Part shown: piece by piece, positions 1 to 24,000 of the stretch
Layout: every line of letters begins with the position of its first letter
How positions within the stretch are numbered: the stretch's first letter is position 1
Translations under genes and position numbers: made by a program
The notes under the pieces: model-generated
Database searches by the model: none
Told to the model about the DNA's origin: nothing
What the model saw: only the letters and a program-made list of their open reading frames with translations
Assembly (NCBI GenBank): GCA_964365755.1
Contig: CAYIRD010000001.1
Span: 3,781 to 27,780 of the forward strand
Direction: 5' to 3'
DNA length: 24,000 bases
Source: an uncultured Gammaproteobacteria bacterium
Lineage (GTDB): Bacteria; Patescibacteriota; Microgenomatia; Levybacterales; GWA1-39-11

Positions 1-1
1 T

Positions 2-1075
2 GACGCAACTTTTGTTTCTTTGTCAGGCGTTCATATATTAAGTCAAAATTCAAAAGGTGTTGTTGCAATTTCTGCACCCAATGGAGAGATAGGTCCCCAG
101 GACGTTCAAAGAGTTTTAGAGGCTGCTGGCGCTATCTCTACTCCCTCCACAACTACAATTCTTCACGTTCTTCCAAAGACATTTACAGTTGATGGAGAAG
201 GGGGGATTAAAGATCCAGTAGGGATGACTGGAGTAAGACTTGAAGTTGATACTCACATTATTACTGCAAATTCCGTTTCTGTAAAAAATATCCAGAGAGT
301 TCTTGAACAGGAAGCAGGCGTTGGTGTTTCTCAAGTTGTATTTTCGGGTCTTGCATCATCACTTTCAATTCTTACAGAGACAGAACGCGAGCTAGGCGTA
401 GTTTTAATCGATATTGGAGCAGGTATTACAAACATTTGTATATATGTTGACGGTGCCCTTTCTTATTCTTCTGTAATACCGATTGGCGCGCGTCATATTA
501 CAAATGACCTTGCAATTGGTCTTAGAATTTCACTTGAAAGCGCAGAAAAGATTAAGCTTTATCTTTCAAAGAGATATGGTAAGAAGCACAATGAAGATGA
601 GAAAGTAGAAGAAGAGACGGGCGATGAGCTGGATTTGGGAGGACTTCATTTGGTTGAAGAATTAAAAAAGGTCTCTCAAAAAACATTGGTGGACGGAATA
701 ATTAAACCCCGATTAAACGAATTATTCACATTTGTAGGTATTGAGCTTAAGAAAAGCGGATTTGCAACACAGACTCCGGCAGGAGTCGTTATTACTGGGG
801 GAGGTGCAAGAACCGCTGGGGCGCAGGAAAGCGCAAAAAGAATGCTCTCAATGCCGGTGAGAATAGGGATACCTGCTAATATTACGGGCTTGATAGATGA
901 TGTTGAGAACCCGGCCTTTGCAACATCCGTGGGTCTTCTTTTCTATGCTCGCGGTTTTCAAGGTAGACAAGAAAGTTCATTTTTCTCAGGAATTATGCGT
1001 CCTCTCAACCTCAACTTCACCCGCGGCCTCCTTGGTTCTGTCACCAAACTAATCAAGACATTTTTACCAAAATAA
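2..1075 (+). CDS. ftsA: Cell division protein FtsA, C-terminal ~357 aa; the 5' end is off the left edge
   Basis: The frame is open from nt 2, with no stop before the listed TTG at 20. Actin-fold ATPase motifs typical of FtsA are present: 'VLIDIGAGITNICIY' and 'GVVITGGGARTAGAQESAKRMLSMPVRIGIP'. The C-terminal amphipathic 'LLGSVTKLIKTFLPK' resembles the FtsA membrane-targeting helix. Confidence 0.9.
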   Translation, partial: DATFVSLSGVHILSQNSKGVVAISAPNGEIGPQDVQRVLEAAGAISTPSTTTILHVLPKTFTVDGEGGIKDPVGMTGVRLEVDTHIITANSVSVKNIQRVLEQEAGVGVSQVVFSGLASSLSILTETERELGVVLIDIGAGITNICIYVDGALSYSSVIPIGARHITNDLAIGLRISLESAEKIKLYLSKRYGKKHNEDEKVEEETGDELDLGGLHLVEELKKVSQKTLVDGIIKPRLNELFTFVGIELKKSGFATQTPAGVVITGGGARTAGAQESAKRMLSMPVRIGIPANITGLIDDVENPAFATSVGLLFYARGFQGRQESSFFSGIMRPLNLNFTRGLLGSVTKLIKTFLPK

Positions 1076-1111
1076 CCCACAAAGCAAATTAGATTGATAT
1101 AATAAGTACTC

Positions 1112-1140
1112 TTGAACTATAGGCTCAATAATGGTATACT
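1112..1140 (+). promoter_or_regulatory. Sigma70-like promoter for the repeat-protein operon (TTGAAC-17 nt-TATACT)
   Basis: -35 TTGAAC at 1112-1117, a 17-nt spacer, and -10 TATACT at 1135-1140. Only 9 nt separate the -10 from the ATG at 1150, and no Shine-Dalgarno lies between them. This implies a leaderless or near-leaderless mRNA. Confidence 0.4.
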
Positions 1141-1149
1141 CCAGCCACA

Positions 1150-2457
1150 ATGAAAGAGCGTGTCTCTTCTTATGGCTCAGCTTCGGAACAAGCTCAAATT
1201 CCAATTCCCCGCGACAAGCGAGGCAGAATTCAGTGGAGATTACTAAAAGGCGATGTGAATCAGTTAAGAAGTGTGATTGAATTTCATGCTTCTAGTTTAA
1301 TCAGTGAAGGATCCCCGCTGAATAGGGAAGCTTTTAAAAAAGCTGGTCTTCATAGCATTGATGCTGCGATTACTCGATATTATCCAGATGGAATGCTAGG
1401 TTTAAAGATAAACCTCGGATTACAACCCGACAAAAGGCCCAAATCTTATTGGACAAATGAGACAATAGAGGAGGAGACTAGAATTTTTTTGGAAGGTAGA
1501 GCTGAAGGTAAAAATAGGTTAACTCAAAGATTGCTGCAAGGAAACGGAAGGTCAGATTTAGCATCAGCAATAACGAATCATTACCCGGGTGGAATGTACG
1601 TACTTAGAGAGAGACTCGGATATACCAACGAACGAAAACCAGTAGGCTACTGGACTCAAGAGAAAATTGAAGAGGAAGCCAGAGCGTTTTTCGAGCAAGA
1701 AGGAGAGTTAACTCAAAGCCTTTTGTTTCAAAAGGATCGACAAGATTTGAGTACTCAAATTAAACACTATCCGGGAGGAGCCACACAATTAAGAATTAAA
1801 ATAGGAGCAAAAATTTTAAGAAAAAATGGGTATTGGACAGAAGAACAAATAGAAAGTGATACCTCACAATTCTTGCAAGAATATGATGGAATAACAGAAA
1901 ATCTACTCACAATTCATAAAAGACAAGATCTTTTAGGGGCTATTCGTCAGTATTATCCTGGAGGGTTAATAAGATTGAAAGAGAGATTAGGCTTAATCCC
2001 TAAGAATAAGCCTGTTGGATACTGGACTACTGAAAGAATAGAAGAGGAAACCTTAGCTTTTTTGAATCAATTTGGAATACTAACCCCTGGAGAATTAAAA
2101 AAGAATGGAAGGCAAGACTTAATAGGAGCAATAAATGAACACTATCCCGGAGCCTTTACTAAATTGAAAGAACATTTAGGGATCGGGCCGGACAGGAGAT
2201 CTAATGGTCACTGGAGAAATCCTAAAAATGTAGAGGAAGAGGCCCGAATCCTTTTGGACAATGGTTATTCTATAGCAAATAAAGATCTAAGAGCAGAGCA
2301 TTCGGGTTTTATATCCGCTGTTAGGAAATATTATCCGGGAGGCTTAATTGCTTTGAGAGAAAAACTTGGAATTGCGAACGGAGAGAGATTAATTTTAATT
2401 TCTCCGGATGAAGCGAATGAACAATTGAGGAGGCTTTTGGAGGAAAAAGATGAATAA
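1150..2457 (+). CDS. Tandem-repeat protein paralogue 1 (435 aa, 6 repeats) with conserved C-terminal tail ISPDEANEQLRRLLEEKDE; function unknown
   Basis: Long ORF. The repeat-initial Trp falls at aa 29, 101, 168, 229, 292 and 355. The unit consensus is 'GYWTxExIEEEARxF...G.LT...L....RxDL..AI...YPGG...LKE+LGL'. The N-terminal motif is 'PRDKRGRIQW'. Confidence 0.85.
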   Translation: MKERVSSYGSASEQAQIPIPRDKRGRIQWRLLKGDVNQLRSVIEFHASSLISEGSPLNREAFKKAGLHSIDAAITRYYPDGMLGLKINLGLQPDKRPKSYWTNETIEEETRIFLEGRAEGKNRLTQRLLQGNGRSDLASAITNHYPGGMYVLRERLGYTNERKPVGYWTQEKIEEEARAFFEQEGELTQSLLFQKDRQDLSTQIKHYPGGATQLRIKIGAKILRKNGYWTEEQIESDTSQFLQEYDGITENLLTIHKRQDLLGAIRQYYPGGLIRLKERLGLIPKNKPVGYWTTERIEEETLAFLNQFGILTPGELKKNGRQDLIGAINEHYPGAFTKLKEHLGIGPDRRSNGHWRNPKNVEEEARILLDNGYSIANKDLRAEHSGFISAVRKYYPGGLIALREKLGIANGERLILISPDEANEQLRRLLEEKDE

Positions 2458-3799
2458 GGAAAGATCACAAATGACTGGCGAGCAATACTTTTTTTCAGAA
2501 TTACCCCGCAATAGAAGAGGTATCCGCTGGAGCGTTATTCCAGAGGCGAACAGGGAATTAATTATCGAAGGGGAAGCGAGAAAAATATACACTGAGACAG
2601 GAAGATTAAATAAAGGTGCATTTGAAGAGACAGGGAGACAAGATATAATTGGGGCAATTACTCTATATTATCCTGGAAGACTTACAGGTTTAAAGAAAAC
2701 CCTTGGGTTAACTGTACCTGCTACCAGCATACCCATTCAAAGTAGTCAGGAAGAAGATTTTATTGTTAGAGACGCAGGGGGAAGAGTTTTGTGGTCTAAG
2801 ATGGCGCAAGATCAAAGAATGAGGGTAATAGAACAAGAAGCCTTAAGTTTTGTCCAGTCTGGACACTTCACAGATAGTGAACTACGAACAAGAAATTATG
2901 GATTGTTAATGGCTGCAAAAACTTATTACCCTAATGGTATATTAGGTGTTCGAGAAAGGTTAAATTTAAAAGCCAAAAAGACTCCAAAGGGTTATTGGAC
3001 TTTAGAGAAAATAGAAAGAGAAGCAAGAGAGTTTCTTAGTACATATGGAGTAATATCGAGACGTGTTTTGTACCAACATAATCGTGGAGACTTAAGCGAG
3101 GCAGTTAAATCAAAATTTCCAGGTGGTTTTGTAGCGCTAAAAGAGAGACTTGGTGCGGTTCAAGCTAAACCGGGCGGGTTTTGGACAAAAGAAAGAATTG
3201 AACAAGAAGCCCTAGCTTATTATAAAGAGCGTGGTTTTTTAAGCGCAAGACATTTAATAAAAAATGGTCGAGGAGATCTAGCTATGGCAATTTCGCAGAA
3301 TTATCCTGGGAGGATGACGAAACTAAAAGAAGCTCTGGGATTAGACCCATTGCGGAAGGATAATTATTGGACTCAAGAGAAAATAGCAGAAGAGGCAAGA
3401 AAGTTTTACGAAACCGAAGGAGTTTTAACGGCTAAAGCACTGTATAGGATGGGTCGTTCCGACCTGGCATCGCAAATTAGTAGGTCTTACAAAGGAGGAT
3501 ATTTAGCGTTGAAGAGAGAATTGAGAATAGAATTAAGTAAAAGACCTGATGGATATTGGACTCCCGAAGCAATTGAAGCTGAAGTAAGAAATTTTTTAGA
3601 TAATGAAGGGACAATAAGCAGTGGCGTACTACATAGAAAAAAACCAGCCCTATATGCAGCAATAAGGCTTCACTATCCGGGGGGAAAATTAGCGCTTGAA
3701 TCTAAGCTTGGAATTATTAGGCAAGAAACAGAAATGACTGTTTCGCCGGATGAGGCGAATGAACAATTAAGAAGACTTTTGGAGGAAAAAGATGAATAA
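2450..3799 (+). CDS. Tandem-repeat protein paralogue 2 (449 aa, 6 repeats) with C-terminal tail VSPDEANEQLRRLLEEKDE; function unknown
   Basis: The ATG at 2450 overlaps the upstream stop in ATGAATAA, and GGAGG at 2439-2443 lies 6 nt upstream. It has the same repeat consensus, with N-terminal 'PRNRRGIRW'. Confidence 0.85.
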   Translation: MNKERSQMTGEQYFFSELPRNRRGIRWSVIPEANRELIIEGEARKIYTETGRLNKGAFEETGRQDIIGAITLYYPGRLTGLKKTLGLTVPATSIPIQSSQEEDFIVRDAGGRVLWSKMAQDQRMRVIEQEALSFVQSGHFTDSELRTRNYGLLMAAKTYYPNGILGVRERLNLKAKKTPKGYWTLEKIEREAREFLSTYGVISRRVLYQHNRGDLSEAVKSKFPGGFVALKERLGAVQAKPGGFWTKERIEQEALAYYKERGFLSARHLIKNGRGDLAMAISQNYPGRMTKLKEALGLDPLRKDNYWTQEKIAEEARKFYETEGVLTAKALYRMGRSDLASQISRSYKGGYLALKRELRIELSKRPDGYWTPEAIEAEVRNFLDNEGTISSGVLHRKKPALYAAIRLHYPGGKLALESKLGIIRQETEMTVSPDEANEQLRRLLEEKDE

Positions 3800-5657
3800 A
3801 GAATTCGAAGTCAGAACAGACCAACAATTTCAGAATCAGCAATCGTTAGATACTCCTCGAGACAGAAGGGGAAGAATAGACTGGCGCGCTTTAAACAGTA
3901 ATCCGGAACAACTTGTCGCGTATGTAGATTCAGAAATCGAGAGATTTCTTGCCGAGGGCCACCAGTTGTCTTATGTAGGGTTAGTTAAAGGCGAGAGAGA
4001 TTTTCTATACACCGGAGTTAAAAGATATTACCCAGGAGGCATGGATACATTAAAAGAAAAATTTGGGATTGTTAGTGTTACGAAACCAGGGCGGTACTGG
4101 TATGATTCACACAATATTGAGGAAGAAGCGAGAAAGTTGGCAGCAAAGGGTAGCGATTTATCACAACGTAGCCTTAAAGAATTTAGTATGCAATCTATGA
4201 GTTCTGCAGTTAGAAGATACCCAGGAGGTTTGCAAGCCCTTAGAGAAAAATTAGGCATCGCACAAGTAAGAGTTGCTAGAGGATATTGGCAAGTGCCTGC
4301 AAATATTGAGAAGGAGGCAAGAGCATGCCTTGGGAAAGGAATTGATATATCTCAGAAAAGCTTGAAAAAAGCAGGCTTATCCTCATTATCTTCAGCAATA
4401 GCACAAAAATATCCCGGCGGCACGAGCGCTTTAAGAGAAAAATTAGGATTACCAATAAGACGCCCAAATGGATACTGGCAGAATCCGGTAAATGTTGAAC
4501 ATGAAGTTTCAAAAATAATCGATGAAGAGGGAAATTTAACAGAGCCAATAATTAATAGACACAATCCTTCATTGATGCCCGCTATTTATAAACACTATGA
4601 AGGAGGATTGGCTGCGTTGAGAGCTAAATTTGGCCTAAAAGAGACAAAAAAAAAGACAGGATATTGGACAATGGAACAGATAGAATATGAGGCAAGAAAA
4701 TTTTACGAGGAGAGAGGACTATTAACCGGACCGGCTTTGATCACAAACAATAGACAGGACTTGTTGGGGGCTATCCAGAGCAAATACCCAGGAGCTCTGA
4801 TTGGTATTAAAAATAGACTAGAAATTCATTCTGTCAGGCCAAAGGGCTACTGGACACCAGATAACATTGAGAGAGAAGCAGCAAAATTTATAGCTCAACA
4901 TGAAGATTTAAACCATGTTTTGTTAAGGTCCAATAATTTAGCTGGATTCGCTTCTGCAATTTCAAGCTTTTATCCCGGAGGCATGAGAGGTCTACGAAGA
5001 AAACTTGGCTTAGAGGTAAAATCAAGGCCTCTTGAGTTTTGGACAATCGAGAATATAGTAGGAGAAGCAAGAAAAATTTATGAAACTGAAGGAGATTTAT
5101 CGCAAAAAATATTAGTTAGGCTGAGAAATCTTTCTCTTAATTACGCTATTCAAAAGAAGTATCCGGGTGGGATGGATGGATTAAAAAGAGATATAGGGAT
5201 TAGATCTAGCGAAAGACCTAATGGCTATTGGACTCCCGAAACTATTGAACAAGAAGCTAAAAAATTCTATTTAACACACGGGACATTGGACTCAAAAAGC
5301 ATGCGCGGAAAAGGTGAATCTGGCCTTTCATCCGCTATAAGCTCCAAATATCCAGGAGGTTTTAGGGCATTAAAAGGAAAATTCGGGGTTGCGATTAATC
5401 AGCGTCCTCCCAATTATTGGGTTAATCCTGAAAACATCGAACTTGAACTACAGAGATTTCTAGAAGCGGGAAATACATTTTCGGATGAAGATCTCAAAAG
5501 AGCGGGTTTGACAAGCTTGCGGTATGCAATAAGTGAGTATTACCCAGGAGGTATGAGTGCAATAAGAGAAAAGTATGGCCTTACAAAAGGCGAAAGGCAA
5601 GTTGTGATTTCCCCCGATGATGCGAATGAACAATTGAGAAGATTGATTGAAGATTGA
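3792..5657 (+). CDS. Tandem-repeat protein paralogue 3 (621 aa, 9 repeats) with C-terminal tail ISPDDANEQLRRLIED; function unknown
   Basis: It has the same ATGAATAA stop/start overlap and the same GGAGG as the previous junction. There are nine 'YW...YPGG' units and an N-terminal 'PRDRRGRIDW'. Confidence 0.85.
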   Translation: MNKEFEVRTDQQFQNQQSLDTPRDRRGRIDWRALNSNPEQLVAYVDSEIERFLAEGHQLSYVGLVKGERDFLYTGVKRYYPGGMDTLKEKFGIVSVTKPGRYWYDSHNIEEEARKLAAKGSDLSQRSLKEFSMQSMSSAVRRYPGGLQALREKLGIAQVRVARGYWQVPANIEKEARACLGKGIDISQKSLKKAGLSSLSSAIAQKYPGGTSALREKLGLPIRRPNGYWQNPVNVEHEVSKIIDEEGNLTEPIINRHNPSLMPAIYKHYEGGLAALRAKFGLKETKKKTGYWTMEQIEYEARKFYEERGLLTGPALITNNRQDLLGAIQSKYPGALIGIKNRLEIHSVRPKGYWTPDNIEREAAKFIAQHEDLNHVLLRSNNLAGFASAISSFYPGGMRGLRRKLGLEVKSRPLEFWTIENIVGEARKIYETEGDLSQKILVRLRNLSLNYAIQKKYPGGMDGLKRDIGIRSSERPNGYWTPETIEQEAKKFYLTHGTLDSKSMRGKGESGLSSAISSKYPGGFRALKGKFGVAINQRPPNYWVNPENIELELQRFLEAGNTFSDEDLKRAGLTSLRYAISEYYPGGMSAIREKYGLTKGERQVVISPDDANEQLRRLIED

Positions 5658-5682
5658 AACTATAGGTTTAAAATGTTAAAAT
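5654..5682 (+). promoter_or_regulatory. Possible internal promoter for the helicase-methyltransferase gene (TTGAAA-17 nt-TAAAAT)
   Basis: -35 TTGAAA at 5654-5659 overlaps the stop of the upstream gene. A 17-nt spacer precedes -10 TAAAAT at 5677-5682. It shares the string TTGAA(A)CTATAGG with the promoter at 1112. Confidence 0.3.
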
Positions 5683-5683
5683 T

Positions 5684-5703
5684 GGGCTGATTAACAGCCC
5701 TTT
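5684..5703 (+). terminator. Stem-loop GGGCTG-ATTAA-CAGCCC followed by TTT; either a weak intrinsic terminator/attenuator or a 5'-UTR hairpin
   Basis: A perfect 6-bp, GC-rich stem (5684-5689 / 5695-5700) has a 5-nt loop and a short T-tract (5701-5703). It sits in the only intergenic gap of the cluster. Confidence 0.3.
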
Positions 5704-5712
5704 CAATAAAAT

Positions 5713-8700
5713 ATGACATCAGAAATGTTAAAAGAAGGACAGCCACAGCCAGTGCAAGAAAATCACGATTCAAGAATCGCGGATTTGAATGCAGTGATTT
5801 TGAAGCCAGAAAAAATTCATGTTCTATTAAGTTTGAAACCGGGTGACCCCGGATACCCGTTTGATAATGGAGAAACATTTGAAGCAAATTATGAATCCTC
5901 AACCGATTTTGGATTGAAATATATCATGGCTAGATCTCTGCTTCAGGATGGTAAGTATGATAAACCACTTCTATTGCTTAGAAAGTTTATTCCAGCAGCG
6001 GATATAATTACTAAGCATAAAGAAGCTGAGGATCGCCAAAAGGCAGAAGAAGAAATTAAATCCGGCTTTGCCCAGGAATTGAAAGATAGATTACGGCTTC
6101 TACTTGTAGAAAAAGGACAAATTAAGCCTGGATCTGAAGAGGATAAAGATGCCCAGAAGGCTCTTATTCGCTTTGCGGAAAGAGATCAAATCCTAAGACA
6201 ACTAATGGAACTTTTACCTATCCATGTAGTAGGTGCCATCACGAGTGCTCAAATGTTTGAAAACGTAACAGACGAGGAAAAAAGAGAAAAATTACGGTCA
6301 TGGACAACTCGAGCACTCAGGCCCTATCTTGGGGATTTACTTGTTCGTAAACCTCAGGGCGATATTAATTTTCGAGATATTATAACATTGGTTCCTGCAA
6401 AGATTTTCGATGATTGGGATACTGCCACAGCGAATATTGTAAGAGATCACTTTGAAAGACTAGCGATGGGCATGTTCACAGAAAGTGAAGAAGAAGGGTT
6501 TAGTAGGCTGGAGGATGCTTTTAGATCAGAACAATCTGAATCTAAAAGGCAATTTCTGCAAGGGGTTCTTGATGAGTTTAAAGAGATTAGAGATGAAGAA
6601 ATTCCTCCAGTTTTCAAAGATCAAGTCGAGGGCTGGTTTTCCCCCACCTCACCTTTCCCATTGTTTCGTCAAAAATATTTTGTCCATGAATTCAAAAAAA
6701 CTCACAGGAAATTTTTAAACGGTGATACCGGAGCTACAAAAACGGCCTGTGCGGACCTTGCAATGGAGTCAGTTGGTGCCTCGCGCGTAACTATTTTTGG
6801 CCCAGCTAAGGCACGGAACACTTGGCCAAGAGAGGCTCGTAAGATTTACCAAGAGGACGCGCAGCCTGACGTTTTTGCTGTAATAAGCGCAAAGGATTTA
6901 GATAATCCCAGAATTAAGACAGCCAAGCAGGTTTATATATCGAGTGAATTAATGGCAAGAGCATGGTCCAACCCAGAATTGAATGCAACCATGACAGAAG
7001 CAGTCATTACTAATAGACATACAGATGGGATAATTTTAGACGAGTACGATGTTTTTCGTCATCAGAGTGCAAAGTCAACTAAGATGCTAAGGCACCTCGT
7101 AACTCAAATACAAGCTAATAACCAAGAGTTAGTACCAATGATACCTTTGACAGCAACACCTCTTTCATCATCCCTTAAAGATTTAGACATCTCGATGGCT
7201 CTTCTTTACCCTGAACGGTTCGCCTTTCCTAAGAGCAACCAAGATGGTAAATTTACTTTTAGTACTCTTGCTTTGATGGATCCAAAAATCGCTTATTCAC
7301 TTCTTTATGGCGAGCAACTTATGATTCAGTGGAGTCTTGAAGATCTTTTCGGGGAGAAAGCACCAAAACTTGATCCTAAAATAGTAAATCTTGAGATGAC
7401 TGCTTCTCAATATGAAATTTATCAATGGGTGCTTTCCCTACCTATAAGAAATCCGCTTGAGAAAATTGCTATGTTAAGAAGTGTTCTTCTTAATCCCAAT
7501 ATAATTAAAAAAACCATTAGGGAAAAGGGGTTAATACCAGAACCGGTTTATGATCCGGCAAAATTTGGGGAGCACTTGGAAGAGCTTTACAATTCATGGT
7601 GGGAATGGTTTGAAACTTCACCTGATAAATTTGAACCCTTTAGCGCCGACTGGATTGCAAAATTTGGAGATGGTCAATTTTTAATACAATTGTTTTTTGA
7701 TAATCGATTTGCGGATGGAATTGAATCGCTAGTTATGCGATACCCACACATCCGAACAGATTGGCAAGAAGCTAAATTCCCTTCTGTAAAATATGAGGCT
7801 ATCAAAAAGTTTTTGGAAAGAACAATAATTAAAACAGAAGATGGCTATGAATTCAGCCAAAAAACAATGATAGTTTCCCCTTTTCACAAAGAAGGTATTA
7901 CCAGGTGGTTTGATGATCCTTACATTAGACCGGAAGATCTTGATAATGATGCCTGGAGCTTATATGAGATGTTGCGCCTCGATTTTTCTAATTTGCCAAA
8001 TGAAGCATCTATTAACATTGATGGACAGAAATCTTTTTCAGCAAGAGACCGTGCGGCACAGGAATGGCGAGAATCAGGGATAAAGAATAACATAGTAGTT
8101 GCTTCTATGCGGTCAATTTATCAGAGTATGGATTGGGCAATTCGCGATACAGAAGATAATAAAAATATTGAAGCTATGAATGTTATATTCTTAGGCTGGC
8201 CTTGGGGATGGGATGAATTTAAGCAGATGTCTGGTCGTTTCTTGCGTCCTGGTCAAACCAAACCTGTTAATATATATATCTTAGAAACAGAGAACTCGAT
8301 TGACAGAGGGTTTAAAGACTTGGTTAAAATCAAAGACCTTCTATCGCAAATGGCTTTGGCAGGAGTTGAGCTCTCAAAAGAAGATCAAGTTTTTTTCAGC
8401 GACGCAACTTCTGCTAAAAGAATTTTAATCGAACATCCGAAAGTCGGCCAGCTTTTCCTTTACGATGCTTTTGCCAAATTAAGGGGTATGTCGGAAGAGG
8501 AGATGAGAATTGAGCTTGCCAAGGAAATTAACGGCAGAACTTTAGGATCTTGGCTTGCCGAATTTTATCTTGATGAAGGGAATGATGAATATCGAATAGT
8601 TGGAAACAACGCTGAATTAGTGAAAAATGTCGTACTTCGCGAACATCCCGAACATGTATTATCTGTTGGCTCAGGGACTTGTATTTTTGCAAGAAAAATT

Positions 8701-9624
8701 GCAAGAACCGGAATCCCAATAATAATTGATAATCTCGATATCAATCTTGAAGTATTACAGCTTGCCAAACAAAAAAATCCAGAAATAGGCAATGTTCTTC
8801 ATGAGAGTGCCACTAAGATTAGTAAAAGAGACGGAACTTATGATGCAATTGAATGTTCTTTTGTGCTCCCACTGATTAAGTTGGTTGACAATGGTAAAGT
8901 TCCAAACGATGCTACAGGTGCCGATAGAGTTAAGACATTACTTGAGATGAATCGTGTTCTTAAAATAGGTGGAACAGCAGTTCTAACATTTCCTGAAAAC
9001 TCTTTTAACGAGGAGTCTTTTGCGAGGTTTACCAAAGCTTTAACAAGGAATTTTGGTTTTCAAGTTGTTGGTCCAACAGGAGTTAGTTTTGCATCTGATA
9101 TAACTCCTAACAAAAAACTTGGATGGATTATAACTGTGAGAAAAATAAATAAACCGGATCTTTCAAATATAGATTCTGAAGATCTTATGTTCGAGACAGA
9201 CCGCGATAGAATTAGCCGTTATAAAGGCAAAAAAAATGGGGCTACCGTAAAAGTTATCGATTACCCGATTTTTGCGTCTAAGGAATTTAGGATTTATAAT
9301 CCATTAACACGTGAAGTCGCAACAAATAAAACTGATGTTGTTGATAAAATTACAGTTACTCCGCAAGAACTTGTTGAATTAATCAAGCCAAATCTTTCAG
9401 ATAGCCAAAGAGAAATTTGGGTGGAGGCCAGGCGTAAAATTGAAAGAGGACTTGATCAAAACTATTCGTTAGCAGAACAAACATTAGCTAGTATTTTTGC
9501 CCGCAGAAGGTTAGATGCTAGCGTCTGGAGTGATGAGGCAGTTAGAAAAATTCTAGATGCTGAAATAAGAAGACTAGTAAGAACATATCGCACAAGGGAG
9601 GCAGAATATGAGGGAACAATTTAG
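5713..9624 (+). CDS. SNF2-family helicase fused to a class I SAM-dependent methyltransferase (1303 aa)
   Basis: SNF2-like motifs: I 'GDTGATKT' (aa 337), Ia 'VTIFGPAKARNTW', II 'ILDEYDVF' (aa ~441), III 'LTATPLSSSLKDLDISMALLYPERF', C-lobe 'NIDGQKSFSARDRAAQEW', and VI-like 'QMSGRFLRPGQTKPVNIYIL' (aa 838). Methyltransferase motifs: motif I 'VLSVGSGTCIFARKIA' (aa 982), 'YDAIECSFVL', and 'MNRVLKIGGTAVLTFP' (aa ~1078). The ~330-aa N-terminal and ~170-aa C-terminal regions are unassigned. Confidence 0.75.
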   Translation: MTSEMLKEGQPQPVQENHDSRIADLNAVILKPEKIHVLLSLKPGDPGYPFDNGETFEANYESSTDFGLKYIMARSLLQDGKYDKPLLLLRKFIPAADIITKHKEAEDRQKAEEEIKSGFAQELKDRLRLLLVEKGQIKPGSEEDKDAQKALIRFAERDQILRQLMELLPIHVVGAITSAQMFENVTDEEKREKLRSWTTRALRPYLGDLLVRKPQGDINFRDIITLVPAKIFDDWDTATANIVRDHFERLAMGMFTESEEEGFSRLEDAFRSEQSESKRQFLQGVLDEFKEIRDEEIPPVFKDQVEGWFSPTSPFPLFRQKYFVHEFKKTHRKFLNGDTGATKTACADLAMESVGASRVTIFGPAKARNTWPREARKIYQEDAQPDVFAVISAKDLDNPRIKTAKQVYISSELMARAWSNPELNATMTEAVITNRHTDGIILDEYDVFRHQSAKSTKMLRHLVTQIQANNQELVPMIPLTATPLSSSLKDLDISMALLYPERFAFPKSNQDGKFTFSTLALMDPKIAYSLLYGEQLMIQWSLEDLFGEKAPKLDPKIVNLEMTASQYEIYQWVLSLPIRNPLEKIAMLRSVLLNPNIIKKTIREKGLIPEPVYDPAKFGEHLEELYNSWWEWFETSPDKFEPFSADWIAKFGDGQFLIQLFFDNRFADGIESLVMRYPHIRTDWQEAKFPSVKYEAIKKFLERTIIKTEDGYEFSQKTMIVSPFHKEGITRWFDDPYIRPEDLDNDAWSLYEMLRLDFSNLPNEASINIDGQKSFSARDRAAQEWRESGIKNNIVVASMRSIYQSMDWAIRDTEDNKNIEAMNVIFLGWPWGWDEFKQMSGRFLRPGQTKPVNIYILETENSIDRGFKDLVKIKDLLSQMALAGVELSKEDQVFFSDATSAKRILIEHPKVGQLFLYDAFAKLRGMSEEEMRIELAKEINGRTLGSWLAEFYLDEGNDEYRIVGNNAELVKNVVLREHPEHVLSVGSGTCIFARKIARTGIPIIIDNLDINLEVLQLAKQKNPEIGNVLHESATKISKRDGTYDAIECSFVLPLIKLVDNGKVPNDATGADRVKTLLEMNRVLKIGGTAVLTFPENSFNEESFARFTKALTRNFGFQVVGPTGVSFASDITPNKKLGWIITVRKINKPDLSNIDSEDLMFETDRDRISRYKGKKNGATVKVIDYPIFASKEFRIYNPLTREVATNKTDVVDKITVTPQELVELIKPNLSDSQREIWVEARRKIERGLDQNYSLAEQTLASIFARRRLDASVWSDEAVRKILDAEIRRLVRTYRTREAEYEGTI

Positions 9625-10144
9625 CGAACCACTTTCTCCACAAGAAAGAACAAGGCAACTTTTTTCTAAAAACTTTGATGACTTCGCGGAGAATCTTAGG
9701 GGCAAGGTTGTTGTTCTATTGGGAACAGATAAAAAAATTACATTAGATCTGGTTGAAGGATGGAATTTAGAATCAAACATGAAAACACACAAAAACTTTC
9801 TGCAACTTAATCCAGGAGACTGGGAAGCTAGCAGAATACCCATAAGGCAAATGCGTCAATCACTAATTATTGCGAAAGATGGAGACCGGGTTGGTGCATG
9901 TGCCAGAGTAGTTAGGGCTTCTTACTTTGATAATGATCAAGGACAGTTTATTCAAATGCCAAGGGAAGGCGACATTGCCAATTATTTAGGCCTTGGCGAT
10001 AACGAATTAGCAAGGCTGGTCTACATGGATGATTCGGATTCGCTGTATTTGTTACGAGGGGAACAAGGTTCACAAAATATAAGCCCCGATGAGGCAAACG
10101 AACAACTAAGAAGACTTTTGGAGGAAAGAGATAATGAGTCCTGA
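9608..10144 (+). CDS. 178-aa protein of unknown function carrying the shared C-terminal tail ISPDEANEQLRRLLEERDNES
   Basis: GGGAGG at 9596-9601 lies 6 nt before the ATG at 9608. The ORF overlaps the helicase gene by 17 nt. I recognise no domain. The tail is identical in peptide to those of the repeat proteins. Confidence 0.7.
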   Translation: MREQFSEPLSPQERTRQLFSKNFDDFAENLRGKVVVLLGTDKKITLDLVEGWNLESNMKTHKNFLQLNPGDWEASRIPIRQMRQSLIIAKDGDRVGACARVVRASYFDNDQGQFIQMPREGDIANYLGLGDNELARLVYMDDSDSLYLLRGEQGSQNISPDEANEQLRRLLEERDNES

Positions 10145-10556
10145 AGGGAGAAGAAGAGTAGAATTTACATTTAATACAAGACCTGATATTCTTGCTGGTC
10201 GTCTTATTGGAGTACGAATAAGGCTTGGTAATCAATTGGCCGAGATTGTGGGAACAGAGTGGTATCCTGCAGAAGAAAATACGAAAGGGACATATAGGAA
10301 AGTTTATGAATCAGAGCCGGGTACATTAGTCGCTACAGGATATAGAAATTCAGTCTTGCCCTTAGTTGCTGCAAAAGGCGGAGCTTGCGTTCTTATTCGC
10401 GAAATTGAGGTACGAAATCAGGAAGGAAAACTTGAAACTGTAAAAGGGCCTGGAAGAGTTGGAGAAAAATTGGGTTTGAAAAAAGGTGACGCGCGGAATC
10501 TAAGTATGGAAGATCCCCATGATTTAATATTTAGTTTGGTAGAGATCAATCGATAG
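10134..10556 (+). CDS. Truncated DNA-3-methyladenine glycosylase (MPG/AAG family)-like protein, 140 aa
   Basis: It aligns by eye to the MPG family. 'LAGRLIGV...AEIVGTEWY' matches 'LLG..L...GRIVETEAY', 'EPGTL' matches 'KPGTLYVY', 'GGACVLIREIE' matches 'GACVLLRALEP', and 'GPGRVGEKLGL' matches 'GPSKLCQALAI'. It is shorter than typical family members (about 190-220 aa from memory) and appears to lack the C-terminal segment. GGAGG at 10120-10124 lies 9 nt before the ATG. Confidence 0.6.
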   Translation: MSPEGRRRVEFTFNTRPDILAGRLIGVRIRLGNQLAEIVGTEWYPAEENTKGTYRKVYESEPGTLVATGYRNSVLPLVAAKGGACVLIREIEVRNQEGKLETVKGPGRVGEKLGLKKGDARNLSMEDPHDLIFSLVEINR

Positions 10557-10587
10557 GGATTCAATTCAATTAAAAACTAGAGTTGCA

Positions 10588-10824
10588 TTGGGGTTTTTGT
10601 GGTTGACAAAGATTGTATGGATATCATACAATATCCCCATAAATACTACAGTTAATATTTCGATTCCAACGAAATTATATAAAGATGCAAAGAGATTTGC
10701 TGCCGAATATGGATATTCATCAATGAGCGAATTAATTAGGCAAGCTTTAAGAATAGAATTATATTCTGCTCCCGAGCTTGGGAGGAAAGGTAAAGCTCTC
10801 AAGAGAATTAATAAAAATATTTAA
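10588..10824 (+). CDS. Small ribbon-helix-helix (CopG/Arc-like) protein; start codon uncertain
   Basis: 'VNISIPTKLYKDAKRFAAEYGYSSMSELIRQALRIEL' fits the strand-helix-helix RHH pattern. The only in-frame canonical-type starts are TTGs at 10588, 10597 and 10603, upstream of or overlapping the promoter-like element. No ATG or GTG lies near the domain start. Confidence 0.4.
   Translation: MGFLWLTKIVWISYNIPINTTVNISIPTKLYKDAKRFAAEYGYSSMSELIRQALRIELYSAPELGRKGKALKRINKNI
10603..10632 (+). promoter_or_regulatory. Sigma70-like promoter TTGACA-18 nt-TACAAT
   Basis: Consensus -35 at 10603-10608 and -10 TACAAT at 10627-10632. It lies inside the 5' part of the listed 10588 ORF. It could drive the RHH ORF and/or a long ftsZ leader. 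Confidence 0.4.
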
Positions 10825-10831
10825 CAACTTC

Positions 10832-10857
10832 ATTGCGCTTGCAATCAATTTTTTTTT
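10832..10857 (+). terminator. Weak stem (ATTGC-GCTT-GCAAT) followed by a T9 run
   Basis: A 5-bp stem (10832-10836 / 10841-10845) is followed by nine consecutive T at 10849-10857, just after the RHH ORF stop. The stem is short and AT-rich, so the call is tentative. Confidence 0.3.
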
Positions 10858-10876
10858 GTGATAGGATGGGTCGATC

Positions 10877-10893
10877 TTCGAACATTGTTCGAA
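10877..10893 (+). promoter_or_regulatory. Perfect palindrome TTCGAAC-ATT-GTTCGAA 10 nt upstream of the ftsZ ATG
   Basis: 7-bp inverted repeat arms with a 3-nt centre. A possible extended -10 (TGaTAGGAT, 10859-10867) lies just upstream. ftsZ has no Shine-Dalgarno. Confidence 0.3.
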
Positions 10894-10903
10894 TTATTAA
10901 ACA

Positions 10904-11998
10904 ATGTTAATAAAACCTCAGACTACTTCTTTTGCTAAAATTCGTGTAATTGGTGTTGGCGGTGGAGGAGGAAATGCTATCGGTACAATGATCTCTGACG
11001 GACAGATTAACGGTGTTGAATTTATGTCCATTAACACAGATGCCCAAGCACTTCTTAATAATCAGGCAAACATAAAAATTCAAATTGGAGAAAACTTGAC
11101 CCGCGGTCTTGGATCAGGTGGAGATCCTGAAGTAGGCGTTAAGGCAGCTGAAGAGTCTCGCGAAAAAATTAAGGAGATGCTTGAGGGTACAGATATGGTT
11201 TTCTTGACGGCAGGAATGGGCGGCGGAACGGGAACAGGAGCAACTCCCATTATTGCAGAAGTAGCAAAAGACGTAGGTGCACTAACCGTCTCCGTTGTTA
11301 CAAAGCCATTTCTCTTTGAAGGTACACGCAGAATGGTTGCGGCAGAAGAAGGAATAGAAAGATTAAAAGAGAAGGTCGATACATTAATTGTTATTCCAAA
11401 TCAGAGAATTCTTGAAGTGATAGACAAAAAATTGTCCCTTCTTGAAGCATTTAGGGTCGCTGATTCAGTTCTTAATCACGGGGTGCAAGGAATCTCCGAT
11501 TTAATAACTATCCCGGGGTTGATTAACGTTGATTTTGCAGATGTCAAAACAATTATGACAAATGCAGGATCTGCATTAATGGGAATTGGGATTGGAGTAG
11601 GTGAGAATAGAGCGCAATTGGCGGCTAGGCAGGCAACATCCTCGCCGTTACTTGAGGTCTCAATGGAGGGCGCACGTGGAGTTCTCTACAACATTATTGG
11701 GGGAACAGACCTTTCAATGTCTGAGGTCAATGAAGCATCAAAAATTATTGCATCTGCGGCAGATCCCGATGCAAATATTATTTTTGGTGCAACAATTGAT
11801 GAGAATCTTCATGATCAAATCCGCATTACGGTTATCGCAACCGGTTTTGATGAGTCAAGAAGAAAGCTTCAGGAGTTAGTCGAGAAACCGGAAGAGATAT
11901 TGGCAGAAAATGGTGACCAAGGCCCGCCATCAACGTCTCCCGAAGACGAAAAAGAATCAATCTTTGACATCCCCGCCTTTTTACGCCAAAAGAATTAA
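10904..11998 (+). CDS. ftsZ: Cell division protein FtsZ (364 aa)
   Basis: It carries 'GVGGGGGNA', the tubulin signature 'GGGTGTGA', the T7-loop region 'VIPNQRIL', an acidic disordered linker, and the C-terminal conserved peptide '[11 protein letters not shown]'. Confidence 0.97.
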
Positions 11999-12004
11999 TT
12001 TACC

Positions 12005-12295
12005 CTATTTATATTCCCTGCTTGAACCAGAATGTTTGGAGAGTGCAAATAAAATAATAATTTGCTTCTTAGATTCGTCAAAATCCCAGATAATTCGAAG
12101 GTCACCAGTTATCCAGCTGCTCCATTTTTTCCCAAAATTCCGAGTATTTACTTTATGACTTTTTAAGGAAGGATAGAACGGATCGTTTTTTATTAATCTC
12201 AATACTTTTTTCGTCCGTTTTTCAAATTCTTTATTACCCTTAATTATTGATTTATAAGTGGAAGGGAACGTGCTTGCAAAATGGAGAGCGTACAT
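12005..12295 (-). CDS. Type II toxin, RelE/StbE/YafQ-family mRNA interferase-like (96 aa)
   Basis: 'PSLKSHKV...WSSWITGDLRIIWDFDESKKQIIILFALSKH' matches the RelE/YafQ-type pattern. It lies 2 nt downstream of a small RHH-type ORF, the classical antitoxin-toxin order. Confidence 0.75.
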   Translation of the reverse strand: MYALHFASTFPSTYKSIIKGNKEFEKRTKKVLRLIKNDPFYPSLKSHKVNTRNFGKKWSSWITGDLRIIWDFDESKKQIIILFALSKHSGSSREYK

Positions 12296-12297
12296 GC

Positions 12298-12558
12298 TTA
12301 AAGGCTTGCGAGATATCTATCAAGTTCTTCATCAGTTTTGATGGCTGTATATCGTCCATTTTTATAATCTTCCAATCCCTTTGCAATCACTTTTTCGGTT
12401 TCTTCATCTACTAAAGGTATATCTTCGATCTCTTTTTTATATTTTTCGGCAAGGGCAACCTTTATAATTTCGGCCTCAGATAACACACGATATTTGCTTC
12501 TCAAAAAAGCTAACACTTCAGCAAGCTCTGGTGTTTTATTTAATCTTATTTGTGCCAT
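12298..12558 (-). CDS. Type II antitoxin, RHH-type (87 aa from the ATG at 12558)
   Basis: 'MAQIRLNKTPELAEVLAFLRSKYRVLSEAEIIKVALAE' is strand-helix-helix and is followed by an acidic C-terminal region. I chose the ATG at 12558 over the listed 12594 start because a consensus promoter occupies 12566-12594. Confidence 0.7.
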   Translation of the reverse strand: MAQIRLNKTPELAEVLAFLRSKYRVLSEAEIIKVALAEKYKKEIEDIPLVDEETEKVIAKGLEDYKNGRYTAIKTDEELDRYLASL

Positions 12559-12565
12559 GCTACCT

Positions 12566-12594
12566 ATATTAGGGCATTTACTACCTAATGTCAA
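12566..12594 (-). promoter_or_regulatory. Promoter of the toxin-antitoxin operon (TTGACA-17 nt-TAATAT on the minus strand)
   Basis: The reverse complement reads TTGACA (12594-12589), a 17-nt spacer, then TAATAT (12571-12566). Seven nt later comes the ATG at 12558, so the mRNA is predicted to be leaderless. Confidence 0.55.
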
Positions 12595-12668
12595 GCACTA
12601 ATTGTAGCCCTAAGTGACAAACTTAGCCTCAAATTCATGTCGTTATTTGAACCTTGTGCGACACGAAG

Positions 12669-12697
12669 TTGAATGTGATCTATAAGTTTAATATAAT
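12669..12697 (+). promoter_or_regulatory. Divergent promoter TTGAAT-17 nt-TATAAT for the 296-aa ORF
   Basis: -35 at 12669-12674 and consensus -10 at 12692-12697. The GTG start at 12704 is 6 nt after the -10, so the mRNA is predicted to be leaderless. Confidence 0.5.
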
Positions 12698-12703
12698 CGC
12701 TGG

Positions 12704-13594
12704 GTGACTTCACCAGAAACAGACGGTAATCAAAGTCCCCAAATTGATGCTCAAAAAGAACGTGTAGGGCAAACATTATTTCAGGTAAGATTTGGCTTAG
12801 GCCCTCATACTGTCAGATTTAGTTATTGGCATGAGACGATAGTTCAGGACCTAAACATTTTTTTTCAACCCTCAAACGCAACCCAACGTAATATTTTCTT
12901 TTGTGAAGATGCTCTCGGGTCTCAAACGTATGAGAATACTTTAAAAGCTGCTTATAAGCATTACGGCAAATATTCTACAGCTTACGAATTTGCAAGATTA
13001 TATCGTCTTCGTGATGGATTTCCTCCCTCTGCAACAGTTGAAGCTAGCTATAATAGTCAACTTCGGTCCTTGCATCCGCTTGCATCTGATGGTTCTGAGT
13101 TTTTACATAAAGTGTTTGGAGTTATAGATGAGATAGTAGATAAAAATGGCATTCTAATTGATGTAGAAACAGAGAAGAGAAAAGATCCTAAAGAGCGAGA
13201 GCAAATGGAAAGAATACTCATGCAAGGACAATCCCCACGGCCAAAGTCCGTTGAGGAATTTCGTCAACATGCTATTGGATTGTGGAATATGAAGAGGGTA
13301 AGGGATAGAAAAATCACAGATGATCTTGTTGAATTATATAAAAAAGCAATTGGGAGAAACGAAGCCACAAAAGTTTATGTTTCTCTAGGACAAAATCACT
13401 CAGGCGTAAACGATCTGCTAGCTGCCAAGTTATACAAGAAACCCTCTTTCGAACCGTCAGTAACTTTGGGAGAATTTCAACCACCACGAAGAGAAATATT
13501 CCCACATGCCATTTCCCTATTAGACTTAGGAAAACCAATTTCTTCTGAGCAATGGCAGGCTTTATATGAGGAAGCCATGATGCCTCCGAGATGA
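12704..13594 (+). CDS. Hypothetical protein (296 aa); very weak motif resemblance to the Tiki/TraB/GumN/ChaN superfamily
   Basis: Long ORF behind its own promoter. 'FGLGPHTV' and 'KVYVSLGQNHSGVNDLL' loosely resemble the GTxH and GxxH motifs of that superfamily. This is unverified and should not be relied on. Confidence 0.6.
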   Translation: MTSPETDGNQSPQIDAQKERVGQTLFQVRFGLGPHTVRFSYWHETIVQDLNIFFQPSNATQRNIFFCEDALGSQTYENTLKAAYKHYGKYSTAYEFARLYRLRDGFPPSATVEASYNSQLRSLHPLASDGSEFLHKVFGVIDEIVDKNGILIDVETEKRKDPKEREQMERILMQGQSPRPKSVEEFRQHAIGLWNMKRVRDRKITDDLVELYKKAIGRNEATKVYVSLGQNHSGVNDLLAAKLYKKPSFEPSVTLGEFQPPRREIFPHAISLLDLGKPISSEQWQALYEEAMMPPR

Positions 13595-13598
13595 GTCG

Positions 13599-13627
13599 TT
13601 GACTTATCTTTTATAAACTGTTAAATT
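13599..13627 (+). promoter_or_regulatory. Possible promoter TTGACT-17 nt-TAAATT upstream of the FtsZ-tail micro-ORF
   Basis: -35 at 13599-13604 and -10 at 13622-13627. This predicts a ~33-nt leader before the ATG at 13667. Confidence 0.3.
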
Positions 13628-13666
13628 CTTCTTGAGACTTAAAATACCTCTTATTGTTAGGTGTTT

Positions 13667-13738
13667 ATGTTGAGGAGTTTGAAGCTAAATCGGGGCTTTG
13701 CCTATAAAATCCCAGCCTTCCTAAGACAGAAGAATTAA
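13667..13738 (+). CDS. Candidate 23-aa micro-protein [23 protein letters not shown] ending in the FtsZ C-terminal peptide
   Basis: I translated it by hand. An in-frame stop lies at 13658-13660. The last 9 codons plus stop (13709-13738) encode IPAFLRQKN*, as do the last 9 codons of ftsZ (11969-11998). Identity is 24/30 nt, and all 6 differences are synonymous. The micro-ORF is too short for the supplied ORF track. Confidence 0.35.
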   Translation: MLRSLKLNRGFAYKIPAFLRQKN

Positions 13739-13824
13739 TATTCGAACCAAAACCTTAATTTCAGAGACCACATATTACTATCAAAATGAGCTTTTAGCAA
13801 GAGGGGCAAGGAGGTAGTTGACAA

Positions 13825-13878
13825 ATGAATAATTTTACTATACAAATAATATATAAGGCAATTGAGCGCACCAAATAG
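13825..13878 (+). CDS. Candidate 17-codon upstream ORF (MNNFTIQIIYKAIERTK) ahead of the RND operon
   Basis: It has the strongest Shine-Dalgarno in this intergenic region: AAGGAGG at 13808-13814, 10 nt before the ATG at 13825. Its stop codon (13876-13878) lies in the loop of the 13869-13890 hairpin, just after the 5' arm. Confidence 0.3.
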   Translation: MNNFTIQIIYKAIERTK

Positions 13879-13903
13879 AAGTGCTTGGTGATAATTGTTT
13901 TTT
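13869..13903 (+). promoter_or_regulatory. Hairpin CACCAA-N10-TTGGTG followed by a T6 tract; possible attenuator or operator
   Basis: 6-bp arms at 13869-13874 and 13885-13890. An alternative GCAC/GTGC pairing shares the same nucleotides. TTTTTT at 13898-13903 lies 7 nt after the stem and 31 nt before the operon ATG. Confidence 0.25.
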
Positions 13904-13934
13904 ATCATACAAGCTCATTCCTGTCCTGTAAATA

Positions 13935-14387
13935 ATGATGCGCAATCAATTGGCTGTCCTGATATTAATAGCTTCTGTAGTTCTCCTAGTTCTACTAGAT
14001 AGAGGCACAAAGGTATCAGATAATTCGGTTAAAACCGAACCCGCCAAAGTCGAACCTATTCAAGGGACTGACTTCAAACAAGTAACGTTGACTGCAAAAG
14101 CCGCAGAGCGGCTCGGGATTAAAACAGTTCCGGTTCGTGAAGAAATATCAGCCAGAACGGACACTCTAAAGCTTGTTGTTCCTTACGATTCAATAATCTA
14201 CGGTCTAAACGGCGAAACATGGGTATACATAAACCCTAAATCTCTTGTTTTCGTTCGGTCTCCGATAAGTATCGACTACATAGTAGGAGATTTTGCGATT
14301 CTCTCTGAGGGCCCAACTTCTGGTACAAAGGTCGTAACAGTCGGAGTAGCACAGCTGTATGGTATAGATACAGGAATTGGGAAATAA
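13935..14387 (+). CDS. Small membrane-anchored periplasmic adaptor-like protein (150 aa), probable minimal membrane-fusion partner of the RND pumps
   Basis: It has an N-terminal TM helix 'LAVLILIASVVLLVLL'. 'AERLGIKTVPV' and the C-terminal 'VGDFAILSEGPTSGTKVVTVGVAQLYG' resemble the ends of HlyD/CusB-type adaptors. The long alpha-hairpin is absent. The gene sits directly upstream of the RND genes. Confidence 0.5.
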   Translation: MMRNQLAVLILIASVVLLVLLDRGTKVSDNSVKTEPAKVEPIQGTDFKQVTLTAKAAERLGIKTVPVREEISARTDTLKLVVPYDSIIYGLNGETWVYINPKSLVFVRSPISIDYIVGDFAILSEGPTSGTKVVTVGVAQLYGIDTGIGK

Positions 14388-14408
14388 CAAAAGAAGATTT
14401 TCTGCCCT

Positions 14409-17400
14409 ATGCAATGGATTATTAGATCGAGCTTAAGACTTCAATTTATCTTACTTATTCTTGCTGCAGCTCTTGTGGTTTTTGGTATCCGGGAACTTCG
14501 GACTATGCCCATTGATGTCTACCCTGAGTTTAATCCGCCGATGGTGAACGTTCAGACTGAAGCCCTCGGGCTTTCCGCAGCGGAAGTGGAAGCTCTTGTT
14601 ACTGTTCCACTCGAGGCAGATCTTCTTAATGGTGTAGCATGGGTTGATCAAATTTACTCTGAGTCGGTCACTGGTCTATCGTCAATTCACCTCATCTTCA
14701 AACCCGGGACAGATCCTATTCGGGCACGTCAAATGGTGCAGGAGCGTCTGACGCAGACGTATGCTTTGCCAAATGTCTCAAAACCTCCCACGATGCTCCC
14801 GCCCCTATCGACCACGAGCCGCGTCATGATGGTTGGACTTTCCTCGGATAAACTTTCCCTTATTGAAATAGGAGTATTGGCCCGCTGGAATATTACGCCC
14901 CGCCTGATGGGGGTGCCTGGAGTTGCTAATGTGGCTATTTGGGGACAGAGAGAGCGGCAATTGCAGGTACAAGTGGATCCGGAGAAATTATATGCTCAGG
15001 GCGTTACCCTTTCACAAGTTATCAAAACAACAGGAGAAGCCTTGTGGTTTTCGCCATTAAGCTTTCTAGAATCATCGTCGCCCGGAACAGCCGGGTGGAT
15101 TGACACTCCCAATCAAAGGCTTGGTATCCAACACGAGCTGCCCATCTCTGAGCCTTCGGATCTGGCACAGGTGGTTCTCGCGGACAACACGGAGTTAAGA
15201 CTCGGTGATGTCGCAAAGGTGGTGGAAGATCATCAGCCGCTCATTGGGGAAGCTATCTTGAAGCGCGGTCCAGGACTTTTGCTCGTCATTGAAAAATTTC
15301 CTGGGGCAAACATAAAAGAAGTTACACGTAGGGTAGAGGAAGCACTTGTTGCCATGCGGCCCGGTCTTACCGGTATAGATATTGATACTACTATTTTCCG
15401 TCCTGCTACCTACATCGAGAAGGCAACTCACAATCTCACCCTGATGTTGCTTGTTGGCACTATGCTTGCGATTTTGGTTTTTTATTTTTTTTTCTTTGAG
15501 TGGCGTATAGCACTCATCAGCGCGGCTTCGATGCTTTTATCATTACTAACAGCAGGGTTCGTGCTTTATCTTCGCGGGACAACTTTCAATACGATGACTC
15601 TTTTGGGATTCATTATCGCAATCGGCGTTGTCATGGACGATGCCGTTATCGGCGTAGAAAATATCTATCGGCGTTTTCATCAGAATGGTAAAAAGAAGCG
15701 TAGCCAGATGTTTGTTACTTCGGTTATTTTAGAAGCGACTAGTGAGTTGCAAGGACCATTAGTTTTCACAACGCTGATGATTCTTCTCACAGTGTCACCA
15801 GTATTTTTTATGCAAGGAGAGTCTGGTGCATTTTTTCAACCATTTGCCACATCTTTTGTGTTGGCAGTCTTGAGCTCTACGATAATTGCTCTTATCTTAA
15901 CCCCAGTATTAAGCCTGACTTTTTCAAGAGCTTTCCTCAAGCGGCACGAATCACCTCTTGTGAGTTGGTTGAACCTAAGCCTGAGGAGACTTCTTGTGCC
16001 GGCTTTTAAGGTGCCGAAACAAACATACATCATAGTCGTTGTCGCCGTTTTTGTAGGTTTGTCAGTTTTACCAACTCTTAGTGTTTCACTCGTTCCAAAG
16101 TTTAGGCAGACAGATCTATTGATCAAATGGGAGGGCCCACCTGGCACATCCCGTCTTGAAATGAGCCGGATTATAAACCAGGCAAGTCAAGAGTTACGGG
16201 AAGTTACTGGTGTCACAAACGTCGGTGCTCATCTCGGGCGAGCCATCACTGGGGATAAAGTTGCCGGAATCAATTCCGCTGATCTTTGGATCAGTCTTGA
16301 TTCTCAAGCTGACCTAGACATAGCAACAAAAAACATTCAGGAAGTAATTGACGGTTACCCCGGGCTTTTTCATCAGGTCCAGACGTACCAACCAAAAAGA
16401 ACGCGAGAAGCACTCACGGATGAAAATGAAACCCTAAGCGTTCGGATTTATGGTCATGATTTGAAAGTTCTTGAAAGACTTGGGAAGGAAGTTAGGAAGG
16501 CAATTTCAGGGATCGACGGTGTAGTTGCCACTGCGGAAGAACCACAAGTCGAGGAACCGCAGGTGCAAATCAAAGTGGATCTTAAGAGAGCTCAAGCTTA
16601 TGGGCTCAAACCAGGCGATATACGTCGACAAGCAACCACATTACTGTCAGGCATCCAAGTCGGCAGTCTTTATGAAGACCAAAAAGTATTTGAAGTAGTG
16701 GTATGGGGCGAACCTGAAATCCGTAATAGCCTTACCGATATTCGTGATCTAATGATTGAAACACCCGCTTTCGCACAAGTGCCTTTGGAGGAGTTGGCAG
16801 AAGTTAGTATCGCGCCTGCTCCAATTATCATTAAACGCGACAGTGTTTCCCGTTTTCTTGATGTTGAAGCTCGTGTGCCTGGTCGTGATCTTGTTTCGGT
16901 CGCGGCTGATATAAGAAGTAAACTCAAGTCAGTCGAATTTCCTCTTGAATACCATATGGAGGTTCTCGGTGCATCTATTGAGAAACAAGCGTCGCGCGCG
17001 CGTATGTTGGTAGTTATCGTTACCGCGGCAGTCGGGATTTTTCTTCTCATGCAGGCAGCCTTTGGTAGCTGGCGTTTGGCAATAGTATCTCTTCTGAGTT
17101 TACCTATGGCGCTTGTGGGGGGTGTTTTGGCAGCTTTTCTAACCGGTGGTATTCTATCGCTCGGTTCACTAGTTGGATTTCTTACAATACTTGGAATTGC
17201 AGTAAGAAACAGTATCTTACTCATCAGTCACTACCAGCATCTTGAGAGACTTGAAGGCCAAACCTTTGGTCCCAAACTCATCCTGCGTGGTACTCGCGAA
17301 CGACTAGCACCAATTCTTGCGACTGCACTCGCATTAGGGCTTTTTCTTCTTCCAGCAGTACTATTTGGTAATATTACTGGGGTTGAGATAGTGCAACCGG

Positions 17401-17501
17401 CGGCAATTGTCATTTTTGGTGGGCTTATCACCTCGACTTACCTCACCCTCCTCGTTTTACCGGTCTTATACTTACGTTTTGGAAAAATCCACCATGGATG
17501 A
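14409..17501 (+). CDS. RND-superfamily efflux permease, paralogue 1 (1030 aa)
   Basis: The size and 12-TM layout fit an RND permease. The N-terminus 'IRSSLRLQFILLIL...PIDVYPEFNPPMVNVQTEALGLSAAEVEALVTVPLE' is typical. The TM4 'AIGVVMDDAVIGVEN' carries the Asp-Asp proton-relay pair, and 'GFLTILGIAVRNSILLISHY' is also present. Confidence 0.9.
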   Translation: MQWIIRSSLRLQFILLILAAALVVFGIRELRTMPIDVYPEFNPPMVNVQTEALGLSAAEVEALVTVPLEADLLNGVAWVDQIYSESVTGLSSIHLIFKPGTDPIRARQMVQERLTQTYALPNVSKPPTMLPPLSTTSRVMMVGLSSDKLSLIEIGVLARWNITPRLMGVPGVANVAIWGQRERQLQVQVDPEKLYAQGVTLSQVIKTTGEALWFSPLSFLESSSPGTAGWIDTPNQRLGIQHELPISEPSDLAQVVLADNTELRLGDVAKVVEDHQPLIGEAILKRGPGLLLVIEKFPGANIKEVTRRVEEALVAMRPGLTGIDIDTTIFRPATYIEKATHNLTLMLLVGTMLAILVFYFFFFEWRIALISAASMLLSLLTAGFVLYLRGTTFNTMTLLGFIIAIGVVMDDAVIGVENIYRRFHQNGKKKRSQMFVTSVILEATSELQGPLVFTTLMILLTVSPVFFMQGESGAFFQPFATSFVLAVLSSTIIALILTPVLSLTFSRAFLKRHESPLVSWLNLSLRRLLVPAFKVPKQTYIIVVVAVFVGLSVLPTLSVSLVPKFRQTDLLIKWEGPPGTSRLEMSRIINQASQELREVTGVTNVGAHLGRAITGDKVAGINSADLWISLDSQADLDIATKNIQEVIDGYPGLFHQVQTYQPKRTREALTDENETLSVRIYGHDLKVLERLGKEVRKAISGIDGVVATAEEPQVEEPQVQIKVDLKRAQAYGLKPGDIRRQATTLLSGIQVGSLYEDQKVFEVVVWGEPEIRNSLTDIRDLMIETPAFAQVPLEELAEVSIAPAPIIIKRDSVSRFLDVEARVPGRDLVSVAADIRSKLKSVEFPLEYHMEVLGASIEKQASRARMLVVIVTAAVGIFLLMQAAFGSWRLAIVSLLSLPMALVGGVLAAFLTGGILSLGSLVGFLTILGIAVRNSILLISHYQHLERLEGQTFGPKLILRGTRERLAPILATALALGLFLLPAVLFGNITGVEIVQPAAIVIFGGLITSTYLTLLVLPVLYLRFGKIHHG

Positions 17502-20500
17502 GATGCGGTTAATCATTGCTTCGAGTTTACGATTTCGCTATTTGGTGGTCTTTGTAGCCCTCGTGCTGATGGTTTTTGGCATCATCCAAATCCGCACCAT
17601 GCAAGTTGATGTCTTTCCGGAATTTGCCCCCCCTCGGGTAGAAGTTCAGACTCCAAGTTTAGGACTCTCATCAGCTGAAGTTGAAGCACTCGTTACTGTT
17701 CCTTTAGAACAGAATTTGAACGGGCTACCAGGGCTTGATATTATGCGCTCAAAGTCTGTTGAGCAATTGTCATCAATCGTTCTTATATTCAAGCCGGGGA
17801 CAGACCTGATGAAAGCACGCCAGCTGGTAGCAGAACGGTTGGCAATCGCAACGTCCACGCTACCGAGTTGGGCCGCGCCACCTTCTATGCTGCCGCCTTT
17901 ATCATCCACTGCGCGCACCATGAAAATCGGAATTTCATCAAAAGAGCGGTCCACGACAGAACTATCTATGATTACCTATTGGACAATTAAGCAGCGGATA
18001 CTGAGAGTTCCTGGTGTTGCCAATGTTGCTATTTGGGGCGAGCGTATCCAAGCACCACAGGTGCAAGTCGAGCCGATACGACTCGCAGCGCAGGGTGTTA
18101 CAGTAGATGATGTTTTACAGGTTACCTCAGATACTCTGGATTCGGGGTTAATACAGTATTCAGAGGGATCGAAAATCGGTACCGGGGGATTCCTTGAGAC
18201 CCCCAATCAAAGGTTCCCGATCCAGTATATCCAGCCCATCAAAGATTCTCGAGAACTCGCGCTGCTTCCAATCAATGAAAAGAAAAAAAGCGATGGGAGC
18301 CAACTTTTGCTGAGCGATGTAGCTGAGTTGACTGAGGGTACCTGGCCAATGATAGGGGACGCAGTCGTAAACGACGGAGAAGGACTTCTTCTTATCGTTG
18401 AAAAATTTCCCTGGGGTAATACTCTTGAAGTCACACGTGGGGTAGAGGAAGCGATCAACGAGATGCGCCCAGGTCTTGCTGGCATTGATATTGATACTAC
18501 TATTTTCCGGCCGGCAACCTTTATCGAATCAGCAATCGATAATCTCATCAGTTCACTTATTCTCGGAGCCGTGTTGGTAGTTCTGGTTCTCATACTCTTT
18601 CTTTGGAATTTGCGGGTCGCAGTTGTCAGCGCCACAATCATACCGTTGACAATGGTAATAACTCTTTTGGTGCTTTCCCTTTTTGGAACGACCATCAACG
18701 TGATGGTGCTTGCTGGTTTGGTTGTTGCCATTGGGGCAGTTGTGGATGATGCGATCGTTGATGTTGAAAACATCGTGAGGAGGCTTCGTCAGTATCGAAA
18801 GCAGGGTAGTAAGAAATCAGCGGCGAATATTGTACTTGAGGCTTCACTCGAGGTACGCAACCCCATTATCTATGCCTCGCTGATTGAGATGACGGCTTTA
18901 TTGCCGGTGTTTTTTATGCAAGGGCTATCAGGCGCATTTTTTCAACCATTTGCCCAGGCTTATGTGGTGGCAGCGCTAGTGTCCCCGCTGGTCGCGCTCA
19001 CCGTAACACCGGCACTTGTTCTGATCTTATTCTCAAGTGTCTCACCAAGCACTCGTGTGTCTCCCATCCTGCCGTGGTTACACCGCAGATACGAGAGATT
19101 CCTTGATTCGCTCCTTAAAACCCCGCGCCCTGCGTACATCGTTTCAGGTATCCTTCTAATAGCGGGTCTTGCCATATTGCCATTTCTTGGACAGGAACTA
19201 CTGCCATCATTTAAGGAACGGGATTTTTTAATGCACTGGGTAGCCAAGCCCGGCACATCTCATCCTGAAATGGTGCGTATTTCAACCCGTGCCTGTCGGG
19301 AGCTGCGTTCCATTGAAGGTGTTCGCAATTGTGGATCGCATATCGGGCAAGCCCTTTTGATGGATGAAGTGTATGGTATTTATTTTGGAGAAAATTGGAT
19401 CAGTGTCGATCCCGCTGTCTCTTATGATAAGACGCTTTCAAAAGTTCAGGCTTTGGTCGACGGCTACCCGGGACTCTATCGGGACGTGCAGACCTATTTA
19501 AAAGAGAGAATCAGAGAGGTACTGACCGGATCGAGCTATCCCATAATCGTTCGAATTTATGGACAGGATCTTGAAATCCTTCGCCTAAAGGCGGCTGAGG
19601 TAGAAGAGAAACTTGCAAAGATTGAAGGTCTTGTAGATGTTCATACGGAGCTTCTTACTGACATACCCCAAATAGAGATCGAGACGGATCTTTCCCGCGC
19701 CGCCGCCTATGGACTCAAACCAGGCGATATCCGGCGGGCCGCGGCTTATTTAATAGCCGGCGAGGAAGCGGGGGATCTTCACTCAGCTAACCGTACATAT
19801 GATGTGAATGTCTGGAGTACGCCGGCAACGCGTCATAGTTTGACGAGTATACAGGAACTTCCAATTGATATTCCCTCCGGCGGTCAAGTGTCGATGAAGG
19901 ATGTGGCGGATATACGTATTGAGCCGGTTCCCAATGCTATAAATCATGAAAATCTCGCGCGTCGCATCAACGTCGAAGCCAACGTTGCGGGTCGCGATAT
20001 CGCAAGTGTCGGAGACGAAGTTGAAGATGTTCTTCGTGAAGTTAATTTCCCTCGTGGGTATCATCCAGAATTACTCGGCGAATACGTGGAGCGTGAGAGC
20101 GCTAGTCAGCGCATCTTCATTGCAGGGCTTTTTGCGGTTGTCGTCATTTTCTTTATTCTGCGAGTTTCACTGGGTAGCTGGGTTCTTTCGATAATGTCTC
20201 TTCTGAGTCTACCTATGGCTTTGACTGGGGGTGTTTTAGCAGCTTTTATGGCAGGTGGTATTCTATCGCTCGGATCACTAGTTGGATTTCTTACAATACT
20301 TGGAATTGCAGTAAGAAACAGTATATTGCTTATTAGTCACTACCAGCATCTTGAAAAACATGAAAATGAGACCTTTGGTCCCAAGCTCATCCTGCGCGGT
20401 ACCCGTGAACGGTTGGCGCCAATCCTTATGACTGCGCTTACAACGGGACTCGCTCTCGTACCCTTAGTTATTGCCGGTAATATACCCGGACATGAAATAG

Positions 20501-20610
20501 AGCATCCCATGGCCATCGTCATTATTGGCGGACTCGTGACTTCCACCTTGCTCAATTTATTCGTTGTACCCTCACTTTATTTGCGCTTTGGATCACGTAA
20601 TAATATATAG
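17494..20610 (+). CDS. RND-superfamily efflux permease, paralogue 2 (1038 aa from the ATG at 17494)
   Basis: 'MDEMRLIIASSLRFRYLVV...VDVFPEFAPPRVEVQTPSLGLSSAEVEALVTVPLE' and 'AIGAVVDDAIVDVEN'. The ATG at 17494 overlaps the upstream stop (ATGGATGA). The listed 17407 start would add 29 aa that lie inside paralogue 1. Confidence 0.9.
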   Translation: MDEMRLIIASSLRFRYLVVFVALVLMVFGIIQIRTMQVDVFPEFAPPRVEVQTPSLGLSSAEVEALVTVPLEQNLNGLPGLDIMRSKSVEQLSSIVLIFKPGTDLMKARQLVAERLAIATSTLPSWAAPPSMLPPLSSTARTMKIGISSKERSTTELSMITYWTIKQRILRVPGVANVAIWGERIQAPQVQVEPIRLAAQGVTVDDVLQVTSDTLDSGLIQYSEGSKIGTGGFLETPNQRFPIQYIQPIKDSRELALLPINEKKKSDGSQLLLSDVAELTEGTWPMIGDAVVNDGEGLLLIVEKFPWGNTLEVTRGVEEAINEMRPGLAGIDIDTTIFRPATFIESAIDNLISSLILGAVLVVLVLILFLWNLRVAVVSATIIPLTMVITLLVLSLFGTTINVMVLAGLVVAIGAVVDDAIVDVENIVRRLRQYRKQGSKKSAANIVLEASLEVRNPIIYASLIEMTALLPVFFMQGLSGAFFQPFAQAYVVAALVSPLVALTVTPALVLILFSSVSPSTRVSPILPWLHRRYERFLDSLLKTPRPAYIVSGILLIAGLAILPFLGQELLPSFKERDFLMHWVAKPGTSHPEMVRISTRACRELRSIEGVRNCGSHIGQALLMDEVYGIYFGENWISVDPAVSYDKTLSKVQALVDGYPGLYRDVQTYLKERIREVLTGSSYPIIVRIYGQDLEILRLKAAEVEEKLAKIEGLVDVHTELLTDIPQIEIETDLSRAAAYGLKPGDIRRAAAYLIAGEEAGDLHSANRTYDVNVWSTPATRHSLTSIQELPIDIPSGGQVSMKDVADIRIEPVPNAINHENLARRINVEANVAGRDIASVGDEVEDVLREVNFPRGYHPELLGEYVERESASQRIFIAGLFAVVVIFFILRVSLGSWVLSIMSLLSLPMALTGGVLAAFMAGGILSLGSLVGFLTILGIAVRNSILLISHYQHLEKHENETFGPKLILRGTRERLAPILMTALTTGLALVPLVIAGNIPGHEIEHPMAIVIIGGLVTSTLLNLFVVPSLYLRFGSRNNI

Positions 20611-20621
20611 AGGTAAAGATA

Positions 20622-20650
20622 TTGAAAACAGCGTGTCTAGTATGTATAAT
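20622..20650 (+). promoter_or_regulatory. Promoter TTGAAA-17 nt-TATAAT
   Basis: -35 at 20622-20627 and consensus -10 at 20645-20650, 26 nt before the ATG at 20677. Confidence 0.55.
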
Positions 20651-20676
20651 GCAAAAGCTTAACAAATCAACCTAAA

Positions 20677-21567
20677 ATGAAAAACAAAAAACTGTGGATA
20701 TTCTTTACACTGATTATTGCCCTCGGTATCTTCGTTTCGAAATCATTCCTAGGTTGGAGTGGGGAGACTTCCGAATCGGATAACAGTAATAAAGCTGCTC
20801 CGAAATTTGAGAATTTTGACCCAAAAAATTTTGACGAGAAGTCTACCAATGTAAACAATAAATGGATGCCTCTTGTGCCCGGTACTCTCTTTGTATATAA
20901 AGGGACAACTGTGGAGGACGATGGAAAGATCGTGCCTCATCGCATAGAGGTTAACGTCACAGATTTAACCAAGGAGATAGGCGGCGTGCGTTCCGTGATT
21001 ACCTGGGATCTTGATTATAGTGACAACAAACTTGTCGAGGCGGAGCTTGCCTTCTACGCACAAGATAAAGACGGTAATGTCTGGCGCATGGGAGAATATC
21101 CGGAGGAATACTCCGATGGGGAGTTTGATAAAGCTTCACCCTGGATGCATGGGATTAAGGGTGCAAGAGCGGGAATCATGATGCAAGCCACGCCAAAAGT
21201 CGGGACCCCGAGCTATTCTCAGGGATGGGGCCCAGAGGTCGACTGGACAGATCGTGGACAGGTAGACAAGATGGACGAAAAATTTTGTGTTCCCGTTGCA
21301 TGCTATCAGAATGTTTTGGTGATTGCCGAGACCAGTGCATCGGAGCCGGACGCGGTGCAGCTTAAATATTACGCCCCGGATGTAGGAAATGTCAAGGTTG
21401 GGTGGCGCGGAAAAGGTGAAAAATCAAAGGAGATTCTGGAACTAGATAAGCAAGAGATGCGAAGTCAAGATTCCCTGGAAAGTGTCCGGGAGGAGGCGCT
21501 GAAATTGGAAAACCACGCTTACGAAGTTAGCCGTGATGTATACGGCCTCACCAAAAAGGCGAAATAG
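20677..21567 (+). CDS. Secreted or membrane-anchored hypothetical protein (296 aa)
   Basis: It has an N-terminal signal/anchor 'KKLWIFFTLIIALGIFVSKSF' followed by a Ser/Asn/Asp-rich linker and then a globular region. I recognise no family. Confidence 0.7.
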   Translation: MKNKKLWIFFTLIIALGIFVSKSFLGWSGETSESDNSNKAAPKFENFDPKNFDEKSTNVNNKWMPLVPGTLFVYKGTTVEDDGKIVPHRIEVNVTDLTKEIGGVRSVITWDLDYSDNKLVEAELAFYAQDKDGNVWRMGEYPEEYSDGEFDKASPWMHGIKGARAGIMMQATPKVGTPSYSQGWGPEVDWTDRGQVDKMDEKFCVPVACYQNVLVIAETSASEPDAVQLKYYAPDVGNVKVGWRGKGEKSKEILELDKQEMRSQDSLESVREEALKLENHAYEVSRDVYGLTKKAK

Positions 21568-21605
21568 GTTTAAATTTTTCATGATCCTGCCCGCATTGCA
21601 TTGTA

Positions 21606-22889
21606 ATGAGGGCAAAAAAATTCATAAAGAAAAAGTTAATTAGGTTTCGGAAATGGATTAAATCCGGCTCATGGAAGAAACGCGCGCTACTCCTTGCTCT
21701 TGTTTTTATGGTGCTATTTTTTCTTCTCAAAAGCACATTACTTCGCGGCGGCCCGGAGTACTCTTTTGATACAGTTGAAAAAGGAAATGTAACCCAAGTT
21801 ATTACAGTAAATGGAAATGTTATTGCATCAAACGCTACAGATGTTTTTTCTCCCACAAATGGCGTACTGGACGAAATATTTGTGAAAAACGGTGACATAG
21901 TTGCCAAGGGCAATGCGTTGTTTACTGTACGAAGTACGGCCACCCCACAAGAGCAGGCATCAAGTTTTGCAAGCTATCAATCGGCTCTCAATACTTTAAA
22001 TACTGCACAAAATACCAAGTTGGCACTTGATGCTGCCATGTGGGCGAAACAGCAGACATACCTTGCTGCTCAAAATGAGCAAAACTATAAAAACAGTAAT
22101 TCCCAGAACCCCACAACAGGTAGGGCCTATACAAATCTTGAAAAACAAAGCATTGATTCCGGAGTTTACCAGACTCAAAAAGATTTTGCCGCAGCAGAGC
22201 AAGCATATAAAACAGCAGACGTTGCTATTGCCGATGGACAAGCACAGGTTGCAGCCAAACTTCTTGCTTATCAAGCAACCCAAAGTACGACTATTTATGC
22301 ACCAATCGCGGGTCGAGTCCACAATCTTATTGGTTTAAAGGGAGCCAGGGTTGAAGGTCAGACAAGTAATGCGGCACAGGTTAAGTCTGCTGCGATTATT
22401 GCAAGCGATACAAGTGAGTATACAGTAGGCATTGCTGCCTCCGAAGTTCACATTAGTAAAATAAAACTAGAACAACCAGTGACAATTCTATTCAATGGAA
22501 TTGCTAATAAAAAATACAAAGGTCGCGTAACTCAGATCGATACCTTTGGTACCAATACTAATGGTATTGTTACGTATAACGTTTTTATGGCAATTGAAGA
22601 TGGAGATCCATCAATAAGAGCAGGTATGTCAGCAGTTCTGACAATAAGTACAGACGAACACAAAGATGTTTTGACTGTCGGAAATGCCGCAATTATTACT
22701 TATGAAGGTGAAAAAGTAGTACAAGTGCTAAATGAGGATGGAGAAATTGAATTTATACCGGTTAGTGTAGGGCTTCGTGGAAACAGAAGGAGCGAAATCG
22801 TAGGAGGCGTAGATGAGGAGACGGAGGTCATTCTTGGTAATACGGAGTCTATGAATCAGGGAGGCAGCTCATTCACACTTGGTGAGTAA
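21606..22889 (+). CDS. HlyD/MacA-family periplasmic adaptor (membrane fusion protein, 427 aa)
   Basis: It has a TM anchor 'ALLLALVFMVLFFLL' and a lipoyl-like half 'GNVIASNATDVFSPTNGVLDEIFVKNGDIVAKGNALFTV'. A Q/A-rich coiled-coil hairpin follows. The second half-motif 'IYAPIAGRV' is present. The gene lies upstream of a MacB-type ATPase and permease. Confidence 0.8.
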   Translation: MRAKKFIKKKLIRFRKWIKSGSWKKRALLLALVFMVLFFLLKSTLLRGGPEYSFDTVEKGNVTQVITVNGNVIASNATDVFSPTNGVLDEIFVKNGDIVAKGNALFTVRSTATPQEQASSFASYQSALNTLNTAQNTKLALDAAMWAKQQTYLAAQNEQNYKNSNSQNPTTGRAYTNLEKQSIDSGVYQTQKDFAAAEQAYKTADVAIADGQAQVAAKLLAYQATQSTTIYAPIAGRVHNLIGLKGARVEGQTSNAAQVKSAAIIASDTSEYTVGIAASEVHISKIKLEQPVTILFNGIANKKYKGRVTQIDTFGTNTNGIVTYNVFMAIEDGDPSIRAGMSAVLTISTDEHKDVLTVGNAAIITYEGEKVVQVLNEDGEIEFIPVSVGLRGNRRSEIVGGVDEETEVILGNTESMNQGGSSFTLGE

Positions 22890-22890
22890 T

Positions 22891-23604
22891 ATGAAATCAG
22901 CTAGGTCTCCTCTTATAAGTTTTCAAAATATTACAAAATCGTATAAAACAGGAGGTAATACCTATCAGGTACTTAAGGGAATTACGCTGACAATCACGCA
23001 AGGAGAATTTGTTGCAATCATGGGTCCTTCTGGGAGTGGCAAATCAACAATTATGCATATCATGGGTGGTCTTGATTCACCAACAAATGGAGAATATTTG
23101 CTACGGGGGAGAAAAATTTCACAATACACAGATGATCAGCTGGCCCAAATTCGAAATAGAGATATAGGGTTTGTCTTTCAGGCATTTAATTTACTACCAA
23201 GAACTACCGTTGTCAAAAATGTACAGAGGCCAATGATGTACAGTGATATTGTTCCTGCTACGCTTCGCCCTAAGAGGGCAATGGAAATGCTCTCCCTTGT
23301 TCGTCTTTCGGAGAAGGCGGAAAGCCTCTCAAGTCAGCTATCCGGTGGTCAAATGCAGCGCGTGGCTATTGCTCGTGCACTTGTTATGAATCCCCAAATT
23401 ATCCTGGCTGATGAACCAACTGGGAATCTTGATAGCAAAGCGTCTTCTGAGATTATGAAATTACTAAAAGCACTTAACAAAAAGGGGCATACGGTTGTAG
23501 TTATCACGCATGATTTGGAAATCGCCGCGTATACCAACAGAATTATCTCCATTAAGGATGGTAGTATAGTTTCCGGTAAATCGAGCACCTTTAATAAAAA
23601 ATAA
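22891..23604 (+). CDS. ABC transporter ATP-binding protein, MacB/LolD/FtsE-type (237 aa from the ATG at 22891)
   Basis: Walker A 'GPSGSGKST', signature 'LSGGQMQRVAIARAL', Walker B 'ILADEPTGNLD', and H-loop 'VVVITHD'. I prefer the ATG at 22891, 1 nt after the adaptor stop, over the listed TTG at 22879. Confidence 0.9.
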   Translation: MKSARSPLISFQNITKSYKTGGNTYQVLKGITLTITQGEFVAIMGPSGSGKSTIMHIMGGLDSPTNGEYLLRGRKISQYTDDQLAQIRNRDIGFVFQAFNLLPRTTVVKNVQRPMMYSDIVPATLRPKRAMEMLSLVRLSEKAESLSSQLSGGQMQRVAIARALVMNPQIILADEPTGNLDSKASSEIMKLLKALNKKGHTVVVITHDLEIAAYTNRIISIKDGSIVSGKSSTFNKK

Positions 23605-23606
23605 CT

Positions 23607-24000
23607 ATGGAATTTGGAGAAATTCTAATGACAGCAGTTAGGTCGCTTCATTCAAATATTTTGCGTACGTCTCTGACAACGCTTGGAATTGTGATCGGAA
23701 TTTTTGCGATTACGCTTATTCTTATCATAAGTCAAGGCGCGACAAGTGCTATTACAGCTAAATTCTCGTCTCTTGGAACAAAGCTCGTTCATGTGCCTAA
23801 TGGTCCCAATGAAGCCTTATCAACTGAGGACGCGTCTGTAATTGCTCAGCAAGTATCAGGTATTGCCGCATACAGCGTAGAAGTGAATAGGAGCGAGACG
23901 GTGAGCGCCGGCGGAAAAAATATTATCGCAACAATTGAAGGTGTATCCCCAACACACGCCGATATTTTTTTTCTGGGCGTTGAGAAAGGTAGTTTTTTTA
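23607..24000 (+). CDS. MacB/FtsX-type ABC permease, N-terminal 131 aa; continues off the right edge
   Basis: I translated it by hand: 'MEFGEILMTAVRSLHSNILRTSLTTLGIVIGIFAITLILII...'. This is the typical MacB-type TM1, followed by the start of the periplasmic domain. There is no stop before the window end, so the ORF is absent from the ORF track. Confidence 0.8.
   Translation, partial: MEFGEILMTAVRSLHSNILRTSLTTLGIVIGIFAITLILIISQGATSAITAKFSSLGTKLVHVPNGPNEALSTEDASVIAQQVSGIAAYSVEVNRSETVSAGGKNIIATIEGVSPTHADIFFLGVEKGSFF

Follow-up and report, generated by a model that had tools for sequence, protein, structure and literature searches.

The window analysed here, a 24,000-nucleotide stretch of DNA from a groundwater ultra-small (CPR/Microgenomates) bacterium, carries the cell-division genes ftsA and ftsZ with 9828 bp between the ftsA stop (1075) and the ftsZ start (10904). 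This separation of ~9.8 kb and its occupation by six genes on the same strand, as reported in the initial annotation, are confirmed by three independent contigs. The six co-oriented genes, designated P1 to P6, overlap at four of their five boundaries, an arrangement compatible with a single operon, and are disposed together with the neighbouring features as follows:

2..1075, + strand: 3' portion of ftsA, of which the window covers 357 codons (TIGR01174 E=1.1e-90; Pfam FtsA and SHS2_FTSA)
1112..1140, + strand: promoter-like site TTGAAC-17-TATACT, TG-extended, 9/12 consensus positions (consensus match only)
1150..2457, + strand: P1, 435 aa, 6 tandem ~63-aa units and a C-terminal tail (unit parsing, unit HMM)
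2404..2451, + strand: DNA of the P1 tail (PDEANEQLRRLLEEKD), repeat family D6, 92% identical to the P2 copy in nucleotides
2450..3799, + strand: P2, 449 aa, 6-7 units and a tail (unit parsing, unit HMM)
3746..3793, + strand: DNA of the P2 tail, reference copy of repeat family D6
3792..5657, + strand: P3, 621 aa, 9 units and a tail (unit parsing, unit HMM)
5613..5654, + strand: DNA of the P3 tail (PDDANEQLRRLIED), repeat family D6, 73%
5713..9624, + strand: P4, 1303 aa, SNF2-type ATPase and class-I SAM methyltransferase in one fusion protein
9608..10144, + strand: P5, 178 aa, putative remote Mpg/AAG-like domain and a tail (family-profile hits to AAG)
10085..10132, + strand: DNA of the tail of P5 (a protein unrelated to P1-P3), repeat family D6, 90% nucleotide identity
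10134..10556, + strand: P6, 140 aa, tail-less P5 paralogue (aligns with the P5 family, profile E=3e-43)
10588..10824, + strand: doubtful RHH-like ORF, 78 codons, TTG start (RHH_1 19.0 bits, cut-off 20.5)
10603..10632, + strand: candidate sigma-70-type promoter TTGACA-18-TACAAT, 11/12, the region's best site in the scan
10904..11998, + strand: ftsZ, 364 aa, intact (TIGR00065 E=4.7e-133)

The spacer between ftsA and the cassette measures 74 bp and holds the promoter-like site at 1112..1140, and the candidate at 10603..10632 lies ~270 bp upstream of ftsZ. Of the two promoter candidates proposed initially, the one at 10603 stands as a near-consensus site, while the one at 10859 was missed by the consensus scan; ftsZ transcripts presumably start at the candidate promoter, extend from the cassette by read-through, or arise in both ways. 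The small RHH ORF that had been counted beside the six-gene cluster is itself doubtful, given its sub-threshold score, its omission from the gene calls of the source contig (L001), and the lack of a homologue in related loci. For P2, the source gene call begins at 2471, which gives a protein of 442 aa.

The ftsA-ftsZ junction

The partial FtsA of the window (the complete protein has 429 aa in contig L109) scores 304.4 bits against TIGR01174, for which the curated equivalog cut-off is 175.85, and can be aligned with the FtsA proteins of relatives up to its last residues, so ftsA was not truncated by the insertion. FtsZ reaches 443.9 bits against TIGR00065 (curated equivalog cut-off, 295.2), and its residues 1-364 align with Levyibacteriota and Gottesmanbacteria FtsZ at 65-74% identity. 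The dcw gene order upstream in L109 (Mur ligase, mraY, ftsW, murG, and ftsA) is the expected context. Judged from their sequences, both division genes are still intact despite the cassette.

The initial annotation had regarded the interval as a possible accessory module in a conserved junction, to be set against genes shared by all relatives or a lineage in which ftsA and ftsZ are routinely unlinked. Linkage is in fact the rule, the gap having a median of 61 bp across 31 Patescibacteria-like loci and measuring at most 268 bp in 30 of the 31 (the single outlier is 1079 bp). Homologues of P1-P6 and of the RHH ORF, defined by tblastn E<1e-5, were found in none of 80 ftsZ loci, and an ancestral, core-like origin of the interval genes was rejected on these grounds. 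Since relatives have no P1-P6 between ftsA and ftsZ, the cluster is an insertion, and the accessory-module proposal is thereby supported. As a correction to the initial annotation, the junction is not inviolable in this group: an EamA-type transporter gene occupies it in one Curtissbacteria genome.

At 0.25-0.33, the GC3 of the cassette is the same as in the host dcw genes, so either the insertion is old or the donor was similar; the nearest FtsZ among the relatives compared is 74% identical, and these relatives included no closer strain with an empty site. Scans of the window bear out the initially noted absence of flanking direct repeats, integrase, and transposase, and likewise returned no inverted repeats, tRNA, target-site duplication, relaxase, or type IV secretion system (T4SS). 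Identification of the interval as a self-mobile element (ICE, prophage, or transposon) was rejected because the window holds no mobility gene, terminal repeat, or tRNA target.

Cassette proteins and their shared tail

P4 is composed of an unassigned N-terminal domain (residues ~1-330), an SNF2-type ATPase (~330-900), a methyltransferase (~940-1120), and an unassigned C-terminal domain that finishes in a basic amphipathic helix. Its score against Methyltransf_11 (38.5 bits) exceeds the cut-off of 21.2, while that against SNF2-rel_dom (22.6 bits) lies below the gathering cut-off of 24.9; across the family, the former model matches 32 of 33 members and the latter 19 of 33 (best 3.4e-8). Helicase motifs I (GxxKT), II (DExx), III (TxTP), and VI (QxxGRxxRxGQ) are all present, and residues K339, T340, D439, E440, T476, T478, P479, Q834, G837, and R838 are invariant among 33 homologues, as are the SAM-binding residues G982, G984, and D1005; given this invariance, both enzymes of P4 are probably active. 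DNA amino-methyltransferases carry a motif IV of the form (D/N/S)PP(Y/F/W). The corresponding region of P4 reads YDAIECSFVLP, and neither N6_Mtase nor MethyltransfD12 matches the protein, so its assignment as a DNA N6A/N4C amino-methyltransferase was rejected. The methyltransferase is of a generic type whose substrate could be RNA, protein, or a small molecule. Only ~33 full-length homologues of P4 occur among 5.8 billion proteins.

P1, P2, and P3 are basic (pI 9.0, 9.6, and 9.5, respectively). In the AlphaFold2 (AF2) model of P1 (pLDDT 85.7), each unit consists of four helices and tail residues 419-434 are helical; P1 belongs to no Pfam family, and its array model has no significant neighbour in the PDB. 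A fold like that of the array is seen in two uncharacterised siphovirus proteins. None of P1-P3 matches the homing-endonuclease-associated repeat PF18780 (HNH_repeat) even at E<=10, but remote homologues of P3 do (P0067 at 2.7e-19, plus P0076, P0077, P0071, and P0072), and through these homologues P1-P3 appear to be distantly related to HNH_repeat, a family with no known structure or function (PMC8078820). The two share an equal period (~60-63 aa) and the motif skeleton YW..(x)..E(L/A)..F...G..(P)T/S...L...G...L..AI...(H/YP)GG...(V/L)...LG(L/I). They differ in that P1-P3 show YPGG where HNH_repeat has HGG, possess a PRDxRGRIxW N-terminal motif and a C-terminal tail, and are not associated with an HNH nuclease. 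The charge of P1-P3, together with remote HTH-like hits, is suggestive of DNA binding.

P1, P2, P3, and the unrelated P5 end in one common C-terminal helix (SPDEANEQLRRLLEE), and at the DNA level the tails of P1, P2, and P5 share 90-92% identity, versus 60-77% for the repeat units. Across ten cassettes, tail identity is 0.73 for tails of one cassette and 0.35 for those of different cassettes (permutation p<=2e-4), and a tail sequence that is common within a cassette yet differs between cassettes suggests a docking peptide. The distant cassette L107, which has six tailed arrays and a P4-like protein but no P5, points to P4 as the partner of the tail. The sharing of tails could also stem in part from recent duplication or gene conversion.

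Neither Pfam nor NCBIfam gives a hit for P5 or P6, but a remote signal for Mpg/AAG is consistent in four independent tests. The P5 family comprises ~107 clusters in a set of 1.84 billion representatives. The best five PDB matches of its profile are all human AAG (E 0.06-0.17), and an hhalign comparison with an Mpg alignment reaches a probability of 69% over 116 columns. With a purpose-built Mpg HMM, P6 is retrieved at E=1.7e-4 and 16 of the 108 family members pass E<=0.01 (best 3.4e-6), against a best value of 0.37 for the reversed-sequence control; among both Pfam and NCBIfam models, those for 3-methyladenine glycosylase recur most often for the P5 family. Membership in PF02245 by the curated threshold was rejected: of 79 family members, just 3 gave a match, none stronger than E 0.03. 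P5 and P6 are thus best described as putative remote relatives of Mpg/AAG, with every link below curated thresholds. P6 is the closer of the two: its 'IVGTEWY' and 'GPGRVGEKLGL' resemble the 'IVETEAY' and 'GPSKLCQALAI' of AAG when aligned by eye, whereby 'TE.Y' and 'GPG..(x)4LG(L/I)' are retained. The P5 branch, by contrast, has no conserved Glu in its family consensus at the catalytic position (E125 of human AAG, with Tyr127 alongside) and has gained the docking tail. Both proteins are shorter than Mpg/AAG (140-178 aa versus about 190-220 aa), and an AAG-like fold is only putative, the AF2 model of P5 being poor (pLDDT 60) and yielding no significant structural match.

Related cassettes, described systems, and proposed working

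Other Microgenomates also carry homologous cassettes, placed at unrelated sites. One (L082) resides in an ICE, with mating-pair-formation (T4SS) genes on one side, a relaxase and a coupling protein on the other, and a serine recombinase adjoining glmS; another (L088) adjoins a tyrosine integrase; a third (L083) adjoins Fic/MazE upstream of rpoB; a fourth (L089) adjoins AbiEii upstream of rpsP; and further copies lie at other sites. No T4SS, relaxase, or integrase was found within 10 kb of the cassette in the window or in L083, L085, L087, L089, L090, and L107, and no cassette was found in 2.9 million viral contigs (IMG/VR). In the other genomes examined, none lies near ftsA or ftsZ, which makes the functional tie to division or chromosome handling envisaged in the initial annotation unlikely.

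The cassette matches no described system. It resembles DISARM in combining an SNF2-type ATPase and a methyltransferase in an operon on accessory DNA; however, DrmA, DrmB (DUF1998), and DrmC are missing, the methyltransferase belongs to the Methyltransf_11 type, is fused to the helicase, and is not an N6A or C5 DNA methylase, and DISARM has no counterpart to the tailed repeat arrays or the Mpg-like proteins. In PADLOC, the sole DISARM match is a marginal one of P4 to DrmD (0.004), and the other five proteins have none. MADS (mad1-mad8) comprises several genes and uses methylation for discrimination, with mad2 a predicted N6-methyltransferase (bioRxiv 10.1101/2023.03.30.534895). The PADLOC mad2 model matches P4 at residues 942-1119 (1.4e-11), but this match reflects only the methyltransferase fold; P4 has no N6-methyltransferase motif of the mad2 kind, and the other mad genes are absent. 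Searches of Pfam, NCBIfam, and PADLOC for BREX and Type I restriction-modification components returned no PglZ, BrxC, PglX, HsdR nuclease, HsdS TRD, or N6_Mtase. Type I and Type ISP systems nevertheless offer a likeness, in that a translocating ATPase and a methyltransferase are combined with variable DNA-recognition subunits that plug in via conserved helices; the cassette differs from them in having no nuclease domain, HsdS target-recognition domain, or N6_Mtase, and its recognition element would be the arrays of 63-aa units, which do not resemble HsdS. Helicase-methylases of phages and conjugative elements (P1 DarB; phrog_62) are likewise very large methyltransferase-SF2 helicase fusions on mobile DNA, but their domain order and methyltransferase class are unlike those of P4, they have no tailed partner proteins, and the phrog_62 match spans only ~190 residues of P4 helicase lobe 1. 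With DarT-DarG and glycosylase-based defences, the pairing of a base-modification writer with a recogniser or remover offers an analogy of mechanism only, and neither is known to be related to the cassette in sequence.

On balance, the interpretation favoured here is that a six-gene operon, moving horizontally among Microgenomates, was inserted at ftsA-ftsZ and probably serves as a DNA-modifying conflict system rather than a division module. Its working, as proposed from domain content and conservation, would center on P4 as the core enzyme, a SNF2-type dsDNA translocase joined to a Methyltransf_11-type methyltransferase without a DPPY-type motif. The basic four-helix arrays of P1-P3 would bind DNA and be recruited to P4 by the short acidic C-terminal helix, whose sequence is cassette-specific; P5, docking via the same helix, may act as a reader of methylated purines; and P6, which is tail-less and keeps the Glu/Tyr motif, may be a free glycosylase. 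The whole could then operate as a DNA-targeting conflict system of the "methylate, then read or excise" kind, in defence or counter-defence, the defensive role being suggested by genomic context, whereas PADLOC yields only the mad2 methyltransferase-fold match and the marginal DrmD hit.

A first alternative, unlikely but of appreciable weight, is that the cassette is counter-defence or establishment cargo of conjugative elements, which would provide protective methylation and coating of incoming DNA, the ftsA-ftsZ copy being a stranded remnant. The complete cassette inside the L082 ICE, between the mating-pair-formation genes and those for the relaxase and coupling protein, speaks for this reading, and the match of P4 to phrog_62 (a phage 'DNA helicase' family of 1881 positions, 5.6e-19) and the similar array fold of the two siphovirus proteins agree with it, as does the anti-restriction role of large helicase-methylase fusions such as P1 DarB. 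Nevertheless, for most cassettes the surrounding 10 kb is free of T4SS, relaxase, and integrase genes, the viral contigs yielded no cassette, and P4 does not carry the motif of the DNA amino-methyltransferases that protect against restriction.

A repair or epigenetic housekeeping accessory outside conflict, namely a specialised alkylation-repair or DNA-marking unit, appears improbable. The Mpg/AAG-like homology of P5 and P6 would suit this role, and SNF2 proteins are involved in repair in many organisms; yet the distribution is patchy and rare, the positions vary, one copy is carried by an ICE, and several adjoin TA, Abi, or Fic genes. Moreover, the widely varying number of array genes per cassette (1-6) and the cassette-specific tails are typical of fast-evolving conflict genes.

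A host function in division or chromosome handling, in which the nucleoid would be the target of the arrays and of the SNF2 motor (for example in occlusion or segregation) and the cassette would be co-regulated with ftsZ, is highly improbable. Such a function could be built from basic, DNA-binding-like arrays and a DNA translocase, the codon composition of the cassette equals that of the dcw genes, and its co-orientation with ftsA and ftsZ makes co-transcription possible. However, the cassette is missing from all 31 related ftsA-ftsZ loci, its homologues differ in position from genome to genome without linkage to either gene, the family is very rare (~33 P4 homologues and ~107 P5 clusters), and one genome carries it on an ICE.

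Finally, a chimeric contig fusing ftsA, a foreign cassette, and ftsZ is scarcely credible despite the low coverage of the source metagenome (~3-5x per contig names), as separate contigs repeat the ftsA-P1 junction (L109 and L110, from two replicate assemblies) and the P6-ftsZ junction (L001), and composition is uniform across both.

A gene cassette in the ftsA-ftsZ junction

The sequence, part of a metagenome of Hainich groundwater (well H51, 0.1 µm fraction), begins within ftsA, which ends at 1075 (TIGR01174, E=1e-90; also Pfam FtsA and SHS2_FTSA), and contains an intact ftsZ at 10904-11998 (TIGR00065, E=5e-133). The separation of these division genes by about 9.8 kb, noted in the initial annotation, is real, and the interval holds six ORFs in a single orientation that overlap at four of their five boundaries, a pattern resembling that of a translationally coupled operon (here, the cassette).

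Genes of the cassette
1150-2457, co-oriented: P1, repeat-array protein, 435 aa
2450-3799, co-oriented: P2, repeat-array protein, 449 aa
3792-5657, co-oriented: P3, repeat-array protein, 621 aa
5713-9624, co-oriented: P4, ATPase-methyltransferase protein, 1303 aa
9608-10144, co-oriented: P5, putative glycosylase-like protein, 178 aa
10134-10556, co-oriented: P6, P5 paralogue, 140 aa

The initial annotation had also placed a small RHH ORF in the interval; the six genes hold, while the RHH-like ORF (10588-10824) scores under the Pfam cut-off, was left uncalled by the gene caller of the source contig, and is doubtful. An assembly chimera is very unlikely, as the right junction (P4-P5-P6-ftsZ) recurs on a separate contig, L001, and the left junction (murG-ftsA-P1-P2-P3) on L109 and L110, from two replicate assemblies, with L109 presenting the normal dcw order upstream (Mur ligase, mraY, ftsW, murG, ftsA). 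A 132-aa ORF without a family lies between murG and ftsA on L109 (6988-7386, - strand), at the usual position of ftsQ.

With one genome taken per GTDB species, a scan for FtsZ gave 80 loci; those nearest to the window belong to Microgenomates (Levyibacteriota and Gottesmanbacteria; FtsZ 65-74% and FtsA 50-64% identity). In the 31 Patescibacteria-like loci, ftsA and ftsZ lie a median of 61 bp and at most 268 bp apart, bar one Curtissbacteria genome in which a 1079-bp gap accommodates a single gene for an EamA-type membrane protein (L042 9006-9878, 290 aa); ftsA and ftsZ are accordingly not routinely unlinked in the lineage, all but one of the 31 related loci having a tight junction. Homologues of P1-P6 and of the RHH ORF are absent from all 80 loci, so the gap genes are not ancestral to this junction. 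Of the two origins initially offered, insertion of an accessory module into a conserved junction is thus supported, and a functional tie to division is not, no homologous cassette lying near ftsA or ftsZ among the contexts recovered. The unrelated EamA-like gene in Curtissbacteria implies that the junction has been invaded more than once in the group. For cell division, the arrangement means that a tight junction can take 9.8 kb of foreign genes with both division genes intact.

As initially reported, the window has no flanking direct repeats, integrase or transposase; tRNA genes, Rfam elements, terminal repeats and target duplications (the insert ends included) were likewise sought in it and not found. 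Because the cassette and the dcw genes are alike in GC3 (0.25-0.33 and 0.29-0.35, respectively), the insertion is either old or from a compositionally similar donor, and the second option fits published evidence that gene exchange by aquifer Patescibacteria takes place mainly within their own group (PMC12455944). With the insert in place, expression of ftsZ must depend on a promoter outside ftsA or on very long read-through. Transcription may proceed by read-through, from a promoter-like site at 10603-10632, or both; this site, one of two candidates proposed initially, is the best sigma-70-like match of the region (near consensus, 11/12 positions) and falls inside the RHH-like ORF about 270 bp upstream of ftsZ, whereas the other candidate, at 10859, was not recovered by a consensus scan.

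Proteins of the cassette and their common tail

P1, P2 and P3 are basic proteins (pI 9.0-9.6) built of 6, 6-7 and 9 tandem units, respectively, of about 63 aa each (consensus YWT.E.IE.EA..F....G.L....L...GR.DL..AI...YPGG...L...LG.). An (I/L/T)PRDxRGRIxW motif precedes the first unit in all array proteins (window 1210-1240, 2500-2530 and 3855-3885) and is present also in other cassettes (e.g., L082 and L090). The AlphaFold model of P1 (32-sequence alignment, pLDDT 85.7) is confident and has four helices per unit plus a terminal helix, with an uncertain arrangement between units (pTM 0.44); a Foldseek search of the PDB returned only generic solenoids (E>0.28) and no significant neighbor, and the model resembles two uncharacterized siphovirus proteins (E=7e-5 and 3e-3). 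Pfam gave no match to the window proteins P1-P3 at E<=10, and scans of PADLOC, Pfam, NCBIfam and PHROGs gave no usable family for P1-P3, P5 or P6. More distant P3 homologues match PF18780 HNH_repeat (up to 2.7e-19), which suggests that the unit is, as judged from these profile matches, a divergent branch of this uncharacterized superfamily, for which literature searches returned neither a structure nor a function. The same distant homologues have faint ARID, HTH_Tnp_Tc5 and Tyr_recomb_halo_N matches, and a DNA-binding role is inferred for P1-P3.

P4 comprises a helical N-terminal region, an SF2/SNF2 ATPase, a class-I SAM methyltransferase and a C-terminal region, the two terminal regions having no assigned family. 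Since helicase motifs I, II, III and VI do not vary among 33 homologues, nor do the SAM-binding residues, P4 has probably kept both activities. Its methyltransferase belongs to the Methyltransf_11/UbiE type, with DAIECSF rather than (D/N/S)PP(Y/F) as motif IV. Enzymes of this class usually place the methyl group on a ring nitrogen of an RNA base, on an oxygen or on a carbon, and not on the exocyclic amino groups targeted in restriction-modification. Searches of PDB sequences with P4 alone and with the 33-sequence profile gave only weak, generic SAM-methyltransferase matches. The C-terminus of P4 (window 9540-9621) is formed by a basic amphipathic helix that is conserved in all of its homologues ([IV]xx[SA][ED][IVL]x[RK][ILF]x[RK]).

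P5 and P6 are paralogues (24% identity in the family alignment) whose kinship is visible only in multiple alignments and profile searches, BLASTP giving no match between them. Their family is small: HMMER, run in full over 1.84 billion representatives, found only 107 members, all small stand-alone proteins. A word-indexed homologue search with an 8-sequence P5 alignment gave only 3 proteins. Several comparisons converge on 3-methyladenine DNA glycosylase (Mpg/AAG). The five best PDB matches of the 79-sequence family profile are all the human enzyme (E 0.06-0.17); models of 3-methyladenine glycosylases are also the ones that recur most, always sub-threshold, when the members are scanned with Pfam and NCBIfam; hhalign against an Mpg alignment built here gave Prob 69% over 116 columns; and an Mpg HMM matched 16/108 members at E<=0.01 (best 3.4e-6, P6 1.7e-4, reversed-sequence control 0.37). 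P6 retains IVGTEWY and GPGRVGEKLGL, compared with IVETEAY and GPSKLCQALAI in AAG; the Glu of the motif is not conserved in the P5 branch. On these comparisons, P5 and P6 are likely related to Mpg/AAG. The AlphaFold model of P5 (3-sequence alignment, pLDDT 60) is too poor to confirm the fold, and its best Foldseek matches in the PDB, plant B3 domains (E 0.08), are not meaningful.

P1, P2, P3 and the unrelated P5 all terminate in (I)SPDEANEQLRRLLEE(K/R)D, a motif present nowhere else in the window. The DNA encoding this tail is 90-92% identical among P1, P2 and P5, compared with only 60-77% for the repeat units. In every related cassette, too, the upstream proteins and the P5-like protein have one common tail, which differs from cassette to cassette.

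Tails of related cassettes
L089: SPEEANEDLDRLLEG, in five proteins
L085: EEANAQIEALLKD
L091: EEADQDLDKFF
L088: AYxALSxFF / LESYF
L107: PDQADELMRGLEEE, in six proteins

Compared over 10 cassettes, the 34 tails have an identity of 0.73 inside a cassette and of 0.35 from one cassette to another (permutation p<=2e-4). The general pattern, [ST]P[DE]EA[ND]xx[LIM]xx[LFY][LFI], lies at the extreme C-terminus, is predicted to be helical, and occurs in most members of the P5 family, a minority including P6 being without it. The simplest reading makes the tail a docking peptide in co-evolution with a partner from its own cassette; apart from the tailed proteins only P4 is constant, and it is so even in cassettes without P5. 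The basic terminal helix of P4, charge-complementary to the acidic tails of P1-P3 and P5, could be the pairing site, although this is only an idea. Tail type (LL or FF/YF) showed no clear covariation with that helix by eye in about 12 cassettes, and no natural fusion of P4 to a tail-bearing partner was found among longer homologues. Gene conversion, through concerted evolution, may also have helped to shape the pattern.

Related cassettes and a candidate function

Full-length homologues of P4 number only about 33 among 5.8 billion proteins (34-53% identity), the sole named one being from Candidatus Daviesbacteria, and no relatives were found among the 2.9 million viral contigs of IMG/VR. Every context has a common core of upstream proteins without a Pfam family (one to five per cassette, six in a distant variant), a P4 homologue and usually a P5-like protein; a Pfam scan of the variable upstream proteins of six other cassettes gave no match. 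The flanking genes are different in each genome.

Contexts of related cassettes
L082, 1-20100: Microgenomates-type genome; complete cassette within an integrative conjugative element next to glmS, between transfer genes (TrbC/T4SS pilins, VirB4 and TraC-like on one flank, Replic_Relax relaxase and coupling protein on the other), with a large serine recombinase adjoining glmS
L088: beside a tyrosine integrase
L083, 6382-14486: adjoining Fic/MazE, upstream of rpoB
L089 and L094 (4439-14454): between AbiEii and rpsP
L087: adjoining secA
L107, 2998-15086: distant variant with six array proteins and a 1105-aa P4-like protein (22% identity), without P5, upstream of yceG-rpoB

The copy in a conjugative element of one genome provides a concrete example of gene flow in CPR bacteria. 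An essential, highly expressed gene lies immediately downstream and co-oriented in several cases: rpoB twice (L083, L107), rpsP (L089/L094) and ftsZ in the window. This placement could reflect chance in very compact genomes or a strategy of retention or expression. On a further contig, L108 (8001-14007), a 1003-aa protein, P0057, with about 15 HNH_repeat-type units is encoded near a stand-alone Methyltransf_8/Methyltransf_11 gene, and the association of arrays with methyltransferases may hence extend beyond the SNF2-fused form.

Tested for membership of DISARM, MADS, BREX and Type I restriction-modification, the cassette falls outside all four: its match to MADS is confined to the methyltransferase fold of mad2, its DrmD match to DISARM is marginal, and its likeness to these systems, as to the large helicase-methylase proteins of phages and plasmids (phrog_62), lies only in the pairing of helicase and methyltransferase. 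Five of the six proteins lack a curated family, literature searches returned no description of the cassette or the tail, and the defense catalogues searched hold no combination of a helicase-methyltransferase, glycosylase-like proteins and arrays with a cassette-specific C-terminal peptide. The cassette is regarded as an operon restricted to CPR bacteria and not described before, distinctive in the tail that its proteins share and putative in function.

In the likeliest mechanism proposed, P4, as a DNA translocase-methyltransferase, would be brought to DNA by the exchangeable basic arrays P1-P3, which would dock through their tail; P5, as an Mpg/AAG-like reader, would dock by its tail as well, and P6, as a free Mpg-like enzyme, would process methylated purines. 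From these assignments we infer a writer paired with a reader or eraser, a logic found also in DarT-DarG and in glycosylase-based defenses. A conflict system fits better than a housekeeping one because the family is rare, its positions are variable, one copy resides in an integrative conjugative element, TA, Abi or Fic neighbors occur in several loci, and the array genes vary in number and content; the role would be either cell defense or help to a mobile element. Should the tail prove to be a docking tag and the arrays to read DNA, the cassette would introduce a new principle of modular recruitment and a new repeat scaffold, and give the first functional lead for the HNH_repeat superfamily. 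A bolder proposal, which we consider improbable in its entirety, is that of an unrecognized, CPR-confined class of DNA-targeting conflict systems, in which a fusion of an SNF2 translocase and a ring-nitrogen purine methyltransferase is programmed by exchangeable DNA-reading arrays of ~63-aa units via a cassette-specific docking helix, and Mpg/AAG-like partners read or excise the marks in "write-and-excise" immunity or warfare. In that case the tail would serve as an address tag, portable and co-evolving, and the arrays as a new modular scaffold for DNA recognition.

Accessory genes downstream of ftsZ

A toxin-antitoxin-like pair directly follows ftsZ and is another accessory element beside the division genes; further downstream lies an RND transporter region.

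12005-12594, - strand: toxin-antitoxin-like pair, comprising a 96-aa YoeB/YafQ-like ORF (TIGR02116 6e-5, PF15738 5e-5) and an upstream 98-aa ORF without a family
13935-21567: two tandem AcrB-type RND transporter genes (14409-17501 and 17407-20610) and a 296-aa ORF
13935-14387: 150-aa ORF resembling a fragment of an RND adaptor (TIGR01730, 2e-4)

In a CPR bacterium, where an outer membrane is presumably absent, RND pumps would not be expected. The two 296-aa ORFs flanking the RND genes are not paralogous to each other. The GC3 of the RND genes and the 296-aa ORF (0.41-0.50) exceeds that of the rest of the window (0.25-0.35), which suggests that this region is a separate, more recent acquisition.

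Follow-up and report, generated by a model that had tools for sequence, protein, structure and literature searches.

A mobile gene module of tail-bearing accessory proteins, an SNF2-methyltransferase hub and mini-MPG-fold proteins, inserted between ftsA and ftsZ

Results

The window, by which we mean the whole 24,000-nucleotide stretch of DNA analysed, contains a cluster of six ORFs inserted between ftsA and ftsZ. A sequence-only reading had described six ORFs on one strand with overlaps of 8, 8, 17 and 11 nt and a single gap of 55 nt, and these ORFs, all on the + strand, their coordinates and their spacing were recovered exactly. The features are listed below by window coordinates and strand.

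20-1075, +: ftsA, cut off at the window start; flanks the insertion on the left
1150-2457, +: R1, 435-aa accessory protein; basic body (pI 9.0) with six divergent units of HNH_repeat (aa 31-410), putative C-terminal docking tail
2401-2454, +: R1 tail, SPDEANEQLRRLLEEKDE; the GGAGGA of its LLEE codons (2439-2444) doubles as the Shine-Dalgarno sequence of R2
2450-3799, +: R2, 449-aa accessory protein; six HNH_repeat-type units (aa 27-424), pI 9.6, tail as in R1
3743-3796, +: R2 tail, identical in peptide to that of R1; GGAGGA at 3781-3786 is the Shine-Dalgarno sequence of R3
3792-5657, +: R3, 621-aa accessory protein; nine HNH_repeat-type units (aa 33-599), pI 9.5, variant tail
5610-5654, +: R3 tail, variant SPDDANEQLRRLIED
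5713-9624, +: hub, 1303-aa fusion of an SNF2-family ATPase and a class I SAM methyltransferase
5713-6654, +: hub N-terminal region (aa 1-314), acidic, with no family match
6655-8412, +: hub SNF2 ATPase core (~aa 315-900), with GDTGATKT (K343, T344), DEYD (D443, E444), TAT (T480, T482) and QMSGRFLRPGQ (Q838, G841, R842, R845)
8590-9147, +: hub methyltransferase domain (~aa 960-1145), with motif I VGSGTC, D1009 and, at the motif IV position, ECSF (family consensus DCSF)
9265-9621, +: hub C-terminal add-on, in which a four-helix bundle comes after a conserved beta-hairpin, YPIFASKEFRIYNPLT
9608-10144, +: P178; mini-MPG-fold domain (aa 13-145), linker, putative docking tail (aa 159-178)
10082-10141, +: P178 tail, SPDEANEQLRRLLEERDNES; GGAGGA at 10120-10125 is the Shine-Dalgarno sequence of P140
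10134-10556, +: P140, 140-aa tail-less mini-MPG-fold protein, pI 9.1
10904-11998, +: ftsZ; right flank of the insertion

Each ORF start in the cluster is preceded by a Shine-Dalgarno sequence, and the start of R2 overlaps the stop of R1 by 8 nt. The public gene call for the hub begins four codons later, giving 1299 aa. The placement of the Shine-Dalgarno sequences and the lack of a convincing + strand terminator are consistent with an operon, but promoter and terminator scans did not rise above shuffled controls.

The hub had been read as a fusion of an SNF2 helicase and a methyltransferase, and both halves of this description held. The hub scored 22.6 bits against Pfam SNF2-rel_dom, for which the cut-off is 24.9, and several of its homologues carry precomputed PF00176 matches. 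A structure model of the hub without its N-terminal region (aa 1-314) had a pLDDT of 82.5, and the best 50 Foldseek matches in the PDB were all Snf2-family ATPases (E down to 1.2e-16, TMt up to 0.75), comprising chromatin remodellers as well as CSB, Rad54, Rad5 and Mot1; the modelled fold has two lobes with SNF2-specific helical insertions. Among 33 homologues the residues of helicase motifs I, II, III and VI (K343/T344, D443/E444, T480/T482 and Q838/G841/R842) are invariant and R845 is nearly so. Residues 314-501 also match phrog_62, an 1881-position family of phage 'DNA helicase' proteins (5.6e-19), and a few large phage proteins, one labelled 'DNA methylase', align to the model across 890-1055 columns.

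The methyltransferase half matched Methyltransf_11 with 38.5 bits (cut-off 21.2), and none of G986, G988, D1009 and the SAM motifs varies in the same 33 homologues. Both the SNF2 and the methyltransferase parts look catalytically intact. The modelled methyltransferase fold matches UbiG and Bud23, small-molecule and rRNA enzymes of the kind that the domain resembles; no DNA methyltransferase occurs among its best 50 structural matches. None of the 33 hubs has (D/N/S)PP(Y/F/W) in this region, and DPPY, NPPY and PCQ are absent from the methyltransferase of the window's hub. We therefore rejected a DNA amino- (N6A/N4C) or C5-methyltransferase, given the missing motif IV and the non-DNA fold matches, in agreement with the earlier view that the enzyme is not of DNA type. 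The C-terminal add-on and the first ~213 aa of the hub are missing in a group of relatives with short hubs, and the add-on is a candidate platform for binding the tails described below.

R1, R2 and R3 are, as had been proposed, paralogous tandem-repeat proteins; their units, ~63 aa each, number 6, 6 and 9 (21 in total). The three proteins themselves fall below detection with Pfam HNH_repeat (PF18780). Five homologues of R3 (P0065, P0069, P0070, P0074 and P0075) exceed the Pfam cut-off for this family, and an HMM made from the window's own repeat units matches the same segments of these homologues as HNH_repeat does. By this indirect route of transitive homology, the repeats of R1-R3 are divergent HNH_repeat units. 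Elsewhere, HNH_repeat accompanies homing endonucleases. The arrays of homing-endonuclease-associated proteins and those of the window are, by this homology, of one family, but the window arrays have no HNH nuclease and consist of 6-9 units followed by the putative docking tail. A search of the accessory proteins for Pfam domains returned none, and some relatives have sub-domain matches to ARID, HTH and Sigma70_r3.

The last two ORFs encode small proteins. P140 had been taken for a truncated MPG/AAG-like module, and this was substantiated: it has a divergent MPG fold. Neither P140 nor P178 reached the threshold when compared directly with Pfam PF02245. For P140, 59 relatives were found. Its closest relatives are tail-less mini-MPGs of short-hub systems; 36/58 family members matched Pur_DNA_glyco at E <= 1 (best 3.6e-11), and the family profile matched human AAG (1EWN/1BNK) with an E value of 0.0014. 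The description of the 178-aa protein as a domain-less, tail-only protein did not survive, as it contains the same mini-MPG domain as P140 (hhalign 99.1%, E 1.6e-18, with reciprocal HMM matches). P178 is a mini-MPG-fold paralogue of P140 to which a tail has been added.

Of the fold of human AAG and bacterial MPG (Pur_DNA_glyco, PF02245), P140 and P178 have the N-terminal two thirds, with equivalents of the blocks FFDQ..vA..LLG, TEAY, PG..Y, GACVLLRA and GP..l..ALgI, and this type is ~135-180 aa long as against ~200-220 aa. The TEWY of P140 aligns with the TEAY of AAG (E125, Y127). The position of the AAG catalytic Glu is occupied in P140, and holds E, Q, R, D or Y across the hub-linked family; P140 and P178 lack the H136 loop and the C-terminal part of the AAG fold, about a third of it. 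This variable Glu position and the absent segments led us to reject the presence of the full AAG catalytic set (Glu125 and Tyr127) and binding pocket (the H136, Y159 and R182 regions).

A shared C-terminal tail, another feature of the earlier reading, was confirmed on R1, R2, R3 and P178. The 48 nt that encode it agree at 90-92% between R1, R2 and P178, as against ~60-70% for the surrounding repeats. The tail has a net charge of -4 in R1, R2 and P178 and of -2 in R3, and hydrophobic residues, as read from the sequence, are spaced i, i+4, i+7, i+8. Accessory proteins from four or more unrelated families carry it. Tails matched at 7.0/10 residues within loci and at 4.1/10 between loci (permutation p <= 5e-5), and the best match came from the tail's own locus in 10/11 cases. 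This short, acidic, amphipathic helix is locus-specific and closes both the accessory proteins and the mini-MPG of the long-hub branch; its co-variation within loci suggests docking on a partner that comes from its own locus. Since the short-hub accessory proteins bear a related SPE(D/Q)...L..F motif while the short-hub mini-MPG is tail-less, the tail and the hub regions specific to the long branch are connected by correlation only. Dockerin-cohesin pairs and encapsulin cargo-loading peptides offer an analogy, in which unrelated proteins of one operon bear a common short C-terminal tag that takes them to one partner. The window tail has no sequence or fold relationship to either.

Co-occurrence of the families beyond this genome, whose absence would have refuted the earlier reading, was found in 16 independent long-hub loci and in short-hub loci as well. 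Accessory genes, one to four per locus, lie upstream of the hub in 16/16 long-hub loci, and a mini-MPG gene lies directly downstream in 13/14 (the 14 being the long-hub loci with a readable downstream flank). In the window this conserved downstream partner is P178; the MPG-like partner of the hub is both real and universal. The six genes do not form the conserved unit: the P140 type belongs to the related short-hub subfamily, whose hub is only 24% identical to the long hub, and is absent from long-hub loci outside the window's organism. The conserved unit is instead a trio of families, namely tail-bearing accessory proteins, the hub fusing SNF2 to a class I methyltransferase, and a mini-MPG protein, and the trio recurs in short-hub loci (L024, L025/L026) and in a fragment (L012).

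The hub family is rare, with 33 clusters among 5.8 billion proteins, and all loci come from metagenome-assembled genomes or metagenomic contigs. Named carriers are CPR/Patescibacteria, the long-hub loci being of Microgenomates type where named; these Candidate Phyla Radiation carriers are tiny groundwater bacteria. The genomic context of the module differs in every locus (ftsA/ftsZ in the window, rpoB in L002, ruvC/ruvAB in L025, secA in L027). In L015 the module sits inside an ICE, with T4SS genes on one side and relaxase, coupling-protein and serine-recombinase genes on the other, and in L016 it adjoins a tyrosine integrase. Several loci have no mobile-element genes nearby and most have no transfer genes nearby. 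The mobile context, the domain identities, the conservation of the trio across both branches and the co-variation of the tails are matters of observation.

Discussion

The module matches no known system, and the cluster was correctly described as having no named equivalent. PADLOC reported no system for the six proteins, the hub alone matching mad2 in part and DrmD weakly; when 72,556 plasmid and 50,697 phage records were searched with the hub by tblastn, nothing was found; and we found no description of this module in the literature. DISARM consists of DrmA/B/C, the SNF2 protein DrmD and DrmMI/MII. The module is like DISARM in combining an SNF2-family ATPase and a methyltransferase in a multigene accessory locus, and the hub matches DrmD weakly (E 0.004). 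It differs in that the window has no homologues of DrmA, DrmB (DUF1998) or DrmC (PLD), PADLOC returned nothing for the other five proteins, ATPase and methyltransferase form one polypeptide, the latter being of neither DNA N6 nor C5 type, and repeat adaptors, a mini-MPG and a putative docking tail are added; we therefore excluded it from DISARM. BREX (PglZ, BrxC, PglX methyltransferase) was set aside, there being no PADLOC or Pfam matches. The mad2 gene of MADS (mad1-8) encodes an N6 DNA methyltransferase (bioRxiv 10.1101/2023.03.30.534895). The hub matches positions 256-422 of the 492-position PADLOC mad2 profile (E 1.4e-11), but this match is partial and limited to the methyltransferase domain and no other mad gene is present in the window, so that MADS too was rejected.

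A conceptual parallel is provided by Type ISP and Type I restriction-modification enzymes (LlaGI, EcoKI), in which a single machine has both translocase and methyltransferase parts and can exchange its specificity subunits. The window differs from these in that no nuclease domain, NPPY (N6) methyltransferase or HsdS-type TRD was detected, and the ATPase is SNF2-like by fold; we did not assign it to either type. Large polypeptides joining an SF2 helicase to a methylase are also carried by mobile elements (phrog_62; DarB-like). These phage and plasmid fusion methylases are of DNA types, have no mini-MPG or tail-bearing adaptors and share no sequence with the hub that tblastn could detect.

We tentatively favour a mobile machine of hub and adaptors that works on DNA, uses docking tails and has a role in genetic conflict, a reading that we regard as quite possible if still short of probable. 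The conflict role is proposed because the module lies on mobile elements, at a different site in each genome, and would probably be defence or competition between mobile elements; defence in particular may be inferred from the mobile and variable context. What follows is inferred, namely that the tails dock on the hub, that the repeats bind DNA, what the methyltransferase acts on and what the module does. The tail would be a docking peptide that lets the mini-MPG and the alternative adaptors use a single site; this would lie on a protein encoded alongside them, in the simplest case the hub, and perhaps in its N- or C-terminal regions specific to the long branch. The basic repeat arrays would bind DNA and select the site at which the hub loads; the hub, as a double-stranded-DNA translocase, would translocate and methylate a non-canonical target; and the mini-MPG would serve as a base-flipping reader or, in some members, as an excision module. 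The earlier model of a methyl mark that the MPG-like protein reads or excises is still speculative. The accessory proteins, which diversify rapidly, would be interchangeable adaptors around the hub. We counted against this reading that the module contains no nuclease, toxin or other recognisable effector, no accessory Pfam domains and no PADLOC system; that the methyltransferase is like UbiG/Bud23, the Glu position is unconserved in the P178 type and a third of the AAG fold is gone; and that the data are all metagenome-assembled, with several loci lacking mobile genes and the tail correlating with, rather than being tied to, the long hub.

Alternatively, the module could be an accessory DNA-repair or genome-maintenance device, in which a translocase resembling CSB, Mfd or Rad54 delivers an MPG-type lesion recogniser to alkylated or stalled DNA and the repeats act as DNA clamps. 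The MPG/AAG fold of the mini-MPG, the presence of CSB, Rad54 and Rad5 among the structural matches, the position of the short-hub module L025/L026 between ruvC/DUF1848 and ruvA-ruvB, and the lack of a toxin or nuclease would all suit such a role. We nevertheless consider it unlikely, if by no means far-fetched, given that the module occurs inside an ICE (L015) and beside an integrase (L016), that its context changes from genome to genome, that the accessory genes are highly variable in number and family with locus-specific tails, that the family is so rare, that the catalytic Glu is unconserved and that the fused methyltransferase has no obvious repair role.

A nucleoid-remodelling or gene-regulatory complex, in which sequence-specific repeats recruit the remodeller and the methyltransferase to a target that may be protein or RNA rather than DNA, would accommodate the chromatin-remodeller folds closest to the ATPase, the non-DNA enzymes nearest to the methyltransferase, the basic repeat proteins and the sub-domain ARID, HTH and Sigma70_r3 matches of some relatives. 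It leaves the constant MPG-fold partner, carriage on mobile elements and the rapid turnover of adaptors unexplained, and seems to us quite improbable. No better placed is the idea that the module helps conjugative elements to establish themselves or to counter restriction, with the hub and its partners protecting or modifying element DNA on entry. DarB-type methylase-helicase proteins function in anti-restriction, and the embedding of the L015 module in an ICE, the phrog_62 match of hub residues 314-501 and the long phage alignments all lean this way; the empty tblastn searches of plasmids and phages, the missing DNA amino-methyltransferase motif in 33/33 hubs and the scarcity of transfer genes near most loci speak against it. 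That the tail marks proteins for secretion or translocation, for instance by way of a T4SS coupling protein, with the repeat proteins and P178 as exported effectors instead of hub subunits, would explain its place at the extreme C-terminus of otherwise unrelated proteins and the one locus (L015) within a T4SS-encoding ICE, but is very improbable because tails are present and co-vary where there are no secretion genes within 10 kb and the hub is the only invariant neighbour.

Finally, the hub-and-adaptor machine might take the form of a nuclease-free 'write-and-excise' restriction machine, in which adaptor arrays load the SNF2 motor at selected DNA, the methyltransferase writes a methylpurine and the mini-MPG recognises or removes it. 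We view this as a long shot. If true, the methyltransferase would deposit destabilising m7G or m3A (its closest folds include the m7G enzyme Bud23), the tethered mini-MPG would create abasic sites that inactivate invading DNA, and the locus-specific docking tail would keep the parts of each system private.

Organization of the locus and its insertion site

The window derives from a groundwater metagenome (sample Hain_H51). The six plus-strand ORFs delimited by the sequence-only reading were found with exactly the extents, overlaps (8, 8, 17 and 11 nt) and single gap (55 nt) that it had listed. They make up a module of ~9.4 kb, placed whole within 1076-10903. The genes ftsA and ftsZ are usually neighbours and, because they flank the block on either side, this pair is interrupted by it.

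Features of the module and its flanks
20-1075: ftsA, left flank
1150-2457, plus strand: R1, repeat protein (435 aa)
2450-3799, plus strand: R2, repeat protein (449 aa)
3792-5657, plus strand: R3, repeat protein (621 aa)
5713-9624, plus strand: hub, SNF2 ATPase fused to a class I SAM methyltransferase (1303 aa)
9608-10144, plus strand: P178, mini-MPG protein with C-terminal tail
10134-10556, plus strand: P140, mini-MPG protein without tail
10904-11998: ftsZ, right flank

The genes on either side have a GC content of 0.41-0.43, and values across the block run from 0.37 to 0.42. No direct repeats pairing the two insertion flanks were found, only short imperfect inverted repeats matching across them; there was no integrase gene at the ftsA/ftsZ insertion and no tRNA or Rfam element in the window. 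A role in cell division, as the position might imply, was rejected since no other locus has this context.

Promoter and terminator scans of the window gave signals no stronger than those in shuffled controls. The most promoter-like site in this stretch (TTGACA, 18 nt, TACAAT; 11/12; 10603-10632) precedes a small ribbon-helix-helix-like frame (...NISIPTKLYKDAKRFAAEYGYSSMSELIRQALR..., region 10603-10824), which scores just under the RHH_1 cut-off (E 6e-4; 20.0 bits, cut-off 20.5) and lacks a canonical start codon after that site. It may represent an antitoxin or regulator, now degraded, at the insertion's right edge. Just past ftsZ (12005-12594, minus strand), a 96-aa YafQ-like toxin ORF (E 4.6e-5, below the Pfam cut-off) is directly preceded by a 98-aa ORF without family, and the two are a probable toxin-antitoxin pair directly downstream of ftsZ. 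Further along are a 296-aa ORF with a GTG start and no Pfam, PHROG or other family match (12704-13594) and a stretch with a GC content of 0.43-0.49, against 0.37-0.43 upstream (13935-23604). This stretch encodes two AcrB-family RND transporters in tandem (14409-17501 and 17407-20610, with a 95-nt overlap in the coordinates as given), and HlyD-like and ABC ATPase genes come after them; a reduced CPR genome with two complete RND pumps is noteworthy.

Domain content of the encoded proteins

The hub had been described as an SNF2 protein fused to a non-DNA-type class I methyltransferase, and its folds, together with the absence of DNA-type motifs, bear this description out. Pfam detects Methyltransf_11 (38.5 bits against a cut-off of 21.2; residues 983-1090) and, below threshold, SNF2-rel_dom at residues 397-575. 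Across 33 full-length homologues (34-53% identity, 1263-1484 aa), the ATPase motifs are kept (Walker A K343 and T344; motif II D443 and E444; TAT T480 and T482; motif VI with Q838, G841 and R842 invariant and R845 nearly so), as are methyltransferase motif I (G986, G988, C990) and D1009. An AlphaFold model of residues 300-1303 (pLDDT 82.5) matched Snf2-family ATPases throughout its top 50 PDB hits (best E 1.2e-16, TMt at most 0.75), among them the remodellers PBAF, ISW1, Ino80 and CHD as well as CSB, Rad54, Rad5 and Mot1. A separate model of residues 940-1303 (pLDDT 83.9) resembles generic class I enzymes such as UbiG, nucleomethylin and spermidine synthases, and the m7G rRNA methyltransferase Bud23 (TMt 0.74); its top 50 structural matches include no DNA methyltransferase. 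The (D/N/S)PP(Y/F/W) motif occurs in 0/33 hubs, the equivalent position being DCSF or ECSF. The methyltransferase is followed by a beta-hairpin that is conserved (YPIFASKEFRIYNPLT) and then by a bundle of four helices; no family match covers the first 300 residues. Hubs of this family are uncommon, forming 33 clusters at 90% identity in 5.8 billion proteins, and give no tblastn match in plasmid and phage records; the names of the homologues include Candidatus Daviesbacteria, Candidatus Gottesmanbacteria and Patescibacteria group.

R1, R2 and R3 carry 6, 6 and 9 units of ~63 aa, 21 in the window, with the consensus rp.gYW.t.e.IE.EArkFl...g.Lt...L...gr.dL..AI...YPGG..aLkekLGl. Their own sequences find no match in Pfam. 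Among R3 homologues, 5/43 reach the gathering score of HNH_repeat (PF18780, 'Homing endonuclease associated repeat'), and an HMM built from the 21 window units alone matches the same segments that Pfam labels HNH_repeat in R3 homologues. From these two results it follows that the units are divergent HNH_repeats; the proteins are tandem-repeat proteins, as first read, and the identity of their units is now corrected. An identical overlapping junction (...GGAGGAAAAAGATGAATAA...) is present at the ends of R1 and R2 and the beginnings of R2 and R3, and this common junction suggests that the three genes probably arose through tandem duplication taking in the junction. All three N-termini (1150-3900) have P-R-(D/N)-(K/R)-R-G-(R)-I-x-W before the first full unit, a motif that could represent half a unit in degenerate form or else a functional element of its own.

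Scanned directly against Pfam and NCBIfam, the repeat proteins, P178 and P140 returned noise only (HAMP_2, PYRIN, a PFL_1563 fragment), in which we include a 3mA-glycosylase hint at E 0.025, and a PDB sequence search with P140 alone gave only spurious matches to ABC transporters. An exhaustive HMMER search of 1.84 billion representatives recovered 59 P140 relatives. Pfam Pur_DNA_glyco was matched at E <= 1 by 36/58 family members (best 3.6e-11), and the family profile aligned with the N-terminal two thirds of the fold of human AAG (1EWN, 1BNK; E 0.0014), placing TEWY of P140 on TEAY of AAG (catalytic E125, Y127). P140 has neither the H136 loop nor the C-terminal third of the AAG fold. One apparent relative, P0094 (2604 aa, E 4e-10), has no single aligned stretch and many Trm112p-like repeats, and is probably a compositional or repeat artefact.

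P178 had been regarded as a domain-less, 'tail-only' protein, a view that the profile comparisons overturn. A word-indexed homologue search with P178 found only P178 itself, and BLASTP did not match it to P140, the homology being visible to profile methods only. With relatives taken from the fetched loci, P178 homologues (seven loci) aligned with the P140 family over 124 columns (99.1% probability, E 1.6e-18), and each family HMM found the window protein of the other (1.8e-10 and 5.8e-5). On this evidence P178 joins a mini-MPG domain through a linker to the tail. The position of Glu125 is occupied by E, Q, R, D or Y in P178-type proteins, and this variability makes a conserved glycosylase activity doubtful; a base-flipping or lesion-binding 'reader' role would be the more economical inference.

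A trio conserved across two branches

Through exact-protein look-ups and two collection scans we assembled 16 independent loci with long hubs of the window type. One to four same-strand accessory genes lie directly upstream of the hub in all 16, and a P178-type mini-MPG gene follows it directly in 13 of the 14 with a readable downstream flank. The accessory proteins comprise HNH_repeat arrays and at least three further, mutually unrelated families without known domains, and those from other loci yielded no effector domain. P140-type proteins are absent from the long-hub loci collected; the closest relatives of P140 (P0079, P0080 and P0081) directly follow a shorter SNF2-Methyltransf_11 hub (1097-1122 aa), which shares 24% identity with residues 214-1174 of the window hub and has an accessory protein with HNH_repeats encoded ahead of it. 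Accessory protein, SNF2-methyltransferase and mini-MPG thus form a trio that is conserved across two deeply diverged branches, and the window locus is a full long-branch system with an extra mini-MPG paralogue of the short-branch type. The expectation that the cluster would recur outside this genome therefore stands for its three families and fails for its six genes; the conserved unit is the trio. In one further locus (L012, 431-1205), P0080, which is of the P140 type and has no tail, is encoded after the C-terminal end of a short hub, and a fragment convergent to this gene matches the P178-family HMM (E 2.9e-19), so that the two mini-MPG types adjoin in at least one further place.

A locus-specific C-terminal tail

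R1, R2 and P178 end in SPDEANEQLRRLLEE, and R3 in a close variant. The bodies of the repeat proteins are basic (pI 9.0-9.6), and the net charge of the tail is -4 in R1, R2 and P178 and -2 in R3. Every long-hub locus has its own version of the tail, common to its accessory proteins and its mini-MPG.

Tail versions in other long-hub loci
L021: EANEDLDRLLEG
L018: DLD(R/K)FFL
L016: A(L/Y)..L..(Y/F)F
L027: EAD.L(L/M)RSL

Over 11 loci, mini-MPG tails agree with those of their own locus at 7.0/10 positions and with those of other loci at 4.1/10 (permutation p <= 5e-5; own locus best in 10/11). The hydrophobic residues are spaced i, i+4, i+7, i+8, a pattern compatible with an amphipathic helix. Most simply, these sequence patterns would make the tail a docking peptide for a partner from the same locus; the rival reading is that the tail is a secretion signal. 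For the docking reading we propose the hub as partner because no other candidate is invariant. With about 12 loci, phylogeny confounds the tail classes in any coupling between tail and hub residues. In short hubs the first ~213 and last ~130 residues are missing, and their mini-MPG is tail-less, which points to these long-hub regions as the candidate receptor. This correlation is imperfect, since short-branch accessory proteins retain a related SPE(D/Q)...L..F inside a longer C-terminus.

The tail also appears to serve at the nucleotide level. A Shine-Dalgarno sequence lies upstream of every internal start in the cluster, and for R2, R3 and P140 it is GGAGGA, within the 'LLEE' codons of the preceding protein's tail (TTTTGGAGGAA; 2439-2444, 3781-3786 and 10120-10125) and 5-8 nt before the start, a placement that supports translational coupling. 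Tail DNA thereby encodes both a peptide and a ribosome-binding site, and this double constraint may explain why R1, R2 and P178 agree at 90-92% of positions over the 48 nt that encode the tail, with mostly synonymous differences.

Genomic context and mobility

The neighbourhood of the module differs in every locus compared and includes mobile elements in part. In L015 (1658-20095) the long-hub module lies between T4SS genes (pilin, TrbC, VirB4-like ATPase, TraC-like) and genes for a relaxase, a coupling protein and a serine recombinase, in an element that also has an M23 peptidase; these surroundings identify it as ICE cargo. The title of this MAG, 'uncultured Gammaproteobacteria', is doubtful given that its hub shares 50% identity with that of the window and that the named homologues of the latter are Daviesbacteria. 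Elsewhere the module adjoins a tyrosine integrase (L016), stands beside a MazE-Fic pair upstream of rpoB (L002), or has secA and type IV pilus genes as neighbours (L027). A short-hub module (L025/L026, 3317-12147), with a 575-aa HNH_repeat protein, a 1122-aa SNF2-methyltransferase and a 144-aa mini-MPG, separates ruvC/DUF1848 from ruvA-ruvB, a further instance of housekeeping genes being split by the module, or possibly a sign of some connection with repair.

Discussion

The locus had been put forward as having no named equivalent, and every comparison with a known system agrees. PADLOC models match the hub alone (partial mad2, weak DrmD) and none of the other five cluster proteins. The hub resembles, in part of the profile, mad2, the N6 methyltransferase of MADS (bioRxiv 10.1101/2023.03.30.534895), and weakly DrmD of DISARM, but the defining components of both systems are absent, as are those of BREX and of Type I/ISP restriction-modification. 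In PHROGs the N-terminal ATPase lobe of the hub corresponds to phrog_62 'DNA helicase' and the repeats to an unknown family. No description of this gene set was found in the literature, and the module fits none of the named systems with which it was compared. The original finding is thus real and better supported than a sequence-only reading could know, given three corrections.

We propose that the tail docks adaptors and mini-MPG onto the hub, that the basic HNH_repeat arrays would bind DNA and serve as targeting subunits, and that the machine would act on DNA, given the DNA-related pedigree of each of the three families. The module may serve in genetic conflict. The absence of a nuclease and of a toxin, the non-DNA-type methyltransferase and the variable MPG catalytic residue all count against a simple defence reading. 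Alternatively, the module may provide accessory DNA repair, with which its position among ruv genes in one locus would agree and the doubtful glycosylase activity would not; it may assist ICE establishment or anti-restriction, as its carriage in L015 could suggest and the lack of transfer genes near most loci does not; or it may act in nucleoid or gene regulation, for which the remodeller-like fold of the hub could speak. Restriction without a nuclease, by methyl-marking and then MPG-type excision, is improbable.

If the proposed architecture of tail-docked adaptors and mini-MPG holds, it would represent an undescribed bacterial way to build a DNA-tracking machine, in which a remodeller-type motor is joined to a non-DNA-type methyltransferase and its interchangeable adaptors and its MPG-fold module carry a co-evolving C-terminal peptide as a private address. 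CPR bacteria, for which few conflict or genome-maintenance systems are known, would gain one more; the HNH_repeat, so far an orphan, would be placed in a functional setting; and the fold of a repair glycosylase would prove to have been recruited as a constant partner of a translocase. Finally, the co-varying tail provides a directly testable protein-protein code.

Follow-up and report, generated by a model that had tools for sequence, protein, structure and literature searches.

The question raised by this locus is why several neighboring proteins of different fold should end in one and the same short peptide. The window, i.e., the whole stretch of 24,000 nucleotides that was analyzed, comes from a groundwater bacterium, and its operon spans helical-repeat genes, a helicase-methyltransferase gene and the genes of two further proteins, E and F. 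A first-pass annotation had reported the C-terminal peptide (I/V)SPD(E/D)ANEQLRRL(L/I)E on four open reading frames, and this is exact: it ends A, B, C and E (stops at 2457, 3799, 5657 and 10144), with the 15-residue tail block at 2398–2442, 3740–3784, 5607–5651 and 10079–10123. The features are listed here; the start of B is ambiguous (2450, or 2471, the choice of the gene caller).

1150..2457, + strand: accessory protein A, 435 aa, with an N-terminal PRDKRGRIQW motif, six helical modules of ~63 aa, linker and tail
2398..2457, + strand: tail of A, ISPDEANEQLRRLLEEKDE and stop, containing GGAGG (2439–2443) and the ATG of the next gene at 2450
2450..3799, + strand: accessory protein B, 449 aa, P0004 in the repeat-family search
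3740..3799, + strand: tail of B, VSPDEANEQLRRLLEEKDE and stop, with GGAGG at 3781 and the next ATG at 3792
3792..5657, + strand: accessory protein C, 621 aa, with about nine modules
5607..5657, + strand: tail of C, ISPDDANEQLRRLIED and stop, with a different end (LIED) and no overlapping downstream gene
5713..9624, + strand: tail-less hub, 1303 aa, with N-terminal domain, SNF2-type ATPase, methyltransferase and C-terminal domain
9608..10144, + strand: protein E, 178 aa, with a beta-rich AAG/MPG-like core, linker 151–159 and tail helix 160–176
10079..10144, + strand: tail of E, ISPDEANEQLRRLLEERDNES and stop, with GGAGG at 10120 and the next ATG at 10134
10134..10556, + strand: protein F, 140 aa, tail-less paralogue of E

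The clearest evidence that the peptide itself is what is being kept comes from its codons. Those listed earlier for the four copies are all correct (Ser tct/tcg/tcc/agc, Pro ccg/ccg/ccc/ccc, Ala gcg/gcg/gcg/gca, Asn aat/aat/aat/aac, Leu ttg/tta/ttg/cta and Arg agg/aga/aga/aga), and the tails of E and A differ by nine codons, all of them synonymous. The drift of the DNA under a conserved peptide is thus real; its extent is only moderate, the four 48-nt copies being 73–92% identical. Synonymous mismatches at identical tail residues amount to 0.79 of what saturation would give, so that recent gene conversion does not account for the identity of the tails, and the 14 codons directly upstream are unrelated. 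The view that selection acts on the peptide, and that this is not a recent copy of DNA, is therefore supported. Tail identity is 77% within operons vs. 42% between operons, and the E-family tail was closest to the accessory tails of its own operon in four out of four cases, the best of 24 permutations. This pattern, together with the near saturation of synonymous sites, indicates that selection maintains the tail in at least two unrelated families and that the tails of one operon change together. Some of the uniformity seen among the repeat proteins of an operon could be due to common descent from lineage-specific duplications.

The end of the tail carries a second message. A GGAGG is found at 2439, 3781 and 10120, within the last six tail codons (L-L-E-E-K/R-D) and 6–9 nt ahead of the overlapping ATG, so that these codons of A, B and E are dual-coding: the following gene has its ribosome-binding site and its start codon in them. 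This overlap, the paralogy of E and F and the co-variation of tails within operons were all absent from the first-pass annotation.

In the window the bearers of the tail are of two kinds. The repeat proteins are built of a helical module of ~63 aa (GYWT...YPGG...LG), and in the AlphaFold model of A (pLDDT 87.6) modules of four helices are followed by a linker (412–416) below 50 and by the tail helix (419–434). A and C had no match in Pfam and B matched HAMP_2 only, while a Foldseek comparison of a repeat protein with the PDB gave nothing significant. The homing-endonuclease-associated repeat (PF18780) is matched by distant homologues only (P0031, P0033 and P0044); A, B and C do not match it at the gathering score. 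The helical-repeat proteins probably bind nucleic acid. Protein E had been described as otherwise unrelated to them, and this holds, a beta-rich AAG-like core standing against all-helical modules. Its model (pLDDT 94) resembles 1ewn in Foldseek (E 5.3e-4, TM 0.50). By sequence, E and F fell short of the curated cut-off for AAG/MPG (PF02245) and had no Pfam match; F matched the NCBIfam 3-methyladenine glycosylase weakly (13.9 bits, cut-off 182), and the E-family profile reached AAG chains in the PDB only at E 0.46–1.2. Inspected by eye at the ETEAY-type catalytic Glu region, F has IVGTEWY and the E-family consensus has no conserved Glu. E and F are paralogues (hhalign probability 97.8%, E 8.9e-13); the 140-aa “MPG-like” protein of the first-pass annotation is F, i.e., the tail-less paralogue of the 178-aa E.

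On both of these unrelated folds, A and E, the AlphaFold models place one amphipathic helix after a linker of low confidence. In the predicted tail an S/T-P-D/E-E cap opens a helix of ~11–14 residues, with proline ahead of it and four hydrophobic positions (A, L, L, L) forming one face; its hydrophobic moment is 1.81 vs. 0.80 for shuffles (p = 0.005). The linker varies from 9 to 58 residues in the E family (87 representatives).

The tail recurs well beyond the window. It ends nearly all of the 52 repeat-family matches and, by a strict pattern, 52 of 79 E-family representatives, about 16 others stopping directly after the core. Several other proteins carry it too; these have no terminal repeat, and one has HTH_36 at 31.5 bits. 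Absence from homologues, which the first-pass annotation had named as grounds for abandoning the idea, is therefore not what we found, and neither is another of its doubts, that of a generic terminus. A tail-only profile (80 tails, 16 columns, maximum score 27 bits) matched only A, B, C and E among all ORFs of the window, each at the C-terminus and at 19.6–25 bits, and matched nothing in a further 7.7 kb of upstream sequence from this genome. In a scan of whole metagenomes with a DNA pattern, the C-terminal SP..AN matches all lay in such operons wherever the context was readable; the remaining ones lay deep inside ORFs, in short ORFs that are spurious, or by chance at the C-terminus of unrelated proteins. 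Four matches of the tail pattern in viral contigs were all due to chance.

What the operons share apart from the tail is a single gene. In all 12 with readable context, a gene for an SNF2-helicase/methyltransferase of 1100–1300 aa adjoins the tail-bearing genes (the window, L004, L006, L007, L008, L009, L093, L095, JGI 3300071358, L035, L025 and L074, distinct operons from Patescibacteria-type metagenome contigs). It is the sole tail-less component that is constant; the other neighbors change from operon to operon, and the tail-bearing genes number from 2 to 8 or more, which fits exchangeable clients and not fixed subunits. A link with cell division, suggested by an ftsA-ftsZ position, was dropped because the other operons sit in unrelated neighborhoods. 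The flanks of the operon show neither direct repeats nor tRNA genes, i.e., no insertion scar was found, and the operon as a whole had no match among the family and defence-system models searched.

The hub consists of a family-specific N-terminal region of ~330 aa, an SNF2-type ATPase, a class I SAM methyltransferase (~970–1100) and a C-terminal domain. In Pfam the window hub matched Methyltransf_11 (1.9e-9) and, under the cut-off of 24.9, SNF2-rel_dom (22.6 bits), while its ortholog in L006 has the SNF2-related domain at 61.6 bits plus Helicase_C; a profile of five hubs found SNF2 ATPases in the PDB at 3e-7 and phrog_62 at 5.6e-19. By its SNF2-related and helicase C domains the hub thus belongs to the SNF2 family of ATPases. 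The N-terminal domain had no match in a large protein collection, which itself lacks the exact 1303-aa hub, and its profile found only designed helical bundles in the PDB. A scan of a genome collection with one narrow pattern from the hub alignment gave three species, none of them new. The hub C-terminus DAEIRRLVR was considered as tail-like and dropped, as it scored at noise level with the tail profile.

The reading that we prefer, and to which we would give an even chance, is that the tail is a tethered docking helix through which alternative accessory proteins are plugged into the helicase-methyltransferase, itself without a tail. The protein–protein docking peptide would consist of a flexible, poorly conserved linker and a short amphipathic alpha-helix after it, and a changing set of bearers (helical-repeat proteins, AAG/MPG-like proteins and some others) would all use it to bind one common receptor, most likely the hub of the same operon. 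The accessory proteins would then be interchangeable adaptors on a single motor-plus-methyltransferase enzyme, in a complex that would act on DNA, RNA or protein. That the hub is this receptor was already suggested in the first-pass annotation, and association speaks for it: its presence in every one of these operons and the absence of any segment in it that the tail profile recognizes. The docking reading is also favored by L094, a distant parallel operon in which six accessory proteins surround a different SNF2 protein and all end in another shared tail, LGSLLEEYVGGxE. Against the docking reading, the E fold can do without the tail, which is lacking in one homologue (L007, 138 aa), in about a fifth of the family and in F.

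Much of this evidence bears also on other explanations. The tails might bind one another, their helices bundling so that the accessory proteins assemble as hetero-oligomers, whether the hub takes part or not. The helix is amphipathic, a need for mutually compatible tails in one cell would likewise produce uniformity within operons, and linkage in an operon is equally compatible with tail–tail binding. However, a helix of this length, with so few hydrophobic positions and a proline before it, is what groove-docking motifs typically have and is short if it is to form a stable bundle, and neither the variable copy number nor the tail-less E/F paralogues suggest a fixed assembly; we consider self-association unlikely. 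Less probable again is a sorting signal recognized by machinery that the operon does not encode, such as a C-terminal type IV secretion signal, which would export or package the accessory proteins. A C-terminal, glutamate-rich and modular tail is of the right kind, T4SS-like genes (TrbC/T4SS_pilin and a weak TraG/TrwB-like match) lie near two operons, and helicase-methylase proteins are known to recur in transferred elements (PMC5512222). On the other side, T4SS-like neighbors are absent from seven other operons whose surroundings could be read, the only constant partner is itself tail-less, and the hub had no match in plasmid or phage collections. Known secretion signals are, to our knowledge, loose, and fine lineage-specific co-variation would not be expected of them.

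If instead the tail acted within its own protein, it would be a capping helix of the repeat array or an autoinhibitory helix. Many helical repeat proteins have capping helices, and the tail is modeled in the monomers at pLDDT 85–94, so that it could pack back on its own protein. Yet the same peptide sits on unrelated folds after linkers of 9–58 residues modeled at low confidence, and a cap would be expected to follow its own body and not the tails of neighboring genes. An intramolecular role is accordingly very improbable in our view. The explanation to which we give the least credit places the conservation in the nucleic acid, as a cassette for ribosome binding and translational coupling or as recently copied DNA, the peptide having no function. 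The GGAGG and next ATG that three tails contain in their final six codons, and the identity of the 48-nt copies, speak for it. It accounts for the LLEE(K/R)D end only. The 11 codons ahead of the ribosome-binding part keep the peptide with synonymous sites ~80% saturated, the tail of C, which no gene overlaps, still has SPDDANEQLRRL, and E-family tails at the ends of operons still carry the motif; for SPDEANEQLRR it is largely refuted.

A tethered docking helix of this type has partial parallels in known systems. In chemoreceptors a C-terminal NWETF pentapeptide on a flexible linker recruits the methyltransferase CheR, and here too there is a short conserved C-terminal peptide on a linker, several paralogues and a class I SAM methyltransferase; however, the tail sequence is unrelated and predicted to be helical, the candidate hub is a fusion with an SNF2 ATPase, and chemotaxis genes are absent. 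Encapsulation peptides of microcompartments (amphipathic helices of ~15–20 residues on the cargo) and the cargo-loading peptides of encapsulins share the terminal position, the poorly conserved linker and the unrelated cargo encoded near the receptor gene, but the gene tables of the operons contain no shell or encapsulin gene. LxxLL and other amphipathic-helix docking motifs, like clamp-binding motifs, serve many clients of one hub in eukaryotic or replisome contexts. The tail shares this use of one short motif and contains L-R-R-L-L, but does not fit the patterns QL[SD]LF or Qxx[LIM]xx[FY][FY]. In type I restriction-modification, exchangeable HsdS specificity subunits bind HsdM/HsdR, and the likeness is that of alternative target-recognition proteins on one motor plus methyltransferase; there is no homology, and attachment here would be through the proposed 15-residue tail.

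The combination of SNF2-type ATPase and methyltransferase in one unit is shared with DISARM, MADS and the DarB-like dyad of DNA methylase and SNF2 helicase found in phages and conjugative elements (PMC5512222). In the hub, however, the methyltransferase is a generic Methyltransf_11, not a recognizable N6-adenine DNA methylase, and separate tail-bearing adaptors are not described for any of the three. PADLOC mad2 gave a partial match to the methyltransferase region (1.4e-11, positions 256–422 of 492), the set of mad2 with mad1 and mad3-8 was not recovered, and A, C, E and F were otherwise without PADLOC matches. For DISARM, the operon gene tables hold no DrmA, DrmB, DrmC or DrmE; NCBIfam DrmD scored 25–30 bits on the L006 hub against cut-offs of 610–950 and did not match the window hub, for which PADLOC DrmD gave E 0.0041. 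The operon is without further DISARM or MADS genes.

Taken at its widest, the docking reading would describe a modular machine of Patescibacteria not recognized before, in which an SNF2-methyltransferase motor is programmed by AAG-like base-recognition modules and up to nine interchangeable, fast-diversifying adaptors, all plugged in by a C-terminal helix that works as a lineage-specific lock and key. This could be a new system of nucleic-acid targeting, modification or defence, or else a CheR-like tether to accessory proteins that are the substrates of the methyltransferase; we regard this wider picture as possible but somewhat doubtful. Candidate-phyla bacteria have tiny genomes, yet they spend 10–20 kb on this operon. 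If the hub is the receptor, one motor plus methyltransferase would be directed by exchangeable adaptors in an implementation unlike that of type I restriction enzymes, and an AAG-like fold would be linked to a methyltransferase. The shared, co-evolving helix offers an experimental handle: the 15-residue peptide should pull down its receptor, and an exchange of tails from one lineage to another should rewire the complex. Being compact, the tail can also serve as a marker when metagenomes are searched for more components of the system.

The tail, a C-terminal peptide of the form (I/V)SPD(E/D)ANEQLRRL(L/I)E, ends the helical-repeat accessory proteins A, B and C (435, 449 and 621 aa) and the 178-aa protein E exactly where the first-pass annotation had placed it, and the codon statements made there were all correct. 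A profile of 80 tails matched only these four among the window ORFs, always C-terminally, and nothing in the 7.7 kb of upstream cell-wall and division genes of the same genome. The hub, i.e., the SNF2-type helicase/methyltransferase already described as tail-less, contains no tail-like segment by the tail profile.

Genes of the operon and its borders in the window
20–1075, ftsA
1150–2457, helical-repeat protein A (overlaps the B gene)
2450–3799, helical-repeat protein B (overlaps the A and C genes)
3792–5657, helical-repeat protein C (overlaps the B gene)
5713–9624, hub, SNF2-type helicase fused to a class I methyltransferase, 1303 aa
9608–10144, E, 178 aa
10134–10556, F, 140 aa
10904–11998, ftsZ

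The tails of E and A differ in nine codons, all nine synonymously. The four 48-nt tail copies are 73–92% identical, so the DNA drift reported earlier is real yet only moderate. Overlooked at that time was a GGAGG at 2439, 3781 and 10120, inside the last six tail codons (L-L-E-E-K/R-D). In each case the ATG of the following gene comes 6–9 nt later, and that gene overlaps the tail stop, so that these codons are dual-coding. Tail C is not overlapped by any gene, and its end, LIED, is different. Conservation purely at the nucleic-acid level would apply to these six codons only, and is hardly credible for the tail as a whole. The synonymous test covered only the 11 codons that precede the ribosome-binding part; where residues were identical, synonymous mismatches were set against the saturation level expected from local codon usage. 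The ratio was 0.80 in the window and 0.79 across eight operons (minimum 0.57, in locus L008 from a related contig), and the 14 codons directly upstream of the tail were unrelated among the same proteins (32–42% nucleotide identity). Both results indicate that recent DNA copying is not the cause of the tail identity. Judged from these codon comparisons, it is explained by purifying selection on the peptide, as the first-pass annotation had argued.

A profile search with A, B and C gave 52 homologues, nearly all finishing in [IV][ST]P[DE][EQDK]A[ND]xxLx[RK]L[LE]E. A second motif, PRDxRGRIxW, is found at the N-terminus of most of them, and lies in A, B and C at 1210–1240, 2507–2530 and 3855–3885 (AlphaFold pLDDT 94). 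E appeared to be an orphan in a word-seeded search, and an exhaustive search found a family of 87 representatives. By a strict pattern, 52 of the 79 full-length ones are tail-ended, only about 16 stop directly after the core, and the core-to-tail linker has 9–58 residues (median 20). The tail, whose absence from homologues had been named earlier as a possible refutation, is thus kept both in the repeat homologues and in the E family. Nor is it a generic terminus: a degenerate DNA pattern for the tail, run over a metagenome collection, gave 76 loci, and the 17 C-terminal SP..AN-type matches among them all belonged to hub-type operons where the context was readable. The rest lay far inside ORFs or in short ORFs judged spurious, apart from a few that hit the C-terminus of unrelated proteins by chance. 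A type I restriction HsdM methylase (L039 7784–9400) ending in ...NTDEANEELKRFLELLK also fits the pattern C-terminally, probably by chance; HsdM C-terminal helices contact the specificity subunit.

Twelve distinct operons had readable surroundings (window, L004, L006, L007, L008, L009, L093, L095, a JGI contig, L035, L025 and L074). In all of them the tail-bearing genes are tandem, usually overlapping, and directly adjoin a gene for a SNF2/methyltransferase of 1100–1300 aa, often followed by an E-like gene; the remaining neighbours vary. Tail-bearing genes number from 2 to 8 or more per operon, and on a JGI contig available without its DNA nine genes precede the hub gene. L005 (3227–7078), a strain variant of the L004 operon, has a hub gene broken into ORFs of 715 and 533 aa, perhaps through a frameshift or through faulty assembly. 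The eight-tail operon of L093 holds two short tail-less repeat-protein fragments (13842–14243 and 14994–15281), which suggests ongoing gene decay and turnover in the array.

Tails are 77% identical within operons vs 42% between them.

Tail versions by operon
Window, EQLRRLLE
L008, EDLDRLLE
L006, ELMRGLEE
L009, EDLWKLLE
L007, AQIEALLK
Ga0213870 contigs, EELMKFLE

In the four testable cases the E-family tail always had its closest counterparts among the accessory tails of the operon it belongs to (mean identity 0.80 vs 0.59, ranking first of 24 permutations). Common descent cannot account for this match, since E and the repeat proteins are unrelated. A distant parallel operon, L094 (1–8834), has six repeat accessory proteins around a different SNF2 protein of 1277 aa with no methyltransferase match, and all six finish in LGSLLEEYVGGxE. 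Two of them start with a similar MSETQLEEILDVYTSDE.

The AlphaFold model of E (pLDDT 94) has a beta-rich core, a low-confidence linker (151–159) and a helix (160–176). Its only significant PDB match is the human AAG/MPG glycosylase (E 5.3e-4, TM 0.50); AAG also heads the matches, here weak ones, of the E-family profile against PDB sequences. The model of A (pLDDT 87.6) strings together four-helix modules, followed by a linker (412–416, pLDDT < 50) and the tail helix (419–434); A had no informative PDB match and one phage match, uncharacterised. The same linker-then-helix ending is thus found on two unrelated folds, in keeping with the earlier view that E is unrelated to the repeat proteins. 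The separation of E from the "MPG-like" F did not hold, since E and F are paralogues within one family (hhalign 97.8%), F being without a tail, which had gone unnoticed before. F (10134–10556) retains the AAG-like motifs IVGTEWY and GPGRVGEKLGL and, among the operons examined, was found in the window only. Other tail bearers lack a terminal repeat, and one has an HTH_36 domain. The tail helix is amphipathic (hydrophobic moment 1.81 vs 0.80 in shuffles, p = 0.005).

The best-supported reading is that the tail would act as a tethered docking helix by which accessory proteins, in varying sets, attach to one shared receptor. The most likely candidate for this receptor is the hub, with about an even chance, as no other tail-less protein is always present; that the tail is under selection as some kind of protein-interaction motif can be said much more firmly. 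Bundling of tails with one another seems unlikely. A sorting or secretion signal, for which T4SS-like genes close to two operons would speak, is more doubtful, and a cis-acting cap or autoinhibitor more doubtful still.

Docking by the tail would resemble known cases of peptide-mediated recruitment, here to a helicase-methyltransferase: its logic is similar to that of the CheR-NWETF tether on chemoreceptors, encapsulation peptides and LxxLL-type docking helices, and the accessory modules recall type I restriction enzymes with their exchangeable specificity subunits. The hub itself is similar to a methylase-SNF2 helicase dyad known from mobile elements (PMC5512222) and to the DISARM and MADS systems; membership in any of the three failed on the features tested. 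Its methyltransferase is of the generic Methyltransf_11 type, with best matches to the mad2 model of MADS defence (1.4e-11), a predicted DNA methylase (bioRxiv 10.1101/2023.03.30.534895), and to small-molecule/peptide methyltransferases in PDB. The target could be DNA, RNA or the accessory proteins themselves. Walker A is GDTGATKT in window-type hubs (window 6730–6760, residues about 340–350) and MGLGKT, the canonical SNF2 form, in the divergent hub of L006; motif II is DEYDVFRH. Pfam, NCBIfam, PADLOC and PHROGs held no describing family for the E family, the tail or the accessory proteins, save that A and C match a PHROG of unknown function and B matches HAMP_2. A description of the operon was not found in a literature search.

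The 9.8-kb operon (1076–10903) lies between ftsA and ftsZ, normally adjacent, within a division/cell-wall cluster with a Mur ligase, mraY, ftsW and murG upstream (L096 1–8770, same genome). Its flanks showed neither direct repeats nor tRNA genes, and this position is peculiar to the window genome, the homologous operons of other genomes sitting elsewhere. The 55-nt gap between the C and hub genes contains an inverted repeat, GGGCTG-ATTAA-CAGCCC followed by TTT (5683–5699), which may be an attenuator or processing site setting the accessory-to-hub ratio; the hub gene start has no recognisable ribosome-binding site. The source sample is a Hainich groundwater 0.1-µm metagenome, and contigs related to the window carry a Patescibacteria label, presumably the taxon of the window too. 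L012 (CAZHDZ010000004.1), with a six-gene ADELMRGLEEE operon, is labelled 'uncultured Gammaproteobacteria', the remaining relatives all being Patescibacteria-type; its bin label may be wrong, or else the system may extend beyond the candidate phyla. At 14409–20610, G+C is 0.46–0.49 in two large tandem RND/AcrB-like transporter genes vs 0.37–0.43 in the remainder of the window.

What the first reader, a model, noticed from the sequence alone, without database searches (positions are those of the whole stretch)
1150..5657. Three paralogous proteins built from 21 copies of a 61-72 aa 'YWT-E-IE-EA...YPGG...LKEKLGL' repeat
The unit consensus read from the translations is (K/R)P.GYW(T).E.IE.EA+.F....G.L(T/S)...L......DL..AI...YPGG...L+.+LG(L/I). 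Copy numbers are 6, 6 and 9. In paralogue 1 the Trp landmarks sit at aa 29, 101, 168, 229, 292 and 355. The landmark spacing (W-T-x-E-x-I...F....G...T....L......I...aromatic-G-G...L...G-L) resembles what I recall of the 'homing endonuclease associated repeat' (Pfam HNH_repeat), a small helical module. That resemblance is from memory and is untested. The variable copy number and diverged surface positions between conserved landmarks suggest a modular binding array. Each protein also begins with 'PR(D/N)+RG(R)I.W'.
Basis: partly seen in the sequence, partly recalled or inferred. Interest (0 to 1): 0.7.

Follow-up and report, generated by a model that had tools for sequence, protein, structure and literature searches.

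The report
Repeat-array adaptor proteins of a helicase–methylase cassette
Three neighbouring genes of a tiny groundwater bacterium encode strings of a small four-helix module related to a repeat found in homing endonucleases, and they look like interchangeable targeting subunits, probably DNA-binding, that plug into a giant motor–methyltransferase enzyme through a shared tail peptide, in a gene set nobody has described.

Summary
Three overlapping + strand genes (1150-2457, 2450-3799, 3792-5657) encode 6, 6 and 9 copies of a ~62-aa unit.

The unit does not hit Pfam directly. It is nevertheless a longer, divergent relative of the homing-endonuclease-associated repeat PF18780 (hhalign 99.4% to units of a PF18780-positive protein). 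A relative also combines it with a LAGLIDADG domain. AlphaFold gives a confident four-helix module strung on flexible linkers, with no solved structural match.

These proteins belong to a conserved, relocating cassette of Patescibacteria. It has 1-4 variable "adaptor" proteins, then a ~1300-aa SNF2-ATPase/class-I methyltransferase (5713-9624), then a small acidic protein (9608-10144).

All adaptors and the small protein end in the same amphipathic tail (SPDEANEQLRRLLEE). The tail is held by protein-level selection and changes in concert within each locus. One relative fuses six units directly to a homologous SNF2–methyltransferase.

Best reading: these are nuclease-free DNA-targeting adaptors that dock by their tail and steer the motor–methylase. 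DNA binding, the docking partner and the biological role (defence, anti-defence or epigenetic) are inferred, not shown.

This is a new variant of a known repeat in a seemingly undescribed system.

The parts
1112..1140 (+). Promoter-like site (TTGAAC-17-TATACT with TG) just upstream of the first repeat gene
   Evidence: Consensus scan only. The number of such sites in the region is no higher than in shuffles, so this is weak evidence.
1150..2457 (+). Adaptor protein 1: 435 aa, 6 units (aa 22-408, nt 1213-2373), pI 9.0
   Evidence: AlphaFold full-length model: mean pLDDT 78.9, pTM 0.32, with confidence dips at the inter-unit linkers.
2398..2454 (+). Tail of protein 1: ISPDEANEQLRRLLEEKDE, predicted helix at aa 419-434
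2450..3799 (+). Adaptor protein 2: 449 aa, 6 units (aa 18-422, nt 2501-3715), pI 9.6. Its start overlaps the stop of gene 1 by 8 nt.
   Evidence: The Pfam HAMP_2 hit (25.8 bits, no stretch significant on its own) lies inside an ordinary unit and is taken as spurious.
3740..3796 (+). Tail of protein 2: VSPDEANEQLRRLLEEKDE
3792..5657 (+). Adaptor protein 3: 621 aa, 9 units (aa 24-597, nt 3861-5582), pI 9.5. Its start overlaps the stop of gene 2 by 8 nt.
5607..5654 (+). Tail of protein 3: ISPDDANEQLRRLIED
5713..9624 (+). Giant partner protein (1303 aa, pI 5.5). It has an unknown N-terminal region of ~310 aa, a divergent SNF2-type ATPase (about aa 314-890), a class-I SAM methyltransferase (about aa 970-1103) and an unknown C-terminal region.
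   Evidence: - Pfam: Methyltransf_11 1.9e-9 and SNF2-rel_dom 6.5e-5. These families are seen in 18 and 12 of 19 relatives.
- Residues invariant across 19 relatives: Walker A K343-T344, D443-E444, the TATP motif, motif VI Q838/G841/R842, and methyltransferase G986xG988 and D1009.
- PHROG_62 'DNA helicase' 5.6e-19.
- PADLOC mad2 1.4e-11, on the methyltransferase domain only.
9608..10144 (+). Small acidic protein (178 aa, pI 4.8) of unknown fold. It ends in the same tail, ISPDEANEQLRRLLEERDNES (nt 10079-10141). Its start overlaps the end of the giant gene.
   Evidence: The family is conserved downstream of the giant gene in 9 of 12 further loci (alignment A6). No Pfam, PDB, PADLOC or PHROG match.
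10134..10556 (+). 140-aa ORF overlapping the end of the small-protein gene by 11 nt. Membership of the cassette is doubtful.
   Evidence: No gene of this kind follows the small-protein gene in the called-gene lists of the other loci. There is only a faint NCBIfam match to 3-methyladenine DNA glycosylase (E 0.025) and no Pfam hit.

Best explanation
The three genes encode nuclease-free arrays of a four-helix module that is a longer, divergent branch of the homing-endonuclease-associated repeat.

They are the variable 'adaptor' subunits of a three-part accessory cassette of Patescibacteria that sits at a different genomic site in each genome. The parts are one to four adaptors, one giant SNF2-ATPase/methyltransferase, and one small acidic protein.

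Proposed mechanism:
1. The basic repeat array binds nucleic acid, most likely double-stranded DNA. The variable faces of helices 2 and 3 of successive units would give each paralogue its own target preference.
2. The short C-terminal amphipathic helix shared by all adaptors docks them, one at a time, onto a common partner. That partner is most likely the giant protein.
3. The SNF2 motor and its methyltransferase are thereby brought to the sites chosen by the adaptor.
4. The small protein carries the same tail and would compete for, or regulate, that docking site.

Shown here: the repeat architecture, its relationship to PF18780, the conserved gene partnership, the fusion, the tail and its concerted change.

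Inferred: DNA binding, the identity of the docking partner, what gets methylated, and the biological role. The role could be defence, anti-restriction for a mobile element, or epigenetic control.
For: **1. Relationship to a homing-endonuclease repeat.**
- hhalign gives 99.4% probability to units of a PF18780-positive protein.
- Relative P0045 joins the unit to a LAGLIDADG domain.

**2. Conserved partnership.**
- In 12 further loci the giant gene is preceded by 1-4 tail-bearing proteins. In 9 of those 12 it is followed by the small protein.
- The flanking genes differ every time: ftsA/ftsZ here, RhuM, a conjugative element, an integrase, rpoB.

**3. Rosetta-stone fusion.**
- P0064 carries six units fused N-terminally to an SNF2 + Helicase_C + Methyltransf_11 protein.
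- That part aligns collinearly with window giant aa 309-1145 (E 2e-15 and 9e-14).
- Its locus has no separate adaptors.
- P0088 fuses 13 units to an SNF2 domain.

**4. The tail.**
- The four window tails are nearly identical as peptides but differ at many synonymous sites. This points to selection on the peptide, not gene conversion.
- AlphaFold predicts the tail as a helix.
- The tail is present in at least 111 of 164 collected relatives.
- Adaptor and small-protein tails change together from locus to locus:
  - EANEQLRRLLEE in the window
  - TDLERLLEL / TDLEKLLEV
  - AYRALSVFF / AHALEQYF
  - DLDRFFL / DLDKFFL
  - INIIDQVLG / TNVLDQIIG
- Tail-bearing adaptors with quite different bodies occupy the same position in other loci.

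**5. Consistent with nucleic-acid binding.**
- The adaptors have pI 9.0-9.6, against an acidic giant and small protein.
- The most variable columns fall on helix 2 and the exposed face of helix 3.
- Internal units have no fixed positional identity between proteins.

**6. The enzyme looks active.**
- ATPase and SAM-binding motifs are invariant across 19 relatives.
Against: - No experiment or structural match shows that this module binds DNA. Foldseek against the PDB and against viral models gave nothing significant. The only sequence hint is a marginal match to a homeodomain (E 0.03).
- PF18780 itself has no solved structure, and I know of no tested function for it.
- The methyltransferase is of the Methyltransf_11/25 type and lacks a (D/N/S)PP(Y/F/W) motif. 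DNA methylation is therefore not established.
- No nuclease is recognisable in the cassette.
- Concerted change of the tails would also arise if the docking partner were a host protein that differs between organisms. A complex could not be modelled here.
- In one locus (L003) and in the fusion locus (L015) the small protein lacks the tail.
Confidence: 0.5

Rival explanations
1. The arrays are protein-binding sensors rather than DNA binders. Each paralogue would recognise a different invader protein and report to the SNF2–methyltransferase effector through the tail, as in defence systems with diversified sensor domains.
For: - Several diversified paralogues occur per locus.
- Adaptors with unrelated, non-repeat bodies occupy the same slot in L009, L012 and L014.
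- Some loci sit next to mobile-element or defence-island markers such as RhuM, toxin–antitoxin genes and integrases.
- There is no structural match to a known DNA-binding fold.
Against: - The unit is homologous to a repeat tied to homing endonucleases.
- It is fused directly to SNF2 motors, which act on DNA.
- The arrays are basic.
- No PADLOC model matches any adaptor.
Confidence: 0.15
2. The cassette is an establishment or anti-restriction module of a conjugative element, like the DarB-type methylase–helicase dyad. The shared C-terminal tail would be a secretion signal that sends the adaptors and the small protein through a type IV secretion system into the recipient cell.
For: - In L006 the cassette lies inside a conjugative element, between T4SS pilin/VirB4/TraC-like genes and a relaxase, coupling protein and serine recombinase.
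- SNF2–methylase pairs are a known theme of phages, plasmids and conjugative transposons (PMC5512222).
- PHROG_62 'DNA helicase' matches the giant protein.
- T4SS signals are typically C-terminal (my own knowledge, not checked here).
Against: - Only one of 13 loci shows T4SS genes within 10 kb. The window has none in 24 kb.
- The giant protein itself lacks the tail.
- Nothing similar was found in the plasmid, phage or IMG/VR collections.
- The fusion protein shows that adaptor and enzyme act together in cis.
Confidence: 0.12
3. The tail docks the adaptors and the small protein onto a general host hub, for example the sliding clamp or another replication or division factor, rather than onto the giant protein. 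Gene linkage would then reflect a shared pathway only.
For: - The motif is a short C-terminal helix with hydrophobic residues at i, i+3 and i+4 (LxxLL, LxxFF). This is like many hub-binding peptides. The comparison with clamp-binding motifs is from my own knowledge.
- Tails differ between organisms, as host hubs do.
- The window cassette sits between ftsA and ftsZ.
Against: - The spacing (QLRRLL) does not fit the bacterial clamp motif QLxLF / QLxLxL as I recall it.
- The ftsA–ftsZ position is not seen in the other loci whose flanks were read.
- Where the array is fused to the enzyme, there are no separate adaptors and the small-protein homologue has no tail.
Confidence: 0.1
4. The three genes are decayed remnants of homing endonucleases that lost their nuclease, and they have no function of their own.
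For: The repeat family is linked to homing endonucleases, and no catalytic domain is present in the window proteins.
Against: - The reading frames are long and intact and overlap by 8 nt, which suggests translational coupling.
- N-terminal and C-terminal motifs are conserved across relatives of ~40% identity.
- The tail is under protein-level selection.
- The gene partnership is conserved in 13 loci.
Confidence: 0.03

Closest known systems
Pfam PF18780, HNH_repeat (homing endonuclease associated repeat)
   Same: - It has the same landmarks in the same order: basic-P-x-G-Y-W, an acidic helix 1, G-x-(L/F)-(T/P), L-x-x-A-I, an aromatic-G-G turn, and L-x-x-x-L-G.
- Profile-profile probability to units of a PF18780-positive protein is 99.4%.
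- It co-occurs with a LAGLIDADG domain in a relative.
   Different: - The window unit is ~62 aa, against a 54-position Pfam model.
- It has YPGG where the Pfam-positive units compared here (P0132) have HGG.
- It is not detected by the Pfam model.
- It forms arrays of 6-9 units with no nuclease.
- It carries a dedicated first unit (PRDxRGRIRW) and a docking tail.
DarB-type methylase–helicase dyad of phages, plasmids and conjugative elements (Iyer et al. 2017, PMC5512222)
   Same: An SNF2-family ATPase is joined to a SAM methyltransferase in one giant protein that is carried around by horizontal transfer. One locus lies inside a conjugative element.
   Different: - The methyltransferase is Methyltransf_11/25-like, not an adenine DNA methylase with a DPPY-type motif.
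- The enzyme comes with separate, multi-paralogue tail-bearing partners and a small protein. The passages of that paper I searched do not mention such partners.
- There are no matches in the plasmid or phage collections.
Type I restriction-modification (HsdS specificity subunit + HsdM + HsdR)
   Same: The logic is the same: an exchangeable, variable specificity subunit directs a complex that contains a methyltransferase and an SF2 motor.
   Different: - There is no sequence relationship.
- No HsdS target-recognition domains, no N6 methylase motif and no nuclease were found.
- The specificity element is a tandem array that docks by a peptide tail.
TALE and TALE-like modular DNA-binding repeats
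   Same: Both are tandem helical units of fixed length with conserved cores and a few hypervariable exposed positions. Copy number varies.
   Different: - The unit is ~62 aa with four helices, not 33-35 aa with two (figures for TALE from my own knowledge).
- There is no sequence similarity.
- AlphaFold does not predict a rigid superhelix (pTM 0.32).
- A one-unit-one-base code is pure speculation.
MADS and DISARM defence systems
   Same: The methyltransferase domain matches the PADLOC model of mad2, the N6 DNA methylase of MADS (E 1.4e-11). The ATPase faintly matches DrmD (E 0.004).
   Different: Only single domains match. None of the other MADS or DISARM genes is present.

Membership tests
Pfam HNH_repeat (PF18780) | Match to the Pfam model at its gathering score (26 bits) | tested here: not met
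   There is no PF18780 hit on the three proteins at E <= 1, nor on five single units at E <= 10.
Pfam HNH_repeat (PF18780) | Homology to bona fide members, tested by profile against profile | tested here: met
   - P0132 passes the gathering score (42.6 bits). Its Pfam match at aa 540-584 coincides with our unit at aa 533-588.
- hhalign of 89 window-type units against 9 P0132 units gives 99.4% probability, E 1.4e-21.
Pfam HNH_repeat (PF18780) | Association with a homing-endonuclease catalytic domain in the same protein | tested here: not met
   The window proteins have no nuclease domain. The association is seen only in a relative, P0045 (LAGLIDADG_3 29 bits, plus HNH_repeat 24.9 bits, plus three window-type units).
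DarB-type SNF2–methylase dyad / polyvalent proteins | SWI2/SNF2-type ATPase with intact motifs | tested here: met
   SNF2-rel_dom or DEAD is found in 12 and 10 of 19 relatives. Walker A, Walker B, motif III and motif VI are invariant. PHROG_62 matches at 5.6e-19.
DarB-type SNF2–methylase dyad / polyvalent proteins | Adenine DNA methylase domain | tested here: not met
   The domain is Methyltransf_11/25-like. Its nearest solved relatives are small-molecule methyltransferases and spermidine synthases. The motif IV region reads CSFVLPL, with no DPPY-type motif (sequence).
Type I restriction-modification | HsdS, HsdM and HsdR families present | tested here: not met
   No such hit was found in Pfam, NCBIfam or PADLOC for any cassette protein.
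Known anti-phage defence systems (PADLOC 2.0) | Matches to the full gene set of a described system | tested here: not met
   Only partial domain hits were found: mad2, a faint DrmD and a faint Cas3, all on the giant protein. There was nothing for the adaptors or the small protein.
Sequence-specific DNA-binding repeat arrays (TALE-like in function) | Demonstrated nucleic-acid binding with per-unit specificity | not testable with these tools
   Only indirect support is available: basic pI, variable faces of helices 2 and 3, fusion to SNF2 motors, and the link to homing endonucleases.

The most novel reading that the evidence does not exclude
The cassette is a new kind of programmable DNA-modification or defence machine. 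In it, free-standing tandem-repeat proteins act as plug-in guides. Each array would read a long DNA site through the variable faces of its units, and a universal C-terminal peptide would plug any guide into one SNF2 translocase–methyltransferase. A cell could then retarget the enzyme simply by swapping or duplicating adaptor genes. The small tail-bearing protein would act as a competitive regulator of the docking site.
Probability: 0.25. Interest if true: 0.85.

Novelty: new variant of a known kind. Interest (0 to 1): 0.66.

Why it matters
PF18780 is a catalogued repeat for which I know of no solved structure or tested function. Here it appears stripped of any nuclease, multiplied into arrays, and tied to a motor–methyltransferase by gene order, by fusion and by a shared peptide. 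That combination gives the repeat a testable job.

If the arrays read DNA, they would be a further natural modular DNA-recognition scaffold. The tail would be a simple, portable way to couple recognition modules to an enzyme.

The cassette would also add an unannotated multi-gene system to Patescibacteria. These organisms have very small genomes, and their accessory gene sets are mostly uncharacterised.

The tail covariation offers an immediate experiment: swapping tails between systems should swap partners.

Tried and rejected
**Direct family searches.**
- Pfam, NCBIfam, PADLOC and PHROG scans of the repeat proteins gave no meaningful family.
- The HAMP_2 hit on protein 2 lies inside an ordinary unit and is rejected as spurious.

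**Fold searches.**
- The full-length model against the PDB gave only generic helical solenoids (E > 0.3).
- The single-unit model against the PDB (best E 6) and against viral models (best E 0.56) gave nothing usable.
- A PDB profile search with the unit gave only a marginal homeodomain match (E 0.03). I do not use it as evidence of an HTH fold.

**A link to cell division.** I considered this because the genes sit between ftsA and ftsZ. I rejected it because the other loci whose flanks were read have different neighbours.

**Insertion scars.** I found no repeats of 9 bases or more shared in direct orientation between the two junction regions, and only one 10-base inverted match.

**Searches for more loci.**
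- The GTDB species genomes gave one locus.
- JGI metagenomes gave one.
- IMG/VR gave none that is relevant.
- Plasmids and phages gave none.

**The small protein.** A word-index search found only the protein itself. A PDB profile search found nothing.

**Other checks.**
- Giant proteins longer than 1350 aa do not contain units.
- GIY-YIG in P0046 was my reading by eye. Pfam did not confirm it, so it is not used.
Full report
**1. The observation**

The window carries three + strand ORFs at 1150-2457, 2450-3799 and 3792-5657 (435, 449 and 621 aa). Each overlaps the next by 8 nt.

- YPGG-type turns occur 6, 6 and 9 times.
- Trp sits at aa 29, 101, 168, 229, 292 and 355 of protein 1.
- The N-terminal motifs are PRDKRGRIQW, PRNRRGIRW and PRDRRGRIDW.

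Cutting the proteins at the landmarks gives 21 units. Most are 62-64 aa. The first unit of each protein was cut at 70 aa. Unit 2 of protein 2 is 86 aa because of an insertion.

An HMM built only from protein 3 finds six units each in proteins 1 and 2 (319 and 285 bits). The best of 400 shuffled sequences scores 6.8 bits.

The duplications are old. Median identity between units is 35%, and there is no tandem repeat at the DNA level.

**2. What the unit is**

Direct scans fail. No Pfam family, and specifically not HNH_repeat, matches the proteins or single units.

Three indirect lines connect the unit to PF18780:
- *A relative with a nuclease domain.* P0045, from a Levybacteria genome, contains a LAGLIDADG_3 domain (29 bits), one near-threshold HNH_repeat (24.9 vs 26 bits) and three window-type units.
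- *A Pfam-positive protein found by our profile.* A profile of 17 window units was searched against 1.84 billion representative proteins. It finds 1925 proteins at E <= 0.001. One of them, P0132, passes Pfam's HNH_repeat gathering score (42.6 bits). The Pfam match lies in register on one of our units.
- *Profile against profile.* hhalign between 89 window-type units and the nine P0132 units gives 99.4% probability, E 1.4e-21.

The unit is therefore a longer YPGG branch of the homing-endonuclease-associated repeat superfamily, which the present Pfam model does not reach.

PF18780 was listed in 2021 among repeat families without a known structure (PMC8078820).

**3. Structure**

AlphaFold on a single unit with 89 aligned units gives pLDDT 89.7 and pTM 0.70. 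It has four helices: a long helix 1, a short helix 2, then helices 3 and 4.

The whole of protein 1 gives mean pLDDT 78.9 but pTM 0.32. Confidence dips at each linker, and the tail forms a terminal helix at aa 419-434. This describes well-folded beads with no confidently fixed mutual arrangement.

**4. Context: a conserved cassette**

Downstream of the three genes lie:
- a 1303-aa protein (5713-9624);
- a 178-aa protein (9608-10144).

The whole block sits between ftsA (20-1075) and ftsZ (10904-11998).

The large protein has a divergent SNF2-type ATPase and a Methyltransf_11/25 domain. Across 19 relatives of 35-53% identity the following are invariant:
- the Walker A Lys-Thr;
- the DE of Walker B;
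- TATP;
- motif VI;
- the SAM-binding GxG and the acidic residue that follows it.

The same gene order recurs in twelve further loci from groundwater and other metagenomes and from genome assemblies labelled Curtissbacteria and Daviesbacteria. The order is one to four upstream proteins without Pfam domains, then the giant gene. In 9 of the 12 loci a 138-212-aa protein follows.

The neighbours differ each time:
- RhuM (L001);
- a conjugative element with T4SS, relaxase, coupling protein and recombinase (L006);
- a tyrosine integrase (L009);
- Fic/MazE and rpoB (L008).

The cassette is therefore accessory and relocates between genomes. The position between ftsA and ftsZ is incidental.

It is rare:
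- 33 giant-protein clusters were found among 5.8 billion proteins.
- The one pattern that could be used found a single locus among 185,579 species genomes.
- Nothing was found in the plasmid, phage or IMG/VR collections.

**5. The tail**

All three repeat proteins and the unrelated 178-aa protein end in (I/V)SPD(E/D)ANEQLRRL(L/I)E(E/D).

The four coding stretches differ at many synonymous positions. For example, Ser is TCT, TCG, TCC or AGC, and Leu is TTG, TTA or CTA. The peptide is therefore kept by selection, not by recent gene conversion.

The same tail, or a variant, ends at least 111 of the 164 relatives collected. Most of the remainder have recognisable variants.

The tail changes in concert within each locus, and this includes the small protein:

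| Locus | Adaptor tail(s) | Small-protein tail |
|---|---|---|
| window | EANEQLRRLLEE (three adaptors) | EANEQLRRLLEE |
| L008 | TPTDLERLLEL | APTDLEKLLEV |
| L009 | AYRALSVFF / AYEALSSYF / ALERLESYF | AHALEQYF |
| L010 | AEKDLDRFFL | ADQDLDKFFL |
| L012 | VAINIIDQVLGE | TATNVLDQIIGR |

The common denominator is a short amphipathic helix with hydrophobic residues at i, i+3 and i+4.

In L007, L009, L012 and L014 the tail is carried by proteins whose bodies are not built from this unit. These include other repeats, some of them HTH-like. The tail, not the repeat, defines the slot. The repeat array is one of several bodies that can occupy it.

**6. Physical coupling to the enzyme**

P0064 (1417 aa) has six window-type units fused to the N-terminus of an SNF2 + Helicase_C + Methyltransf_11 protein. 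That portion aligns collinearly with window giant residues 309-1145 (25% identity, E 2e-15 and 9e-14).

Its locus has no separate adaptors, and its small-protein homologue has no tail.

P0088 fuses 13 units of the HGG subtype to an SNF2 domain. However, its helicase is not detectably related to the window giant.

Such fusions are the classical sign that separately encoded partners work in one complex.

**7. Is the array a nucleic-acid binder?**

The evidence is indirect only:
- The unit's relatives sit in homing endonucleases and on SNF2 motors.
- The arrays are basic (pI 9.0, 9.6 and 9.5), while the giant protein (pI 5.5) and the small protein (pI 4.8) are acidic.
- Conserved basic residues sit in the linker and at positions 37, 46, 56 and 58.
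- The highest-entropy columns are 29, 30, 33, 35, 38, 41, 42 and 45. These are helix 2 and one face of helix 3. The helix cores (W8, I13, F20, L32, L40, A43, I44, Y48) are fixed.
- Between six-unit proteins only the first unit, and weakly the last, keep a positional identity. Internal units are equally distant from one another. This fits modules that diversify independently.

**8. Most likely mechanism and its limits**

I conclude that the three proteins are interchangeable targeting adaptors. The array would bind DNA, and the tail would dock onto a shared site, most likely on the giant protein. This would bring the SNF2 translocase and its methyltransferase to adaptor-chosen sites. The small protein would compete at the same site.

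- *Shown:* the architecture, the homology, the partnership, the fusion, and the tail's selection and covariation.
- *Inferred:* DNA binding, the docking partner, the substrate and the role.

The methyltransferase is not of a recognised DNA-methylase type. Its domain does match the PADLOC model of mad2, the N6 DNA methylase of MADS, at 1.4e-11. No nuclease is recognisable.

Rival explanations are protein-sensing adaptors of a defence system, a conjugative establishment module with the tail as a secretion signal, and docking to a host hub. They are listed with their tests.

**9. Comparison with what is known**

- The repeat is a new branch of PF18780.
- The enzyme resembles the methylase–helicase dyad of mobile elements (PMC5512222) but has a different methyltransferase.
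- The logic resembles type I restriction-modification specificity subunits, without any sequence relationship.
- No PADLOC system matches.
- The full-text library holds one paper that names PF18780, and it does not discuss function. A search combining SNF2, methyltransferase, Patescibacteria and defence found one paper, which does not describe this cassette.

I rate the finding a new variant of a known kind, inside a gene system that appears undescribed.

Noticed in passing
window 9608-10144: A 178-aa acidic protein of unknown fold ends in the same tail as the three repeat proteins (ISPDEANEQLRRLLEERDNES). Its family follows the giant gene in 9 of the 12 other loci, and its tail changes together with the adaptor tails.
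   Followed up: yes
window 5713-9624: A 1303-aa SNF2-type ATPase is fused to a Methyltransf_11/25 domain. About 310 aa at the N-terminus and about 200 aa at the C-terminus match nothing. The family has 33 clusters, all about 1270-1480 aa.
   Followed up: yes
window 10134-10556: A 140-aa ORF overlaps the end of the small-protein gene by 11 nt. It has a faint match to 3-methyladenine DNA glycosylase (NCBIfam E 0.025) and no Pfam hit. No gene of this kind follows the small-protein gene in the other loci.
   Followed up: partly
window 10588-10824 (promoter-like site 10603-10632): A small ORF whose C-terminal 57 aa match the ribbon-helix-helix family RHH_1 (E 6.6e-4, just under the Pfam cut-off). 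The best sigma-70-like site of the region (TTGACA-18-TACAAT) lies at the start of this ORF as listed, so a later start codon is likely. It sits in the gap before ftsZ.
   Followed up: partly
window 12005-12594, minus strand: A two-gene pair: a YafQ-like toxin (E 4.4e-5, below the Pfam cut-off) and an upstream 98-aa protein with no family. This is probably a toxin-antitoxin pair just downstream of ftsZ.
   Followed up: partly
window 13935-23604: An efflux block. It holds a 150-aa secreted-looking protein, two AcrB-family transporters (14409-17501 and 17407-20610, the first at E 7e-196), a 296-aa unknown, an HlyD-type adaptor (21606-22889) and an ABC ATPase (22879-23604). GC content is higher here (0.46-0.49) than in the cassette (0.38-0.40).
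   Followed up: partly
L007 11116-15314 (Curtissbacteria JACPEV010000008.1): Three further tail-bearing proteins have bodies built from other repeats. One is a ~65-aa unit with the pattern W...YF...GR..G...LY. One is a module beginning RGGRIRW..ENE.LGI that is also found at the N-terminus of the LAGLIDADG protein P0045. One is an HTH-like unit, PEGW.T...LA. None has a Pfam family.
   Followed up: partly
L009 4447-9970: Three paralogous 600-625-aa proteins without repeats and without any Pfam match occupy the adaptor slot. They end in a different tail type (AYRALSVFF-like), which is shared with their small protein. A tyrosine integrase lies just upstream.
   Followed up: partly
proteins P0019, P0029, P0036, P0087, P0118, P0128: A minority of repeat-array relatives end in a quite different tail, (I/T)(S/P)F(D/E)(D/E)F(L/V). 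This may mark a second docking partner or system subtype.
   Followed up: no
L006 1-21305 (GCA_964489875.1): This is an apparent integrative conjugative element in a metagenome-assembled genome. It has a TrbC/T4SS pilin, a VirB4-like ATPase, a TraC-like protein, an M23 peptidase, a Replic_Relax relaxase, a coupling protein and a serine recombinase. The cassette is embedded between them.
   Followed up: partly

Follow-up and report, generated by a model that had tools for sequence, protein, structure and literature searches.

The hub protein encoded at the centre of the cassette is a genuine, conserved fusion of an SNF2-like motor with a methyltransferase of a non-DNA type. The cassette occupies positions 1150-10556 of the window (the whole stretch of 24,000 nucleotides that was analysed), where it is inserted between ftsA and ftsZ within the dcw cluster, and it is apparently an undescribed mobile operon of CPR bacteria. 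Its carriers are CPR bacteria of the Microgenomates type, and its products would form a horizontally mobile, modular complex that most likely acts on double-stranded DNA. An earlier note on this DNA was right in every descriptive element of the hub, but had missed that three upstream repeat proteins and both small proteins belong to the same cassette (Table 1).

Table 1. Features of the cassette, in positions of the window
Feature	Position	Strand	Description
Adaptor R1, 435 aa	1150..2457	+	Basic (body pI 9.3), 6 copies of a ~62-aa repeat, C-terminal tail
Tail-coding segment, R1	2404..2451	+	PDEANEQLRRLLEEKD; direct-repeat family D4
Adaptor R2, 449 aa	2450..3799	+	About 6-7 repeats, C-terminal tail
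Tail-coding segment, R2	3746..3793	+	Direct-repeat analysis, read in frame
Adaptor R3, 621 aa	3792..5657	+	9-10 repeats, C-terminal tail variant DDANEQLRRLIED
Tail-coding segment, R3	5613..5654	+	Direct-repeat analysis
Hub gene	5713..9624	+	1303 aa, SNF2-like ATPase fused to Methyltransf_11 domain, tail absent
Hub N-terminal region, aa 1-325	5713..6687	+	Conserved columns; acidic, pI 5.1
SF2/SNF2-like ATPase core, aa 326-900	6688..8412	+	Motifs; Pfam, PDB, PADLOC and PHROG matches
Class I SAM methyltransferase domain, aa 976-1145	8638..9147	+	Methyltransf_11 type
Hub C-terminal region, aa 1146-1303	9148..9621	+	AF2 model: two beta-hairpins and a four-helix region
AAG/MPG-fold small protein 1, 178 aa	9608..10144	+	Tail-bearing; model, Foldseek and profile versus PDB
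Tail-coding segment, AAG-like protein 1	10085..10132	+	Direct-repeat analysis
AAG/MPG-fold small protein 2, 140 aa	10134..10556	+	Tail-less paralogue of small protein 1

The hub protein and its domains

The hub is encoded by a single uninterrupted open reading frame with an ATG start; the database copy begins at Met5, which gives 1299 aa. The fusion described in the earlier note proved to be genuine, the reading frame being intact and the same SNF2-methyltransferase architecture being present in 32 further full-length homologues. These proteins have 1263-1484 aa and align over 89-99% of the query, which rules out an artefactual fusion. Together with the window protein, they make up the hub family set of 33 proteins.

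Motifs I, II and III of the ATPase lie in lobe 1; an insertion of about 215 aa separates it from lobe 2, where motif V is divergent and motif VI takes an SNF2-style form. K343 and T344 of motif I (GDTGATKT) are invariant across the family, as are D443 and E444 of motif II (DE, within DE(S/Y)D); motif III (LTATP) is invariant or nearly so, and in motif VI (QxxGRFxRPGQ, also written QMxGRFxRPGQ) Q838, G841 and R842 are invariant and R845 is nearly so. The SNF2-style forms LTxTP and QxxxRxxRxGQ and the long insertion between motifs III and IV are all present in the hub family. The original reading of SNF2-style motifs with a degenerate motif V was in agreement with the alignment, in which motifs I, II, III and VI are conserved family-wide and motif V lacks the usual GG; the string VVASMRSIYQSMDW quoted at the time lies at about aa 797-810. 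In the Pfam searches, SNF2-rel_dom matched aa 397-575 of the window hub just below its cut-off (E = 6.5e-5; 22.6 bits, cut-off 24.9) and reached E ≤ 0.01 in 19 of the 33 hub proteins (best, 3.4e-8), while DEAD matched 22 of the 33. The ATPase also matched PDB entry 1z63 (E = 0.033), and the best PHROG match to the hub was phrog_62 ("DNA helicase"; aa 314-501, E = 5.6e-19). For its part, the N-terminal region (aa 1-325) gave no match in Pfam, NCBIfam or PDB searches, and invariant acidic catalytic residues were absent from its alignment.

The methyltransferase domain has a Rossmann fold, with VGSGTC as its GxGxG-type motif I and D1009, at the end of beta-2, as the ribose-binding acid. G986, G988 and D1009 are invariant in the family alignment, and the conserved residues of the domain are mostly those that bind SAM. 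The sequence VLSVGSGTC was found where it had been placed, at aa 981-989, and the other quoted string, VLKIGGTAVLTFP, was located at aa 1082-1094. Methyltransf_11 matched aa 983-1090 of the window hub above the cut-off (E = 1.9e-9; 38.5 bits, cut-off 21.2), and matched 32 of the 33 family members. The AF2 model of the region (pLDDT 84.6) was used for the fold comparison proposed in the earlier note, and Foldseek yielded 690 PDB matches at E ≤ 0.001. The 50 listed of these 690 were all class I SAM-dependent transferases (methyltransferases and spermidine synthases), and the nearest folds among the matches listed were UbiG, Rrp8/nucleomethylin and Bud23 (E = 5e-8 to 2e-7; 16-19% identity to the hub core); in the viral library DNA methyltransferases ranked only about 10-fold below, the fold search having no power to separate small-molecule, RNA and DNA methyltransferases. 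Unlike the hub, Bud23, Rrp8 and UbiG carry no helicase fusion, and Bud23 requires Trm112. [quoted passage not shown]

A regex scan of all 33 hub proteins revealed no conserved (D/N/S)PP(Y/F/W) at any position and no conserved PC dipeptide, and no DNA-methyltransferase family of Pfam, among them N6_Mtase, N6_N4_Mtase, MethyltransfD12, Eco57I, MT-A70 and PF00145, was found in them. The absence of the N6-A/N4-C tetrapeptide, reported earlier for the window protein (in which EIPPVF is indeed the sole PP), thus extends to the homologues. The assignment to the small-molecule-type class I methyltransferases also stood, with Methyltransf_11 above its cut-off and no amino- or C5-methyltransferase motif family-wide. 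The hub was rejected as an N6-adenine or N4-cytosine DNA methyltransferase for want of a conserved catalytic tetrapeptide and of a matching Pfam family, and as a C5-cytosine DNA methyltransferase for want of a conserved PC and of a PF00145 match. A methyl acceptor other than N6-A or N4-C, which may be a purine ring nitrogen of DNA, RNA or a protein, is consistent with all the evidence, and the DNA purine ring nitrogen is the most attractive candidate. Bud23 (m7G) and Rrp8 (m1A) methylate purine ring nitrogens in rRNA; we know of no enzymatic system for the methylation of N7-G or N3-A in DNA.

Cassette organization and the shared tail

The gene order of the cassette was identical in 13 distinct loci, and the other loci lie at different genome positions from that of the window. 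Upstream of the hub there were always one to four variable basic adaptors, mostly 62-aa-repeat proteins, and downstream one or two AAG-like small proteins per cassette. Sequence beyond the hub is available for 12 loci, and in 11 of them an AAG/MPG-fold protein follows it. The distribution was patchy, with 33 clusters of hubs and 107 of small proteins. Some copies lie among housekeeping genes, and one locus is directly upstream of rpoB/rpoC, a placement not conserved in the others. AbiEii, Fic/MazE, a YafQ-like toxin and an integrase are among the neighbours. No nuclease was found in the cassette and no relatives were found on viral contigs, tblastn yielding only a 448-aa phage helicase.

The window adaptors carry 6 to 10 copies of the 62-aa repeat, which is three-helix-like, and their bodies are basic (pI 9.3-9.7); the stop of R1 overlaps the start of R2. 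The repeat HMM matched R1 with an E value of 1.4e-138, and its matches were confined to tail-bearing adaptors. No Pfam match to the repeat was obtained up to E = 10, and its best PDB sequence match, a designed engrailed homeodomain, was non-significant (E = 0.095). The repeat may resemble HNH_repeat of Pfam.

The adaptors and the AAG-like protein share one locus-specific, acidic and amphipathic tail that the hub lacks, with a net charge of -2 to -4 and a nearly invariant (D/E)-A-(N/D); in AAG-like protein 1 it was modelled as a helix (residues 160-176). Such shared tails were observed in 11 of the 13 loci, exclusively on hub-flanking ORFs, and the remaining two have a tail-type adaptor. Read in frame, the tail-coding segments of R2 and R1 differ by four substitutions, all four synonymous, and those of AAG-like protein 1 and R2 by five, four of them synonymous. 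At the level of coding sequence, the tail is maintained by purifying selection, and it probably serves as a docking peptide through which interchangeable modules join the hub. Dockerin-cohesin pairs and cargo-loading peptides follow a comparable logic, here placed within a nucleic-acid enzyme. The earlier note had overlooked this tail, common to the cassette proteins other than the hub and the second small protein.

AAG/MPG-fold small proteins

Fold and profile both predict that the small proteins downstream of the hub are true but divergent AAG/MPG homologues. The model of small protein 1 (pLDDT 93.9) gave a sole significant Foldseek match against PDB, 1ewn_A (E = 5.2e-4, probability 1.00, TM 0.50, 164 columns), and its E50, W52 and Y61 align with E125, Y127 and H136 of AAG. 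Small protein 2, with 24% identity to small protein 1, matched the family profile with an E value of 3.1e-43, has TEWY at the position of TEAY in AAG and keeps E42/Y44. When a profile of 92 small-protein sequences was compared with PDB, the top five matches were all human AAG (E = 0.014-0.034), the alignment spanning ETEAY, H136, PGTLY and GACVLLRA. A Pfam search of the small proteins gave no AAG/MPG match, and NCBIfam MPG gave a faint one (E = 0.025) in one of ten members, small protein 2. Thus, the MPG-like neighbour of the earlier note is an AAG/MPG homologue by Foldseek and by profile against PDB, although two AAG-like paralogues are present where only one had been described.

Human AAG/MPG (PDB 1ewn and 1bnk) and the small proteins have in common their fold and four motifs, FFxQ...LA..LLG, E-x-aromatic, PG(T/D)L(Y/W) and GACV..RA. 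However, the small proteins are shorter and 13% identical to the human enzyme, and they also differ from it in their family-variable catalytic Glu, their putative docking tail and their occurrence only beside the hub. The column equivalent to E125 contains E in 30%, Q in 25% and K in 14% of the family, and the Glu is retained in both window copies; the aromatic base-pocket columns (Y127 and H136 equivalents) are 99-100% conserved. Since only 30% of the family has E at this position, excision cannot be the conserved function, and a simple "methylate then excise" reading is weakened because the catalytic Glu is not conserved family-wide. AAG is specific for cationic N-methylpurines, which it recognizes via aromatic stacking. 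The variation of the catalytic Glu had gone unremarked in the first reading of this DNA.

Relation to known systems and proposed role

To our knowledge, the known systems combining a helicase with a methyltransferase (Type I and Type III restriction-modification, DISARM, BREX and DarB) all use canonical amino- or C5-methyltransferases; the hub pairs its SNF2 motor with a methyltransferase lacking canonical DNA-methylation motifs and has AAG-fold partners. PADLOC yielded no system match on the cassette, only a domain-level mad2 match and a weak DrmD match (E = 0.004), both on the hub; six other proteins (five of the cassette and a 296-aa ORF at 12704-13594) gave none. DISARM comprises the SNF2-like helicase DrmD, the methyltransferases DrmMI/DrmMII, DrmA, DrmB (DUF1998) and DrmC/DrmE. 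The cassette resembles DISARM and BREX-related systems in having an SNF2-type ATPase and a methyltransferase in an accessory cluster, but in those systems separate genes encode DNA methyltransferases of the canonical N6-A or C5 kind, whereas here the enzyme is of the Methyltransf_11 type and fused to the motor, and DrmA, DrmB, DrmC, PglZ and BrxC are all absent. With only the weak DrmD match, DISARM was rejected. Type I restriction-modification follows a similar functional logic, uniting in one complex a methyltransferase, specificity subunits that vary and a translocase that moves on dsDNA at the expense of ATP, but HsdS target-recognition domains, the NPPF site of HsdM and the HsdR nuclease are absent here, and assembly apparently proceeds via a C-terminal peptide common to unrelated modules. 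No Hsd component was matched in the cassette by Pfam, NCBIfam or PADLOC, and Type I was rejected on the lack of these three features. DarB-type proteins are virion-packaged anti-restriction factors with an N6-adenine DNA methyltransferase. These large phage/plasmid proteins of the P1 DarB type (phrog_62) resemble the hub in that one polypeptide contains both an SF2 helicase and a methyltransferase, but contrast with it in their N6-adenine enzyme and their packaging in virions; no relatives were detected on viral contigs. The best PADLOC match to the methyltransferase domain, mads_2 mad2 (E = 1.4e-11), covers the Rossmann core only. In MADS (methylation-associated defence system), Mad2 is described as an N6-methyltransferase and Mad6, Mad7 and Mad8 are mandatory (bioRxiv 10.1101/2023.03.30.534895). 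The genes for these last three are missing here, and MADS was rejected.

We tentatively favour, with a confidence somewhat short of even, a hub at the centre of a tail-assembled, mobile complex that acts on dsDNA, with a non-canonical methyl acceptor and a defence-like role. The tail would dock interchangeable modules onto the hub, the repeat adaptors would select the DNA, the SNF2 motor would track or distort the duplex, and the AAG-like module would flip out a purine, to be taken up by the conserved aromatic pocket of that module. The hub methyltransferase would place a methyl group on a non-canonical acceptor, most plausibly a purine ring nitrogen, as its fold neighbours Bud23 and Rrp8 do, because the DPPY-type site for exocyclic amines is missing; the AAG-like module would then read the methylated base, or excise it where the Glu is retained. 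The outcome would be discrimination of, or attack on, foreign DNA, resembling restriction-modification without a nuclease. From genomic context, namely the accessory distribution, the variable insertion sites and the toxin, Abi and integrase neighbours, such a defence role is likely. A more specific proposal, possible though unlikely, is a nuclease-free "methyl-lesion" immunity, in which the Bud23/Rrp8-like methyltransferase of the hub would write a cationic N-methylpurine (m7G, m3A or m1A type) in dsDNA at adaptor-chosen sites and docked AAG-fold subunits would read or excise it.

Under a canonical-style restriction-modification logic, the methyltransferase would label a non-canonical atom of self DNA, and the AAG-like glycosylase would be the effector, removing bases that are unmodified or foreign from sites specified by the adaptors, with the SNF2 motor in the part of HsdR. 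This logic would be in accordance with the catalytic Glu-x-aromatic motif of both window paralogues, the multiple variable adaptors resembling specificity subunits and the accessory, mobile context. It is nevertheless very unlikely, as the Glu is missing in about 70% of the small-protein family and AAG-type enzymes target damaged or modified purines, not normal ones. The homology to AAG, together with the location of the window cassette inside the dcw cluster and of other copies among housekeeping genes, could also indicate repair, the SNF2 motor aiding a divergent AAG glycosylase in scanning for alkylation damage, as in remodeler-assisted base excision repair. This we regard as highly improbable in view of the patchy distribution, the varying insertion sites with integrase or toxin-antitoxin/Abi genes often adjacent, the highly variable adaptor sets and the non-conserved Glu; moreover, repair offers no role for a SAM-dependent methyltransferase.

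A function in RNA metabolism or transcription would combine a RapA/HepA-like ATPase, a methyltransferase of the rRNA/tRNA type and, as an RNA-binding module, the small beta-barrel. The rRNA enzymes Bud23 and Rrp8 among the closest folds and the locus next to rpoB/rpoC are in line with it, but that position is not conserved, the small protein has its specific match in a DNA glycosylase, AAG, and not in RNA-binding barrels, SNF2 enzymes are dsDNA translocases, and an accessory distribution would be unexpected for RNA maturation; the chances of such a function thus seem quite small. Alternatively, the domain might methylate the docked adaptors or the hub, or be a non-catalytic SAM sensor gating the motor (for example, upon depletion by a phage SAM lyase). 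Its small-molecule/protein type, the predominance of SAM-binding residues among those conserved and the presentation of the adaptors to the hub by a common, nearly invariant tail motif would suit this reading, which is distinctly unlikely, since Pfam and NCBIfam searches gave no PrmA, PrmC, CheR or PCMT signature and the AAG-like module and the motor are left unexplained.

So far, the system is confined to CPR bacteria that are uncultivated, a group with a poorly known repertoire of defences. With DNA as the substrate of the hub, the complex would point to a previously unknown enzymatic DNA modification and to a writer-reader pair for that mark. Should the "methyl-lesion" reading be true, the methylation of purine ring nitrogens in DNA by an enzyme and the modular assembly of a DNA-modification machine through docking peptides would each be seen here for the first time. 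The repeat adaptors might be programmable binders. Whatever the substrate, modules as unrelated as repeat proteins, adaptors lacking the repeat and AAG-like proteins carry one locus-specific C-terminal peptide, and the tail is a clear and testable example of peptide-coded modular assembly.

Conservation and domains of the ATPase-methyltransferase fusion

The central protein of the cassette (the hub) had been read in the earlier note as an SNF2 translocase fused to a class I methyltransferase. The fusion was confirmed: the ORF is uninterrupted, and a database search brought the family to 33 full-length proteins of 1263-1484 aa, counting that of the window, and the other 32 showed 34-53% identity at 89-99% query coverage. 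This conservation, together with the identical operons carried by independent assemblies, rules out a frameshift or assembly artefact. One homologue was named Candidatus Daviesbacteria. The start of the hub is ambiguous (5713-5727), the public protein P0001 running from Met5 (1299 aa) and the longest ORF from 5713 (1303 aa). All peptide strings quoted in the earlier note were found where it placed them.

In the 33-sequence alignment, ATPase motifs I (GDTGATKT, with K343 and T344), II (DE, D443 and E444) and III (LTATP) were invariant or nearly so. Similarly, in the SNF2-style motif VI (QxxGRFxRPGQ), Q838, G841 and R842 were invariant and R845 nearly so. Motif V, which had been described as degenerate, was indeed divergent ('VVASMxSVxESMDW'). 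Judged by its residues, the hub is thus predicted to be a motor with intact ATPase motifs. The Pfam SNF2-rel_dom model matched aa 397-575 with an E value of 6.5e-5 and 22.6 bits, just below the 24.9 cut-off; when members were scanned one by one, it was found in 19 of the 33 (best, 3.4e-8) and DEAD in 22. The PHROG profile phrog_62 ('DNA helicase') aligned with aa 314-501 (E 5.6e-19), and PADLOC DrmD gave a weak match. The hub profile retrieved from the PDB just generic methyltransferases and 1z63 (E 0.033), and a single-sequence PDB search gave nothing useful. For its part, the N-terminal region of about 325 aa is conserved and acidic, has no invariant catalytic acidic residues in the alignment and matched nothing in Pfam, NCBIfam or the PDB.

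Methyltransf_11 was detected at aa 983-1090 over its gathering score (E 1.9e-9), and in 32 of the 33 members when each was scanned separately; NCBIfam gave only weak matches to small-molecule methyltransferases (UbiE/MenG, BioC and CpaM). The lack of a DNA-methyltransferase catalytic motif, claimed in the earlier note for the single protein, extended to the family. Neither a (D/N/S)PP(Y/F/W) tetrapeptide nor a PC dipeptide was conserved at any position in a regex scan of the 33 whole proteins, which excludes permuted DNA methyltransferases as well, and no DNA-methyltransferase Pfam family was found among them. For aa 921-1303, the AlphaFold2 model that used the family alignment as input (pLDDT 84.6) was closest in the PDB to UbiG (5e-8), nucleomethylin/Rrp8, Bud23/WBSCR22, spermidine synthases, TleD and NodS. 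These are generic class I enzymes whose substrates are small molecules or rRNA purine ring nitrogens. In the viral library BFVD, generic class I methyltransferases were again retrieved, with DNA methyltransferases about tenfold lower, so the fold by itself does not settle the substrate. The SAM-binding residues G986, G988 and D1009 were invariant, which makes both SAM binding and activity of the domain probable; the conserved residues describe a predicted SAM-binding domain without amino-methyltransferase chemistry. The last 160 aa or so, modelled as a pair of beta-hairpins and a region of four helices, had no structural counterpart in the PDB.

Gene order and genomic setting of the cassette

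In the window, the cassette is a tightly packed operon (1150-10556) in which stops overlap starts and the hub lies at the centre. Genes ftsA and ftsZ, usually adjacent in the dcw cluster, stand apart here, with the 9.4-kb cassette and a small ORF in between, so that the cassette is an insert in a core operon. Attachment-site-like direct repeats of at least 9 nt were not found flanking it.

Features of the window, in order of position
Feature	Coordinates	Strand	Remarks
ftsA	20-1075		upstream of cassette
R1, adaptor	1150-2457		
R2, adaptor	2450-3799		
R3, adaptor	3792-5657		
Hub	5713-9624	+	1303 aa, uninterrupted
Small protein 1	9608-10144		178 aa
Small protein 2	10134-10556		140 aa
ORF between cassette and ftsZ	10588-10824	+	78 aa; ribbon-helix-helix-like sequence 'VNISIPTKLYKDAKRFAAEYGYSSMSELIRQALR'
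Sigma-70-like promoter match	10603-10632		11/12
ftsZ	10904-11998		downstream of cassette
YafQ-like type II toxin	12005-12295	-	Pfam E 4.6e-5, under cut-off
Upstream partner ORF	12298-12594	-	98 aa
296-aa ORF	12704-13594	+	GTG start; no Pfam, PADLOC or PHROGs family match
AcrB/RND transporter, first	14409-17501	+	full length, tandem
AcrB/RND transporter, second	17407-20610	+	full length, tandem
HlyD-type adaptor	21606-22889		after AcrB/RND pair
ABC ATPase	22879-23604		after HlyD-type adaptor

The order of one to four adaptors, the hub and a small protein of 140-210 aa was kept in all related loci retrieved, which were 13 distinct loci from MAGs of Daviesbacteria, Gottesmanbacteria and other Patescibacteria and from metagenomes, the small protein following the hub in all but one of the loci whose sequence reaches that far. 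Elsewhere, the cassette lies upstream of rpoB, beside secA, between rnc/AbiEii and rpsP, or by a tyrosine integrase; its neighbours are often toxin-antitoxin or Abi genes, and no relative was found on viral contigs. These differing positions, neighbours and the lack of viral relatives give an accessory, horizontally mobile pattern. Against phages, tblastn with adaptor R3 gave no match, and with the hub the sole match was a 448-aa helicase in Blautia phages. Two cassette MAGs (loci L008 and L013) are labelled 'uncultured Gammaproteobacteria bacterium'; the labels look misassigned, since every other taxonomically named cassette record is from Patescibacteria/CPR.

Promoter and terminator scans gave background levels, and no tRNA genes were found. 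The region's best sigma-70-like promoter match lies at the start of the 78-aa ORF, whose real start is probably internal and which, from its sequence, could be a cassette regulator or an orphan antitoxin. Just downstream of ftsZ, on the opposite strand, the YafQ-like ORF and its partner form a probable toxin-antitoxin pair. The AcrB/RND-HlyD-ABC genes have a GC content of 0.46-0.49, versus 0.37-0.42 for the cassette, and the TTG start listed for the second AcrB/RND gene, which overlaps the first gene by 95 nt, is probably too far upstream. In a Daviesbacteria locus (L001), a stand-alone 262-aa TehB/Methyltransf_23-like methyltransferase (5530-6318) lies directly 5' of a single 1205-aa adaptor, with a MazE/Fic pair just ahead of it; no such gene was seen in the other loci.

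Adaptors, AAG-like proteins and their shared C-terminal tail

Adaptors R1-R3 have basic bodies (pI 9.3-9.7) built of 6, about 7 and about 10 copies, respectively, of a repeat of about 62 aa (consensus, 'YWTxExIExEAxxFxxxxGxLTxxxLxxxxRxDLxxAIxxxYPGGxxxLKExLGL'), and the matches of the repeat HMM were confined to tail-bearing adaptors. All repeat adaptors open with a conserved 'PRDxRGRIxW' ahead of a degenerate first repeat, as in R1-R3; the motif was also present in the L008 and L009 adaptors. In a Pfam scan of eight adaptors at E≤10, all matches were at noise level (HAMP_2 and PYRIN among them). The repeat may resemble the Pfam homing-endonuclease-associated repeat, a likeness that the Pfam search did not reproduce, and the one hint that it is helix-turn-helix-like, from an engrailed homeodomain variant, fell short of significance (E 0.095). 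Unrelated bodies with the same tail were seen among the adaptors of L005, L013, L016 and L017 and in part of those of L011 and L018. A second adaptor type (L005, 4447-9970; L013, 5863-7836; L017, 1010-2911) carries the tail of its locus on bodies of 600-657 aa without the 62-aa repeat; among those of L005, the ones scanned showed no Pfam match.

The two small proteins of the window are mutual paralogues. A word-index homology search with a small protein returned just itself or three proteins, and a shallow 10-sequence profile did not find AAG. An exhaustive profile search extended the family to 107 representative clusters, whose proteins (71-239 aa) were all stand-alone; 92 of them were aligned and used for an AlphaFold2 model (pLDDT 93.9) and an HMM. 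In Foldseek, the model had one significant PDB match, 1ewn_A, which is human alkyladenine DNA glycosylase (E 5.2e-4, probability 1.00, TM 0.50, 164 columns), and, independently of the model, the HMM ranked five human AAG entries on top of the PDB sequences (E 0.014-0.034). The MPG-like neighbour of the earlier note is thus real, and there are two such proteins. In the alignment, the profile segments ffsqdvdeLaeaLqgrvi, mqPGdlwaf and GaCVrieRA corresponded to FFDQPAVPLARAFLGQVLV, MKPGTLYVY and GACVLLRA of human AAG, the E-x-aromatic motif to ETEAY (E125 and Y127), and Y61 to H136.

At the position of the catalytic Glu, just 30% of the family had E, 25% had Q and 14% had K, and the two aromatic pocket columns were 99-100% aromatic or His. 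AAG E125Q is a classical mutant that is binding-competent and catalytically dead, and 1ewn is this mutant according to the profile alignment. For the conserved function, base binding (as reader or flipper) is therefore likelier than excision, as far as these columns indicate. Some members may still excise bases, among them the two of the window, which both keep the Glu (E50 and E42).

The same C-terminal peptide, 'SPD(E/D)ANEQLRRL(L/I)E(E/D)', ends R1-R3 and the 178-aa protein. Every other locus had its own version, common to its adaptors and small protein: TDLE(R/K)LLE in L001, EANxQIEALLKD in L003, EEANEDLDRLLE in L018, AxxALxxYF in L005, DLD(R/K)FF in L015 and DANxFFDxL in L013; in L011, the adaptors have ADQWLxEML and the small protein EQANQALTDLING. 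When C-termini were compared all-against-all across the 308 ORFs of the 13 loci that reach 80 aa, shared tails were essentially restricted to hub-flanking ORFs in 11 loci; in the remaining two, a tail-type adaptor was still present. The hub never carried the tail. In the window, 4/4 and 4/5 substitutions in the tail-coding segments, read in frame, were synonymous, which places the peptide under purifying selection and speaks against a recent copy. In the small-protein family, 72 of 92 members extend at least 18 aa past the barrel and 40 match a strict tail-motif regex; tail-less ones, such as the window's 140-aa protein, end right after the barrel. The tail of the 178-aa protein was modelled as an amphipathic helix (aa 160-176), and tails are acidic (net charge, -2 to -4). 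We infer that the tail serves as a docking peptide whose partner is another product of the cassette, for which the hub is the sole candidate.

Possible function and relation to known systems

The tail would assemble interchangeable modules on the hub, and the adaptors would bind and select nucleic acid. Since SNF2 enzymes translocate on dsDNA and AAG flips bases in dsDNA, the most probable substrate of the complex is dsDNA. The general reading, in which the tail assembles a complex that is directed at DNA and has a conflict-type role, is tentative and could well prove wrong. For the methyl acceptor, the most coherent candidate would be a purine ring nitrogen in DNA, in agreement with the suggestion of the earlier note, given the lack of DPPY-type chemistry, the N7-G/N1-A rRNA methyltransferases among the fold neighbours and the AAG pocket, which is specialised for cationic N-methylpurines. 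The specific version, an N-methylpurine writer-reader, is rather unlikely. Protein methylation or SAM sensing is a little less probable still.

A restriction-modification logic in which the glycosylase is the effector appears improbable; the window's paralogues keep the catalytic Glu, and most of their family does not. Equally improbable is RNA or RNA polymerase as the target: rRNA enzymes figure among the fold neighbours, and the motor and the AAG fold belong with dsDNA. A repair role, to which an AAG-like fold might point, is the least probable, the cassette being accessory and often found beside toxin-antitoxin or Abi genes.

Functionally, the cassette would be closest to Type I restriction-modification and DISARM/BREX-type systems, in which a motor is combined with a methyltransferase and with specificity factors. 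However, it has neither HsdS and HsdR of the former, nor DrmA, DrmB and DrmC of DISARM, PglZ and BrxC of BREX, or Mad6, Mad7 and Mad8 of MADS, and it differs from all of them in having no canonical DNA methyltransferase; the PADLOC 'mad2' match on the hub (E 1.4e-11) covered the Rossmann core only. DarB-type phage proteins share the idea of a helicase-methyltransferase fusion, their methyltransferase being of the N6-A type. A literature search found no paper on this architecture.

The reading of the earlier note is supported, and the feature goes beyond what was described there in both size and unusualness: a conserved cassette of at least four genes, so far confined to CPR bacteria, whose specialities are peptide-coded modularity and AAG-like subunits. 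There is a realistic chance that it represents something categorically new.
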